Shown piece after piece: positions 1 to 64,000 of a stretch of DNA of 64,000 bases. How positions within the stretch are numbered: the first letter of the stretch is position 1; the number at the start of each line of letters is the position of its first letter. The stretch is from assembly GCA_002269645.1 (NCBI GenBank), contig NIVC01000319.1, forward strand, positions 1 through 64,000, written 5' to 3'. This stretch comes from Macrostomum lignano. Lineage: Eukaryota. The position numbers and the translations under genes are program-made. The notes below the pieces were generated by a model. It was not told the origin of the DNA, did no database searches, and worked only from the letters and a program-made list of their open reading frames with translations.

Positions 1-133
1 CATCTTGCGTCGCTAGCCAAAAGCAACCCCAGTTCTGAGCTCGGCCTCAGCAGAGATTTGAGAAGCTGCCGAGTAGATTAGGAAGATGAATTCGAATTGA
101 ACCCTGCGATTTGAGACTCGATTTGAACTCGAA

Positions 134-2610
134 ATGGCACGGGACGTAGAGCTATTGGCTGTTCTGAGTCTCGTCAGCATCTTCGAGGGTAAGTGAAGAG
201 CATAAAGAATGTAACTGTATGTACTACTTGCCATTTCTACTGTTTGCAATCGTAATAATGTGCTGCGTATAAAGTGCCTGTCAACTTACATGTAAGCTCA
301 TAAAGTGGAGCCCGAGTAATCTATGTACACAAATTATCTATCATTCTGCTCACAGTGACACCAGGAAGCTGGATTTTGGTAAAACAAGAGAGAGATTTGA
401 GAGAAAAGCAAGCAAGGGGATAATTAGGGACTCCACTTTATGAGCTTACGTTTACATATTAGTCCCTAATTGTTAGACTCCCATTCCTTTAAGACCATTG
501 ATAACCGTATTAACAACGTACTTAAATATCTTCATTTAGCAATAAACGCCTCGCCGCCGGGACTGGCGCATCTGTACAGCGATTTTTACCTGTCCAGGAC
601 CAGTTACAGGTACGCTAGGCCGGTGGTTAACAACTCTCAGCCAGTGATCATGTACATGAACGTCAGCTTGACGCAAATAATGGACGTGGATGAGAAGAAT
701 CAGATCATTAAGCTCAACATGTGGGTGTTGCAGGAGTGGACTGACCCATTCTTCATCTGGCATCCAGAGAGCTACGGTGGCGTCGATCATATGCTGCTGC
801 CGTCTGATGCGCTCTGGACACCCGACGTTGTGCTTTACAGCAAGTGAGTCGCCTTATGTATTCCTTACATTTTAGTGCAACAATCTGTATTTAAACATTG
901 ATGATGAACGAAGCGAAGAATCTTACAATATTTGTTTTCTGGTTCGGTACGAGCGTATATATCATGCAAATTGTTTTCAATACTGCTCTGAAGTTTTGGG
1001 GCTAAAGAACAAAAATCTGGATAGAGGTCAGGACCATTTGGCCAAATACGAGCGTATAGATCATGTCTGGTGTCTTGGTCTGGCTTTGCCTGCGTTTGGA
1101 ATTAAAAAGTCTTTTATCCTTGCTTATTCAACCTTTGCGGCGTCAATGACGGACACGGTGGAAGTGGAGTTGTGACAAAACCCTTAGCCACCTAATCCTA
1201 TATCTCGAAACTTTTTGTAGCAGTTTAGTTTTTGATATTTTGACTACGTGAGCACTATCAAGTTGATGCAGTTTAACTAGCTCGTCCAACACGAACTACT
1301 CAAAGAGTATTTATGATATAACTTGTAGCGCCGGCAGCGACTGGGACCTGAGCCAGTCTTCTACCAAGCTGAAGGTCTATTACGACGGCACGGTAGTTTG
1401 GAAGCCGCCCGTCATCTACGAGAGCACCTGCGACATCAATGTGGAGTTCTTCCCGTTCGACATGCAGGACTGCCGGCTGAAGATGGGCACCTGGACCTAC
1501 CACGGGCTGCACATCGACCTGCGACATCTAGCGCAGAAGGCCGAGGCTAAACGGCTCAACAGGATCAAGTTCGACGACTGCGAAGCCGAGATCAACTACG
1601 CAGTGGATCTGTCCGAGTATGTTGAGAACACGGAGTGGGACCTGCTTCAGGTGTCCGCCAAGCGAAACATTGTTTATTATGCCTGCTGCCCGGAGCCCTA
1701 CCTGGATATCACATTCTTGTAAGCATTAATAAATTTGCATTCAAGAGTCAGAATTTGAATGCTATCTAAACTAATATTCGTACTCCTTACCTGAACCAAC
1801 AGCCTGAAGTTTCGCCGGCAGTCCTTATTCTATGGGATCAGCCTCATCTGCCCCTGTTTGGCCATCAGCTTCCTCACCATCTGCGTGTTCTACCTGCCGG
1901 CTGATTCACAGGAGAAAATAACACTCAGCATCTCAATTCTTATCGCCCTGACTGTGTTCATGATGATGGTGTTCGACCTGACGCCCCCGACATCGCTCGT
2001 TGTCCCGTTGATTACCAAGTACCTGATGTTCACAATGATCCTAGTGAGCCTGTCCATCCTCGTGTCCACAGTCGTTCTGAACGTTCGCTACCGGTCGCCG
2101 CACGTGAACAAGGTGCCAGACTGGGCTAAGCGGCTGTTCCTGCAAACCCTGCCTGGCACTCTCTGCATGGACCGGCGAGCGCCTGTCGAGGACATCAGCC
2201 ACAGCAGCTACCACGGCGCTGACTGTCTCGAGGACGACGATGATGATGAGAAAGAAGAAGAGGATGAAGAAAGACTCGAAAGCATGGAGGAGAATGACAG
2301 TACGGATGTCATCGATGGTGAGGTGAGCGTCCACGATATGGCACGAGCTGTGCGCGGCGTCCGGTCGATTGCGCGCCGGATCCGCGCCGACATTCGGTCC
2401 AGCACCAGCACGGAGGAATGGAAGTACGTGGCGCTCGTGCTGGACAGAATCTTCCTGCTCAGTTTTGGCCTGTCGGCAATCGTTGGCACTTTTGGGATCT
2501 TCTTTCAGGCCCCGACGCTGTTCGACACTCAGAAGCCGCTTCGACGCGAGCTGGTCCACGAGTATGAGAGTAACCTGACTGTGGTGCGCAACTGCAGCTA
2601 CCGAGGGTGA
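134..2610 (+). CDS. Nicotinic acetylcholine receptor alpha subunit (cation-selective Cys-loop channel), 4 exons, 518 aa
   Basis: Exons 134-188, 540-843, 1329-1718, 1803-2610 joined by GT-AG introns with matching phases (1557 nt, open). Signal peptide MARDVELLAVLSLVSIFEA; WTPDVVLYSN; Cys-loop CDINVEFFPFDMQDC; loop B WTY; vicinal cysteines YYACCPEPY (alpha type); M1-M4 with DSQEKITLSISILIALTVF in M2. Confidence 0.95.
275..435 (+). repeat. Dispersed ~170-bp repeat in nAChR intron 1, related to 18190-18375
   Basis: Shared blocks GTCAACTTA, GAGTAA.CTATGTACA, TCATTCTGCTCACAGTGACAC.AGGAAGC and GGGATAATTAGG in the same order. Ends approximate. Confidence 0.6.
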
Positions 2611-3109
2611 ACCTCAAAAGAATTTCTGAGATCGGCAGTTTTTCATAAGGCATCCGATACTTTGGTTTCCAATGGGGCAATTCTCGCAAAGCTTGTTGAT
2701 TATAGCTCGCATAAACACCGAATCATGACCTTCACAACTCTCTGCTTCCTCTCGGATCCAAAACAATTAGATGGTTGAACTTCCTTGACTATTATATACG
2801 AGCTTGTTTTGAATGTTCTTTACCTTAAAAAATTAGCTCGTACGAGCGTATAATTTCAAAGTTGCGTTAAATTTTTCTACTGAATACATATGTTTGCTTG
2901 TAAATTTTTCTGTTAGCGTTCAATCAAAAAAGCTTTTTGAAGTTGCTGCGTTCTAAAGCAAAGCTGTTGGATAAATGTGAAGTTAAAGCAGATCCAGACA
3001 GTCGCAATTAAATTATTCACAAAACAGTGTGCAGATAGCCTCGATGATGCAAGGGTAGCTGTTCGTGTAAGTTCTCTTTGGTACAACAACCAAATGGATA
3101 TAGAAATAT

Positions 3110-5607
3110 TTAAAACGGCACCACAGGCAGCTCTTCGTCCATCTTGTTTGGCACTCTTTGATGCTTTGAATCAACGACGCGACCTTCGCAGGGTCGTCTC
3201 AAATCTTCGCGGTTCAGCGTCACCCCGAAGCCAGGCCTGTCGGCGGCCAGTCGTACGAAGCCTCGCTCAGGTAGCGGCTCATCCAGGAACAAGTTGCCGA
3301 AGTACGGGCTCACGGTGTCCGCCTCCGGGCTCAGGTTGATGAACTCGCCAAGCGGACAGTTGGGAAAAGCCATCTGCGAGATTTGGTAGGACGAAAGGTC
3401 AACTGACACACTACAGCCACCCAAGTCGCTATTGAACCGACCAAACTCCCACACGATTAGCATACAAAGGTCTCCCCGGGGCTCTTTGTGTAAGATTCAG
3501 GTTGACAAGGTTCTTTTACGGTGTCTTAATTTGAAATTTAATCCTCATTTTATTCCCCTTATCACCCGGGAGCTCAAGGCAAGGACCTGAATGCGATGTC
3601 TAGGCGTTTTTATTCGACTGACCGGACAAGTTCTGCATGCAGTTTGCGGTCGGCCTGATTCACTTCGGGACCCATTCCGGTGCTCAAAGTTGGCGTTCCC
3701 TTTTGCCTACTTTGATGTTGGTGTAAGCAAGCCTTTAAGGGCATTCGCTCGTAATTCGAAGTTTTTTTTAGTTTAATCGGTTAGTTTAGATAAATTCAGA
3801 GAATATTGAGTAGCTATAACACTAAATTTAATTTTTACTTTATTGACTATGAGTAGAAGCGGAACAGAACAAAGCGAACTTGAAGTACTCTTTAATTAAA
3901 TCAACTGAAAGCTAGCAGTTGTCAATTTGGTATCCAAGCAAGCTTAAGCCAACCTGCAGATGGTAGCTGTACACGCTGGATCCATGTGGAACAACTACGG
4001 CATCCCGAGCAGCTGCCATGGCGACCACCCGACGCGCCTCGGTAATGCCGCCAAGCCAGGTGATGTCCGGCTGCAGGACGGTCACGCCGCCATCGATTAG
4101 ATCTCGAAATCCGTAGCGCGAGTACTCGTGCTCACCGCAGGTCAGCTGGACGGTCGACCCGCTGGCCATCAAGGAGTCAGCCAACCGGCGATATCCGGGA
4201 TAGTCATCCGGATGCAGCGGCTCTTCCAGCCATCGCAAGCCGTGCGGCTCGAGAGCCTTGGCCAGGCGCAGGCTGTAGGGCACGCTGAGCGCCATGTAGC
4301 AGTCCAGCATGAGCGGGAAGTCCGGTCCCACCTTGCGGCGCCAATCGGCAAAGTAGGCCACGTTACGGCGCAGGCCAGCGTCGCCTTCTGCCGGACCGTG
4401 CGGGCACGGCACCTTGGCGCCGGCAAAACCCAACTTCTGAGCAATGTCCGGCCGAGCTGTGGTGCAGTACACGGGCAGGCGGTCGCGACAGAGACCGCCA
4501 AGTAGATTATAAACTGGTTCGCCTCGCAGTCGTCCCAGCAGGTCCCACAGCGCCAGGTCCACAGCGCTGATTGCTTGCAGAGTGAGGCCCTTGCGGCCGT
4601 AATTAACTGTGGCGCGGTACATGCAGTCCCACATCTTCTCGATGTTGCGCGGGTCTTCGCCCTCGATGAAGCGGCTTAGGTGGTTTTCAACGATGTAACA
4701 GCCTGCGGTGAGTAACGGAACGGCAAATTGATGACGTAGACAACTGTACATATAGATACCTGTAGCTGATCGATGTCTCTCACCTGGCTCCCCGGCGATT
4801 GTGACTCCAACTCCGGTGGTGCCGTCCTCCGCTTCGACCTCCACAATCATGCTGCCCAAAGCGTTGATGCCCCATGACTTGCGGGTGGCGCGGTACTGAG
4901 AATAGCAGCTCATGGGATTAGCGATGGGAGTCGGGTAGCCGTTAATCCAGTGCCTGGACAGATGATTTACTAAGTGTAGACATGCCATGCCATGTTAATC
5001 AGAAATTATACACGCTACAGTAATTCAGTTCCCCCAGACATTGCGGTTCTCCATCTGATTTTCGATTGGAGGACCATAGTTTTGATTGGAGGCCGCGCTT
5101 GAAAGATGTGGGCCCGCCAAAACCTGCGGCACCAGAAACGCTTCAGAAAAAAATAACGCACCAGAAGGTGATGTTGGAAAGGAAATCTAAGTAGAACATC
5201 CAGTCCTCGGGACATTGTACGCAGGTTCTTATCTAACTGCTTTCGCATGGCAAGGCCCTGAACAGGACATCACTTGGAATTCAATTGCATCAGCGCGCAT
5301 CAGTCATGAATTTCTTGTCCAGCTAAGAGCGAGCTAAATGCCATCGTCATGCTTGCATAAACCCAGAATAAGCTCAGAATCTCACGCTACATTATTTTTT
5401 TTAATATAAAAAATAACGTCAGGTCAAATGCCTATTTTCAAATGGATTTTAGACAAAGACCCAACAGAGCACAGTTCAATTTCAGCTTTGCCTGTCGTCC
5501 ACATCGTGGCAGTCGGCGCCCTGACGGTCCCCGCTGTTCGTGACAGCAGCCTTCAGCTGGTCCCTGACGTAGGCTCGGACCTCGCGAATCCGGGGCATCG
5601 AGGCCAT
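3110..5607 (-). CDS. L-rhamnonate dehydratase-like enzyme (mandelate racemase subgroup, enolase superfamily), 4 exons, 432 aa
   Basis: Exons 5607-5492, 4953-4784, 4702-3954, 3373-3110 (1299 nt, open). Motifs recognisably colinear with bacterial RhmD/YfaW: GADCHDVDDRHWI, PIANPMS, SWGINALG, GCYIVENHLSRFIEG, AISAVDLALWDL, LMLDCYM, WLEEPL, GEHE, QPDITWLGG, VVPHGSSVYSYH, DRPGFGV. Confidence 0.9.
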
Positions 5608-6272
5608 GGCTCCAAGTAGCGGTACTCCACTCATTACTGCTTATACGAGCGTAGTTCAAGAGTTTACTTGCGAATCTTTATTTATTCTGGCTCGGACTTA
5701 TTGGCCTCTTATCTATCTCTTTAGAATTTTACTCGACTGGGAAAAGGTTCGGCTGTTAATATTCAATACAAAATCTCGTTGAATTGTGACAATCGTGACT
5801 TGGCTGGTTCTGCTACTTATAACTTGAACAAGTTTCCGAGAGAAGAGATCCATGCTGAGCATGCGGGACAGAGTTTGGTTGAGAAACCATATATATATTT
5901 TGCACGAACACCTGCCATATCTACTGCTTATGACGAATTTTAAAAAATATAATATATAATAAAAAGTACACGCGTCCTTGTGTAGTAAATTAGTTTGTGT
6001 TTTACTAGCTTAATATGCACCTGCAAATTATCGACACCTGTAAATATCGCTAAAACTATTTCAGCGTCTCTTTTGAGAACTCAGCTCAGCCGACAAAACA
6101 TAGGTGCTAACATTTTTTATTAAATTTAGGCTTTGAAAAAGAAAATCAGTCTCTATACAATCCAGCGAAGCCCTAATTATAGCAGATCAATATGCGGGGC
6201 CAATAGCTTAGCAGCAACTCTACTATAAGTAGTGATGATGAAAACTGAAAATACTTGCTGCTGAGAACAATC

Positions 6273-7674
6273 TCAAACCAAAGTGCAAGCAACTCGGTCA
6301 GCCAGCAGCAGCAGCAGTGGCAGCAGCTGGCAGCCAGCTCCCAACCCGGCAATCGAGCGGCTTTCTTTGCTCGAAAAATCCGACGAAACCGTGACGCGAA
6401 CCTTGGGCCGACGGGGGAAGTCGTCCGCTGAGCTCCCCTTCGCCTCCCGCGACCTGCGCAGCCTGTACTCGAACGGGGTGAGGCGGCGGACCCACACGTA
6501 CGACAGCTGGTTCATCAAGTCCGTGTGGTACAGAACCCTGGGCGACTTTGTCTTTTTGAAGTTGCAATATGGCTCTGAGCAGGTGACGCAGGACTTCTCG
6601 TTGGCGGGACAAGTGCCGCAGTCGCCTTTAAAATACTGTCAGAGGTTGTTCATTGCTGCATTGAACACTGTGTCGTCTTACGACAAAACTTTACCGTAAA
6701 AGTAACATATCTGACACAAGGCACACTGTAGTACAGAACAGGACGTAAAACTCAAGATCTTGTGTGATTTTTTGCGGCCAATTTCTTGGAAAATGCACTG
6801 CGGAGATAGGAAAAAATTTTTCATCACAAAATCATGATTTCATTTGAACTGGCACAGTGAATATTATCATTTTTTATTTAACATGCACAGCAGCTTTACT
6901 CTTTGGTATTTTATAGAGTTGTGACGTGACAGTTTCTCTTTCATATTGTTTTTTTTATTTCATAAGCGCAAAGCCGTAAGTATTCACTAGCTTTTTTCAT
7001 AAAATAAAAAAAAGATATGAAGATGAAACTTTGACTGCACAACTCTATAAATTACAACAAAATATCATGCTTCGCATGCTAATTTTAAAGATTGGTAATC
7101 TTCGCTGCCCCAGACCAAATGCAATTATTTTGGTATTTGTTCAGGAAATTAGTCTCTAAAAATTAGACGATCCTTGAGTTTCAAGTCCTGTTAGTTATAC
7201 TACAGTGGTCCTTCAGCTGAAATGCTATAAATTAGATCATCGTGATCGCGCAAATCGACATGACTCACCGTCGATTGCGCCGGCTGGGCGAAATTCGGGA
7301 CCGGCCTGCTGACGTTCACGTACCAGCAGCTGAAGATGCCGACGGCGCAGTCGGCCTTGTTGGGCAAAGTCCAATGGGACATTCCGTGCATTTCCACCTT
7401 GTGGCAGTGCATTGGCTTTAGATGGAGGCGACTGTCTGCTTGCCCTGGTTTACAATACGAGTACAGTAGTGCGAGTTAAAGAGATTGGATGCGTCAAAGT
7501 TGCTACTCGCATTGCTGCTTCAAAAAGTCCAGAAGCTAGAAACCTTTGGCTTCGACTGGGGCTCTAGTCTAGAAGCCCTGAAAAGTCAGTAGTCAGATAT
7601 ATACGCTTACCGGCGAGAAATACCAACAGCGTCAATGCCCAGAGCACTTGAAGTCGGTTGATGAATGAAGGCAT
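6273..7674 (-). CDS. Secreted/GPI-anchored Ly6/uPAR (three-finger-fold)-like protein, 3 exons, 200 aa
   Basis: Exons 7674-7611 (MPSFINRLQVLWALTLLVFLA, donor GTAAGC), 7444-7269 (donor GTGAGT), 6635-6273; phases 1 and 0 match. Eight Cys ending in CVTCSEPYCN (LU-domain C...CN terminus), then a basic linker and a hydrophobic C-terminus (AGLGAGCQLLPLLLLLA). Confidence 0.7.
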
Positions 7675-7799
7675 GCTTGATTGCAGCTATTCTTTGTACT
7701 ATGGCTTGAATGATTGGTCTGTAAACCTGGCTTGATTTGGAACTTTTATGCTGAAATTCTACGTCAGGCTCATTTAGGCACTGGCTTTAAGTGCATGTA

Positions 7800-8812
7800 T
7801 ACCTTTTTACGTTCTATTTGATAAAAACTGCAACCAATTTGGCCACGGCTCAGCCTGACCATAGACATAGAATTTTCCATAGACAGCCACCGCTAGCGGC
7901 AACCAATTTGGTAAAAACTGCGAGCTATTTTGCCAGCTTGAAGATAGCAGCTGCTCTGATGGCGAATCGTGGGCCGTACCAAAAGATAAGTCAGCTGGAT
8001 CGAGAGCGAATCGTGAGAGCGTACAGGAGTGGCGACGACTGGGGAGAGCTTGGCAGAATGATGGGGATGAAGAAACCGACAGTGAGGAACATCGTGACCA
8101 CGTATGAACGAACTGGTAGAGTTGGCACTCTGCCAAAAGGAGGAGTGAAGAGGATGGCGCTGACGGAGGCTATGGTGGACACCATTGTTCAATTCGAACG
8201 AGCACTTCATGGAATTCCTCTCTGAGATCGATGTTCTGATGGAAGAGGAGTTTGTGCTACTGTCCGATGGGGCTCGCGCTCACCTAGTTGTCCCTGGGAT
8301 GTCTGAAGGTCATGCTCACCGATTCCTGCCTCCATACTCGCCGTTCATCAACCCGGCGGAGTACGCAGGCTCAGCGCTGAAGGCCAAGCTGAAAACGCAA
8401 TTGCAATCACCTGCCATTCAGCGCGAGGTGGCAGATACTGGACTGGCTGCTGCAGCAGGTGCGACACTGCATCAGCACAGGATACGCATTCTGAAGAGAG
8501 AAGTGCAGCAAGCACTGAACTGCATCACGCCTCTCAAGTGCCTGCGCTGGATCAACCATTCCCAGACGTACTTCAATCGGTGCTTGAATGCTGAGGACAT
8601 AATGTTCTGACTTCGTGCATGTATTGTTAACATTCTTTATCGTTATTGTTATGCTATTGAGCTGCTATCTTCAAGCTGGCAAAATAGCTCGCAGTTTTTA
8701 CCAAATTGGTTGCCGCTAGCGGTGGCTGTCTATGGAAAATTGCTGCGGCTGCGTCAGGCTGAGCCGTGGCCAAATTGGTTGCAGTTTTTATCAAATAGAA
8801 CGTAAAAAGGAA
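7800..8812 (+). mobile_element. Tc1/mariner-IS630 superfamily DNA transposon, internally deleted
   Basis: ~153-bp inverted repeats at 7800-7952 and 8660-8812, TA on both flanks (7798-7799, 8813-8814). Confidence 0.9.
7959..8610 (+). pseudogene. Tc1/IS630-like transposase remnant: HTH N-terminus joined out of frame to the C-terminal half of the DDE domain
   Basis: MANRGPYQKISQLDRERIVRAY...TVRNIV (HTH); frame change near 8185-8200; SDGARAH...FLPPYSPFINPAE. The segment with the first catalytic D is missing. Confidence 0.85.
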
Positions 8813-10405
8813 TATTAAGTAGATGTCCGCCTTAGTCTATGAGCTAAACAGTAAAACAAACAAATCGTCAAACTAGATTGACTCGTCGTGCTGATGAAAA
8901 AATGTTCTTTTGCGATTTGTTGACTTCTTTTGCCTGTGCCTTTTGCCTATCACAACTAATTAGAATGTTATATGTTTACTACTGCAATTTCGGCATATAA
9001 TTCGTATGCTTTATTATTCCAGTGAATATAATTATTTTTTCGACGAATCGTGAGTTAAAATAAAATCTCGCACACAAGCAGTATTCGATCTTATTTTTTC
9101 GGTGCCAATGTAAAGCCTCAGGGACAGTTGCATTCTAGCTTGTGTCAAGTCTTTGATTAATTTTGCTAGAATTTTCATCATGTCTCTGTCTTCTGGCAGG
9201 GCTTCGCCACCGCGGGGGGATAGGGGGGGGGGCACGTCTCCCCAAGTAAAAACCATGGGGGGATATTCCAAAGCCAAAAAACACAGATTCCCCAAATAAT
9301 GTGGGAATTGTTGGCTTTGTTCCCCCCGACACCATAAAATCCATGGAAACGCCTCTGTCTTATGGAGTCATTAAGTAAAATCCTTTTTACTTAATCCTTT
9401 TTATCCTCTTTTAAAATCCTTTTTATCCTCTGCAGTTTTTTTATAATTTGAAACTTCATTTAAAATTTGCTTTTCAAATTTGTCGCGCGGGAATCTGAAC
9501 TTCACTTTCAACTCCTACATGTCACTTTGGGCTTGGCCCTATTATTCTCGTCAGGTCATAATTGTGTCTCTATAAATATTTTTTGAGGTTGCTAATTTAA
9601 AATTTAAAATTCATTTCTGTTTAGCTTCAACCCAAAAGTAGCCCAGAACCAACCGTTCCCGGGCATAATAGGAAATGGAGGAGTTTTGGATAGAGAGATT
9701 CATCATGGGGATCGATTTTACACATATAATCTTCAATGGAGGCATGGAGCTCTGTTGAATTTTAGGCATATCAATTACCCACTGGTTTAAAGCCAACCAC
9801 TGTGGTATGCTGCAGTCCACATAAAAAATGTTGTCTGAGCGCGCGATAACATTCAAATCTATTACTTTTCATGCTGCGTTTCATTTATGTGTGTAGTGAA
9901 GCTCAGCCTAATATTGTAAATACAAATTTATTTACAGTTAGCTTAATTTAACAGTCATTTTTCAACTTTTTTGACCGTGCTTTGTTAAATTGCAATGAAT
10001 TCAAACGTCAGTTTAACTTGAAAGCGATCTTAACTCTCATTCCTAGATAAACCTTGAATATTCACAGTTTAACTAGGAATTTAACCAGGAATCGGCTTCA
10101 ATTTTTTTAGCGGGTCGGTAAAAACAAAAGGGAAGCACAAGTTGACACTTTGCAAACACAGAGGGTCATTTTTCATAGTTTTATACGTATATAAGGCTCC
10201 CAATCAGTCTCTGGCAAAAGTTAAAGAAATGGTGATTCAAAAATATTTGACGTACCTAAAGTTCAAGAAGTCCAATTCTTCATTGTCTATGGCCGTTAAG
10301 TCAGAATCATCGAGGCGCTCTTCTTTTTTCTTGATCAATCACTGATCAACCGCGAACTCCAGTGGTCCACACAGAGATTTCTCTATTCGATTTTCTTGTG
10401 CATGC

Positions 10406-11347
10406 ATGGCATTGAATGCCGCCAATGCAACGCTGACCAGCGAGCCTGAATACCCATTTCATACAGCTGTGCTGACAGCTTGCTACTTGGTTGGAGCTCT
10501 GCAGATCGGCTTCTACGGTTTCTACATCCTGTTCATGGGCATGGACTCCGTGTTCAATGCCAGTCGCGCATTCGACTACGAGGACTTTGACTGCCAGAGG
10601 AAAGCGGTGCCGCAGGGCAGCGAAGAGCTGGAGAACAATGCCAACTCTAGGCGCGTCGGACCAGACGAGGCGACGGTAGCGACGACCGCCTCCGCCACTG
10701 CAACCGCCACCGCCTCCGCCACCGCTAACGAGGAGGCGTACGACAACAACAGCAACTACGGTGGCAAGAAAGTTGTCGAGGACGAACTGGTTCAGCAGCA
10801 GGATGAAACGGATGTTGGAGACGGCGATGGGGGAGCCGGCAGCAGCAGCAGCAGTCGCCGGCATGTCGGTCGGGCGAGCTCCAGACGCCTTGGCCGTAGC
10901 AGTGGAGGCAACGCCGCAATGGCAGTTCGAGGAGGTCGGGGCTTTGCGACCCGAGGCCCGCTATACCGCCTCATGCAGTCCTGCTCCTGCATGCTGGTCT
11001 ACAAGTCCGACGATGAAGAGGATGAGGAGGATGATGATGGAAGCGGCTGCGGATTCGAAGATCAGGAGGAAACCGACGACGAGAGCAGCAGCTATGATTC
11101 CGACTCGGACAGCTGCTCGGACAATGGCAGTAGCGGGCAAGGATCGAAGGACCGGGCTGATGGCGACGCGACGGCCACCGCGGCTGCAGTGGCGACTCCA
11201 GCCACTGCGGCCTCTGCTGCGCCTTGCCCTTCGGGGCGGCCACATCAGCATCGAAAAAGGGCCGATTTTCGAAAGACGGCCTGTGCCAAGCGACATCCAA
11301 ATGGTCGGCAGGCTCGGCATCAGCACCAGCGCAGCAGCCACTGCTGA
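10406..11347 (+). CDS. Orphan single-pass membrane protein with long acidic/Ser/Ala-rich tail, copy 1 (313 aa)
   Basis: Single ORF; N-terminal NAT sequon, hydrophobic AVLTACYLVGALQIGFYGFYILFMGM, D/E-rich tail; AATAAA at ~11473. ORF is intact in the second copy, with more synonymous than replacement differences by eye. Confidence 0.7.
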   Translation: MALNAANATLTSEPEYPFHTAVLTACYLVGALQIGFYGFYILFMGMDSVFNASRAFDYEDFDCQRKAVPQGSEELENNANSRRVGPDEATVATTASATATATASATANEEAYDNNSNYGGKKVVEDELVQQQDETDVGDGDGGAGSSSSSRRHVGRASSRRLGRSSGGNAAMAVRGGRGFATRGPLYRLMQSCSCMLVYKSDDEEDEEDDDGSGCGFEDQEETDDESSSYDSDSDSCSDNGSSGQGSKDRADGDATATAAAVATPATAASAAPCPSGRPHQHRKRADFRKTACAKRHPNGRQARHQHQRSSHC

Positions 11348-11542
11348 GTTATTATCGCCCAGAGAGAAAGTTAAATTGGCGAACTCAAAGTAGAAAAAAA
11401 CTGTTGGATAGTGACTTCTACATGTATGCGTAGCAACAGGCGTTGGCTCTCTCACTCGTGTTAACATAATCAATAAATAAATACTCGATTGAACCCAATT
11501 TGGGCTCAGGTGTTTAGTTGATAATTTTATTCTCCGGTTCAG

Positions 11543-12336
11543 TCTAGGGGTTGTAACCTAATGGTTCTGACTCACGATTTGAAGGTCTGGGAGGGGGGGG
11601 GGTTGATTCCCGATTCCACTCGAACAATTGTGTCCTTGAGCAAGACACTTAACTCTGCTTCCTTTTTGTTTATTTTTTTTTGAATCCGTGCTCTTGCCAC
11701 TATGCTCCAACTCGCTCTGGATAGATAGCAATGCTGCCTTTTTCTTCTCCGCGATACCAGGCGTCTTTGCTTTGTCAGCAAGACACGGATGGCGTATTAC
11801 GATATTCACAAACTGCTCGTCGCTGGCATCATCAGTATCCATTTCAGATCAGTGCTTGCTAAGCTGTGTTTGCCATGCTGAGCTATGCGGCTATGCAACA
11901 CTATACTTAGCTTCGATCGTTAGTGAGTGCTGCCGCTTCTCTTGCTGCTGCTGCAGCTCTGCCTGTCTATGGCTTTAAGCAGCCAGGCTGCTGCTCAAGC
12001 GGTTGAGCAATTACTCTGAGTCTGAGTTTTTTGTTTATTCATACTGAATTGTTGCATTTGCTCTGACTCTGAGTATTTACTCAGCCTCGAGAAAATGCTC
12101 CAGCTCAGAGTGCGAGCATTTGCTCAAGAGCATTTGCTGATTTTATTCATACGGCCTATTGCTTCAGTTCACCCAGCTGTAAAATGGGTGCCAGCATTAG
12201 CTAGGGTGTGTGTGGCGACCCCCCAGTCCTTGGGCTGAACAGCCGTACGCAGCCTTCAGATGCGCCGCGCAATAGCTGCGGCTGAGCTGTCGGTTGCACA
12301 TCTGCGAATTGGGGCAGGTGTAATTATTATTATTAT
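11543..12336 (+). mobile_element. tRNA-derived CORE-like SINE split by a ~500-bp insertion
   Basis: Head 11543-11657 and body 12157-12336 match the intact SINE at 50014-50316 (TGTGTCCTTGAGCAAGACACTTAAC ... CAGCTGTAAAATGGG, TTA-repeat tail). Confidence 0.75.
11658..12156 (-). mobile_element. Insertion carrying a MADF (Myb/SANT-like) coding fragment; possible Harbinger-type remnant
   Basis: Absent from the paralogous SINE. Minus-strand FVNIVIRHPCLADK...KKKAALLSIQSEL resembles the MADF pattern LI..V...P.LWD...K..AW..IA.EL. One end reads GGCCGTATGAATAAA, the other is A-rich. Confidence 0.45.
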
Positions 12337-12679
12337 ATCAAAACATTCGGCCAAAAGTCTCCTCAATCGCAACCGTGCTTCTTTATCGATCCATCTCACT
12401 TCAGGCTTGGCAACTCCGGATGCGATGAAAATTCACTTTTCCAGAATTAATCCGACCCAGTAACTAAAACAAATATTGCCAGCGAAGTAAAACTCTACTG
12501 GTTGCTTGTTTAATTGACATAGAGAAATAACATTCCAAAGGTGTAGGCTATATAAGTTTGTTGCCGTCATTAGTCCACAGCCCTTCTTACTTAGCCAACT
12601 AAATGGATGATTTTTACCTGCAGATAGCTGCAGTCCAGTTAGCAAATGATAAAGTTACTTGCGATGTGTTTAGCTAGAT

Positions 12680-12730
12680 ATGGCGCCATCTTCAGTGTGA
12701 GAGGTGCAGATGTTTTGTTACTAGTAAGTT
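12680..12730 (+). promoter_or_regulatory. Putative non-coding first exon of SIDT-like gene 1 (YY1-like ATGGCGCCATCTT, donor GTAAGT at 12724)
   Basis: Motif and donor conserved at 50621-50670; a pyrimidine-rich acceptor (CTTTCAG) precedes the ATG of all three paralogs. Confidence 0.4.
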
Positions 12731-13414
12731 CTGTCCCTATTGACAGCCAATCCGTGAAGTGTACTTCCTGTGCACACTGCAAAAAGCTGTAGCTACAAGT
12801 GGTTTTAGAGCTTGACTCTCAGAATGCTTATCTATTCAATAGTTTAATTATTATATTCAGCATAAAAAACAAAGCGCATTCCCTTGCTTTCAAGACTCTG
12901 CCTTTCTCGAATTATGCCAGTATATTTTGCGAACTCGACTCGCTAAGAAAACTCTGGTCTGCATTATGTAAGTTACGAGATACGTATTTCCATCAGTGCT
13001 TAGCCTAATAATTCACTGATTGCACGTCAATCTGTGATAACTTACAACTTAGAATTTTTAATTTGCACCTTTGTCAGCTGGTTTCGTAGCACAGATAATA
13101 GAATACTGATAACTAGACATGTCACTCGCAATTAAAGTAATGGAAAAGTAGATTTACTCTTGTCTGCGCGGTTTCGCTTAAATTTGACACGTTGTGACGT
13201 GTCTACTTAGTATATTACTGTATCTTTGTTAAGAGGTATTACAGTTGATATGTTATTTTTGACAAGTAGGCGCATATATCTCTAGAAAAAGCAATTAAAG
13301 TTATCTGCTAATGCCATGACTTAGAGTAAGGATCACTCTCTTGCGCGATACTGTGACTGAGACCAAAACGTTCTATCGAAAATTTGAACAAAACCTTAAT
13401 TATCGTTCGAACGA

Positions 13415-13540
13415 ATGTTGGGGCAGTGGAGATGCAGGGGCAAAGGGGTGTTGGGGCAGAATGGTGTTAGGGTAGAGAGGGTGTTGGGGCGAAGGGGTGT
13501 TGAGGCAAAGTGGTTATTGGGGCAGAGGGGGTATTGGGCA
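13415..13540 (+). repeat. G-rich degenerate tandem repeat (GGGGCA..GGGGTGTT), G-quadruplex-prone; shorter copy at 51310-51390
   Basis: Closely spaced GGG/GGGG runs. Confidence 0.55.
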
Positions 13541-13749
13541 CAAAATTTTAGTTATAATAAGTGATAATTAATTTCGTCTTTAAAATGAGTTAGCAGGAAA
13601 AATTGAAAATATTTAGTCAGTTTCACTCTGACCAATTGTCCTGTTGAAAGGCAGAAAAACTTATCCAAAATCAACTCTCTAAACTTGTGACGGCAAGCAA
13701 TTCATACCTTTAACAAATCATTCTCTCCTTTCAGAAACTGGCGATCCCG

Positions 13750-16700
13750 ATGACTCGGCTGTTCTCAACGCTTAAGCTGGTGCTGTTGCTGGCATTCCTG
13801 GTTCTGCCATCGCAACCAGCTGCAGCTCAAACTCAACCGACACTTCCGCTTGATCAAGCCCACAACTTTACCATCAGCTCTAAAAGTGCACTCGAAGTTC
13901 TTGTGAAATATACTCAGCCTGAAAATGAAACTGTAGCTCTTCGATTGGAGACGACCAGCTACTCGAATGCGTCGCTTCTTGTGGTCGTCAGGCAGCAACT
14001 GACACTGCACACCTGGTTGTTGCCATACACCTTTGTTGATGTGAGCAGCACTGGCGAACAGAGCGCTGTAGAGAGATTCCAGTCGGTGACCAGGACCATC
14101 TGCCCACCGCATTTGAGTCCTCAGACACCTGATCAGCAGCAGCAGCAGCAGCAGCAGGTGTATCTGCGGGTGACTACCGAGTCGGCTGCGCCCATCACTG
14201 TGGGTGCCAGAGCTCAACTCGCTTCGAATTTCCGACTGTCGCTTGGAGAGCCGGTTCAGGTTCTGCTGCAGCCGTCCGGTCCGCAGCTCTTCTTCTTCGA
14301 CTTCGACTCAGGCCGAGCAAACTTCACGGAACTGAGAGCCGTCCGCATTCTGGTCGAGTCGAACGACTCCGCATGCGGTTTGGTGTCCGTGCAGAGAAGC
14401 CGCTGCCCCGCTGATCAGGTGCCGCCGTCCGTGCTCCAGCGAGGCTTCAGACAGACGCTGCTGTCCAGCTCCGTCATCTTGATGAGGCGTGACGAGTTTA
14501 ACTCCAGCTTCCTTGTGGTGCTGACGGCGTTTCCGGACAACCGAAACTGCCTTGCCAACTGGGAGCAGGAGCGGCGACAGCGGTTTCCCAGCAAGAGCGT
14601 CACGATCAAGGTTGAGCAGATCGCCATGCCCGACTCGGCAGAGTGGGCACTTGTTGGTTTGACTTTTCTTTTAGGCGTTATAGACTGCGCTGTGGCGATA
14701 CTTGTGGCTATTATTTTTTATGATCAAAGCTGCAAACTTACTATTTTGAGCATATTGGCTTTTGTATCTTTCTACTTCTCTGTGATAAGTTTCGCTCTTT
14801 CCTTCGTTGTTTTGCTTCTTTGGTTTTTCAAAAAGCTACTCTGTTTTGTTATCTTGCTTGTTTTAGGTCTTATCCTGCTTGTAGTTGCTGTTATTGGATA
14901 CCTGTGTGGGAATTCGTTAACAGTGTTTGATCAAATTAAAGATGAAGAAGACTCTCGTCATGTTATTGCTTGTGGCTGCGGATGCGATTGCAATTGCAGT
15001 TTCAGCTTGTACTGCATGCAATTCCAGTGCTGCGGCAACGACCAGCCCGATCCTCCTGTGAATATCAATGCTGGCAACGACCAGTCCGATCTTCCTGTGA
15101 ATATCAATGCTGGCAACGACCAGTCCGATCTTCCTGTGAATATCAATTCTGGCAACGACCAGCCCGATCTTCCTGTGAATATCAATGCTGGCAACGACCA
15201 GCCCGATCTTCCTGTGAATATCAATTCTGGCAACGACCAGCCCGATCTTCCTGTGAATATCAATGCTGGCAACGACCAGCCCGATCCTCCTGTGAATATC
15301 AATTCTGGCAACGACCAGCCCGATCCTCCTATGAATATCAATGCTGGTAACGACCAGCCCGATCCTCCTGTGAATATCAATACTGGCAACGACCAGCCCG
15401 ATCCTCCTGTGAATATCAATGCTGGCAACGACCAGCCCGATCCTCCTGAGATTAACGATGCTGGCAACCAAGAACAGCCAGAAAGGCAGCAAAAAATGCA
15501 TCATGCCAGCCTCGTGATGCAGCTGACGGCCCTAGCCATCTTCTACTGCCTGCCAGTTTTTCAGCTGGTGCTGCTCCAGCAGGACTCCATCAGCTCCGTC
15601 GGAAACTTGGATGAGTGCTACTATAACTTCAAGTGCCGCTTTTATGTAAAAACAGAGCTGACGACATTTTTTGCATTCAACAATGCGGTTTCGAATGCGG
15701 GCTACGTAACGGCCGGAATAGTGTTCATGGTGGTTGTCCTTTGGAAGCAACTTTTCCATGACCAGACACAGGTGAGATCTCTGGTTAGCCTAGTTACCCT
15801 AAATACATGTGAACTTTAAAACAAAGTTGTTGCCCTTAAGTTTACTTTTTTCTACCCTCCTAAAACTAACTAAAGCTAAAAATGACTAAAACTACCAAAT
15901 GCTTTTGCATCTTATCTACTTTAGGCAGCTGTTCAAGAGCCAAAGATCTCCATTCCTCGCAGCTACTCGGCTCACTACGCTGCCGGTCCGGCGCTGCCAA
16001 CTGATCAAGAACCACTAGAGACTACGACTGAGAATCCGCCACTTGTCACACATCACCCGAGGGCTCCAGACCGGTCGTCATTCCTCGCTGCTACTCGGCT
16101 CACTACGCTGCCGGTCTGGCGCTGGCCATGGAGGGCGTGCTCTCCGCCTGCTACCACATCTGCCCGTCGCACAACACCTTCCAGTTCGACACGACCTTCA
16201 TGATCATGCTTTCCAGCATGCTGGGCCTGGCTGTCTACAGCAAGCGGCACCTCAGCTCCGGCTCGGTCGCCAACGTCACCTTCGTTGCGTTGGGCGTCAC
16301 GGTGCTGGTGAACTCGCTGGGCATTCTGTTCTCCTTGATTAACCGAAAATTCGTGTTTGGCCTGCTGGGTGGTGTGCTGCTGCTACTGGCTGTTATTTCT
16401 TTGATCGTTCGGAAAAAGCAGTTGTTGCAGCATTTTCTTACGTTCTTAGCTGCTTTTGTCTGTTTTGCCGCTGGAATCGCCAGTTTTCTAGTTGGATTTC
16501 TACATGAACATTTTCTATTTGCAAATTTCCTTCTGGCTGTGACTGCCGGATCTGCAAGTCTATACTTCCTTTATTACTGCATTCGAAAGTGTTGCAGAAA
16601 GACGAGACCCAGGGAAAATATGCCACTTGGAAAGCTCCGCTGCCGAGGAACTGCTGTGGTCTTTTTTTTCTTGTTTTTTGTCAGCTTTTCCGTCTGGGCC

Positions 16701-16922
16701 GCAGTCTATTTCTTCAAAGCTCCAACCGAATGGGAAGGCAGCCCGGCTGAGTCCCGAGAATCCAACAACGACTGCTTGTGGCATCCGCTTGGCCTGCCGT
16801 TCGACCAGCACGACCTGTGGCATCTGATCGGCTCGCAGGCGCTGCTCTGCCTGCTGCTCTTCGTTCTCTTCATGGACTTCGATGAAGAGCGACAGGAGCT
16901 CGCGGCAGACCGGATTTTCTGA
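13750..16922 (+). CDS. SID-1/SIDT-family transmembrane protein, paralog 1 (apparent 1-nt deficit early in coding exon 2)
   Basis: Exon 13750-15771 (donor GTGAGA), exon from 15925. Signal peptide; FYCLPVFQLV, CYYNFKC, FNNAVSNAGY, ALAMEGVLSACYHICPSHNTFQFDTTFM, SPAESRESNNDC, FDQHDLWH, DFDEE. 15925-16127 is 203 nt, one short of frame (near CATCACCCGAG, 16051-16061), unless a rare GAG acceptor at 16061 is used. Confidence 0.88.
15037..15465 (+). repeat. Coding 39-bp tandem repeat x11 (NDQPD[P/L]PVNIN[A/S]G)
   Basis: Directly visible in DNA and protein. Confidence 0.95.
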
Positions 16923-18189
16923 GCCAAAGAAGTTGAAAAAAGAAAAAACTGATCTGAAATTGTTTTTGGATTTCCCAAGTGGCATTACTGCATGTGTTGC
17001 CTGCTCTAGGCTGGGCTTGTAGCTTTGAAGCAGTGCTTGGGATATTTTGCTGTTCACAGTTTGAAGCTTTAGATAAATTTTTGGTTTGATCAAAGAGGTA
17101 GGCAATAAAATCCGACAGTCTACACACAAGTAGTTCCCATTATTCATATTCAATGATATTCAGAAATTATATTTTTAATCTTTGTATCTGCGCCGTTACT
17201 GAACTAGCCGTAATTGACAACCGTTTGATTTGTAGGTCACCGCTTTTTATGCCTAGCAAAGCTTATATTAATACGGATCCGTTTTAGATGATAAAATATT
17301 GTAGAAGTCCCAATATTTATTTCTTCCAGTATCCAAATATATGGTAATTTTCAACTTATCTGGGCGTCAGAAATTTATTCAGAACTTTATTAACCGCACA
17401 CACGTTATTAGCCTGGCTAATCTAATAAACTCATTTTCCCCGAGTTGTGCATGACTTGAAGCGGAAACTTGATTGAGGTGTCAGTGTACCTGTGGTCAAC
17501 GTGTCAACTAATTGTTTTGCTGCTTACATTCTGGGGCAAAAAGTTCACATGACCGAGGACCGCACACTTCGCAGGCTTGGTGTTATTTTCACTAAGCTCA
17601 AGATCAACGTTTTTTTGACCAGCAAGGGTTTTTTTTCGTGAATTTTCCGAGTTCGTGACGCCCACTGTTTTTGACGGTGTAAAATTTGCAGCGAGTGAAT
17701 GCGAACCGCATCTGATAATCAAAAGCCAGTTTTGATTCACGTCAGTTAGCTTTGGAACCCTAGAACTCCAAGCCATGGTCCCTGTCGGAACATCCACAAT
17801 AACCGTAGGAATAATAAGCCATTTCCCTCATTAGAACTACCAAGGGGGGGGGCAAGCACACGAAATTCAAGAAATCAACTATTTGTTGCGCACCTTCTCG
17901 AACAAGAACCAAGCCGCCAGCCCTCCGGACCGTCGATATATTCGACGATTCTGCCAAAAAGTCGGATTTTTTCCATAAGCGCCAGTGTATTCAGTACACC
18001 CCTGTGCACCACTAAGCACTGCGCCTTAGTGCAGCCTTGCCAAGCCTTCAAACTTCATCAGCATGTCAACCACATGTGTCTGCATATATCGGCTCTGACT
18101 TCGTTCGTCACTGGCCTTTACCCAGGCGGAGCTTCTGGCGTTTCAACAAGTGGCACCAGGAGACTATGGACACGCTGTTGCAAAGGGCT

Positions 18190-18375
18190 TGTCAACTTAA
18201 GCTCACAATTGAGCCCATTTTTGAGCTCATATCTGAGACCTGAGTAACCTATGTACAAAAGAGATACGTCATTCTGCTCACAGTGACACGAGGAAGCAGA
18301 GTTTGGCAGAAAAGCGACAAAATTGGACTTTGGCGAACAAGCATGGGGATAATTAGGAACTATTGTGTCAACTTA
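18190..18375 (+). repeat. Dispersed repeat, second copy of 275-435
   Basis: TCATTCTGCTCACAGTGACAC.AGGAAGC and flanking blocks shared. Confidence 0.6.
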
Positions 18376-18379
18376 AACT

Positions 18380-20060
18380 CGTAAAGTAGAGTGCTTACCA
18401 CCGCAGCGCTCGCAACCATTGTGGATGAGCGATCCAGAGATTAGAGAGGCCAAAGATTGAGTACAGCGACTCAGGAGGACCTGCGCTCCTGCGCTCCCTA
18501 ATGCGCTAGCGCTGCCTCCTGTCATGACACTCGGCTGCCGCGTCCACACAGATTTTCTGCACTGGACATTTGAACGCAATCAACGTTCGCTCGCCAAGAA
18601 GATTCCTCTTCTTGCCCCGACGAAGTTCCCAACGAGGTGCTCAGACTGCCCAAGGTCGCCCAAGAAATCGCCAGGGTGATCAACAACGTTCTTGACACAG
18701 GCGTCGCACCTCCGGAGGGGACCCGTGCTACATTGTGGCAATCCCCAAAAAGCCAGGCACCAACAAGATTGAAGAACATCGGGGCATCTCCCTGGTGTCC
18801 TGTGCGGCGAAGCTGTATAACAAGCTGCTACTGTCGCGCTTGCAGCCAGTGCTGGACCCTTACCTGCGGCACAAGCGGAATGGGTTTGGACCGCGACGCG
18901 GTATGGTTACACAAATTCTGGCACTCCGGAGAATTATCGAGCAATCGCGCATTCGCCAGGTGGACCTCTTCTGTCTGTTCATCGACTTCCTGAAGGCTAT
19001 TGACTCGGTCGCTCGAGATGTGATACCATTAGTTCTTTAAGCCTACAGTGTACCAGAGAAGCTGAGCGCGGCGGTGATGGCGCTCTACCAAGACACTCTC
19101 ACTGCTGTGATCAGAAGTGACGGCCTCTCCGACTTCTTCACCACCACATCTGGAGTCCTGCAAGTAGACATCTTTGCTCCCTTCCTGTTCATCCTCATCC
19201 TGGACTGGGTGTTGCGGACAACATCTTATGCAGGCGAACGAGCATTCAGCGGCCGGAGAAGCGGCTGGCTTTCCTTAGCTACTCTGACGACCTCGCCTTT
19301 CTGGCATCCACTGCTGCCAGTGCTCAACGCCTCCTTAACGGCCTAGCTGCTGCTGCTGCGAGGGTCGGCCTCAAGATCAACGGACGGAAGTCCTGACTGT
19401 CCCAACTCTCCTCCAACCAATGGACATTCGCCTCCTCAGCTGGAACAGCACGGCGGCAGCACCGCTCCCCGATGCGGGCAGTTCCGGTACCTTGGCGGTC
19501 TCGTTCCCAGCGTCCATGAGGACCTGTGGCACCGCAGAAGGCTCGTGTGGGCGGCTTTCCGCTCAGTGCGTTTCGTGCTCCAAAGCGACGCCCTGTCGGA
19601 CCAGCTGAAAGCCCGACTGATTCAGGAGATCGTGGAAACGGTGCTCCTCTACAAAGCCTAGACATGTACCATGACAGAGGTCCTGGAGCGATAACTGGAC
19701 GCGGTGTACTCCAGCCTGCTACGCTCAGCCTTCAACATCCACCGTGACGCCGAACATGTCACCAACCAGGTCCTTTATTAACGGGCCTAGCTGAGCCCTC
19801 CCAGCGTGACCCTGCGACAGCGACGCCTGATGCTGGCGGGTCACGTCATCCGCGCCGAGTCATACTTTTCGGAGCCGCTGCATGAGGTCCTGCTGTGGAC
19901 ACAGCGGGTCCCTTTTCGGCCAGGATAGGCGCGGACCCGGAGGCTCGTCGACTGTTTGACAGAAGACGCTAAGTCGCCTCACCAGGCCAATGGTGCTGCT
20001 TTTATCAGAGACTGTGCAACTAAGCGTGACATTGTCCCCTTTTCCTGACAGTGACGACTT
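18380..20060 (+). mobile_element. Degenerate, 5'-truncated RTE-like non-LTR retrotransposon (RT domain)
   Basis: IPKKPG...HRGISLVSCAAKLYNKLLLSRL, NGFGPRRG...QILALRRIIE, FIDFLKAIDSV, GVLQVDIFAPFLFILILDWVL across frameshifts and stops. Confidence 0.85.
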
Positions 20061-20084
20061 TGTGGTCGGTGGACTTTGTGTTCT

Positions 20085-20617
20085 ATTGTATTGTATTTTA
20101 TTGCGTTGTGTTGTGTTGTATTGTATTATATTGTATTGTATTGTATTTATTGTATTGTATTTATTGTATTTATTGTATTGTATTTATTGTATTGTATTTA
20201 TTGTATTGTATTGTATTTATTGTATTGTATTGTATTGTACTGTATTGTATTGTATTTATTGTATTGTACTGTATTGTGTTGTATTATATTGTACGGTATT
20301 GTATTTATTGTATTGTATTTATTGTATTGTATTTATTGTATTGTATTTATTGTATTGTATTTATTGTATTGTATTTATTGTATTGTATTGTATTTATTGT
20401 ATTGTATTGCATTGTATTGTATTGCATTGTATTGCATTGTATTGTATTGTATTGTATTGTATTGTATTGTATTTATTGTATTGTATTGTATTTATTGTAT
20501 TGTATTGTATTGTATTGTATTTATTGTATTGTATTGCATTGTATTGTATTGTATTGTATTGTATTGTATTGTACTGTATTGTATTGTATTGTACTGTATT
20601 GTATTGTATTGTATTGC
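20085..20617. repeat. (TATTG)n microsatellite with TATTTATTG variants, ~530 bp
   Basis: Direct reading; source of the spurious Cys/Tyr/Ile ORFs. Confidence 0.98.
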
Positions 20618-22260
20618 CGACCTGATGGAAAATTCCGGCTCCAATTTCGTAGTTCGAAGAGTCGCACTCCAAGAACAGCTCCGCTGCTGCATCATGCTGC
20701 TGCATCCTAAACGAGCCAGGACGTTCGGTTGGACCAGAAGACGCTTGCAGGTCTCGAAAGCCGTCTTTGGCGCCTGTCCCCAGCGCCATAGGGTTTCCTT
20801 TTTGAGCATCTGCTGAAGCGAACTCAAGACTGTCGAAAAGTTAGGCAGAAAATTTCCGTAGTAATTCACGAGACCCAGAAAACTCCGCAGCTGCGTCAGG
20901 TCCGTGGGCTCAGGCGCATCCACTATGGCTTGGACCTTGTCCTTCAGTGGATGAAGGCGGCCTTCCGAGTCAATGCGGTGTCCCAGGTACGCCACTGAAT
21001 CTTGCATGAAAGCGCACTTCCCACGGCTGCAGTCAAGCCAGCGCCCTTAAAAACGGAGAGCGCCCTGAGCTTGCTGCAGTCCTGTCCAGTGACGATGACT
21101 TCGTCCATGAATGCAGCGCAGTGAGCAACGCCATGCAGCAGGCCGTCCATGACCCTCTGGAACATGCTTGGCGCCGTCGATACCGAATGGAAGCCTCGAG
21201 TATCGAAGAAGCCCAAATGGGGGTATCTGAGAGAAGGTCTGACTCAGATTCAGCTTGGTAAACTTCTTGCCTCCGGCGAGTCTCGAGAACAATTCGTCAA
21301 TTTTTGGCAGTGGTTACGTGTCCGAATTAAAAGAAGCGTTGACGGTCTGTTTAAAATCGGCGCAAACCCGATCTGATCCCCATCCGATTCATTACAGGAA
21401 GGATCGGCAACGCCCATTCTGAGGACTTCATGAGGTACAGCACTCCCTGCAGCACCTCCTTGTTCAGCTGCTGCTCGACGTTGGTCTTCAGTGAGAACGG
21501 AATGGAGCGGGCCTTGCAGAACCGAGGCCTGACATCCGGCTTCAGCTCTATCGATAGTGGCGTGCCTTTGAATGCATCGAGGTCACCAAACACCTCGACG
21601 AGTTCGTCCAGTAGCCTGCTGGACTGCCAGTCGAGTTGCAGCTGCCGCAGCCAGTCGCAGCCGAGCAGACTTGGGCCTTGCGACTTGCTGAGGGCAATTC
21701 CAACTTACCGAGCACTTTAACGGAGTGTCCGGAGTATGTGCTCAGCTGGTCAGTTGATGGGCTTAACTCGGGGCCGCCGTGCAGGACATCCTTGTAGGTG
21801 CGCTCCGATATCAGCGACACGGAAGCTCCAGTGTCAACCTCCATACGGTACGGACGTCTGTCGATGAAAACAGTTGTGATGATCGGGGGCACAGCTTCGC
21901 TGCGCGCGGAGGCGGAACCAAGTTGATGCAGAAAGTACGGCTCGTCTTGAATTTTTTCAGCGGTTGTCGCCTCAGAAACTTGCTGCGGCTTGGTTTGGCT
22001 GAGGCTGATTTCTACAAGCCCTGGACACCTCTCCATTTTTGTGGCACCGGAAGTACTGCTTTTCGATGAACAAACACTTTTGCAACATGTGCCTTGTCGA
22101 CAGGCACCTGCTGCATCGCCTCTGATCAGCTGTATCTTGAGAACTGTATTCTCGGTCTTGCTGCTCTCGCTGGTCCCAGTGACTGATTGGTCCTGGTCCC
22201 AATGGTCCCAATGACCTTGCAGTTCTTTGTTGCCGACTCTTGTAGTAAATGGTTATCGTA
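20618..22260 (-). mobile_element. Decayed Ty3/Gypsy (Mag-like) gag-pol fragment
   Basis: Zn-knuckle remnants (C..C.STRH...C; FRCHKNGEVSRAC), protease MEVDTGASVS, RT (SEWALPILPV, RLPFG, APSMFQRVMDGLL, AFMDEVIVTG, VAYLGHRID, LRSFLGLVNYY); many frameshifts; no LTR seen. Confidence 0.85.
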
Positions 22261-22338
22261 GCACACACGCAGTGACTGACTGTGGAGGCTTGAAAATGCG
22301 GCGTCCAAAACCCAGTTTGGCAGTTTGGCAAAAGGCTT

Positions 22339-22437
22339 ATTCACACTGGCAATCAAATGAGTTACCAAATCATACGACCACTGACAATTGGTAATCGTGT
22401 GATTTGGTGGCTCATATATTTGTATGCCAGTGTGAAT
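22339..22437. repeat. ~100-bp fold-back (MITE-like) element
   Basis: ATTCACACTGGCA ... TGCCAGTGTGAAT arms with inner CCAAATCATACGA / TCGTGTGATTTGG. Confidence 0.6.
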
Positions 22438-22728
22438 TTTTAGTCAGTTGTCGGATTGCAAGTTGGGGTGGTGGTCGCTTAGTGTTGAATTTCCAATTGT
22501 CTGTGCCCGCCTGATGAGTCACCACACAAATGCAAACCAACAAACAAACCCTCACCAGTTATCAGTAGGCCGTAGGGAAAGGACAGTTATACTATTGGTC
22601 TTGTGCCAATGGTGCCACTGTCACAGTGCTGATGTTGTTGACTCGCTTTTAGCAATCCCAATCGATTCTCCAATTTGAAGTATGAACACTTGAGTTCTTT
22701 ATCCTTAGGGTAGGACCTCCAAATTAAT

Positions 22729-23305
22729 CAAATGTTTTTGAATAATGTGTTGCGGGGGTGTGCCCCTCTGACGATGACTATGATCGTTGATGTTGCTGTT
22801 GAATCAAATAAGTCGGAGGTTCGATTTGTTTCTCTCGATCTCTAACCTTCAACAAGATGTTTATTACTAATCAATGTTAGTAGCAATTCCTAATAGGATA
22901 TTGATCACGCAATTACGCAAATTTGTTAAGCAATTCAGTGAAAATGGAGCCACAGGCTACTTATCGGTATTGTTGCACGAATTGACGTTTGTCCGGATTT
23001 ATCTCTGTTAAATCGGGATATTAGAGTTCAGGCCCGATTGTTGGGGCAAGCTAGCGGAGCAGTTGAGGAGGCAAAGAGGCGGAGAGCCGAGAACCGGGAA
23101 AAAACTGGAGAGAGGCTTCATTCTCACTGAACGCTAGTATATATATGATTTCTATAACGCATTTCATTGGTGTTCGCTTCACGCAATAGGATCTTTACTG
23201 GTGCACAAGCATGTGCTGTACTTTCCTGATAGAAAAACCTTCTGAAGTTCGCATTAGACTAAAAAATAACATTGGGCATAACATGCTTAAATTAAGATCA
23301 CTTCA
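22729..23305 (-). repeat. 3' LTR
   Basis: Matches 35538-36114; on the element strand, TATATATA near 23137-23146 and AATAAA at 22860-22865; purine-rich GAAATAAGGGCAA immediately inside (weak PPT). Confidence 0.95.
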
Positions 23306-24000
23306 TTGCCCTTATTTCACAAAGCGAAGGCCCACCGAGCGGCATAAGCAAAAGAAAACAGGTGTTGGATTATTAGTGAAGTTGTAACTAATGCTACTTG
23401 CATACGAGGCGCAAGGTGTAGGCTAGAGAAAGTGGATAAAGTGGTGAGTAAAATGGTGAAAATAAGCATAGAGCATGGCTTAGGAAAGGGTATTAAATAT
23501 TAGAGTAAAGCTGTTGAAACCAAAGTTAAATGAACAGAGGAATAGCAAGGAGGATAAAATAAGTTTCAAAAGTGGCTTATTAAAGGGTTTGCTAAAACAG
23601 ACAAAGACAGATAAAACAGAGAATTTTCAGATGGACGAAAATAGGCAACAAGTAAAGTTAGAGGTATAAATAAAATTGAGTAAAGGACAGTCAAACGAAA
23701 TTGAGATTATTTCGTTTGACTGTTATAAAGAAACGACTGGGACGCAAGGTGAAAAAGAAAGCTATTTGTAATCAAGGGTGTGGAATGTACATTGTACGTG
23801 GGGTCGAAGAGATTATTGGCTTGGGGTGGGTGTTCGTAGAGCGCGTGAGTGTACACTGAAGCTAATTCAAAGGAAAGGATGGAGTCGCGTGGTATAATAA
23901 GATAAAAAACGATAGGGAGGGAATTTTCTAGTTCAGGTTTTGTCCGCAATTGTTTTTAAGTTTCGATATAGCTCGTTTATCATTCAAGTTAGATTAGTCA

Positions 24001-24255
24001 ATGGCAGGTCTGTCTTTGGGAAGAGAGCAAATTACAGAGATCGCGGCTGGTATTCTCCAGGGGCGTCACGCGTATTTCATTTCCATCAGCGCGGTCGTCG
24101 CCATCATGCTGCTGCTGCTGTTACTGCTAGTGGCGGCGTTTGTAGCCTGCTGTTGTTGCTGCAAGTGTTGCTGCTGCTTTGGCGGCTGCAGCCGCTGTTG
24201 TCGCGCACCATTGCGGCCCGCTGCAACTGCCCGTGTCCAGGAGACTGCGGTGTAA
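24001..24255 (+). CDS. Candidate antisense small membrane protein with cysteine string inside the LTR element (84 aa)
   Basis: ATG ORF; TM-like AYFISISAVVAIMLLLLLLLVAAFVA, then CCCCCKCCCCFGGCSRCCR. Lies over (GCT/TGC)-rich low-complexity DNA, so it may be incidental. Confidence 0.3.
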   Translation: MAGLSLGREQITEIAAGILQGRHAYFISISAVVAIMLLLLLLLVAAFVACCCCCKCCCCFGGCSRCCRAPLRPAATARVQETAV

Positions 24256-25029
24256 CTGCACAGTTGGTCTGCCAAGTCTTCTGCGTCCTTTGGGCGCCAA
24301 CGTCAAAACGGCCTTTTTCAAGGCCACCACGTGTCAGATAGTGCTGTTCGTCTTAGTTTTGTTGCAGCCAGTAGGGTTTCTGTAGTCAGGCCGGTGTCGT
24401 AGTTCGTAGTTAGCCGTAGTTGTCGGTAGCAGGCATGTATTCTGTTAATTCGGAGCATAGCAGGTTGTTTCCAAGTAGTAGATAGGGCTGGGCAGTGGGC
24501 CGGGTTGGTGTTGAACAGAGTCGAAGCTGAATTTCGGTCAGGGCAGCGTGTAGAGCCGGATTGCAGTGTAGAGCGGGACGGCTGTGTAGATCCGGGTAAC
24601 GCGTGGTCTTACAAAAGACCGAATAGGGATTATGAGGTGACGAAAGAAAAGATCATTGAATTCACGTGGGTGAGCAAGAGTAGAGAAGATGGTTCTGATA
24701 AATTTTTTCAAGGGTGAGTGATAGTAATTAAAGGTAAGCAAATAAAATGTAGGGCTAAAGCGTTTGACGACAACAGAATAAAACAATAATTTTGATAAGA
24801 GTGTTGAGAACTGACATTTCTACTGTGAGTAGCAAAAGAGTAGCGTATTGTCAAGGAAATTATCTAACGAAGATAGATAAGTTGAAGCGGAAAATGATAA
24901 ATTGCGATTTAAGAGGAAGAAAGATAAAATATATAATTATAAAACTAATAGAAATAATATAAACGAATATAATTTTCAAAACGTATCGATAATCAACTGT
25001 CCATCGATAATCAACTGCCGCGTATTGAT

Positions 25030-25870
25030 TCACACATCCCGTGAGCGCAGATGATATCGCACAGCTGGAATAGGTTCTAGTCCGTGCTGATCACGAGTGT
25101 CAGGCTCATCCACGACGTCAGTCTGAGTAGCGTGATGCTGTGCCAGTGGCGGGTGGTGGTCGAAGTGAGTCTGTGGTATCGATGATGTGAAGTTCGGCAG
25201 ATTGAGTTCCTCTTGTGGTTGAAAAGGGGAACGTTTTAGCTTGGAGGCATGGACTACGAATGGTGGCTCTGTCAGCTTATTAATATCCTGGATTAGCGCA
25301 TTCTGTGGGCTCAGCCATTTTAGAATTCGCATCGGTCCTCGGAACGGATTAGAGAACTTTGTCGGCTTAGTAGCAGATATGTCTAAGTAACAGCGGGAGC
25401 CTATGGTGAGCTTTTGAGCATTAGGGGCTTTTTCTTCGTTCTGTTTCTGGGCCCGTTGATCGGCTGTAGAGTGTAGGTGATGGAGAGCAATTTCTCTGGC
25501 CAATGTGATCGCTGAGCAGGTCAAGCTGATTGGTTGGATTTCCTCGGTGTAGATCGATATTTGATTTTCGAGGATTCTTGTGCTGGGTGCCAGGAAGTCA
25601 CGGGCGTAGAACAGGTAGAATGGCGATTCCTTCATGGCAGTGTGGGCTGCGGTGTTCAACGCAAGAGTCACTGCTGGCAAATATTCGATCCAGTGATCGG
25701 GCTTGTCGTGCACAAAGGTAGTTAGTGTCTGTTTGAGGTTTCGGTGGGCACGTTCTACGAAATTGCTGGATGGTTGATAGACTGATGTGTAGATCAGTCG
25801 GATTCCCATTGTGTCCATGTACTCGCGGAACTCCTTGGAAATGAACTGTGGTCCATTATCAGAATCAGAC
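25030..25870 (-). CDS. Integrase C-terminal half (second D, E, GPF module), after a 1-nt frameshift
   Basis: SDNGPQF...TSVYQPSSNFVERAHRNLK, WIEYLPAVTLALNTAAH...ESPFYLFYARD, KFSNPFRGPMRI, ending RYHLRSRDV. Confidence 0.9.
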
Positions 25871-27422
25871 AGGCCGGAAGTCCGGCTATCGCGAAGACAT
25901 GTCGAAACAAATGGTTGCAAATAGTAGACGTGGTTGTATCAGCCAGTGGTATCGTGAACAGAAACTTGCTAACACCACACTGAGCTGTCAAGATGTACTT
26001 GTACACATCTCGCATGTAATGAGCCGGTGGTAACGGTCCTACAAGATCAATAGCCAGGTGTGAGAAGACACTGCGGAATTTCATTGCTTTCTGTTCTGAA
26101 CGCAGTCGAGGTCCTGATTTGGCTTTTTGACAAATCTCGCATTTGTTAACGAAGCTTGTCACGTCTGCGTGGCAATTGGGCCAATAGTAGAATTTGCTGA
26201 GTCGGGACAAGGTTTTCTGAAGACCAAGGTGTCCTCCAAATGGAGAGGAATGGCATTCCTGAAGGAGAGCGTCTCTGTAGGCGGTTGGGATCACCAGACG
26301 TGGTGTCGACGAGTTAGGACTACGAGAGTCACCTTCCAATGGATCGTAGTAGAGTGTGTCGTTGGTGTAGTAGAAGTGGTGTAGATGTTTCGTCAGATGT
26401 TTTTGTTCTGTTTTCGATAAGTTCTTGTACATGGATGTTAGTACGTCGTCTTTTTGGTTCTGTAGAGTGGCTATCACTGTCGCACAGAATGGGTCTTGGT
26501 TTACTGCTTCGTGCAAGTTGTCAAAGGCTGGGATGGGATGTAAAGTATTCACACTAGGAATACGGGACAGGCAGTCGGCTACAGCGTTTGAGCGGCCTTT
26601 AATATAGTGGATCGAAAATTGGTAATCCTGTAGATGTAGAATCCACTTTTGCAGTCGTTTCGAGAGAGGCTGTTTGTCAGTGAACAGAGATTGCAACGGT
26701 TGGTGATCCGTGAACACTGTAAATGGTAGGTGTGAGGCGTATAGGAAAACATGGAGCTTCCGAATCGCCCAATAGATGGCATAGGCTTCTCTCTCAATGG
26801 CAGGATAACGTTGTTCCGTCGGAGTCAAAGTTTTAGAGATGTAAGCGACGGGTTGCAGATGTCCACGCGAATCGTGTTGAGAGAGGACTGCACCAAGAGA
26901 GTAGTCAGAGGCATCCGTATGAAGCACGTAGGGCTTTCGAGGATCAGGATGTACTAGTATAATATCAGTTGACAGAATCTTTCGGATGTTGTCAAAGGCC
27001 GTCTGTGTGATAGTAGTCCATTTCAAACTTTTTGTAGCCAGAGCGTCTTTGAGAGCACGAAGCAATGGTGTCACAATCGTAGAGTATCCTTGTACATGCG
27101 AGCGATAAAAGTTGGCAAGTCCGAGGAAGGACTGCAGTTGCTTAGGTGTCTTAGGTTCCGGGAAGTTCTTAATTTTTTCGACAAGCGCTGGTGCCGGTCG
27201 GATTCCATGTTCGGACACTTGAAAGCCTAGATACTGTACTTCGTTCTTTGCAAAGGTGCATTTTCTAAGCGAGATACGAAGACCGTGATGGCGGAGTTTC
27301 GCCAAGAAATGTCTGAGTTCACCCAGCATGCCATTAAAGTCCTTTGCGATTAGGAGTACATCGTCCAGGTAGGCGATAAGATTAGGTGAATCTGCTGTGA
27401 GTAGAGCGACTAGACGACACAT
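25861..27422 (-). CDS. Pol middle: RT palm/thumb, RNase H, integrase Zn finger and first D
   Basis: IAYLDDVL, KCTFAKNEVQYLG, LQSFLGLANFYR, HTDASDYSLGAVLSQ, EREAYAIYWAI, TDHQPL, SNAVADCLSR, H..GH...C..C, AIDLVGPL. Confidence 0.93.
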
Positions 27423-30400
27423 CAGCTGGGAGATGCGGCCAGACCCTGTGGCAAGCGATTAAACTGAAAAAGGAGGCCATTAGGTGCGATGAAGGCGGTA
27501 TATTTGGCGCTGTCTGGGTCTAGTCGGACTTGGTAAAACGCGTCGGCAAGGTCGCACAACGAATAAAGTTTGGCGTCGCGTAGGCGGTGTAGGAGGTCCG
27601 GTATACGTGGCGGGCGTATGCTTGGTGTTGTTAGAATTCGGTTGAGACGGCGAAAGTCAACGACAAGACGCAATTGGCGGCGTCCTTGTTCATCAAGTGT
27701 CTTCTTTTCGACCAGTAGACATGGGCTTGAGTATTCCGACTCGCTAGGGCTGAGTATTCCTTTGTGGATGAAATTCTCGATCAGTTGGTCAAAACGCTCT
27801 TGAAGACCATGTGCAATCGGAAAAGGTCGCGATGTAATTGGATGCGTATGTGGTTGAACGTTAATTGTGGCGGTATATTGAGTAGTGCATCCCATATCCG
27901 TAGGTAACAGAGCCAGCGTATCTCGGTACTCTAAAAGTAGGTCGCACAGTCTCGTAGCTTGTTCGGGTGTCAGATGCGAATTGTTAGGCCGTGTTTGTTG
28001 TTCAATTAGCTGGCGGTCGGTCTCAGGTCGTGCGTGCGAGGTAGAGATGGTATTGACTGTTGCTGTAGGTTTTGAAGTAACAGGTGTATATTCCGCGGGA
28101 TCGGACAGACTGCCTAATCGTGTTTGAGCATAGAGTGTTACTGGCTGTAGTGAAGGGTTAGCGATCTGTATGAGGATCGAATTACCCGTTTCATCTGTAA
28201 GCGTCAAGCAGCTTGCGATTAAGAGCTTATAGCGTTGAATAGTATGATCCTTTGGTATGAATAGGACAGGCTGGCGCTTTGGATAGGTCGTGTCGATATT
28301 CGCCTGTATCCAGGTGGTAGATTGAGCGGGTATGTGAGTCTGCTTTGGCAAGTAGACTTCAGCGACCTCAGTTGCTGTGTAAGTATTCAATATGGGAAAC
28401 GAAGTGCCATCGATTTGTGCTTCTGACTTGGCGTAGTCAATGGACAGTGGTATGCCAAGGGATTTAAAGGTTTCGACACCGAGAATTAGATCATAATCGG
28501 GTGGCATAGCCTCCAATATGTAAGCTGTGATTTTCCGATTTGATGATCCGATGATCATACTAAATTTAGCCTGTTTAGTTACGTTAAGAAGTTGTCCTCC
28601 TGCACATTGAACGCGTATTTTACAGGGTAAAATGTCAGCCTGTAGTTTCTGTGCGAAGGTAGGTGAAACGCAAGAGATAGAGGCGCCACTATCAATCAGC
28701 GCGGTGCACTTGCATTTGGTCATTCTTGGGCTTGTGCACCAGAGCGTGATGAGGGTTCGCATCGTAAGATGTTTCAAGACGGTGTTGTAGGCAACCGGCC
28801 AGTGTTGAAGTGTCGGGTAGAGTCTTGAATCTGTCCGTGAAGAAGTAGACGGTATAGCTGGCTGTCGTTCTTCGAGTTCCATAGGTGGAGCTGATGGGGC
28901 TGTCGCCTTTGTGTTTCTCCTAGAGGGCGAAGTAAGTACTAATGGTACTAACGACACGTGGTCGGAGGTAGTAGGAAGTCGCTGTGGGCTCCGGTTTTGT
29001 TGCGGTGATGGGTCGGTCGTTCGCATTACCATAAGGCGGTGTGTTCGACCATAAGTTAGTGTGTTGGCAACGCAGATTCGACCAATGTTGCAAAGGAAAA
29101 TTAGTAGTGCAGCGTAGACAATTACAGCAGAACTGAACAGAAACTTCTCCATATGATTCTGTTGGAATCTTTCCCAACTGAAGAAGGTAGATGTCCAAAG
29201 ATTCTGGTAAGCTTCCAAGGCGTTTAGGCCAAACTGCTTGAATTCATCCTTGTGGAGACGTCCAGTAGCGTTGTTTAGTTTAAAGACAGTGATTAGAAAA
29301 TCACGTGTTTGGATGAAACTTTCCATCATGTCAGTTATTGTTACTGGTGATCGTAAAGCGCTGTAGTTGACGTCTCCAAGTGGCGTGAAGATACTCTGTC
29401 TAATGTCGGAGTATAAGGACTGTAGGAGGTAGGTTTCGTCGGATCTATTTTGTGCTTCTATCGGACTAAAGGAGCTGAAGTTGGCTGTGGCTTTGTAGAT
29501 GAATTCACCCTTTGGAAGATAGTAGTCTCGTAGGTAACGGCAGGATATTAGTGGTGGTCTTGCTGTTGAGATGATCGATGTCGTTGTATCGAGGAATCCG
29601 AGAACAGACTTATTGTGGAGTTGAAATTGTATCGGTGGTCTTGTGTAGCATTCGTCTCGTGAGTATCGCGGTTGAACGAACTGGAACTGACTTAGTGGCT
29701 TACATTGGTGAACAAAGATGTAGCCAGCGATGGAGTGCGCATAAATGAATTTGTCAGCGAATAATTGACGCGCAGCTAGTGTCGGATTGGTATAGTATAG
29801 GTTGCGACTATAGCGAAGATTCAAAGCGTACATCTTGCACTGCGTAGTCGTCAGTTGAGTGTGTAGTTTCTTGAGATCGAGTAGAGTCTTCGATTGAAGT
29901 CCTTGTAGTTGACTGGAGAGAAGCTGTGCCGAAACGAGGTTTTCTGATAGCTTGAGTTCAGCGTTGGTGATGTTGACTGTTTTGTCTGGAGGTGGAATCG
30001 CGCGACGGATTCTGTCCTGATGTTCCAGCATTGGTGGTTGGTCGCGGTGTAGGTATGGTATATTAAGAGGATCAGGTTCCAGTATGGTAGTAGGTGTTGT
30101 AGACATAGGTCCAGGAGTTAGTTGTTCGGTGGTAATACCGGTAGATGTCGTCGTTTTCGTAGTTAGCGGACTATACGACGTAACTGTAGTTGTGGCTACT
30201 GTCGTTGGTAGAGTTGTAGACTTAAGTTGAAGAGATGTAGTGTGTTGAGGTTTTCTAAGCGACATCGTTGTTGTGGGTGTTTGAACTGTACTAGTCGCTA
30301 TTGTCGTAGTTGGTGGAGTTGTAATTTCCAGATTTAGAGGTGTGGTAGTAGATTTTTTAATTGTAGAGGTAGTGACAGTAGGCTCGGATGTAGGTGAAGC

Positions 30401-33400
30401 TGTATCAAGCGTCTGCTGTGAGGGTAGAGACGTAATAGTTGGAGCTTGAACTGTCGTCGGAATCGGTGTGGTTGACGGTTGTTCTGTGGTAGCCAATAAG
30501 TCAGGTAGTGAACGGCTCTGTCGAGAAGATGAGCTGCTGTCAGCTGTTAAAGCATCCGCGGCTTTGACAGAGCGTGTTGTGTTGCTCGTGGTGTCATCAG
30601 CTGTAGATTGCACAATCGCGATTGACTTTAAGAAGTCTTCTTCTCTGTTGTCGAGCACTTCAACGTACAGTTCTTGTTCGGAAACATATAGTCGTTTCGT
30701 TCCAATTGAGCAGGTAAGGCGGAAGGGTTGAAGCGGCAATTTAAAGGTCAAAGCCAATGTCTGTTCTTCGTTAATGAAGAATCCCGAGTGTATGTTACCT
30801 CGAATTTGTCGGAATGGCGTGAGTATACAGTCCGAACGGCTTGTTGTTTTCCACGTAAGTGTCAGTTTTCGTTGGCCAGTAACGGTCAGTTGTTGTGTCG
30901 CCGGTGGGTCGAGAGTGTCCCATGCGTTTTGAAGGAGAGTTGTCGGTAGGTTATAGCGTTTCATGTTGTCAAAGGTTGTCTCAATAATGCAGCCTTGAGA
31001 TGAATAGCTACAGTGTGCCATGGAGAAGGCTAACGATTCCATTGGTTTGCTAGGAGAGGCGAAAGCTATTATCCCTTGTATGAGTGTTGAAACTATTTGA
31101 GTTCGTGCCTTGCGATGGTAACAGTCTTCGAGGAAGGAGGTTCCTGTATTGGAGCGAGAGATTTTGTAGTTTCCAGTGGTGGCAACCAGTTGAAGCTGAC
31201 CATCAGGTGAGTTATATGATTCGGTCCAATGTTGGCAATCTTGTGCGGCGACTGTAAGTGGGCGTAAGGTTACGTACGCATCACGGAGAGAGCGCAGAAC
31301 CTGGCTCATTGGGAGGCAATTAACCGAGATTTCCTCACGGAAGCATAAGCTGACTGGTGTTCTGGTTTGCTCCAGGTTAGTAGAGTAGAGCTGTAAGTGC
31401 ACTGGTGTCGTAACGTCCTGTGACGACGTGAACTGTTCGCATCTGATCTGCTGAGGAATCTTGAAGATGCGCACGGGTCCATCTAATGGACAGAGCATTG
31501 GTGTGTCCACGTAGAGTGGATGTTGCTTAGGATTCGATGGCAGTGGTGTTGTCTGCACCGTCGGGAATAGCGATAGCCAGATGAGTGTCACGAGAAGCGT
31601 CGTTAGACCAGTTAGTCGACGTCCTTTCTGCTGAGACAGTGGTCTTTTTACGTGTACCTGCTGTCGCTGGGCACGTAGCATATCTTTTCTTAGCTTTGGT
31701 TGAGCGGCTGATAGCGTAGTGTACGGTTGAACGTGGATGACTGACAGTGTAGATGGACTGTCGCGGATTAATTTCTTAAACTGCCTGGTCGAGCCATGGA
31801 ACTTGTACTCAATTGGTCTGTCCAAAGCATAGGTTGGAGTAGCCGTTGATTTTGCCACAGGAACCTCAGTGAGACGCTGTGGAGCACTGGGTGTGCTGTT
31901 CGGTGGCACAATTTGTTGAGGCGAGTCCATAGTCGGCAGTTGTGGCATGGGGTCGTTCGAGACAACCTGAATTGAGTTTACACCGGCTGCAGGAGGGCGC
32001 GGTGACGGTGTTCTGGAACGTCCGTGGTTTGGTGAATCAGAGTGGCGTTCCCGTTGATATCGTTGAGTGGGGTTGCGCTGAAATTGTACGCGCCGGCCTA
32101 GATTATACCGCTGTGGGTTATTGTTTGTTGTTCTCCCCTGTTTAATATCGTGTAGGGTACGACATTCTTCGGTATCATGGGTGTCCGAGTTGTGAAAGTG
32201 GCAGTATTTGGCTGGAGAGCCTGTGTCTCGGCTGCGAGGATCATCGGAGCCTCGTCTGTACCGGTCTTGAATCGGTTGATTGCGTGTCCACTTAGAGTCA
32301 GCCTGTCTTGGTTGTCTAGCATTGGCAGTTTGTTGGCGTGCATTTCGAGGATCCTGGTAGCATCGATCTGTTGTGTGTCCAATCCTGTGGCAGAATTTGC
32401 ACGTTGGTGGTTCTCTAGTATTGCTAGCGCCTTGAATAGCCGCTACTATTGGCTTGGGCTTGATGGTTCCACATTCTAAGGCAGCAAGGCGTTTTTCTAT
32501 ATCGGCCGGAACGTTGTTTGGGGCCGTTAATTGTGAAGACTGCTGTATTTGTTCAAGGCGAATGGCCTGGTTGAGCAGCTGTTGTTCGGTATTCAGCGGG
32601 TTTCGCAGTAGTTCAACGCGAAGGTGAGGTAGAGCGCCACTTAGTATATGGCCGATCAATGTTTTGTTAAACATTTCATTTCGTTGGTCAATGACCGCTT
32701 GGTTAGCCGGTGCATTTTCGCCATCCACGGGTGGTAGTGGCGAGACTTCTGGGTATATGGCACGAAGTTTGCGGCGAATGTCCGTGTAGTACTGGATGAA
32801 TGGCTCACCCGGGAGTTGTCGGCGGTTGGCGATGTGATGTAGTGCCGAAGTGGATCCGAGAGTGAGTACCGCTATTCTGTCGGACAGAGACCGAACTAAT
32901 TGGGTGTAGTCATTTTGTGTCTCGGCGGGTAGAGCGGCATATTCGATCTTTAGGAGATCGTTGAGGAGCCGAGGAAAGATGCGAAGCTTTGAGTTTTCAT
33001 CTAGATTAAAAGTTCTCGCTGATAGATCATACTCCATGATGAAAGAGGCAAAATCATGAAGTTGATCTATCTCCTTGAGACCTTCGCGGATCTCGTTGAT
33101 GGTACTAGCTGGGATTGCAGCGTGTGGTCTTTGTTGATCTCGCACAGCATTGATAAATTGTTGCATTAGTGCTTCTGCCATTGTAACGTTGCTCTCAGTT
33201 TCCTGGATATTGGCGTTATTTTGATTCAAATGATCAGGTTGCAGAAGTGGCTGTGGAGGATGTTGTTCTTGTTGCTGCTCGTACAACTCAGAAGGTTGTT
33301 CTTCGTCTCTGGTGCCGATGGCAGTGTTTTCTTGATGGAGGCCAGGTAGATGGCAAAATGTAGCTGGGGTAGCTGTTTGTGTTAGTTGCTGTTGGGTGTC

Positions 33401-33586
33401 GTCAGTATGGTGTCCTCCAATGCCAGTAGAATGTCCACCAATACCAGTAGAATGTCCACAAATGCCAGTAGAATCACCAGAAATATCAATAGGATTTTCA
33501 GCGACACCGGCAGAATTTGGTGTGGATATTGCAGGCGGCTCTTGTTGTTGTTGTTGTCCGAGTTGGGTACCAGAACGCAATTTCAT
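27422..33586 (-). CDS. 2054-aa ORF: Gag - internal signal - envelope-like glycoprotein - TM - aspartic protease - RT N-terminus
   Basis: Gag with CKFCHRIGHTTDRC (32360-32401) and CHFHNSDTHDTEEC (32162-32203); hydrophobic LTGLTTLLVTLIWLSLFP (~31555-31615); Cys-rich ectodomain, Thr-rich stretch, RIRR (30002-30013); TM FLFSSAVIVYAALLIFLC (~29085-29145); LIDSGAS (28685-28693); SPCLLVEKK, LRLVVDFRRLN, DLADAFYQV, FNRLPQGL. Confidence 0.93.
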   Translation of the reverse strand: MKLRSGTQLGQQQQQEPPAISTPNSAGVAENPIDISGDSTGICGHSTGIGGHSTGIGGHHTDDTQQQLTQTATPATFCHLPGLHQENTAIGTRDEEQPSELYEQQQEQHPPQPLLQPDHLNQNNANIQETESNVTMAEALMQQFINAVRDQQRPHAAIPASTINEIREGLKEIDQLHDFASFIMEYDLSARTFNLDENSKLRIFPRLLNDLLKIEYAALPAETQNDYTQLVRSLSDRIAVLTLGSTSALHHIANRRQLPGEPFIQYYTDIRRKLRAIYPEVSPLPPVDGENAPANQAVIDQRNEMFNKTLIGHILSGALPHLRVELLRNPLNTEQQLLNQAIRLEQIQQSSQLTAPNNVPADIEKRLAALECGTIKPKPIVAAIQGASNTREPPTCKFCHRIGHTTDRCYQDPRNARQQTANARQPRQADSKWTRNQPIQDRYRRGSDDPRSRDTGSPAKYCHFHNSDTHDTEECRTLHDIKQGRTTNNNPQRYNLGRRVQFQRNPTQRYQRERHSDSPNHGRSRTPSPRPPAAGVNSIQVVSNDPMPQLPTMDSPQQIVPPNSTPSAPQRLTEVPVAKSTATPTYALDRPIEYKFHGSTRQFKKLIRDSPSTLSVIHVQPYTTLSAAQPKLRKDMLRAQRQQVHVKRPLSQQKGRRLTGLTTLLVTLIWLSLFPTVQTTPLPSNPKQHPLYVDTPMLCPLDGPVRIFKIPQQIRCEQFTSSQDVTTPVHLQLYSTNLEQTRTPVSLCFREEISVNCLPMSQVLRSLRDAYVTLRPLTVAAQDCQHWTESYNSPDGQLQLVATTGNYKISRSNTGTSFLEDCYHRKARTQIVSTLIQGIIAFASPSKPMESLAFSMAHCSYSSQGCIIETTFDNMKRYNLPTTLLQNAWDTLDPPATQQLTVTGQRKLTLTWKTTSRSDCILTPFRQIRGNIHSGFFINEEQTLALTFKLPLQPFRLTCSIGTKRLYVSEQELYVEVLDNREEDFLKSIAIVQSTADDTTSNTTRSVKAADALTADSSSSSRQSRSLPDLLATTEQPSTTPIPTTVQAPTITSLPSQQTLDTASPTSEPTVTTSTIKKSTTTPLNLEITTPPTTTIATSTVQTPTTTMSLRKPQHTTSLQLKSTTLPTTVATTTVTSYSPLTTKTTTSTGITTEQLTPGPMSTTPTTILEPDPLNIPYLHRDQPPMLEHQDRIRRAIPPPDKTVNITNAELKLSENLVSAQLLSSQLQGLQSKTLLDLKKLHTQLTTTQCKMYALNLRYSRNLYYTNPTLAARQLFADKFIYAHSIAGYIFVHQCKPLSQFQFVQPRYSRDECYTRPPIQFQLHNKSVLGFLDTTTSIISTARPPLISCRYLRDYYLPKGEFIYKATANFSSFSPIEAQNRSDETYLLQSLYSDIRQSIFTPLGDVNYSALRSPVTITDMMESFIQTRDFLITVFKLNNATGRLHKDEFKQFGLNALEAYQNLWTSTFFSWERFQQNHMEKFLFSSAVIVYAALLIFLCNIGRICVANTLTYGRTHRLMVMRTTDPSPQQNRSPQRLPTTSDHVSLVPLVLTSPSRRNTKATAPSAPPMELEERQPAIPSTSSRTDSRLYPTLQHWPVAYNTVLKHLTMRTLITLWCTSPRMTKCKCTALIDSGASISCVSPTFAQKLQADILPCKIRVQCAGGQLLNVTKQAKFSMIIGSSNRKITAYILEAMPPDYDLILGVETFKSLGIPLSIDYAKSEAQIDGTSFPILNTYTATEVAEVYLPKQTHIPAQSTTWIQANIDTTYPKRQPVLFIPKDHTIQRYKLLIASCLTLTDETGNSILIQIANPSLQPVTLYAQTRLGSLSDPAEYTPVTSKPTATVNTISTSHARPETDRQLIEQQTRPNNSHLTPEQATRLCDLLLEYRDTLALLPTDMGCTTQYTATINVQPHTHPITSRPFPIAHGLQERFDQLIENFIHKGILSPSESEYSSPCLLVEKKTLDEQGRRQLRLVVDFRRLNRILTTPSIRPPRIPDLLHRLRDAKLYSLCDLADAFYQVRLDPDSAKYTAFIAPNGLLFQFNRLPQGLAASPS

Positions 33587-35523
33587 GCAATGATCTGTGG
33601 AATGGGTTTACTTCGAGTGGTCTTGCAATTAAGAGTTGAAAATATAATCCGCAATTTTGTAACAATAAAGATTTGAAATAGTGTGAAGCAATAGCATCTG
33701 AGCGTGATTTGCGGTCATCTATCCAGGGTCAGTTTTTTGTTTTATATAAGCAAATTTTCAATATGTAGAGCTTCGGTAGCTGTAGTATCAATTATCAAAA
33801 GTGTGAGTTTAGAGCAATTTTGAGCAAGTGTTGAACAGTTGTATAAAGTAGAACTGAGTAGAGTCGGCTGATGCGCCTGTACTAATTATAATATAGCTCA
33901 GCGGTGGAGCGGTTAAAATATTTCATAGAAGCAGCAAGAAAAGCTGAGCCTCATCCTTGGATTGAGTTTGATTAGAATTTGAACAGATTTCGGTAGAAGA
34001 TTCAGCGGAGGCGGCAATGTGCGCGTTGATTGATGCCTTTGAGATTGAACGGATTGGCGTTGAAAACTCAGCTGGTGAGTTGTGGTTAAGATGCCAGCGG
34101 ATGTGGCGATGCGTGTTGAGTACGCGATTTGAATTTGTTGTAAAAGGAACGAAAGAGACTCTGCAGAAGTCTGTGGAAGCAAGGCAGAGGCGTATGAGTG
34201 GCGTGCCAAAACTTCAAACTTGGAACACGATGAGCATGAACCAAGCACCAGTCCTGGGTTTAAGTGTGTAATTGACAAATAGATTCGGCCGACTAAAATA
34301 GAATTATAATTACCTGAAGGCAGGTGTAGAGGTCCTGTGTATAGGACAAATTGCCGCGGGCTTATCGCTGCTAATCATGAAGAAATGATGTGGCTGCTTG
34401 AAATTGAGAAACAAGGAATAGGGAATAGGAGAGGGTGGGTAGCAATCACAGCGTAATTTTTATTTTGTTTTGAGAAATTTTGAACGACTGCGAAGGCTAA
34501 AGGGCTGGTGTATGGGTAGACGAGGGTGGTAGGTTGTACTTTGCGGAGAAGGAAAGCGGATTGTAGTATAAATAAGAGCTTGGGACGGAAATTATTCCCA
34601 TTAGAGAACAATGGGGGTTTCTGATGGGAAAGCCCAAGGAGGGGGAGCAGCCATTGAAACAAAAATGAATTCCCTGGGGTAAGAGAAGATTGAGAGTACT
34701 GAGAGTGTCGCACCGGTGTGACAGAATCATTCTCCCTCACTTTCTATCCCTGGGGATGAGAATTGCAGCGGAGAGAAGAGCTGGAGCGGATCACAGCTGA
34801 ATTGTGGTAGGGCGTTGAGCCAACTGAGTGAGGCGCGGAGCCGATAGGGCGTTTTAGCCAACTGAGTGAGGCGAACTGAGGCCAGTTGAGGCTGGTTTGT
34901 GAACTGATGCAGACCGGAATGGAACTAGAATTTCCAGAAGACGAAAAACGATGCAGATCTGCTGTGAACCAGCCGGAGTAAAGGCGGAATTCTCCGGACG
35001 AGAACTGGTTTTGCGAGGCTAAAAATAGAAAAAGGATTGAGACAATGCTGGTTGCCTGGTTGGGATTTGTCGCCCAGGCAGGATATTTATAGAACAGAGT
35101 GAGATTGTGGAGAAAGAGCAAGGTGAACTTGACGTTCTTTGAGGTGAGGCGAGCAAAGTACTCGGAGAAAGTATATCAGAAGGGCGTAAATAGTGGGAAT
35201 GGGTGGATTCCCATCGGAACCGGTTTGAGGACTGGTTCGCTGCTGGTTCTCCGAAGCGGGAGAGCGATTAGAGGTTGTAAATTTAAGAACATTAAATAAC
35301 ACTAATCTTTTCTACGATTCTACAGCTTGGGAGAATCATACACGTAGTATTATTGTAGTTTTGCAAATTGTATTGGTTTTTATATTTTGTAATTTTTTAA
35401 TTTTTATATTTTTTACTGACCCTTTCTAAGATGCCATCACTAGCTCATAGCCAGCTCCACGGAGGTGTTCACCCCAGCATATTGAAGCCGGGCATGTTGA
35501 AGGAAATTACGGAGAGAAACAAG

Positions 35524-35535
35524 GTCGGGGAGCCA
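35524..35535 (-). promoter_or_regulatory. Primer-binding site complementary to tRNA-Asp 3' end
   Basis: Element strand reads LTR-AC-TGGCTCCCCGAC; the complement GTCGGGGAGCCA is the 3' end of metazoan tRNA-Asp(GTC) as I recall it. Confidence 0.8.
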
Positions 35536-35537
35536 GT

Positions 35538-36114
35538 CAAATGTTTTTGAATAATGTGTTGCGGGGGTGTGCCCCTCTGACGATGACTATGATCGTTGAT
35601 GTTGCTGTTGAATCAAATAAGTCGGAGGTTCGATTTGTTTCTCTCGATCTCTAACCTTCAACAAGATGTTTATTACTAATCAATGTTAGTAGCAATTCCT
35701 AATAGGATATTGATCACGCAATTACGCAAATTTGTTAAGCAATTCAGTGAAAATGGAGCCACAGGCTACTTATCGGTATTGTTGCACGAATTGACGTTTG
35801 TCCGGATTTATCTCTGTTAAATCGGGATATTAGAGTTCAGGCCCGATTGTTGGGGCAAGCTAGCGGAGCAGTTGAGGAGGCAAAGAGGCGGAGAGCCGAG
35901 AACCGGGAAAAAACTGGAGAGAGGCTTCATTCTCACTGAACGCTAGTATATATATGATTTCTATAACGCATTTCATTGGTGTTCGCTTCACGCAATAGGA
36001 TCTTTACTGGTGCACAAGCATGTGCTGTACTTTCCTGATAGAAAAACCTTCTGAAGTTCGCATTAGACTAAAAAATAACATTGGGCATAACATGCTTAAA
36101 TTAAGATCACTTCA
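35538..36114 (-). repeat. 5' LTR
   Basis: Matches 22729-23305; abuts the PBS. Confidence 0.95.
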
Positions 36115-36604
36115 TTAATATGCCGGATAAGCTTGTTTATTTGAAAAATTTAAATTAAAATGAGACCAGATTTTCAGTAATTGTTTTAAGGTAGTATTGA
36201 ATCTACCTTAAATTAATCTTGATCTTAAGAGATTGAAGCAAAATTGCCAAATGCTTGAAGCTGTACGAGCTAGTACAATGTTATAATTATGACGAAAACG
36301 AATTTTAATTGTACATGTACATGTAATAATTGAGTCCTCGCAATAACAGCTTGTCTTTACGAGGCACAGGACAATGCCAGAGTACAAAACGAAGGGTCCA
36401 AAATGACGCTTGTCATACGCGTCATACGAGATACATGTAAAACAAGCATTAATATAACTTTAGTATAGGTCAAACTAGATATGAATAGAGGTTAGCTAGA
36501 GTACATAATAAAAATAACAAAATTTCAATGTAATAAGACTAAAATATAGAAAACAATTCGACACGTTCACAACTCGTTTACACATTCTGTGAACAGACCC
36601 AAGT

Positions 36605-36970
36605 GTGTGAGCCAATCTATTTAGTTTTCCATAGAGACGCGTCAAGACAAGACAGATAAGATAGGTAGGGTAAACTGTTAGGGCTGAGCAACGTGTGCCG
36701 GACTACTCGCATAATAAGGATACGCGAGAGAGCTAGAGAGAGATAAGCAAATTAAAGAGTCCGATTTCGGACATTTTATTAAAAAATTCTTAAGACTTTT
36801 GGTCTTTTCCAAAGGCCACAAACTATTGACTTACTTTAGAGTTACTCCGCCAGCTCAAATTGTGACGTTGGTGCCATGAAATTCAAAAAGAAAATCAAAG
36901 TCGTAGACTTGCAAGGCAAAGGAGCTTCTGGAGTTCTTTCCAGGTCCCAGTGTTGAAAAGCTACATGTAA
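36605..36970 (+). repeat. Dispersed repeat related to 56420-56655
   Basis: Shared GTGAGCCAATCT, GACGCGTCAAGA, GAGCAACGT, ATAAGGATACGC, GCAAGG..GGAGCTTCTGGAGTTCTTTC..GGTCCCAGTGTTG in the same order. Confidence 0.65.
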
Positions 36971-37336
36971 TCCACTTTGCCTGTGCGCCTCGTCTATTCT
37001 CCCAGTGTTAAATAAGCGGTGATAATCAGTAGCGTAACCCTGCTACCATAGACAAACCAACGAGATGGATAGACATAGATAGCGGAGATAACCCATTATC
37101 TCCGCCGGAGTCGCACATGCCGTGGATTGAATACAAAGAATCGCCTGATACTAGGAGATGAGCCACGTTTATGTTTATGTAAACCTTCTTCGAACATAAA
37201 TTTTCTACGGGCACCAAACTGTTTGCCTATAAATCACTGCTCATGTCACGACTTGAGTAGCTGCTAATTAGCGCCGCTAAAATCGAGAACAACTCAAGTA
37301 CTCGGAGAAGGACAATTGCAATCTCTAACAATGTAT

Positions 37337-37431
37337 AATAACCTACTGAAACGAGGAGAATGTCTATGTCTATGTCTCGGCTTCGCCTCGGAGATTCTGT
37401 ATAGACGTTCTCCTCGTTTCAGTAGGTTATT
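37337..37431. repeat. 31-bp-stem hairpin with 33-nt loop
   Basis: AATAACCTACTGAAACGAGGAGAATGTCTAT pairs with ATAGACGTTCTCCTCGTTTCAGTAGGTTATT (one G-T pair). Confidence 0.85.
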
Positions 37432-38234
37432 GAAATGTATCCCACTTTGCCTGTACGGCTGTACGCCTTGTATATGTTGCTAGTGCTTTGCTAGCGGAGA
37501 TTCTCACTAAGTAACCTCCGCTGCCATAGAGGCATAGACAATAAAATTAACGCCTTGCCTTGAGCCAGAGTGAGGTTGGTTGAACACTTTCTTCTACCAT
37601 AGACAAAACGCGTCCCGCGAATACAGGGAGCGGAGAATACTCGTGATCTCCGCGAATTTATTAAACATTCTCAGCTCCTTGCATTCGTGGGATGCATCCA
37701 TTGAACTAATTTAACTAAGTCATGATTGCCTATTCCCGGAGTCTCTCTGTCTGCCTGGCGTCATTCTTTAGTAAATTCTTGTTCAATTTTGTGGAAAATT
37801 CTGGCAGTTGCTTTTTAATTTGAGACTTGAGCTTCCTTCCTCGACAGGGGCTACAGTAACAGTGATGAAGAGATTCCAGAGATCCGCCCACAAGTATATT
37901 GATATATAAGGCAATCAATATCCTGAGAAATGTCGCTCTCGATAGTCGGTTGCATATTGTTGAAGGAAGAGTTTCCCACAAACAGTAGTATAGAGTGAGG
38001 AATTTAGAAGATTTTATGGTCGGGTCAGCAGCATTACACGAAAGAATAATAGAAAGTAGTAGGCATAACTGGGCTTTTGGTGTAAAACGCATCTACTAAA
38101 ACCTATTTCTGCATAATGGCCTTGTATTTGAAATTAACCACCTTATTGCAATACCGAAACTTTGACTTAGCCTTGACTTAGCTGCAGGAGGCTCCGTGCA
38201 TCCGGATGCAGCGAGGAGGCGCTGCTGCCGGGGG

Positions 38235-38485
38235 GGGGGCATCACAAACCCAAAAAATCACAACTCCGAAAAGCGCTTTCCAACATAAACCCGAAATATC
38301 ATAAATTCGAAAAATCACAAACCCGAAATATCATAACTCCGAAAGTTCTAGCAATGTCCAACACTATTTTGGTTTTCGAAGTTATGATATCTCGGGTTTG
38401 TGATATATCGGGTTTATGATATTTCGAGTTTATGATGGGAAGTGCTTTCGGAGTTGTGATTTTTCGGGTTTATGATGGCGACCCC
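38235..38485. mobile_element. Fold-back MITE-like element with ATCACAAACCCGAAA subrepeats
   Basis: Left half repeats ATCA(C/T)AA(A/C)(C/T)CCGAAA; right half has the reverse complement TTTCGGGTTT(A/G)TGAT. Confidence 0.7.
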
Positions 38486-40101
38486 TGCCGCCTATATTTT
38501 GCTAACCCTGGCGACAATACGGATACTTACATCAGCGATAAAAATTCAAACACACCCCTCTAAAATTGCGCCTGAAATCGACATTTACTAAAATCTATTT
38601 ATGCTTATAATGCCCTTATATATATAAAATTTGCTATCCTAACGCAATACTCACAGTTTCAACTACTGATCTAAACGGGATAAAAATCAATCGATCAATA
38701 CAGGTAACAAACCCTCCCTAGAGGTCCCACTGGTTTCAACAGCATGGAGTAATAATGAATGATTCCAACAGCTATTCGCAGAAATTATAAGGCAGCTTCA
38801 ATTGCCCTCTAGTTTTTGATAGTTCACTGAAGCGCATTTCCCATACGTAACAGTTGTGGAAAAGACGAGTTTTGGATAAAATCATCCAGTAGAGCAGAGA
38901 TAAGCTCGTCAGGCAGAGCCAGGTAGAGCAGCAAACGCGCCAAAGTCCTGAAGTTCTGCCTGTGGACATGTGGAATTTGTGTGCTCTCTACCCACTCAAA
39001 AGGGTTCGTACTATTAAGCTGTCGTAGCGTAAGTTCGATCGTACGTTGGAACTTTTACACTGCGGAGATAGGAGCTAAGAACGATCTTATCTTACGATGG
39101 CTTCATAGAACGGGTCCAATGTGCTCAACTGGTGCTCCCCCACCCCACCTGTCTGCCCATTTTTAATACCCCTCACAACCAGACAAGCGATCGACTGACT
39201 CAGACCAACTGGTTCGTTTTTTCATCGTTCTCGTCCGTCAAGCAGTCAAAGCCTACTGGTGTCAAAGGTATGGAGCAATGAATATGATTATGACGGCTAC
39301 TTTATAACTTTTCTGAAATTATAACACAGATGAACTGAATTTAAACGCAAACAAAGAACAAAAATTCACCGGCTAGGTTGTTCTTTGTTGCGCATTCATT
39401 AAAACCAAGAACTGGACATGCAAGTTCTAATAATACGCTAGTAGAACCAACATTTGCCCGCCCAATACAGTACGAACGCGAACACTTGGAATTGCTTTTG
39501 TCAGCCTAGCTGAGAATCAATAGGTTAATACGTAGTGTACTTTATCTTTATTTATTCGCAAATTGGCGCGAAAAAATGGCTAGTCGATAACCGTTGCCTT
39601 GGATAACAGATACTGATGCAGGCGATGTCGCCGGGAAATCCTGTACTCAGTTAGGATGCAGGACCGCTGCTGTTTCCCTTAGTGAGCTTCCATTTTTAAT
39701 GAGCTCGGGTGGGGCTGGAGAAAGAGAGAAAATAACTATCAATTCTCAGTTTGAATGGCTTTTTATCACTTTGCTGGGCTTTTGCAGTCTACTCGTATGG
39801 CCCATAGACTAAGGCAAGACACAGCCGAGACCCTTCGCAAGCAGTGTATGGAGGATTCTCAATTTGGATGGCTTAATGAGTATTCTCAGTTGGACTCACA
39901 AAAGTAATACTGAAGTGCTAGCTCACTGCTATTTTTAGCTGACGTATAGAAAGCTGTCCAGAGGACGCCATCTAAACGCCGGAAGTGACATCATTTTGCA
40001 CAAGAGATTAGGGCGTAGCTAGAATACGCGGAATAAGGCATAAAAGTTTAGATAATGGAAAATTTGACTATTTTTAAGCCGACTACAAATCAGGCACGTG
40101 A

Positions 40102-43100
40102 TGTTATATCCTGTGTACCGTATAATTAATTGTAAGTATCCTGGGCCTATAGTTGATGGAACCCGGGCTGCATGAAAACACCTGTGCAAACCCCTGTTGT
40201 GTTTCCCCAACAGAAAAGAGAGGCTCCGCTTCTCTCTTGGCGATAAATACAATACACCCCTTGCTGGCTACGCGCGCACTGTAAGTGCAAACCCTTTCAT
40301 TTTGTACTAAAGCACTATATACCGAGTGCTTTACCGGCCTTTTTTCTTAAAACAAACAAAAAATGGCGACGAGCAGCATACCGTACCCCGCGGAGTTCCA
40401 AGCAGCGCCAATGGATTCTCCAGTGCCATGGGTGAAGTGGATCAGCGCTTTCCAGAATTTCCTTGTGACCGGCGACCTGGAAGCTGCGTCTGAGAAGCGC
40501 AAAAGGCGAACGTCCTGGACCTACTGGGCAAGGAAGGACGACGTTGGGAATCACTGAAGGACACGATTTCCCTTCTTTGGCTCGTCGAAAAGCATCAGAG
40601 AGTGACTCCTGAAGGAGAAGGACTGCCACACGCTGGACAAAGCCGTCAAGATGGCCAACAGGATCGAGAAAGCGATCAACGACTCCAAGAAAGGCGGTGG
40701 TCAAGGCCTCCAGGTGAAAGCAGTGAGCAAGAAGGGTGCGACTCCAAGATACAGCAAAAAGACACTATCGACCGGTAACAGCTGCACACGATGCGGAGAC
40801 GGATACGGGCAGAAGGACGTTTGCAAGACCAAGGGTCAAAAGTGCCGGCGATGCGGCAAGCTGGACCACTTTGCCAAGTTTTGCCGCAGCAAGGAAGTGT
40901 CGATTGTCAGTGCAGGAGAGACAAAGCAGCCAGGCCCAACAGTACTGGCCTCGGGTGGGATCTGTTTCAAGCGCTTGGCTTTACAATCTTCCAAGGCGAC
41001 AGCAAGGTTGTTTAACATCACTGAAGAAAGTGTTGAGCGCGACTTCATGGAGATCTTTAGAGACCTTGGAAAATCTAGAAGATTCATTTATCGACCATAG
41101 GTTGACCACAACGTCGGACGGGTGTCTTAACCGCTTCGGAGGCTAAAGGACGAAGTTATTGTGGAGATTGCCCGAATGGAGCAGGAAGGAATCATCGAGA
41201 AAGTGAACGCATCTGAATGGGTTAGTAACTCGCAAGAAGGATTCCAACAAAGTTCGACTATGCGTGGACCTGCGCCAAATTAACAAGATGGTGATCGCCG
41301 ATCGCTTCCCTGTTCCATCGATCGAGGACCTGTCGGACCTGCAAGCTGGATCTTCGACAAGGCTATCAGCAGATCCCGCTGCACCCTGACTTCAGGGGTC
41401 TCATATTCTTCATCAGCGACTTTGGGCTCTTCCAGTTTGCCGTGGTGCCGTTCGGGCTGTCAAGCTCGTGTGCCGCATTTAAAGAAGCGCTTTTGGGAGC
41501 CCAGGGCGCTATTAACATTGTAGACGATATCCTGGTGCATGGCAAGGACCAAGCAGAGAACGCAGGAACCTCCGAGAGATTCTGTGTCGACACCACGGCG
41601 AGGGTCTGATTCTGAACCGCGAGAAATCTCAGCGGAAGGCACAGAGCCAACAAAGTCTAATGTGGACGCGATCCTGAATATTCAAGAGCCGACGTCAGTG
41701 GTGCAGATTCAATATTTCTTAGGTGCAGTAGATCTCCTGCACAAGTTTATTACAAACTATTCTGCTACCGCTGAGCCATTGCAAGCATTGTTGCTCAAAG
41801 ATGCGGACTGGCACTGGGGCGACCGAGAGCTCACGGCGTTCCAGGCACTCGACTCCTAGCCCAGTGTTAGCGCACTTTGACAGCCAGGCAGATACCTACG
41901 TCACCTGCGATGCAAGCCTTGGTAGACAAGGGGTAGTGCTCACCAAAGTACAAGGCTGCAAAGAGGTCTCAATTGCATACGAATCCAGAGTGCTCAGCCC
42001 AGTCGAGACAGGACACTCAGCTGGGGAGCGAGAGGCTTTGGCTTGTGTCTGGAGCATCGAGAGGTGGCACAACTACCCGTGCGGACAGACCACAACGCAC
42101 TGACAGCATTTCTCGACTCCAGCGGCACCGATCATAAGCCGTTGCGCATTCACTGGTGGATCGAGAGGCTCCGCGGATATGACCTCTGGCTGAAGCGCAT
42201 CCCAGGAGATGAGAATCAGTGCGCAGATCTGCTATCCAGATGGGCAGCAACTGAGAGTGCCAGCAGAGGAGACCGATGAGGAAGGCTACATCTACGCTAT
42301 TATCGAGTCCAAGACGGCTCTGACCGATTCAAAGCTGGCGGAAGCAACGAAGGACGATGAGGAGCTGCAAGCCATTTTGCAGTTTATTGCTACTGGGTGG
42401 TAATGCAAGTTCAACCCTTCGACCTTACCTTAATGCCAAGGACAAGCTCTTTGCCTGGAACGAGGGTCAGTGCCTCGGACGAGTAGAGCGAGCGCGGTTA
42501 TTCCGCAGAGTTTGCGACTCCAAGTCATTGAAGAAGCTCGAAGGTCATCAAGGTCATCCAGGCATTGTGCGGACCATGCAGCGGTGTAGGGACACGGTGT
42601 GGTTTCCTGGCTGGTTAAGCACCATGTCAAGAACTGTACAGCCTGCATCCTGGCGAAAAAAATCCGGCAAGACGCAGCAGACAATCATGACTCCTTTCGA
42701 GTGGCTCAAAGCAATCGTAAAACAAGATTGAGGTTGACATCTTCGGTGAGGTTGTCGCAGCCCCGCGGCATCAGCGATTCCTGCTGGTTGTGCATGACCT
42801 GCACAGCAAATGGCCAGAGATCGCAGCGATGAAGACTGTGACATCGTCAAACGTCTGCAAGGCGCTCAGGAAGCTGTTCATCCGCTGGGGGTTTCCAGGG
42901 TGCTCATCAAGGAGGGTCTCGCCGCAAACCTGAGAGCGGGAGTGAAATTCGAGGATGCCATTGACCTGGTGCTGAAGACCTGCAGGACAATTCCCCATGC
43001 GCTCACAGAGGGTCGAAATGTTGCCAATGGGCTGAGAGAGGGTTTTGAGGCAAAGTGGGTGTCTATCGGGCACAAAGTCGTTGTAGTAAAAATGGTAGAT
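40102..43100 (+). mobile_element. Decayed Mag-like Gypsy element: probable 5' LTR (~40102-40358), PBS, gag-pol remnants, 3' end lost
   Basis: TG...CA candidate LTR; PBS TGGCGACGAG at 40364 (complement of tRNA-Ser(GCT) 3' end) overlapping the gag ATG; WVKWISAFQNFL, CRRCGKLDHFAKFC, RT (EQEGIIEKVNASEWV, VPFGLS, IVDDILVHG), RNase H (CDAS, EREALACVWSIE), integrase GHPGIVRT. No second LTR in the window. Confidence 0.85.
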
Positions 43101-43304
43101 ATTTGTGTCTTTGAAAGGAATTAGCAGAAAAATAGAGAAGAGCTAATCAGTTTCGTTCTGACTAACTGTCCCGTTAAACAGACTGTCCTGTTAAACAGAC
43201 CCGTTAAAACTTATCCGAAATCAACATTCTAAAGCTAGTGCAGACAAGCAATACATACCCTCAAGTCAAGCAATCATTTCCCCTTTCAGAAACTGGTGAT
43301 CCCG

Positions 43305-43688
43305 ATGACTCCGCTGATCTCAACGCTTAGGCTGGTGCTGTTGCTGGCATTCCTGATTCTGCCATCGCAACCAGCTGCAGCTCAAACTCAACCGATACTT
43401 CCGCTTGGTCAAGCCCGCAACTTTTCCATCAGCTCTAAACGCGCACTCGAAGTTCTTGTGAAATATACTCAGCCTGAAAATGAAACTGTAGCTCTTCGAT
43501 TGGAGACGACCAGCTACTCGAATGCGTCGCTTCTTGTGGTCGTCAGGCAGCAACTGACACTGCACACCTGGTCGCTGCCATACACCTTTGTTGATGTGAG
43601 CAGCACAGGCGATCAGAGCACTGTAGAGAGCTTCCAGTCGGTGACCAGGACCATCTGCCCACCGCATCTGAGTACTCAGACACCTGAT

Positions 43689-43719
<31 letters not shown>

Positions 43720-46035
43720 TGTATCTGCGGGTGACTACCGAGTCAGCTGCGCTCGTCACTGTGAGTGCTAGAGCTCAACTCGCTTCGAATTTTCGACTGT
43801 CGCTTGGAGAGCCGGTTCAGGTTCTGCTGCAGCCGTCCGGTCCGCAGCTCTTCTTCTTCGACTTCAACTCAAGCAATGCGAACGTCACGGACCTGAGAGC
43901 CGTCCGCATTCTGGTCGAGTCGAACGACTCCGCATGCGGTTTGGTGTCCGTGCAGAGAAGCCGCTGCCCCGCAGACCAGGTGCCTCCGTCCGTGCTCCAG
44001 CGAGGCTTCAGACAGACGCTGCTGTCCAGCTCCATCATCTTGATGAGGCGCGACGAGTTTAATTCCAGCTTCCTTGTGGTGCTGACGGCGTTTCCGGACA
44101 ACCGAAACTGCCTTGCCAATTGGGAGCAGGAGCAGCGACAGCGGTTTCCCAGCAAGAGCGTCACGATCAAGGTTGAGCAGATCGCCATGCACGACTCGGA
44201 GGAGTGGGCACTTGTTGGTTTGACTTTTCTTTTAGGTGGAGTAGACTGTGCTGTGGCAATAATTTTTACCTTCGTTTACGCTGCGGATTTAAATTCTTTT
44301 GTTGAAAGCTCCAAAACATTTTTTTTCATATTGGTTTTTGTATTGCTCATATCACTCTCTGTGATGAGTTTCACTCTTTCCTTCGTTGTTTTGCTTTTTT
44401 GGTTTTTCAAAAAGCTACTCTGTCTTTTAGTCTTGCTTGGTGTAGGCTTTTTAAGTGCTTTTCTGGGATATCGGTTTAGAATTTTAAAAAAAAAACGCAT
44501 TGGGCAAACTATATTGAAATTGAAGAGAAAGAGCGTGATATTTTTTGTGACTGCGGATGCCCTTGCGGTTGGAATTACAGTTTCAGTTTGTACTGCATGC
44601 ACTGCCAGTGCTGCGGCATCGACCAGCTCGACCCTCCTATAAAAACCGATGCTGGCAACCAAGAACAGCCAGAAAGGCAGCAACAACAGCCTCATGCAAG
44701 CCTTGTAATGCAGCTGACGGCTGTAGCTATCTTCTACTGCCTGCCAGTTTTTCAGCTGGTGCTGCTCCAGCAGGACTCCATCAGCTCCTTCGGAAACTTG
44801 GATGAGTGCTACTATAATTTCAAGTGCCGCTTTTATGTAAAAACAGAGCTGACGACATTTTTTGCATTCAACAATGCGGTATCGAATGTGGGCTACATAA
44901 CGGCCGGAATAGTGTTCATGGTGGTTGTCCTTTGGAAGCAACTTTTCCATGACAAGCCACAGGTGAGATCACTGGTTAGCCTAAGTACCCTAAAGTACAT
45001 GTGAAGTTCAAAACAAAGTTGTTGCCCTTAAGTAAACTTTTTTCTACGCTCCGGCAGCGCTGACTAAAGCTACCAAATGCTTTTGCATCTTATCTACTTT
45101 AGGCAACTGTTCAAGGATCAGAAGAGCATCATACGAATACTGAGAATGTGCAACTGCTCCCACCTGAGCCCCAGATCGCCAGACCGGTCGTCATTCCTCG
45201 CTGCTACTCGGCTCACTACGCCGCCGGTCTGGCGCTGGCCATGGAGGGCGTGCTCTCCGCCTGCTACCACATCTGTCCGTCGCACGACACCTTCCAGTTC
45301 GACACGACCTTCATGATCATGCTTTCCAGCATGCTGGGCCTGGCTGTCTACAGCAAGCGGCACCTCAGCTCCGGCTCGGTCGCCAACGTCACCTTCGTTG
45401 CGTTGGGCGTCACGGTGCTGGTGAACTCGCTGGGCATTCTGTTCTCCTTGGTTAGCCGAGAATTCGTGTTTAGCGTGCTGGGTGTTGTGCTGCTGCTGCT
45501 GGCTGTTATTGCTTTGATCGTTCGGAAAAAGCAGTTGTTGCAGAATTTCCTTACGTTCTTAGCTGCTTTTGTCTGTTTTGCCGCTGGAATCGCCAGTTTT
45601 CTAGTTGGATTTCTACATGAACATTTTCTATTTGCAAATTTCCTTCTGGCTGTGACTGCCGGATCTGCAAGTCTATACTTCCTTTATTACTGCATTCGAA
45701 AGTGTTGCAGAAAGACGAGACCCAGGGAAAATATGCCACTTGGAAAGCTCCGCTGCCGAGGAACTGCTGTGGTCTTTTTTTTCCTGCTTTTTGTCAGCTT
45801 TTCCGTCTGGGCCGCAGTCTATTTCTTCAAAGCTCCAACCGAATGGGAAGGCAGCCCGGCTGAGTCCCGAGACTTCAACAACGACTGCTTGTGGCATCCG
45901 CTTGGCCTGCCGTTCGACCAGCACGACCTGTGGCATCTGATCGGCTCGCAGGCGCTGCTCTGCCTGCTGCTCTTCGTTCTCTTCATGGACTTCGATGAAG
46001 AGCGACAGGAGCTCGCGCCAGACCGGATTTTCTGA
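43305..46035 (+). pseudogene. SID-1/SIDT-family paralog 2; frameshift at an A10 run (pseudogene or assembly error)
   Basis: Exons 43305-44962 and 45103-46035 (GT-AG, phase 0). Frame breaks at TTTTAAAAAAAAAACG (44482-44497); adding one A gives KTHWANYIEIEEKERDIFCDCGC and continues to SACYHICP and HDLWH. Confidence 0.8.
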
Positions 46036-47344
46036 GCCAAAGAAGTTGAAAAAAGAAAAAACTGATCTGAAATTGTTTTTGGATTTCGCAAGTGGCATTA
46101 CTGCATGTGTTGCCTGCTCTAGGCTGGGCTTGTAGCTTTGAAGCAGTGCTTGGGATATTTTGCTGTTCACAGTTTGAAGTTTTAGATAAATTTTTGGTTT
46201 GATCAAAGAGGTAGGCAATAAAATCCGACAGTCTACACACAAGTAGTTCCCATTATTCATATTCAATGATATTCAGAAATTATATTTTTAATCTTTGTAT
46301 CTGCGCCGTTACTGAACTAGCCGTAATTGACAACCGTTTGATTTTTAGCTCACCGCTTTTGATGCATCGCAAAGCTTATATCACTACGGATCCGTTTTAG
46401 ATGATAAAATATTGTAGAAGTCCCAATATTTATTTACTCCTGCATCCAAATATATGGTAATTTTCCAGCTTTGTTATCTGGGCGTCAGAAATTTATTCAG
46501 AACTTTATTCACCGTACTCACGTTATTAGCCTGGCTAATCTAATAAACTCATTTTTCCATGAGTGGTGCATAACTTGATGTGGAAACTTGATTGAGGTGT
46601 CAGTGTACCTGTGGTCAACGTGTCAACTAATTGTTTTGCTGCTTACATTCTGGGGCAAAAAGTTCACATGACCGAGGACCGCACACTTCGCAGGCTTGGT
46701 GTTATTTTCACTAAGCTCAAGATCAACGTTTTTTTGACCAGCAAGGGTTTTTTTCGTGAATTTTCCGAGTTCGTGACGCCCACTGTTTTTGACGGTGTAA
46801 AATTTGCAGCGAGTGAATGCAAACCGCATCTGATAATCAAAAGCCAGTTTTGATTCAAGTCAGTTAGCTTTGGAACCCTAGAACTCCAAGCCATGGTCAC
46901 TGTCGGAGCATCCACAATAACCGTAGGAGTAATAAGCCATTTCCCCCATTAGAACTACCAAGGGGGGGCAAGCACACGAAATTCAAGAACTCAACTATTT
47001 GTTGCGCACCTTCTCGAACAAGAACCGAACCGCCAGCCGTCCGGACCGTCGATATATTCGACAATTCTGCCAGAAAGTCGGATATTTCCCATAAGCGCCA
47101 GTGAATTCAGTACACCCCTGTGCACCACTAAGCACTGCGCCTTAGTGCAGCCTTGCCAAGCCTCCAATTTTCATCAGCATGTCAACCACATGTGTCTGCA
47201 TATATCAGCTCTGACTTCGTTGGTCACTGGCCTTTTCCGTGGTGGAGCTTCTGGACCTTCAACAGGTGGCACCAGGTGACTATGAATACCGCCCTGATGC
47301 GAATTTCTCGCGTTTCGCTGATCAAGCCTCGACAGTGGGGAAAC

Positions 47345-48025
47345 CTCAAATGCTAGAAATTCTCAGCTGGTCTCTCAAGCATTCCGTCATCACCCCAACA
47401 CAGTCGGCACATTCGAAAGGGAATCTCGGGAATTAGGGCCTCTGCCGACCTCCATTGCGAGACGCAGATGCTCCCATCCGCGTCCTCCGGTACAATAGGC
47501 AACTGCCGCTTCAGTTATTGCTGGCCTCCCGACGCCCAGAGCATCTTTGCCACCAACTTTCCAACAGCCGGTGGCTCCACGTTGGCGCATGAAACCGGCA
47601 CCACATTTTGACGCCTCCTGACAGCCAGTCGCCGCCCGGGTGGTCCTTGACGTCGCGGCAGCCTGGGACAGGGCGAGGTGAGCACAATATGCGCCTATCG
47701 TGTGAGACTGCATCGACTGCCTTTCAGACTCTGCGCCCCGCTATCTGCGAGTCCGAGCGGTTGTTGCCACGCGGCACCCGCTGCCTACTAGCTCAGCGGC
47801 GCTCAGACCTCAGCCCCATGCTTTGTGGCTACCACGGCTGAACCCTGAGACCGCCCGGACTGCGGCGCGGCCTCGCACGACAGCCTATATCTGTTGAACT
47901 GCCCTATCTGCTCATCCGACCGAGCTGGAGCCTGCCGATCTCTGGCGCAGCCCATTTGAAGCCGTGCAGTTTCTGATGCTGCGCGATCGGCATGAACCCT
48001 GCGAGGGAATTAGCAACAGCAAAAA
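47345..48025 (+). mobile_element. Highly decayed 3' fragment of an I/Jockey-group-like LINE
   Basis: LPRGTRCLLAQRRS, DCGAASHDSLYLLNCP (C-terminal Zn knuckle), LEPADLWRSPFEAVQFL, then a CAA/A-rich tail. Confidence 0.6.
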
Positions 48026-48539
48026 CTTAGCAAAGTAATCAACAAATCAAATGTCCGTGGGTTGAAGTTAGTTTGACTTGTCTAAGTTCTATTTTTCAAC
48101 TGCACTTGCATATAAGCCCAGCCTTTGTAGTGCAGCTTGCGTGTGGTCTTGCGAGTCGAGACTGAACAACTGCTATCGACTCGGGACTTCTGCCTGCTGC
48201 TGGAGCAAAAACAATTTAATCCATGGGCTCTTGAGTTTATAGCAATTGTACTCGTAGCTACGAGCTCAGTGGAGCGCAGGGGCCTGGGAAAGGGTTGCTT
48301 GATTTTATTATCAGCAATTGAATTCGAACCCCAAATCATGGATATTGCCCAACACCCATGGCTATTGGCCTGCGGTGATTATTCGCAACAAAACAATTTA
48401 GTAAATTGCGTGGTGTTTTGAAGTTTGGTTGGGTCAGGGAGGCCTAACAGTAACACCAGCGGACTGGAAGCCAGCGAACTGACGCTTATGTAGAAAGGAT
48501 AGAAATTTAAGATGGGTAAATGTGATGTTAATGTTTGAT

Positions 48540-48712
48540 ATTTTCCTGATGTTGACCCGATATTAATCTGATGTTGACCTCATGTTAATCTGATGTTGAC
48601 CTGATGGTATCTGATGTTGACCTGATGGTATCTGATGTTGACCTGATGGTATCTGATGTTGACCTGATGGTATCTGATGTTGACCTGATGGTATCTGATG
48701 TTGACCTGATGT
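48540..48712. repeat. 21-bp tandem repeat (GATGTTGACCTGATGGTATCT) at the end of unit 2
   Basis: About five near-perfect copies plus degenerate GATGTT(G/A)ACCT flanks. Confidence 0.9.
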
Positions 48713-48869
48713 ACAGTACCTAAAGTTCAAGAAGTCCGATTCTTCATTGTCTATGGCCGTTAAGTCAGAATCATCGAGGCGCTCTTCTTCTTTCTTGATC
48801 AATCACTGATCAACCGCGAACTCCAGTGGCCCACACAGAGATTTTTCTATTCGATTTTCTTGTGCATGC

Positions 48870-49811
48870 ATGGCATTGAATGCCGCCAATGCAACGCTGA
48901 CCAGCGAGGCTGAATACCCATTTCATACAGCTGTGCTGACAGCTTGCTACTTGGTTGGAGCTCTGCAGATCGGCTTCTACGGATTCTACATCCTGTTCAT
49001 GGGCATGGACTCCGTGTTCAATGCCAGTCGCGCATTCGACTACGAGGACTTTGACTGCCAGAGGAAAGCGGTGCCGCAGGGCAGCGAAGAGCTGGAGAAC
49101 AATGCCAACTCCAGGCGCGTCGGACCAGACGAGGCGACGGTAGCGACGACCGCCTCCGCCACTGCCTCCCCCACCGCCTCCGCCACCGCTAACGAGGAGG
49201 CGTACGACAACAACAGCAACTACGGTGGCAAGAAAGTTGTCGAGGACGAACTGGTTCAGCAGCAGGATGAAACGGATGTTGGAGACGGCGATGGAGGAGC
49301 CGGCAGCAGCAGCAGCAGTCGCCGGCATGTCGGTCGGGCGAGCTCCAGACGCCTTGGCCGAAGCAGTGGAGGCAACGCCGCAATGGCAGTTCGAGGAGGT
49401 CGGGGCTTTGCGACCCGAGGCCCGCTATACCGCCTCATGCAGTCCTGCTCCTGCATGCTGGTCTACAAGTCCGACGATGAAGAGGATGAGGAGGATGATG
49501 ATGGAAGCGGCTGCGGATTCGAAGATCAGGAGGAAACCGACGACGAGAGCAGCAGCTATGATTCCGACTCGGACAGCTGCTCGGACAATGGCAGTAGCGG
49601 GCAAGGATCGAAGGACCGGGCTGATGGCGACGCGACGGCCACCGCGGCTGCAGTGGCGACTCCAGCCACTGCGGCATCTGCTGCGCCTTGCCCTTCGGGG
49701 CGGCCACATCAGCATCGAAAAAGGGCCGATTTTCGAAAGACGGCCTGTGCCAAGCGACATTCAAACGGTCGGCAGGCTCGGCATCAGCACCAGCGCAGCA
49801 GCCACTGCTGA
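48870..49811 (+). CDS. Orphan single-pass membrane protein, copy 2 (313 aa)
   Basis: Near-identical to 10406-11347, same length. Confidence 0.7.
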   Translation: MALNAANATLTSEAEYPFHTAVLTACYLVGALQIGFYGFYILFMGMDSVFNASRAFDYEDFDCQRKAVPQGSEELENNANSRRVGPDEATVATTASATASPTASATANEEAYDNNSNYGGKKVVEDELVQQQDETDVGDGDGGAGSSSSSRRHVGRASSRRLGRSSGGNAAMAVRGGRGFATRGPLYRLMQSCSCMLVYKSDDEEDEEDDDGSGCGFEDQEETDDESSSYDSDSDSCSDNGSSGQGSKDRADGDATATAAAVATPATAASAAPCPSGRPHQHRKRADFRKTACAKRHSNGRQARHQHQRSSHC

Positions 49812-50013
49812 GTTATCGCCCAGAGAGAAAGTTAAATTGGCGAACTCAAAGTAGAAAAAAACTGTTGGATAGTGACTTCTACAAGTATGCGTAGCAACAG
49901 TAATTCAATAGGCGTTGGCTCTCTCACTCGTGTTAACATAATCAATAAATAAATACTCGATTGAACCCAATTTGGGCCCAGGTGTTAATTGATAATCTTG
50001 TTCTCTGGTTCAG

Positions 50014-50316
50014 TCTAGGGGGTTTTAGCCTAGTGGTTAGAGCGTCGGACTCACGACTTGAAGGTCGAGGGGGTTCGATTCCCGATCCCATTGGAACAAT
50101 TTGTGTTCTTGAGTAAGACACTTAACTCTGCATTGTTTCGGTTCACTCAGCTGTAAAATGGGTGCCAGCATTAGCTGGGGTAATTGAGACCCCCCAGTCC
50201 TTGGACTGAACAGCCGTACGCAGCCTTCAGATGCGCCGCGCATGCTGCGGTTGAGCTGTCGGTTGCACATCTGGCCAATAGGGGCAGGTGTAATCATAGT
50301 GTTATTATTATTATTA
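50014..50316 (+). mobile_element. Intact tRNA-derived SINE with CORE-like domain and 13-bp TSD
   Basis: A box TAGCCTAGTGG, B box GGTTCGATTCC, TGTGTTCTTGAGTAAGACACTTAAC...CAGCTGTAAAATGGG, (TTA)n tail; TSD TTCTCTGGTTCAG at 50001-50013 and 50317-50329. Confidence 0.85.
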
Positions 50317-51604
50317 TTCTCTGGTTCAGGTTTGCAAAAATCAGACCCAGTAACTAAAAACAAATATTGCCAGATCAAAACTAGTAAAAAGCGAAGTAAA
50401 ACTCTATTAGTTTACTTTATCAGTAGTAATATTGTCAGGTTGCTCGTTCTGTCTCTGAAAGACAGAAATAAAATTCCAAAGGTGTAGGCTATATAAGTTT
50501 GTTGCTGTCATTCGTCCACCGCCCTTCTTACTTAGCCAACGGAATAGATTATTTTTACCTGCAGATAGCTGCAGTCCAGTTAGCAAATGATAAAGTTGCT
50601 TGCGATGTGTTTAGATAGATATGGCGCCATCTTCAGTGTGAAAGATGGAGCTGTTTTGTTACCAGTAAGTTCTGTCCCTATTGACAGCTAGTCTGTGGAG
50701 TGTACTTTCTGTGCACACTGCAACAGCTGAAGCTACAAGTGGTTTTAGAGCTAGACGCTCAGAATTCTCTCACTAGTTAAATTACGAGTATTATATTCAG
50801 AATAAAAAACAGAGCACATTTCCCTTGCTTTGAAGACTCTACCCTTCTCGAATTATGCCAGTATATTTTGCGTACTCGACTAGCTAAAGAAGGTCTGCAT
50901 TATGTAAGTTACGAGTTACGTATTTCCACGTCAATCTATGATAACTTACAACGTGGAATGTTTTTATTAGCACCTTTGTCATCTCGTTTCGACATTTCGT
51001 AGCACAGCTGCCAGAATACTGGTAAACTAGATATGTTCCTCGCAAATATTGAAAAAGCAGAGTCTACTTTTTCCGTGGTTGTCTGCGCAGTGTCACGTAA
51101 ATTTGACGCATTGTGACGTATCTAAGAGTTATTACAGTTTATAAATTATTTTTGACAAGTAGGAGCATATGTCTCTAGAAAAAGTAATTAAAAGTTGTCC
51201 GCTAATGCCATGCAACTTAGAGTGAGGATCACTCTCTTGCGCGTTGTGACTGAGACGAAAACGTTCTATCGAAAATTTGAACAAAACCTTAATTATCGTT
51301 CGAACGGATGTTGGGGCAGTGGAGATGCAGGGGCAAAGGGGTGTTAGGGCAGAGGGGTTGTTGAGGCAGAGGGGGAGGGGGTGTTATGGCGCAAAGTTAT
51401 AGTAATATTAATAGATAGTTAATTGCATCTTTAAAATTAATTAGCAGAAAAATGAGAATATTTACGAGTAGTCAGTTTCGTTCTGACCAACTCTCCCGCT
51501 AAACAGGCTGAAAAACGTACCCGAAATCAGTTCTCTGAGCTAGTGCAGACAAGCAATTCATACCTTCAAGCAATCATTTTCCCTTTCAGAAACTGGCGAT
51601 CCCC

Positions 51605-54600
51605 ATGACTCGGCTGTTCTCAACGCTTAAGCTGGTGCTGTTGCTGGCATTCCTGGTTCTGCCATCGCAACCAGCTGCAGCTCAAACTCAACCGACACTT
51701 CCGCTTGGTCAAGCCCGCAACTTTACCATCAGCTCTAAAGGCGCACTCGAAGTTCTTGTGAAATATACTCAGCCTGAAAATGAAACTGTGGCACTTCGAT
51801 TGGAGACGACCAGCTACTCGAATGCGTCACTTCTTGTGGTCGTCAGGCAGCAACTGATACTGCACACCTGGTTGTTGCCTTACACCTTTGTTGATGTGAG
51901 CAGCACTGGCGAACAGAGCGCTGTAGAGAGCTTCCAGTCGGTGACCAGGACCATCTGCCCACCGCATCTGAGTACTCAGACACCTGATCAGCAGCAGCAG
52001 CAGCAGCAGGTGTATCTGAGGGTGACTACCGAGTCAGCTGCGCTCGTCACTGTGAGTGCTAGAGCTCAACTCGCTTCGAATTTTCGACTGTCGCTTGGAG
52101 AGCCGGTCCAGGTTCTGCTGCAGCCGTCCGGTCCGCAGCTTTTCTTCTTCGACTTCGACTCAGGCCGAGCAAACTTCACGGAACTGAGAGCCGTCCGCAT
52201 TCTGGTCGAGTCGAACGACTCCGCATGCGGTTTGGTGTCCGTGCAGAGAAGCCGCTGCCCCGCTGATCAGGTGCCGCCGTCCGTGCTCCAGCGAGGCTTC
52301 AGACAGACGCTGCTGTCCAGCTCCGTCATCTTGATGAGGCGCGACGAGTTTAATTCCAGCTTCCTTGTGGTGCTGACGGCGTTTCCGGACAACCGAAACT
52401 GCCTTGCCAACTGGGAGCAGCAGCAGCGACAGCGGTTTTCCAGCAAGAGCGTCACGATCAAGGTTGAGCAGATCGCCATGCCCGACTCGGCAGAGTGGGC
52501 ACTTGTTGATTTGACTTTTCTTTTAGGCTTTATAGACTGCGCTGTGGCGATACTTGTGGCTATTATTTTTTATGATCAAAGCTGCAAACCAAAATTTTTG
52601 AGCATATTACTTCTAGTATCTTTCTACTTCTCTGTGATAAGTTTCGCACTTTCCTTCGTTGTTTTGCTTTTTTGGTTTTTCAAAAAGCTACTTTGTTTCT
52701 TAATCTTGCTTGTTTCAGGTGTTATCCTGCTCATAGTTGCTGTTATTGGATACCTGTTTGGGAATTGGTCCGAGAATGGGTATGATCCAATTGTAGGGGA
52801 TTCTTGTAATCGTCATGTTATTCCTTGTGGCTGCGGATGCCATTGCAATTGCAGTTTCAGCTTGTACTGCATGCACTGCCATTGCTGCGGCAGCGACGAG
52901 CTCGAACCTCCTGAGAATATCAATGCTGTCGCCGACCATGCCGAACGTCCTGAGAATAACGATGCTGTCGCCGACCATGCCGAACGTCCTGAGAATAACG
53001 ATGCTGTCGCCGACCATGCCGAACGTCCTGAGAATAACGATGCTGTCGCCGACCATGCCGAACGTCCTGAGAATAATGATGCTGTCGCCGACCATGCCGA
53101 ACGTCCTGAGAATAACGATGCTGTCGCCGACCATGCCGAACGTCCTGAGAATAACGATGCTGTCGCCGACCATGCCGAACGTCCTGAGAATAATGATGCT
53201 GTCGCCGACCATGCCGAACGTCCTGAGAATAACGATGCTGTCGCCGACCATGCCGAACGTCCTGAGAATAACGATGCTGTCGCCGACCATGCCGAACGTC
53301 CTGAGAATAACGATGCTGTCGCCGACCATGCCGAACGTCCTGAGAATAACGATGCTGTCGCCGACCATGCCAATCTCAATGCTGACAATCAAGGACAGTC
53401 AGAAAGCCAGCATGCAAGCCTCGTGATGCAGCTGACGGCTATAGCTATTTTCTACTGCCTGCCAGTTTTTCAGCTGGTGCTGCTCCAGCAGAACTCAATC
53501 AGCTCCTTCGGAAACTTGGATGAGTGCTACTATAATTTCAAGTGCCGCTTTTATGTAAAAACAGAGCTGACGACATTTTTTGCATTCAACAATGCGGTAT
53601 CGAATGTGGGCTACGTAACGGCCGGAATAGTGTTCATGGTGGTTGTCTTTTGGAAGCAACTTTTCCTTGACAAAGAAAAGGTGAGATTGTTGGTTAGCCA
53701 GTTACCCTAAGTACATTTGAACTTTAAAACAAAGTTGTTGCCCTTAAGTATACTTTTTTCTACCCTCCGGCAGTGCGGACTAAAGCTACCAAATGCTTTT
53801 GCGTCTTATCTACTTTAGATCACCATTCCTCGCTGCTACTCAGCTCACTACGCTGCCGGTCTGGCGCTGGCCATGGAGGGCGTGCTCTCTGCCTGCTACC
53901 ACATCTGCCCGTCTCACAACACCTTCCAGTTCGACACGACCTTCATGATCATGCTTTCCAGCATGCTGGGCCTGGCTGTCTACAGCAAGCGGCACCTCAG
54001 CTCCGGCTCGGTCGCCAACGTCACCTTCGTTGCGTTGGGCGTCACGGTGCTGGTGAACTCGCTGGGCATTCTGTTCTCCTTGGTTAGCCGAGAATTCGTG
54101 TTTAGCCTGCTGGGTGTTGTGCTGCTGCTGCTGGCGATCGTTTCAGGCTTCATGCTGATTTTTGCTTTGATCGTTCGGAAAAAGCAATTTTGTCAGCATT
54201 TTCTTACGTTCTTAGCTGCTTTTGTCTGCTTTGCTGCTGGAATCGCCAGTTTTCTAGTTGGATTTCTATTTGAACATGTTCTATTTGCATATTTCCTTCT
54301 ATTCGTGACTGCCGGATCTGCAGTTCTATACTTCCTTTATTACTGCATTCGAAAGTTCTGCAGGAAGACCAGACCCAGGATTATTATGTCGTTTGGAAAG
54401 CTCCGTTGTGGAGGAACTGCTGTGGTCTTTTTTTTCCTGCTTTTTTTCGGCCTTTTAATCCTGGCCGTAGTCTATTTCTTCAAAGCTCCAACCGATTGGC
54501 AAGGCAGCCCGGCTGAGTCGCGAGACTTCAACAGCGACTGCTCGGGGCGTCTTTTTGGCCTGCCGTTCGACCAGCACGACCTGTGGCATCTGATCGGCTC

Positions 54601-54688
54601 GCAGGCCCTGCTCTGCCTGCTGCTCTTCGTTCTCTTCATGGACTTCGACGAAGAGCGAAAGAAGCTCGCGGAAGACCGGATTTTCTGA
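51605..54688 (+). CDS. SID-1/SIDT-family paralog 3, intact 2-exon CDS
   Basis: Exons 51605-53680 and 53819-54688, phase 0, open throughout; SACYHICP, FQFDTTFM, SPAESRDFNSDC, FDQHDLWH retained. Confidence 0.92.
52931..53370 (+). repeat. Coding 39-bp tandem repeat x11 (ADHAERPENNDAV)
   Basis: Near-perfect units, preceded by one degenerate unit (SDELEPPENINAV). Confidence 0.95.
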
Positions 54689-55646
54689 GCCAAAGAAGTT
54701 CATCCATGAAGCGAAGATGATCTGAAATTATGTTTTGGAAGCAGCATAAGCTACTGCATGTGTAGCATGCTCTAGGCTTTGGTTTGCCACTTTGAAGCAG
54801 TGCTTGGGGAGATATTTTGCTGTTCACAGTTAGACTATTCACATAATTTTTTGGTTTAAACAAAGAGGTCGGCAACAAAATCCGACAGCCTACAAGTAAC
54901 TCGCGTTATTCTTATTCAATGTTATAATTGGAAACTATATTTTTAATCATTGCCTCTGCGCCGTTTCTTAAGTAGCTGTAGTATCCAACCGTTTAATTTG
55001 TAGCTCACGTTTTAATGTTTCTGACATCGCCTATTAAAATGAACTTAAAAATATTTCTGATGAAAAATTCCTCTAGAATTCCTCATATTTATCTCTTCCT
55101 GTATTCAAATATACGATTGTATGATTTTTAGAATTTTCAATTCAATTTTTTGAGGCTTCGTCATCTGGGCTTCAAAAATCTATTTTTCAGAACTATAATT
55201 CACCGCACACACATACATTAATAGCCTGGCTTTATCTAATAAACTCATTTTCCCCGAGTGGTGCATGATCTGAAGCGGAAATTTGATTGAGGTGTTGGTG
55301 TACCTGTGGTCGACGTGCTAGTTGGTGCCTGTCAAAACTTGTTGTGCTGCTCACATAAATTTTCGAGTTTGTAAAATTTAGAGCTCCTGAATTTTTCGAG
55401 TTTGAGACACGCACGGATTTTCTTATCAGCAATTGAATTTGAACCCACGAATTATTGCTACTGCGCCAAGCCCTGGGGTGATCATTCGCAACAAAACAAG
55501 AAAAAAAACGCGACGGTTTTGAAGGTTGGTTGGATCAGGGACGCCTAAAAGTAGCATCAGCGGACTGGAAGCTAGCGTACTGATGCCAAGGACCATTGTA
55601 GTCCTTCACTGACGCTAGTGTGGAAACAATGAAAACTTAAGATGGG

Positions 55647-56095
55647 TTAACCTGATGTTAACATGCCGTTAATCGGATGTTAACTTGATGTTAACCTGAT
55701 GTTAACATGCCGTTAATCGGAAGTTAACTTGATGTTAACCTGATGTTAACCTGATGCTAACCTGATGTTAACCTGATGTTAACCTGATGTTAACCTGATG
55801 CTAACCTGATGTTAACCTGATGTTAACCTGATGTTAACCTGATGTTAACCTGATGTTAACCTGATGCTAACCTGATGTTAACCTGATGTTAACCTGATGC
55901 TAACCTGATGTTAACCTGATGTTAACCTGATGCTAACCTGATGTTAACCTGATGTTAACCTGATGCTAACCTGATGTTAACCTGATGTTAATCTGATGTT
56001 AACCTGATGTTAACCTGATGTTAACCTGATGCTAACCTGATATTAATCTGACGTTAATCTAATGTTAATCTGATGCTAATTTGATGTTGAGATGA
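55647..56095. repeat. 11-bp satellite (AACCTGATG[T/C]T)n
   Basis: Direct reading, roughly 40 units. Confidence 0.97.
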
Positions 56096-56419
56096 GATGA
56101 GAATCAGTTTTCTACATCTCAACTTTTTCAAGTAGGGTTAAAATTTGCCGACTTTACAAGTTTAAACAAAGAATGGCTTAGATGTGGCGATTGTTTTTCA
56201 GCTTTATAACACAGGTTTTCAGTTATTGAAGATTTTGTGAAGCTGCCATCGTTGCCACTGTGTTTTATTCTACATCTAGAAGTTCCTGACTGGGCCAAAC
56301 CGAAGCAAAGTCTGTTTCTGAAACCGAGTTTTCACAAAGCAGATTTTAATAGTTTTGGTAGTTTTACGAATTACAAAGAAAGGTCACAATTGGTTTACGC
56401 ATTTTGTGAATGGACTCAA

Positions 56420-56655
56420 GTTATGTGAGCCAATCTGTTTAGGTTACCAAGGGACGCGTCAAGATAGATATGATAGTCAACTGTTTGGGCCGAGCAACGT
56501 ACATATATAAGGATACGCAAGTGAGAGAGATAAACAATAAAAGAGTCTGTCTGACTTTTGGACATGACATGACATGACTTTTGGACATGACTTGTAAGGC
56601 AAGGAGCTTCTGGAGTTCTTTCTGGGTCCCAGTGTTGGAAAGCCACATGCAACTT
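56420..56655 (+). repeat. Dispersed repeat, shorter copy of 36605-36970
   Basis: Shared blocks listed for 36605-36970. Confidence 0.65.
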
Positions 56656-56659
56656 TCAT

Positions 56660-58003
56660 TGAACAGAAGTTTTCAACGGTCCACCTCCCGCTGCCGGCTG
56701 CTTGCCTGTCTCGCCTCCAAGGAATGGGGGTGGAGCAAGAAACTCTTGCTTCGCATCTACAAGGCAATGCAACTCAGCATCATCAACTACGCTGCTCCGG
56801 CCTGGCACCCCTGGCTATCTGACTCCGCCTTCAACCAGCTTGAAAGAGCGCAGAACGCCGCCCTCAGCATTGTTACCGGCCAACACGGCAAGACTCTTGT
56901 TGAGGCTCTCAGACTGGAAGCGGGCATCTGCTCCGCCGTCCATACCGGAAGTAACGCCATTTGTCTCGTCGCCTACGAAAGGGCTCTTCGCCTTCCGGCT
57001 TCCCACCCGTGCCACATCGCGGTCACAGGAAACACTCCGTACCGCCTCCGCAGAAGCAGCTGGTGGCATTTGCGCGCGCACTGACGCCCCTCATTAAAGC
57101 GGACACTACACCGCGCGCTACGATTTTCACTGCGCGCCCCGCCCCGTGGGACGCCTCCTTTAGCTTCAACGACGTGCGCATCAGCATGGATCTGCCGGAG
57201 CCTCGCCCAGCGCGCACGGCAGCTGCCACCAACATCATTCGCTTGCTTCCAGGCACAATCACCTGGCCATCGTCACGGTCGACGACCCGGACAACCCGAC
57301 CATTCTGGCCACGCTCCAGCAGCGAGGCGCTCCTCCACCACATCCTTCGAGGAGGAGGTCCAAGCCGCAGCCCTCGCCATCAGCTGACTTAACAAATCCG
57401 CCACCACGGGAGCCACCAATATCTGCATGGATAGCCAGGCCCTCCTCCGATCGCTTGCCAGCGGCAGCCCCAACATCAGGGCCCAGTTGCCAACGCCCAT
57501 CGCCGATATCACCTGGCAATGGGTCCTCGGCCACTAAAATGTCACCGGCAACGAACTGCATGGCTGACCGCTTCGCCAAGGAGGCCACGATGCTGGACCT
57601 CTCTCCCTGCCCAGTCAGATTTTGCAGCGCCAAGAACGTCATTCACCACGCCATTCAGGACCCCCCGATCAGCCACACGACCTCTCGAGTCTCACATACA
57701 GCCATCTCAACTGTCACCTCGAGGAGAACCTCATCAATGAACCAGCCGACGCCGTGCTCCCCGCCAACATCCGTTCGGGGCACTGCCTTCTCTTTCGAGC
57801 CTACCACAGCGTCATCGACCCGTCGGTCGATCCCTTCTGCCTACGCTGCGGTCACCCATGCGACGACCTGGTTCACTGGCTCGACTGCCCGGCCCTCAGC
57901 CACACGACCTCTCGAGTCTCACATACAGCCATCTCAACTGTCACCTCGAGGAGAACCTCATCAATGAACCAGCCGACGCCGTGCTCCCCGCCAACAACAT
58001 AAT
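56660..58003 (+). mobile_element. 5'-truncated, decayed LINE (RT C-terminus, RNase H, Zn knuckle) with a ~100-bp internal duplication
   Basis: LASKEWGW...IYKAMQLSIINYAAPAWHP...LERAQNAALSIVTG...EALRLEAG; ICMDSQALL; WQWVLGH; GNELHG/ADRFAKEA region; CLRCGHPCDDLVHWLDCP. 57670-57770 is repeated at 57897-57998. Confidence 0.8.
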
Positions 58004-58490
58004 GATTTGACATCATTATTACTATGAACCATTAGCACCTTTTTCAAACCAATATTGTATTTGGTAGACTAGGCTTATATCATATTAGGCCTCTGCCTAT
58101 TTTGCTTGAAAAATGAGTAGATTATAAAGTGGAAAGTTGTGCAGGAATATCTACAAAGCTATTTTTCATTGGCCTATATAAAGTTAGAACTTATTTGAAT
58201 TTATTTTAATCATCCAATGCCAATGATTAATGAACAAGCTAGGCCTAGTTATATTAAAAGGTATTTGAATATACAAGTCAAAATTAAACATATATATTTA
58301 GCATTAGCAATAGACTATAAATAAATATAAATTATAAAATTATTCATTTGACTTTTCATTTATTAGCTGAGTACAAATAATAGCTACTTCATGTGGCCTA
58401 TTCTATCTTTTATCTTTATTTTATATGAAGAAGTCCAATTGCCTAAAGGTTAAAGGTTTTGGTCTTATGCCAGTCAGTATAAGTAAACAC

Positions 58491-59240
58491 ATGTTTGGCA
58501 TTGGTTTGGCATGTCCATCTAAGCAATGGCATAGGTTTGGCATGTTTCACATGTCTTTCCAAGCAATGGCATTGGTTTGGCATAGGTTTGGTATGGGTTT
58601 GGCATAGGTTTGGCATGTCTTTGGCATAGGTTTGGCATGGGTTTGGCATGTCCATCCAAGCATTGGTATAGGTTTGGCGTGGGTTTGGCATGTCCATCCA
58701 AGCAATGGCATAGGTTTGGCATGCCCATCTAAGCAATGGCATTGGTTTGGCATAGGTTTGGCATTGGTTTGGCATGTCTTTGGCATGTCCATCCAAGCAA
58801 TGGCATAGGTTTGGCATGGGTTTGGCATGTCTTTGGCATAGGTTTGGCATAGGTTTGGCATGGGTTTGGCATGTCTATCCAAGCAATGGCATAGGTTTGG
58901 CATGCCCATCTAAGCAATGGCATTGGTTTGGCATAGGTTTGGCATTGGTTTGGCATGTCTTTGGCATGTCCATCCAAGCATTGGTATAGGTTTGGCATGG
59001 GTTTGGCATGTCCATCCAAGCAATGGCATAGGTTTGGCATAGGTTTGGCATGTCTATCCAAGCATTGGTATAGGTTTGGCATGTCTTTGGCATAGGTTTG
59101 GCATGGGTTTGGCATAGGTTTGGCATGGGTTTGGCATGTCCATCCAAGCAATGGCATAGGTTTGGCATGCTCATCTAAGCAATGGCATTGGTTTGGCATA
59201 GGTTTGGCATGGGTTTGGCATAGGTTTGGCATGGGTTTGG
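58491..59240 (+). repeat. Complex satellite of 11-bp (GGTTTGGCAT[A/G/T]) and 21-bp (GTCCATCCAAGCAATGGCATA-like) modules
   Basis: Direct reading. Confidence 0.97.
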
Positions 59241-61536
59241 CGGCAGTAAGTTCGAGTTCCACTAAAGTTTGAATCTGCGGGTCGGGTGCGCTTTCTGCTG
59301 GATTGCTAAGTCTCTGACTGTTTAGATTTTCCGGGAGTTGGATTTCTGGGAAATCTGGAGACGTGATGCATTTTTGGCTAAATCAAATCGCATTTTAGTG
59401 AGTCACGGACACCAATACCCTACTACATTTCAGCTACGACTTACTATGCGTGACATACTTACCAAGCCGAAAGATACCATTGTATTGCGTGCATTCGAAG
59501 AGGCGAAGCCTGGCTTCGGTACGATAATCTATCTGACGGTATGGGTCCCGGATCAGGTCGCAGATCGTCCGCCTGGATAACACCCAGCCAATTGAGGTCC
59601 CAAGGGCGGCCGAATTTGTACATCTACGCTCTCGGCGAATGCACTGCTCATTGTAACCAGACTCAATCCACCTGACTTTGACTTTCATCCCGGATATTGG
59701 TGTGAGATACGGGTGCTCTGTTTTTGAATATTTGGTCCCTTGCCGTAAGGCATTTCTCCTAATCGTTCTCAAGTATAATTTTCGAAAGTCGTATAGGAAT
59801 TTCGAAATCATGTCAGATGGATTGTTTGTGAAAGTTTCATTCTTAAGGCCAAGTAGCCTTAAATGCGAGCGCGATTTTGGGAAAGCGAAAGCGACATATT
59901 TTCGACGTCAGTCGGATTTCGGCAAAATGAATTATCCAAGAAGCATGAGTCAAAACTCTTGATTGCGGAATTGTTTGCTATACATTGCTTACGAAGGTAC
60001 CCGAAAATAAATATATTCGCGTAATTCGGCAAAATTTTTTCCTCAGTCGATGCTTCTTATTGCTTCAGTCGAAAAATCTGGCATTTTTTTGCTTTCTGTT
60101 TCTCTTGTTTACCATACAGCGATCGCAATTGCAATCGGATAGGGTCATAAATTACAATTCAATTGTGCTGGATTGCAATACTTGCGATCTGCGTGTGCAA
60201 AACAGCTAAAATTGCATTTCAGATTGTAATCGGCTGATCGTAACTTGCAATTGACGTGCAGGCCAATTGACAATTATTGCGCAATTTCGGCAGTAGATTG
60301 TACTTTTCGACATTTCGGTCGACTAGGTTACAGCGCGACCCTTTACTCCTATACAGATGTCTCTAGTCTGTCGTTCATACGTTCGTTCTGCTTTCTATTC
60401 TTTCTAGTCTATTACGAGTAAAACAATGTCGTTCATTCCAATGTATACCTATTGCATACGTGCCGGATTGCGTGTTTAGCCCAGAAACCTACATTTCAGG
60501 CTGGTTTCATACAACAGAAGTATTTCAGCGTCATTTAGGAAGTAGGATTCATTTAATTTTGAAATATAGTAGATACATAATTGTAGCATGCAAGAACGAC
60601 AGCGGATGCCTACTGATAAAAAACAAAGATTTATGGTAGGTAAATCAGCACTTCGTGTCAAAATACATGAGCCATGAAGAAGACTGAACTAAATCACTTT
60701 ATTAAATTGCTACATTGGATACTTGAGAAATACTCGTAGATTGTGTCTTACTAATGCAGGCTAAGTAATAAGGTACTTTTATTTTTATAGGCAGCACAAA
60801 GAGCAAGCTATGGTACCAGCTTCTTTCGAGACTGTAGACTTCACGACCCACTACAGGGGCCGGTGCTATGAAGTTAGGACTAGCAGTCAAATAAAAAAGA
60901 CCTGCGTCGTCGCCTTGTATACTTTTCCTGACTCTTAACTCGTGAGTCCTAGTCCTAACTTCATAGCACCGGCCCATGTTCTCTGCTAAATTCGACAAAT
61001 TGGAGCTAATCCCATAACAATTATGCAATAGTTTCGCGCCACAAAACATGTATTGCGCTACATCTTTGCTACAGTTCTCAACGCAGAAACATACGTATAA
61101 TAACGCAAGGAGCAGCTTTACTACACTTCATTCTTGCATAGAAGGCCTATGCTTTGTTTCTAAGAAATAGGCGCCCACGGGAAAACCACTCCGCAACTAC
61201 GAAAACTGCGTAATACAGTAAGTGGTAATGAGAGCTACAGCGAATTATCTATAGTTAAATTGAAATAAAGGGGTTTTGCAACTTCACTGAGGAGTTACAT
61301 CGATACAACGAGACGTTAAAATGGTAAAGTGCAAGAAAAAAGTCACAACCCAAAATCACCCTTTCGCTTTCGAAACCTGTGCGGACCACAACTCGGAGTC
61401 GGGCACGCGAGCTCGGGCACCCGCTTCCTAAGATTCCACTTGCTTTCAGCAGCTTTCTTTGACCGCAAATTTCTTTTTGTCACAGCGATCCTGCCGAATT
61501 TTTTCGTATACCGCTTTTCAGCATACTGCAGTTCTC

Positions 61537-61668
61537 TGCCTGAGCCGACAGCCGCATCCTCCGGCAGATCTCCGCCTGAGCCGACAGCTGCATCCTCATG
61601 CAGATCTCCGCCTGAGCCGACAGCCGCATCCTCATGCAGATCTCCGCCTGAGCCGACAGCCGCATTCT
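61537..61668. repeat. 36-bp tandem repeat x~3.5 (CTGAGCCGACAGCCGCATCCTC..GCAGATCTCCGC)
   Basis: Direct reading; open in several frames. Confidence 0.9.
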
Positions 61669-62117
61669 GCATTGGGTCGCATTCTGCCGAGTAGTGTCAC
61701 TGATGTAACCAGAACGGACACCATGAAGAAACAAGAATTTACTGGGTTCGGAGATAGCCTGAATAACGGCAAAAGCTCCACGACCACAGCGACGAAAACC
61801 ATCAGATGAACGAACACGAACATCAGTGTAATCAAAGGCGCGAGTGCACTGGCATAAACGGCGGCAAGCATCGACGACAGAGATTCCTGACACCGAGCTA
61901 GAAAGGACAGCTGACATGGGACCAACGAGGCATGTAAGTGGCGGTCCCACAGCAGGCAAAGCACAGTCCGCCGTAGACTGCAGCAAATTTGTAACGGCAA
62001 TCTGAAATACCAAAATACCAAGCTTATTTAAGTGGCTCACAAAACTCTACACTGTTCACATTTGAAAAATAGCAACAATGCAATTGCCTACAGAAAAATT
62101 ATAAACCAAGTGGGAAA

Positions 62118-62956
62118 AATGCCATTGCTTGGATAGACATGCCAAACCCATGCCAAACCTATGCCATTGCTTAGATGGACATGCCAAACCAATGCCAAAC
62201 CAATGCCAAACCAATGCCATTGCTTAGATGGGCATGCCAAACCTATGCCATTGCTTGGATGGACATGCCAAACCCACGCCAAACCTATACCAATGCTTGG
62301 ATGGACATGCCAAACCCATGCCAAACCTATAACAATGCTTGGATAGGCATGCCAAACCCATGCCAAACCTATGCCAAACCCATGCCAAACCTATGCCAAA
62401 CCCATGCCAAACCTATGCCAAACCAATGCCATTGCTTAGATGGGCATGCCAAACCTATGCCATTGCTTGGATAGACATGCCAAACCCATGCCAAACCTAT
62501 GCCAAACCTATGCCAAAGACATGCCAAACCCATGCCAAACCTATACCAATATGCTTGGATGGACATGCCAAAGACATGCCAAACCAATGCCAAACCAATG
62601 CCATTGCTTAGATGGGCATGCCAAACCTATGCCATTGCTTGGATGGACATGCCAAAGACATGCCAAACCAATGCCAAACCTATGCCAAACCAATGCCATT
62701 GCTTAGATGGGCATGCCAAACCTATGCCATTGCTTGGATAGACATGCCAAACCCATGCCAAACCTATGCCAAACCTATGCCAAAGACATGCCAAACCCAT
62801 GCCAAACCTATACCAATGCTTGGATGGACATGCCAAAGACATGCCAAACCAATGCCAAACCAATGCCATTGCTTAGATGGGCATGCCAAACCTATGCCAT
62901 TGCTTGGATGGACATGCCAAAGACATGCCAAACCAATGCCAAACCTATGCCAAACC
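62118..62956 (-). repeat. Same complex satellite as 58491-59240, opposite orientation
   Basis: ATGCCAAACC[T/C/A] and ATGCCATTGCTT(G/A)GATGG(A/G)C modules are the reverse complement of the left array. Confidence 0.97.
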
Positions 62957-64000
62957 ACCTAGAACCTAGAACATACAGCCTCTCATAGTCTATACTGTTT
63001 CATTTACTGACTATAATGATTTTACAAGTTGTCAAGCACTCAAAGTAAAGAAACTAGGTCTAGACCAACCAAAGGAAAAAATAAAACAATCTTTCACACT
63101 AGCGTTCACAGACCAGAGTCAACTTGTGTTTATTTTTAAATGGATTTTTATTAGCATAATAGCTACTTTCATGCTTTAGCTAGGCCTAAGCCAGGCTATT
63201 CCCTTAAATTTAGCATTTAATTTATAATGCAATTCACAATGAACATTGTACACTCCTGATTCAGAAAAAATCATTTTTAGCTAATGGATTTCTGCAATTT
63301 GATTTGGAGCATGCCGCATGTTTTTAAGACGGCGCTATGCATTAGATTAAAATCGTTATTCTCGAAGTTCGTCACACCGTTTGAGGACAAAAAAATCAAG
63401 GGGCATATTTCTAAAACTACACCTGGGGAATGGCTGAAATTTGATTTGCATGTGGAAACAACTAGTCTGTATCGTTTTATTTCGTTGGGGAATTAGCCGC
63501 ATCCCTTTAAGTCTGTTGGGGAGGGCAAAAATGTTCCGGAATGCAAGACTTTAAACTTTTAAATAAGATTTCTATGTGGAATTAGAATCGATTTTAAAGA
63601 AACTCTACAGAAAGGAGCAAAACATCCTGCTCCATAAATTTTATTTCTTGGGGAGCGGCTGGAATGCATAATATCGGCGGTATTTGCTAGCCCAATCTCA
63701 GCCCTGCGACAGCCCACTCAAACAAAACTTTGAATGCTTGAGAAATTTTTTGTAGCAGGTTTTGGCGAAAGAAAACCTTTTGGGGAATCTTTTTGCATGC
63801 TAATCTTTAATTTTTTACACGAGCCGCGTCTGGGGACTGCGTTTAAAATTTTGACGCGGCTGAGATGCGGCTGGCGACATGGAAGTGTGTAAAGCAGACA
63901 TTAAAACTTTCAAAACTTTGTCACTCTTGATCTACCATTAATGTTTATGCCTTAGGGGCTATTTAAGAGAAGTAGAATTTATACAGGGAGTTGGAAATCC

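What the first reader, a model, noticed from the sequence alone, without database searches (positions are those of the whole stretch)
25030..33586. Gypsy element with gag-ENV-pro-RT-RH-IN order: an envelope protein embedded inside the polyprotein
About 850 aa of type I glycoprotein (internal signal ~31555-31615 to TM ~29085-29145) lies in frame between the Gag Zn knuckles and the protease DSG motif, with no stop on either side. In the env-bearing LTR elements I know (errantiviruses with baculovirus F, Tas, Cer7/Atlas, Anakin, retroviruses), env lies downstream of pol. Correcting two 1-nt deficits gives one ~2850-aa ORF. The implied topology (cytosolic Gag, lumenal Env, cytosolic Pol) resembles a flavivirus or alphavirus polyprotein and would fix Gag, Env and Pol at 1:1:1. 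This is a candidate new lineage of infectious invertebrate retroelement; novelty needs a literature and database check.
Basis: partly seen in the sequence, partly recalled or inferred. Interest (0 to 1): 0.95.

Follow-up and report, generated by a model that had tools for sequence, protein, structure and literature searches.

The report
Flatworm retroelement with built-in envelope protein
This is a young jumping gene of a flatworm whose single long protein carries a viral membrane-fusion protein between its capsid and its enzymes; the layout is already published for flatworms, nematodes and bryozoans, but short budding-signal-like motifs in the envelope's inner tail may be a new clue to how such elements leave the cell.

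Summary
A 13.4-kb Ty3/gypsy element (identical LTRs, 4-bp target duplication, tRNA-Asp primer site) encodes Gag, an internal signal, a class III gB-like fusion protein, a transmembrane helix and PR-RT in one frame. Four of eight near-identical copies have open frames of 2859-2866 codons, and a public 2852-aa Macrostomum lignano protein holds all domains without a stop. Six subfamilies in this genome share the layout, and env is under purifying selection.

The novelty claim fails. GAG-ENV-POL elements with gB-type env are described in flatworms, nematodes and bryozoans (PMC13524379). The one element listed there for this species matches a distant sister family (env 26-27% identical); the window's family is unlisted. 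A continuous nematode gag-env-pro-pol ORF is, from recall, in Sacco 2022.

Two details may be new. Retroviral late-domain-like motifs sit in the Env cytoplasmic tail: P[ST]AP in 5 of 6 subfamilies, and any motif in 19 of 68 distant homologues against 3.8 expected. A mucin-like insert lies at the furin loop. Likely mechanism: a membrane-threaded polyprotein, cut by host and element proteases, budding through ESCRT recruited by the Env tail. Budding and infectivity are inferred, not shown.

The parts
35537..36114 (-). 5' LTR, 578 bp, termini TG...GA
   Evidence: 100% identical to the 3' LTR; termini and 4-bp target duplication TTAA
35523..35535 (-). Primer-binding site complementary to the 3' end of host tRNA-Asp(GTC)
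   Evidence: Sequence; the complementary end is found in host tRNA-Asp genes, 3 of 3 loci checked
33587..35522 (-). About 1.9-kb leader; longest stop-to-stop frame 153 aa
27425..33586 (-). Gag-Env-PR-RT(N half) open frame, 2054 aa (P0001)
32552..33181 (-). Gag capsid-like domain
   Evidence: Atlas neighbours with Ty3_capsid/Retrotrans_gag, score 0.93-0.94 (lead); no direct Pfam or PDB hit
32162..32401 (-). Two zinc knuckles (CCHC and a CHHC variant)
31556..31612 (-). Internal signal / signal-anchor sequence
   Evidence: Hydropathy 1.65; a hydrophobic peak at this place in subfamilies B-F; signal function inferred
29141..31543 (-). Class III (gB-like) fusion protein ectodomain
   Evidence: AlphaFold model, mean pLDDT 71, 333 of 801 residues at 90 or more; Foldseek best hit pseudorabies gB E 3.9e-14; nyamivirus glycoprotein E 3.2e-20
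30107..30586 (-). Ser/Thr-rich mucin-like insert at the furin-loop position; minimal RQSR site at 30515-30526 and RIRR at 30005-30016
   Evidence: S+T 42-53%; pLDDT under 50; absent from subfamily D
29084..29140 (-). Env transmembrane helix
   Evidence: Hydropathy 2.33
28784..29083 (-). Env cytoplasmic tail / linker with PSAP (28886-28897) and LYPTL (28808-28822), late-domain-like
28427..28741 (-). Aspartic protease, DSG at 28685-28693
   Evidence: Pfam PF13650 E 1.6e-6
25030..27886 (-). RT, RNase H and integrase; broken twice in this copy
   Evidence: Pfam RVT_1, RT_RNaseH, Integrase_H2C2, rve; best PDB match Ty3 Gag-Pol E 1.1e-58
22728..23305 (-). 3' LTR

Best explanation
A recently active flatworm Ty3/gypsy element of the published GAG-ENV-POL, gB-type-env kind, made as one polyprotein that threads the ER membrane twice. 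Shown: one ORF, exactly two hydrophobic segments flanking a class III fusogen, purifying selection on env, young dispersed copies, late-domain-like motifs enriched in the Env tail. Inferred: Gag stays in the cytosol and is held at the membrane by the internal signal; signal peptidase frees the Env N-terminus; the TM stops transfer, so that Pol is the cytoplasmic extension of Env; a furin-type enzyme cuts the ectodomain at the usual gB loop and, in subfamilies A-C, may trim out the mucin-like insert; the tail's PSAP and YPxL recruit TSG101 and ALIX, so particles bud through ESCRT with Gag, Env and Pol already at one membrane; the element's protease then frees capsid, nucleocapsid, PR, RT-RH and IN at cytosolic sites of the V-N/A-S/T/A-I/L type. 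The particles would carry the element between cells of the worm, for instance into germ or stem cells. My odds: identity and single polyprotein 0.9; this topology 0.8; ESCRT recruitment by the tail 0.55; cell-to-cell transmission 0.5.
For: Single ORF. Same layout in subfamilies B-F, env 26-69% identical to the window's. Of 43 database homologues of 1000 aa or more, 28 show Gag signs upstream of env, 23 Pol signs downstream, 13 both, none RT/IN upstream; one is a 2517-aa Globodera rostochiensis record. Fold; subfamily D env hits Pfam Monjiviricetes_fusion at E 1.6e-8. Selection: env pN 0.22-0.42 against saturated pS 0.76-0.86 in three subfamily pairs. Youth: 41 LTR matches at 98% or more (lower bound); 7 of 7 full-length copies checked have a 4-bp duplication and different flanks. 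Tail motifs: P[ST]AP in 5 of 6 subfamily tails (0.19 expected from shuffles; once in the other 12,417 residues), [LI]YPx[LI] in 4 of 6 (0.03 expected; never elsewhere), PPxY in 1 of 6 (0.36 expected). Held-out: 19 of 68 distant tails carry a motif against 3.8 expected; P[ST]AP 6 v 0.65, YPx[LI] 9 v 1.87, PPxY 8 v 1.38; the canonical order beats every permutation of the same letters. PTAP binds TSG101, YPXL binds ALIX, PPXY links to NEDD4 ligases (PMC8952333, passages). The host genome has UEV and BRO1 domains. Subfamily D has no Met between its last zinc knuckle and the signal, so env has no own start there.
Against: 49 of 68 distant tails carry none of the motifs, so the mechanism is not general or uses other motifs. 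Subfamilies B and C lack YPxL and F lacks P[ST]AP. The motifs were first picked from A and D, and A-C and D-F are related, so holds about three independent lineages. YPx[LI] is also a Yxx-hydrophobic sorting signal, and some permutations score close (STAPP-type 4 v 6; PxPY 4 v 8). TM-scores to gB are low (0.30-0.41), as for flexible multi-domain proteins. RQSR is one of 8 RxxR matches in the ectodomain, so a two-site excision of the mucin is weak in subfamily A. Subfamilies A-C do have in-frame Met codons before the signal. No protein, particle or expression data were obtained.
Confidence: 0.6

Rival explanations
1. The DNA is one ORF, but the element makes two messages: a spliced or internally started RNA gives Gag-Pol (or Env-Pol) for ordinary retrotransposition, and the full-length protein is a minor product. 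Stoichiometry is then not 1:1:1.
For: Capsids normally need far more Gag than Pol (established knowledge). Subfamilies A-C have Met codons shortly before the signal. PMC13524379 speaks of three ORFs and of ectodomains flanked either by a signal peptide and a TM or by two TMs.
Against: Subfamily D has no Met between the last zinc knuckle and the signal. The frame is continuous across both junctions in unbroken copies of subfamilies A, C, D, E and F, and across signal-env-PR in B; separate messages would not need that. Protease-site-like motifs lie on the cytosolic side of both membrane passes (motif read by eye from the sequences).
Confidence: 0.2
2. Env is functional but the tail motifs serve trafficking (endocytosis, sorting into multivesicular bodies, ubiquitin-dependent turnover of Env-Pol), not budding; capsids assemble otherwise, or spread is by cell-cell fusion.
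For: YPx[LI] fits the Yxx-hydrophobic sorting consensus; other Yxx[LIMFV] variants are common in the tails (A 6, L 5 against P 9). PPxY and PSAP also act in ESCRT cargo sorting (established knowledge). Most distant tails lack the motifs.
Against: All three retroviral late-domain classes are enriched separately and occur together within 20 residues in subfamily E (LYPSI, PTAP, PPNY), the arrangement of retroviral p6/p9-type peptides, which also lie just before the protease (position recalled).
Confidence: 0.15
3. Env is a passenger: a captured viral gene tolerated inside the polyprotein with no role in spread.
For: Internally deleted forms exist (a joint 25210-30951 in run X17; truncated copies).
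Against: pN far below pS over both halves of env; cysteines and the gB core are kept across 54 aligned sequences; 800 residues inside an essential polyprotein would be lost quickly if useless.
Confidence: 0.04
4. Assembly artefact or one-off nested insertion of a viral gene.
For: The window copy has two frame breaks, and other copies break at different places, so the assembly may hold indel errors.
Against: 8 near-identical copies, 6 subfamilies, junction-bridging contigs in 4 of 4 runs, the same layout in a nematode record.
Confidence: 0.01

Closest known systems
GAG-ENV-POL 'ancient errantiviruses' with HSV/gB-type ENV (Chary and Hayashi, eLife 2026, PMC13524379), in particular Mlig_errantivirus_2
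   Same: Ty3/gypsy pol, gB-type env between gag and pol, flatworm host, multi-copy. Subfamily E here has the 864-bp LTR and the primer site that the paper's table gives for Mlig_errantivirus_2 and is itself one 2538-codon frame.
   Different: The window's family has a 578-bp LTR, a tRNA-Asp primer site, an env only 26-27% identical to E's, and a mucin-like insert; it is not among the 9 flatworm rows of the table. The main text has no occurrence of 'polyprotein', 'in frame', 'mucin', 'late domain', 'ESCRT' or 'splic'. Its figures were not visible to me and may show the fused layout.
Nematode non-canonical ERVs (Sacco et al. 2022, J Gen Virol; title seen in a reference list, content recalled)
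   Same: From recall: a continuous gag-env-pro-pol ORF, metavirus RT, a glycoprotein like that of nyamiviruses. Here the best named viral fold match is Midway nyavirus glycoprotein, and a Globodera record has the same layout.
   Different: Flatworm host; in a 14-row RT-RNase H tree subfamilies A, C, E and F group together (98/97) apart from the group holding the Globodera record; no accessory ORF over 153 aa.
Insect errantiviruses (gypsy, ZAM) and BEL/Pao elements with env (Tas, Atlas, Anakin)
   Same: LTR retroelements that carry a viral fusogen.
   Different: Env lies after pol in its own ORF; insect gypsy uses an F-type env; Tas, Atlas and Anakin are BEL/Pao (recalled; PMC13524379 section 14 for the mosquito BEL/Pao glycoprotein).
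Retroviral late domains (HIV-1 p6; PMC8952333, passages)
   Same: PTAP, YPXL and PPXY motifs in a short disordered peptide just before the protease.
   Different: Here the peptide is separated from Gag by the whole Env and hangs on the Env transmembrane helix.

Membership tests
Ty3/gypsy (Metaviridae) | Pol order PR-RT-RNase H-IN | tested here: met
Ty3/gypsy (Metaviridae) | LTRs, tRNA primer site, short target-site duplication | tested here: met
   LTR ends TG...GA, not TG...CA
Ty3/gypsy (Metaviridae) | RT closer to Ty3 than to retroviruses or caulimoviruses | tested here: met
   Ty3 Gag-Pol E 1.1e-58 and Ty3 RT E 6.9e-41 lead the 17 PDB matches; the PDB samples few clades
Ty3/gypsy (Metaviridae) | Clade placement against GyDB/Repbase references | not testable with these tools
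   No such library on hand; the tree holds only fetched rows
GAG-ENV-POL gB-type errantiviruses (PMC13524379) | env between gag and pol | tested here: met
GAG-ENV-POL gB-type errantiviruses (PMC13524379) | HSV/gB-type (class III) ectodomain between two hydrophobic segments | tested here: met
GAG-ENV-POL gB-type errantiviruses (PMC13524379) | Host in Nematoda, Bryozoa or Platyhelminthes; multiple near-identical copies | tested here: met
   The identical protein is named Macrostomum lignano by NCBI; 8 env copies
GAG-ENV-POL gB-type errantiviruses (PMC13524379) | Cysteine-bridge configuration class (C1/C2/C3) | not tested
   Defined in figures that could not be seen
Mlig_errantivirus_2 (the listed element) | 864-bp LTR and its listed primer site | tested here: not met
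   Window: 578 bp and tRNA-Asp site; met by subfamily E instead
Nematode NERVs (Sacco 2022, recalled) | Continuous gag-env-pro-pol ORF | tested here: met
   the definition is recalled
Nematode NERVs (Sacco 2022, recalled) | Nematode host and one RT clade | tested here: not met
   Flatworm name; does not group with the Globodera record
Insect errantiviruses | gag-pol-env order with F-type env | tested here: not met
BEL/Pao env-bearing elements | BEL/Pao pol with env downstream | tested here: not met
   No BEL/Pao-specific Pfam family among the hits at E up to 1; RT matches Ty3
ESCRT-dependent budding (late domain) | P[ST]AP, YPxL or PPxY on the cytosolic side | tested here: met
ESCRT-dependent budding (late domain) | Binding to TSG101/ALIX and need for particle release | not testable with these tools
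   Needs bench work

The most novel reading that the evidence does not exclude
GAG-ENV-POL gypsy elements are true budding retroelements built on a flavivirus-like plan: one membrane-threaded polyprotein in which the late domain has moved from Gag to the Env cytoplasmic tail, Pol is packaged as the tail of Env instead of the tail of Gag, and one flatworm lineage has added a furin-excised mucin-like shield. That would be a route of Pol packaging and budding not known among retroviruses.
Probability: 0.4. Interest if true: 0.72.

Novelty: new member of a known kind. Interest (0 to 1): 0.42.

Why it matters
The gene order is published, so this is not a new lineage. But PMC13524379 says the entry and transmission mechanism of gB-bearing elements is unknown, and I found no account of how a Gag-Env-Pol chain is processed or released. 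This family is young, multi-copy and lives in a laboratory flatworm, and the tail motifs give a concrete, cheap prediction (binding to host TSG101/ALIX; particles that depend on ESCRT). If borne out, it shows an independent solution to linking capsid, fusogen and polymerase in one particle.

Tried and rejected
Sequence searches of the window env alone found nothing firm: Pfam Glycoprotein_B only at E 0.071, no PDB sequence match, Atlas scores under 0.9, though all near hits were viral fusion proteins. A word-based search for longer homologues with alignment A2 scored none of 2131 candidates, not even P0005, so it was discarded as uninformative. Expression and splicing: no RNA holder listed (the 'RNA?' labels are guesses). 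No joint that skips env appeared in the three guessed-RNA runs, but contigs drop rare forms and cannot show a transcript, so this is used neither for nor against. Programmed frameshifting: one slippery-type heptamer in the ORF, not pursued. The bacterial promoter scan of the LTR is not applicable. One search was a wrong-frame translation. Sacco 2022 is not held. Literature searches with no paper on the point: 'gag-env-pro-pol' 0 papers; Macrostomum + LTR retrotransposon + envelope + gypsy 0; single ORF + signal peptidase + retrotransposon + glycoprotein + gag 0; two late-domain searches gave 6 and 3 listings, reviews and unrelated papers judged by title and abstract start. Earlier scan findings: none. 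No complex prediction was sent. The dN/dS bounds printed assume a value for saturated dS and are not quoted.
Full report
Observation. The element lies on the minus strand between two identical LTRs, 578 bp each with TG...GA ends and a TTAA target duplication. The primer site matches the 3' end of host tRNA-Asp(GTC). One frame of 2054 aa (33586-27425) holds a capsid-like region (a lead), two zinc knuckles, a hydrophobic segment at 31556-31612, about 800 aa of ectodomain, a second hydrophobic segment at 29084-29140, the protease and half of RT. The rest of pol lies in two further frames, so this copy is broken twice.

Is it real? Yes. In the same genome 8 copies carry a full-length, 100% identical env; 4 of the 8 have open frames of 2859-2866 codons. 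The only hit of a search with the env C-terminal half among proteins of 1129-3595 aa is a 2852-aa record that NCBI names as Macrostomum lignano; it runs Gag-Env-PR-RT-RH-IN without a stop and has only the two hydrophobic peaks. Contigs from 4 of 4 runs laid bridge both env junctions and do not share the window's breaks where they cover them, so the breaks are private to this copy or to the assembly. There are at least 41 LTR matches at 98% or more, and 7 of 7 full-length copies checked have their own flanks and a 4-bp duplication: the family is young and has been transposing.

Relatives. Five more subfamilies (B-F) have env in the same place. Unbroken stretches join Gag, signal, env, TM and protease in C, D, E and F, and signal-env-PR in B; E and F are open for 2538 and 2458 codons. 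Env differs mostly at silent sites: pN 0.22-0.42 against pS 0.76-0.86 in pairs A-B, A-C and D-F. A profile search found 239 homologues at E up to 0.001 and listed 150. Of the 43 listed ones of 1000 aa or more with an env match, 28 have Gag signs upstream, 23 Pol signs downstream, 13 both, and none has RT or IN upstream. Of 20 looked up by name, most have none; one is a 2517-aa Globodera rostochiensis protein with the full layout.

The envelope. The AlphaFold model of the window ectodomain (54 sequences) is confident outside the Ser/Thr-rich insert. Its best solved matches are all herpesvirus gB (E 3.9e-14, TM about 0.3-0.4), and the best named viral matches are nyamivirus and other mononegavirus glycoproteins. 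The insert-free subfamily D env gives the same answer more strongly (E 5.1e-21) and hits Pfam Monjiviricetes_fusion. So it is a class III fusogen. The mucin-like insert (S+T 42-53%) is in A, B and C and absent from D. It sits where distant homologues have one RxKR site, and has a basic site on each side (RQSR/RIRR in A, RQKRR/RNKR in C). Excision is an inference, weak for A.

The tail. The 80-104 residues between TM and protease carry P[ST]AP in 5 of 6 subfamilies (0.19 expected by shuffling; once in the other 12,417 residues) and [LI]YPx[LI] in 4 of 6 (0.03 expected; never elsewhere); E has LYPSI, PTAP and PPNY together. I picked the motifs from A and D, so I tested them on held-out homologues: from 142 hits (the top 8 left out as probably the same host), 68 had a locatable TM and tail; 19 of 68 carry a motif against 3.8 expected, and each class is enriched on its own. 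The canonical letter order beats all permutations, narrowly for some. Against: 49 of 68 have none, hosts and independence of these rows are mostly unknown, a few tails are probably misplaced, and YPx[LI] is also a sorting signal. PTAP, YPXL and PPXY are the retroviral late domains (PMC8952333, passages), and the host has UEV and BRO1 domains.

Mechanism. The most economical reading is one polyprotein that crosses the ER membrane twice: Gag cytosolic and held by the internal signal, Env lumenal, Pol as the cytosolic extension of Env. Signal peptidase, a furin-type enzyme and the element's protease would cut it; V-N/A-S/T/A-I/L motifs stand after capsid, after nucleocapsid, before RT and before IN in P0005 (read as protease sites by inference). 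The tail would recruit ESCRT and drive budding. The ORF, fold, selection and motif enrichment are shown; topology, cuts, budding and transmission are inferred. A spliced Gag-Pol message, or a trafficking role for the motifs, are the main rivals; the available runs cannot decide on splicing.

What is known. PMC13524379 (seen: abstract, section 14 whole, the first parts of sections 5, 6 and 9, term passages, rows of supplementary files 1 and 2 by search; passages of its bioRxiv version; no figures) states that elements of Nematoda, Bryozoa and Platyhelminthes carry only HSV/gB-type ENV in GAG-ENV-POL order, in several clades, and that some ectodomains lie between two transmembrane domains. Its table has 9 flatworm rows, one for M. 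lignano, with an 864-bp LTR and another primer site. Subfamily E matches both; the window's family does not. The paper credits Sacco et al. 2022 with the flipped order in nematodes; that paper is not held, and my memory that it reports a continuous gag-env-pro-pol ORF with a nyamivirus-like env is recall only. The eLife main text has no 'polyprotein', 'in frame', 'mucin', 'late domain', 'ESCRT' or 'splic', and searches listed nothing on processing or budding of such elements; subscription papers, the figures and the authors' sequence files may hold it.

Verdict. A real, young, unlisted member of a described kind. The architecture is not new; the late-domain-like Env tail and the mucin insert are modest, testable additions. 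Novelty: new member of a known kind. Interest 0.42; 0.72 if budding through an Env-tail late domain with Pol carried on Env is confirmed (probability about 0.4).

Noticed in passing
window 13714-16922, 43239-46035, 51539-54688 (+): Three SID-1 family (dsRNA channel-like) genes surround the element; two carry a 39-nt tandem array within the reading frame.
   Followed up: partly
window 3915-4994 (-): A 360-codon open frame with both mandelate racemase/enolase-superfamily domains in a 60% GC stretch; origin not examined.
   Followed up: no
window 1795-2607 (+): Transmembrane region of a neurotransmitter-gated ion channel.
   Followed up: no
window 58488-62984: Foldback-like structure: two inverted arms built of 11/31/42-nt minisatellite units around about 3 kb.
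   Followed up: no
window 21551-22252 (-) and 40606-41097 (+): Weak aspartyl-protease (E 0.001) and zinc-knuckle (E 0.0075) matches near the element; possibly remains of older retroelements.
   Followed up: no
window 22728-23305 and 35537-36114: LTRs end TG...GA, not TG...CA, in 7 of 7 copies checked.
   Followed up: partly
window 25045-25056 (-); L037, L038: A YxLR motif closes the integrase in subfamilies A, E and F; it resembles the foamy-virus Gag chromatin-binding motif (recalled, untested).
   Followed up: no
window 25210-30951: One run holds an internally deleted form lacking most of env and pol; an empty-site-like joint across the whole element appears in the same run.
   Followed up: no
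P0088, P0146: Two env-bearing retroelement proteins are labelled 'Gammaproteobacteria bacterium' MAG proteins: probably animal DNA in bacterial bins.
   Followed up: no
P0007, P0012: Public gene models that fuse this kind of element with glycosyl hydrolase or laminin exons; likely annotation chimeras.
   Followed up: no
tails before the protease, L009-L038 and homologues: A WP dipeptide recurs shortly before the protease in all six subfamilies and in 18 of 68 distant tails, against 4 for PW; unexplained.
   Followed up: partly

Follow-up and report, generated by a model that had tools for sequence, protein, structure and literature searches.

A gB-type class III envelope gene with a predicted mucin-like insert in a young Ty3/gypsy element of the flatworm Macrostomum lignano

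Viral-type glycoprotein genes inside animal genomes raise the question of whether they were taken up from an infecting virus or belong to an element that has long carried them. We addressed this question for a 64,000-nucleotide stretch of Macrostomum lignano DNA (contig NIVC01000319.1, the window), in which a first-pass annotation had recognized class III fusogen signatures. The analysed stretch is probably the envelope gene (env) of a young, multi-copy GAG-ENV-POL Ty3/gypsy LTR element and would encode a gB-type class III membrane-fusion protein. This judgement covers the element identity, the class III Env, the processing mechanism and the long inheritance jointly. We use “errantivirus” in the wide sense of Chary & Hayashi (PMC13524379).

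The element spans 13.4 kb on the minus strand of the window, to which all features below belong. Its 578-nt LTRs (5' LTR 35537..36114, 3' LTR 22728..23305; termini TG...GA) show 0 differences and are enclosed by a 4-nt target-site duplication, TTAA (22724-22727 and 36115-36118). The primer-binding site (35523..35535) is complementary to the 3' end of host tRNA-Asp(GTC), with matching genes at 3/3 loci scanned in the genome, and the purine-rich tract before the 3' LTR (23306..23319) recurs at all eight 3' LTRs examined. A 2054-aa ORF (27422..33586) runs from Gag through an internal signal, Env, a transmembrane segment and the protease to the start of the reverse transcriptase (RT). The Gag region (31652..33586) carries two zinc-knuckle-like motifs (32360-32401 and 32162-32203) and matches the N-terminal part of the ORFs at 20/20 sister loci scanned, while Pfam returned no Gag match for the window copy. 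A retroviral-type aspartyl protease (PR; DSGA; 28463..28711; Pfam Asp_protease_2, 1.6e-6) precedes RT, RNase H (RH) and integrase (IN) (25030..27874; Pfam RVT_1, RT_RNaseH, Integrase_H2C2 and rve), which are spread over three frames; according to the ORF list, pol is broken twice in the window copy, by one frameshift in RT and one in integrase. Sister copies read Gag-Env-PR-RT-RH-IN in one frame (P0003 is a single 2852-aa protein), and four of the eight copies with identical env hold an open frame of at least 2859 aa. The errantivirus hallmarks of LTRs, target-site duplication, tRNA primer site and gag-env-PR-RT-RH-IN order are all present, and uninterrupted ORFs in several near-identical copies are found in the family but not in the window copy. 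The pol domain order PR-RT-RH-IN together with Pfam RT_RNaseH and Integrase_H2C2 fits Ty3/gypsy and excludes copia, the assignment to Ty3/gypsy over Bel/Pao being made by domain order and Pfam only. The insertions are recent and the family has recently been spreading: LTR pairs lie 0-4 substitutions apart in 8/8 cases, and 4-nt duplications flank all eight pairs as well as 12/12 solo LTRs examined.

The predicted Env ectodomain (29153..31546) is flanked, as judged by hydropathy only, by a signal/TM segment and a TM anchor. The former is a putative internal signal peptide (31547..31645, residues 648-680), basic-hydrophobic and presumably cleaved; a hydrophobic segment ahead of env occurs in 9 of 12 relatives scanned and was undetected in L043 and in two ORFs starting downstream of its position. 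The anchor (29072..29140, residues 1483-1505) is found in 12/12. The motifs on which the first-pass annotation had built its class III proposal were all located: QLQ-x21-C-x16-NPT-x25-C at 29911 to 29702 (ORF residues 1226-1295), CYTRPPIQF at 29650, GFLD at 29599, LCP at 31495 and RIRR at 30013. The strict helix motif occurs once across the six frames of the window; its relaxed form appeared in 8 of 20,000 shuffles of the 2054-aa ORF, a guide only, the motif having been picked after the fact. The gB spacing that the annotation had quoted agrees with the EBV gB chain, for which the profile alignment shows Q-I-Q, 21 residues, C, 16 residues, N-P-T, 24 residues, C. Of the 14 ectodomain cysteines, twelve are conserved in a 46-row alignment (23-46 of the 25-46 rows covering them), whereas the remaining two (residues 757 and 822) are found in 3 rows only; the conserved pattern agrees with class III disulfides, the bonds being predicted from conservation.

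Profile and model comparisons support a class III, gB-like fold for Env. A profile of 17 relatives matched herpes gB in 10/10 PDB matches (best 4.9e-13), and one of 46 rows including the window protein gave gB as its first 21 matches (best 2.6e-20). Foldseek returned gB for all 32 of the PDB matches listed (best 2.4e-14) and, in BFVD, nyavirus, rhabdo-like, chu-like, gB and entomopoxvirus proteins (best 4.9e-20). Across 48,161 chains, VIA-align placed gB at ranks 1-6 (Z 7.3-10.8), followed by Chandipura G and Bourbon virus GP. The AlphaFold ectodomain aligned with HSV-1 gB at Z 10.8 (436 residues, rmsd 12.1) and with HSV-2 gB at Z 12.8 (412 residues, rmsd 10.2). The domain arrangement is uncertain, given a high whole-chain rmsd to gB (9-12 A) and a pTM of 0.53. 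The N-half model alone also ranked gB first (Z 9.1, 215 aligned, rmsd 7.3 to HSV-1 gB 138-456) and also aligned with Chandipura G (Z 6.5, 198 aligned) and with PH domains. Hallmarks of class III are seen in the models, namely a PH-like domain that encloses the fusion domain (domains I-II, 30596..31441; separate model, pLDDT 83) and, after the long helix of domain III, the beta crown that makes up domain IV. The predicted helix (29789..29935; 49 residues, H543-591 in the model) aligns with the EBV gB core helix, and the crown region (29459..29788), which holds CYTRPPIQF and GFLD, aligned with pseudorabies gB domain IV at Z 10.3 (169 residues, rmsd 4.1). Pfam Monjiviricetes_fusion matched 13/17 relatives and the C-half of the window Env at 4.9e-4, short of the family cut-off; the best ESM Atlas scores (0.86 and 0.88, to Monjiviricetes fusion clusters) serve as leads only. 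A single-sequence PDB search with the window protein gave 0 matches, and a word-based search from one alignment gave 0 among 5942 candidates, its words probably stemming from flanking Gag columns. A profile comparison with San Jacinto virus G was set aside as circular, that protein being in the alignment. No class I or II fusogen heads any list; such fusogens and host proteins were rejected as candidates, with only ~90-residue PH-domain matches below the class III rows. A three-copy prediction of ectodomain residues 536-800, made with the alignment unused and from an uncertain monomer fold, scored 0.00 in two runs and speaks neither for nor against a trimer; the core helix, the coiled-coil former in gB, is present in the model.

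The trait that sets this Env apart is a long, apparently mucin-like stretch between two R-X-X-R motifs in what corresponds to the gB cleavage loop. The furin-type RIRR (30002..30013) that the first-pass annotation had placed just before the helix indeed lies in the same loop as the HCMV gB site (PMC4617298), and R-X-K/R-R occurs in the linker of all M. lignano families examined. It is, as the annotation had not mentioned, the second of two such motifs; the upstream one is RQSR (30512..30523; RPSR and RQKR at the same position in two sister families), and in two of the three mucin-bearing families it does not go beyond a minimal R-X-X-R. Between them lies a Thr/Ser/Pro-rich insert (30014..30511) of 166 aa with 31% Thr, 10% Ser, 14% Pro and no Cys, predicted to be disordered (pLDDT <50); across the mucin clade the Thr-rich insert measures 170-250 residues. 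Among the 44 distinct places that have both anchors, 28 carry the long linker and 16 lack it; they were counted from 50 loci after leaving out 4 repeats of others and 2 without an anchor. In the env tree the three mucin families group as a single clade (100/99), as they also do in the RT-RNaseH tree (1.0).

The insert might have expanded neutrally, as low-complexity sequence that a disordered loop tolerates and the A/C-rich coding strand favours, with the second R-X-X-R as a relic. This reading, which we regard as rather doubtful, would accommodate the range of linker lengths (234 to 366 codons), the tandem Thr/Pro repeats of one family, a coding strand of 60% A+C, and the cleavage loop also being among the most variable parts of HCMV gB (PMC4617298). 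It fits less well with a Thr content above the 9-18% of four other low-complexity stretches in the same ORF, with the retention of both flanking motifs across three families that have reached or approached saturation at synonymous sites, and with a dN/dS of 0.30 for the mucin stretch, though low-complexity alignment flatters that value. The dN/dS estimates compare two copies of a mucin-bearing sister family and are rough NG86 values; they gave 0.15 for the N-half of env, 0.12 for the C-half, and 0.02 for PR and RT. In most comparisons between families, dS is saturated. The env of sister families is under purifying selection. A DNA search with 601 nt of the insert, in which simple repeats are skipped, matched only the 8 element copies and so gave no sign of a recent capture from a host mucin.

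Two hairpin-tip loops lie at the expected fusion-loop places according to DSSP of two models and the alignment columns, loop 1 at 31283..31318 (residues 757-768) without aromatics and loop 2 at 31106..31153 (residues 812-827) with two. The fusion loops of gB depend on exposed Tyr/Trp/Leu (PMC4617298), and the three mucin families have 2, 1 and 2 aromatics at these positions, whereas 22 other rows have 3-9 (median 6.5). The extra cysteine pair (residues 757 and 822) sits at the bases of the two loops and is specific to the mucin clade. Together with the large insert and the numerous mucin-free families with aromatic-rich loops in the same genome, these features could indicate that the mucin-clade Env keeps the class III fold but is no longer a stand-alone fusogen, serving instead as a membrane scaffold of the polyprotein or a glycan-covered adhesion or shielding spike, with entry, if any, provided by Env of mucin-free sister families. 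We consider this unlikely: both env halves are constrained as strongly as in a mucin-free family (0.12-0.15 versus 0.07-0.12), neither a core cysteine nor the downstream furin-type site has been lost, as few as 3 loop aromatics are also seen in four mucin-free rows, and aliphatic loops may suffice. A broader idea is that retroelement envelopes of this kind use their gB cleavage loop as a slot for interchangeable cargo, in which a passenger flanked by two furin-type sites matures and is shed with the spike; here the passenger would be a mucin, and its gain would have gone along with a remodelling of the fusion loops, now poor in aromatics and possibly joined by a disulfide. At the corresponding position of two unrelated elements (P0033, P0029), inserts of a different, non-mucin kind are likewise bounded by two R-X-X-R motifs. 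We advance this idea tentatively and think it improbable; if true, it would suit an enveloped retroelement moving in mucus or seminal fluid between animals.

In our preferred reading, Env would be an active fusogen made as part of a polyprotein threaded into the ER membrane, with Gag cytosolic, the internal signal peptide leading Env into the lumen and the anchor stopping transfer, so that PR-RT-RH-IN would be attached to Env's cytosolic tail. Synthesis of Gag, Env and Pol would then be 1:1:1, and all three would start out membrane-tethered. Signal peptidase may separate Env from Gag, the viral protease may release the enzymes, and furin may cut the loop between domains II and III, which in the mucin clade would carry an O-glycosylated segment. 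This segment might act as a shield for the spike; cleavage at both R-X-X-R sites would instead let it be shed as a glycopeptide, much as the p27 peptide of RSV F is shed after cutting at two sites. Env trimers on budded particles would mediate fusion with a new cell, by which the element could pass from cell to cell or from worm to worm. Sequence of env was found in 18 of 24 sequencing runs listed, whose status as RNA is a guess. Contigs of 4 runs span the whole internal region, and one 11.5-kb contig covers 24037-35561 unskipped. No contig joints with splice-type ends removing env were found, though contigs cannot exclude splicing. The one large joint, at 25210/30951 (run X5), was rejected as a splice, as it equals a genomic deletion copy.

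The remaining claim of the first-pass annotation, capture from a class III donor virus infecting the host lineage, is unsupported as a recent or lineage-specific event involving a local virus; the deep kinship with viral class III proteins is real. In favour of capture from an infecting nyami-, chu- or herpes-like virus, Midway nyavirus G heads the BFVD matches, a sequence search matched San Jacinto virus G directly (2.4e-7), and all M. lignano envs plus one unnamed protein form a single clade (98/96). San Jacinto G, the sole match named as a free virus, is however only 19% identical, against 22-60% identity of the other M. lignano families to the window family, and falls outside this clade on a long branch; within the M. 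lignano genome, env has itself diversified into these families. Moreover, env and RT trees show the same family groups (the deep family order in the RT tree has a support of 0.56, and both trees are midpoint-rooted only), and the midpoint-rooted tree points to flatworm envs grouping with retroelement envs and not inside a virus family. The same env type lies between Gag and protease in other elements (P0012, P0019, P0020, P0023), and a retro-protease or zinc-knuckle motif was found in 15 of 35 other database matches. For the arrangement itself, which occurs in three phyla, an ancient origin has been argued (PMC13524379). Capture in the host lineage appears very unlikely, and the best explanation is that env has long been passed on together with the rest of the element. 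The closest matches outside M. lignano (P0004, P0006) are fragments starting after the cleavage loop, and a search of metagenome contigs with P0004 gave 87 pattern matches but no confirmed relative; two alignments offered no region conserved enough to look for outside relatives with.

Among known systems, mucin-like or twin-furin-site designs are known from class I proteins, as in the Ebola GP mucin and RSV F p27. For class III or retroelement envelopes, neither a mucin-like domain, such as the one seen here between two furin-type motifs, nor aromatic-poor fusion-loop positions with an extra Cys pair were found in the open-access literature searched. The nematode non-canonical endogenous retroviruses of Sacco et al. 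2022 (J Gen Virol) reportedly have env before pol, a continuous gag-env-pro-pol frame and a nyamivirus-like glycoprotein, which would fit the nyavirus matches here, although the hosts differ. Glycoproteins of Nyamiviridae and other Monjiviricetes (Pfam PF24664) are the nearest from free viruses, San Jacinto virus G being closest in sequence and Midway virus G in fold, but they are encoded by negative-strand RNA viruses, and the linker of San Jacinto G, 79 residues long, contains a single RKKR and lacks a mucin. A class III env in a gag-env-pol gypsy element of a flatworm is already in print, and the present family adds one more: this gene order with a gB-type env has been described from nematodes, bryozoans and flatworms, and another M. 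lignano family is among the published cases (Chary & Hayashi, eLife 2026, PMC13524379). Those GAG-ENV-POL errantiviruses share with ours the Ty3/gypsy pol, a gB-type five-domain env between gag and pol, a flatworm host and many near-identical copies. The single M. lignano entry among them, Mlig_errantivirus_2, differs in its LTRs (~864 nt versus 578 nt), span (~10.6 kb versus 13.4 kb) and primer site (another one versus tRNA-Asp), and the words “mucin”, “polyprotein” and “fused” are absent from the main text of that paper (PMC13524379). Young families with and without the mucin coexist in the M. lignano genome, and because the worm is a cultured, transgenic-capable model (PMC12801592), one can ask directly whether gB-type errantiviruses form enveloped particles and what role the insert plays. 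With gB of HSV, EBV and HCMV the flatworm Env shares the domain order, the Cys/NP spacing of the core helix, the crown domain and a furin site in the loop before the helix, at 9-17% identity in structural alignments; in contrast, its loops are less aromatic and it is part of a retroelement polyprotein. The cleavage loop of HCMV gB has ~33 residues and one site (PMC4617298), whereas that of the flatworm Env extends over ~230 residues with two motifs.

The glycoprotein motifs reported in the first-pass annotation lie inside a 2054-codon ORF on the minus strand (33586 to 27422). QLQ-x21-C-x16-NPT-x25-C was found at 29911 to 29702 with CYTRPPIQF and GFLD downstream, the cysteine series starting with LCP is present from 31495, RIRR sits at 30013, and the gB spacing cited there is borne out by the EBV gB chain in the PDB profile match. 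The strict motif has a single occurrence in six frames, and a relaxed form appeared in 8 of 20,000 shuffles. With a profile of 17 relatives lacking the Thr-rich insert of the cleavage loop, all ten PDB matches were herpes gB (best 4.9e-13); in a 46-row profile the first 21 PDB matches were gB, covering both halves, and lower-ranked matches were aspartyl proteases owing to flanking columns. AlphaFold on the 46-row alignment modelled ectodomain residues 20-320 and 550-700 with pLDDT mostly >85; the model has a helix of 49 residues, and residues 325-535 are disordered. Foldseek of this model listed only gB from the PDB, and nyavirus, rhabdo-like, chu-like, gB and entomopoxvirus proteins from BFVD. 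VIA-align (48,161 chains) placed gB at ranks 1-6 (top Z 10.8, 436 aligned, rmsd 12.1), followed by Chandipura G and Bourbon virus GP; domain IV alone matched gB with Z 10.3 (169 aligned, rmsd 4.1), a second comparison to gB gave Z 12.8, and the N-half modelled separately (pLDDT 83) again had gB domains I-II as top match (Z 9.1). By profile searches, Foldseek and VIA-align, the earlier reading as a class III fusogen fold was right, and we regard a class III fold of Env as practically certain. The class is reliable, but the domain arrangement of the predicted model is not, because the whole-chain rmsd is high and pTM is 0.53.

This ORF belongs to a minus-strand LTR element of 13,387 nt. The element has identical LTRs of 578 nt each (22728-23305 and 35537-36114), is flanked by a duplicated TTAA target site, and carries a purine tract as well as a primer site that matches tRNA-Asp of the host. 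According to Pfam, protease and the beginning of RT lie at the end of the ORF, and RT, RNase H and integrase occupy two other frames. The window copy carries two pol frameshifts, one in RT and one in integrase. These frameshifts (25030-27874) were absent from contigs of 4/4 and 3/4 sequencing runs, respectively, and are perhaps unique to this copy or artefacts of assembly. The top database match, a 2852-aa M. lignano protein, has the same env and reads on through integrase. An identical env C-half occurs at eight places in the M. lignano assembly, four of them in frames of at least 2859 aa; these are probably seven insertions in a redundant assembly, because paired copies on different contigs (L008/L069 and L082/L083) have common flanks. 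In all eight LTR pairs the two LTRs are only 0-4 substitutions apart, and the family was therefore inserted very recently. LTRs end in TG...GA rather than TG...CA in 29/29 copies examined (window; loci L001-L008, L067-L086). Their TSDs are clean, 4 nt long and varied in sequence; the U5 end of this still-inserting element is non-canonical. From the primer site to the start of Gag (33587-35522) runs an unusually long leader (1.9 kb), which holds one 153-codon frame without Pfam match. A two-LTR copy, L076 (G000:C1356:207400-215140), has a 5740-nt internal deletion and retains Gag, the signal segment and ~200 residues of Env; its deletion joint was also seen in contigs of run X5 (depth 86 vs 82 for the full form), making it a possible non-autonomous derivative.

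The element is located between the first and second of three tandem SID-1-like genes (dsRNA channel family; 13714-16922, 43239-46035, 51539-54688), whose exons are long and whose coding region contains a 39-nt repeat. Further features are a ligand-gated ion channel transmembrane exon (1795-2610), an uninterrupted minus-strand frame of the mandelate racemase/muconate lactonizing enzyme family (3912-4994, 360 codons, GC ~60%), a minus-strand aspartyl-protease remnant directly outside the 3' LTR (21548-22252), and two long minisatellite arrays (58488-59241 and 62077-62987) in inverted orientation ~3.4 kb apart, resembling a foldback element.

The combination of a class III env with a flatworm gag-env-pol element is already described. 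According to PMC13524379, errantiviruses from Nematoda, Bryozoa and Platyhelminthes have gB-type ENV only, arranged as GAG-ENV-POL; the paper argues for an ancient env. Its table has nine flatworm entries, and the single one from M. lignano differs in LTR length (~864 nt) and primer site, so the family described here is a different one; it also represents far fewer families than the assembly, where the env search gave matches at 127 places (identity down to ~25%) and the gB-type gag-env-pol elements form a radiation of several families. The words "envelope" and "glycoprotein" are absent from the main text of the M. lignano LTR-element paper (PMC12801592). The first-pass annotation had proposed capture from a class III virus infecting this host lineage, which is not supported as a recent event. 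In the env tree (33 rows after dropping 13/46 with <55% of columns covered, insert columns excluded), 12/12 M. lignano rows and one unnamed protein form one clade (98/96), in which the three insert-bearing families are a clade (100/99) sister to loci L043/L044; San Jacinto virus G has a long branch and falls outside the larger clade. The same family groups came out of a 22-row RT-RNase H tree built with FastTree (support 1.0), which did not recover their order. Identity to the window env is 22-60% for the other families vs 19% for San Jacinto virus G, and 15/35 other database matches carry a protease or knuckle motif. With both trees midpoint-rooted, these results fit long co-descent of env and pol and do not fit a fresh capture; a recent capture from a local virus appears highly improbable.

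What the sequences show is the gene order, a polyprotein read in a single frame in sister copies, an env under selection, recent insertion and a class III ectodomain flanked by two hydrophobic segments. Such a polyprotein would be inserted co-translationally, with Gag and Pol cytosolic and Env luminal; signal peptidase, furin and the protease encoded by the element might release the parts. An O-glycosylated loop could shield the spike or be shed, and enveloped particles would fuse with new cells. We consider this account as a whole, observed and proposed parts together, fairly probable.

The insert-bearing families also differ at the fusion loops. In HCMV gB, Tyr, Trp, Ile and Leu are exposed at the fusion loops (PMC4617298). 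All three families have an additional cysteine pair, located where the two loop positions have their bases, and 1-2 aromatic residues at these positions; the median for 22 other rows is 6.5, with only three in four of these rows. Loss of stand-alone fusion in this clade is one reading of such loops, albeit an unlikely one; as the families are related and represent one evolutionary event, the association of loops and insert is descriptive, not statistical. The linker that joins domain II to the core helix has 22-57 codons and one R-X-K/R-R site in insert-free families; in the family described here and two sisters it is Thr-rich and spans 234-366 codons, and this long form occurs at 28/44 distinct places with both anchors. 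Two R-X-X-R motifs bracket the Thr-rich stretch in 3/3 families (RQSR/RIRR, RPSR/RIRR, RQKR/RNKR). Whether the insert is neutral is a separate question: dN/dS within one sister family is 0.30 for the insert, with values of 0.15 and 0.12 for the two halves of env, Thr reaches 31% in the 166 residues that separate the two motifs in the window Env vs 9-18% in four low-complexity stretches elsewhere in this ORF, and neutrality seems rather doubtful to us. In two unrelated retroelement envs, P0033 (residues ~57-175) and P0029 (~380-445), this loop holds non-mucin inserts (~120 and ~65 residues, respectively) that are also bracketed by two R-X-X-R motifs; neither insert matched a Pfam family. That the loop is a slot for shed cargo is a speculative proposal. 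Neither a mucin-like insert between paired furin-type motifs nor the remodelled loop positions were found in the literature searched; the figure supplements of PMC13524379 may bear on loop features. The matching loop of HCMV gB, among its most variable regions, has ~33 residues and one furin site (PMC4617298).
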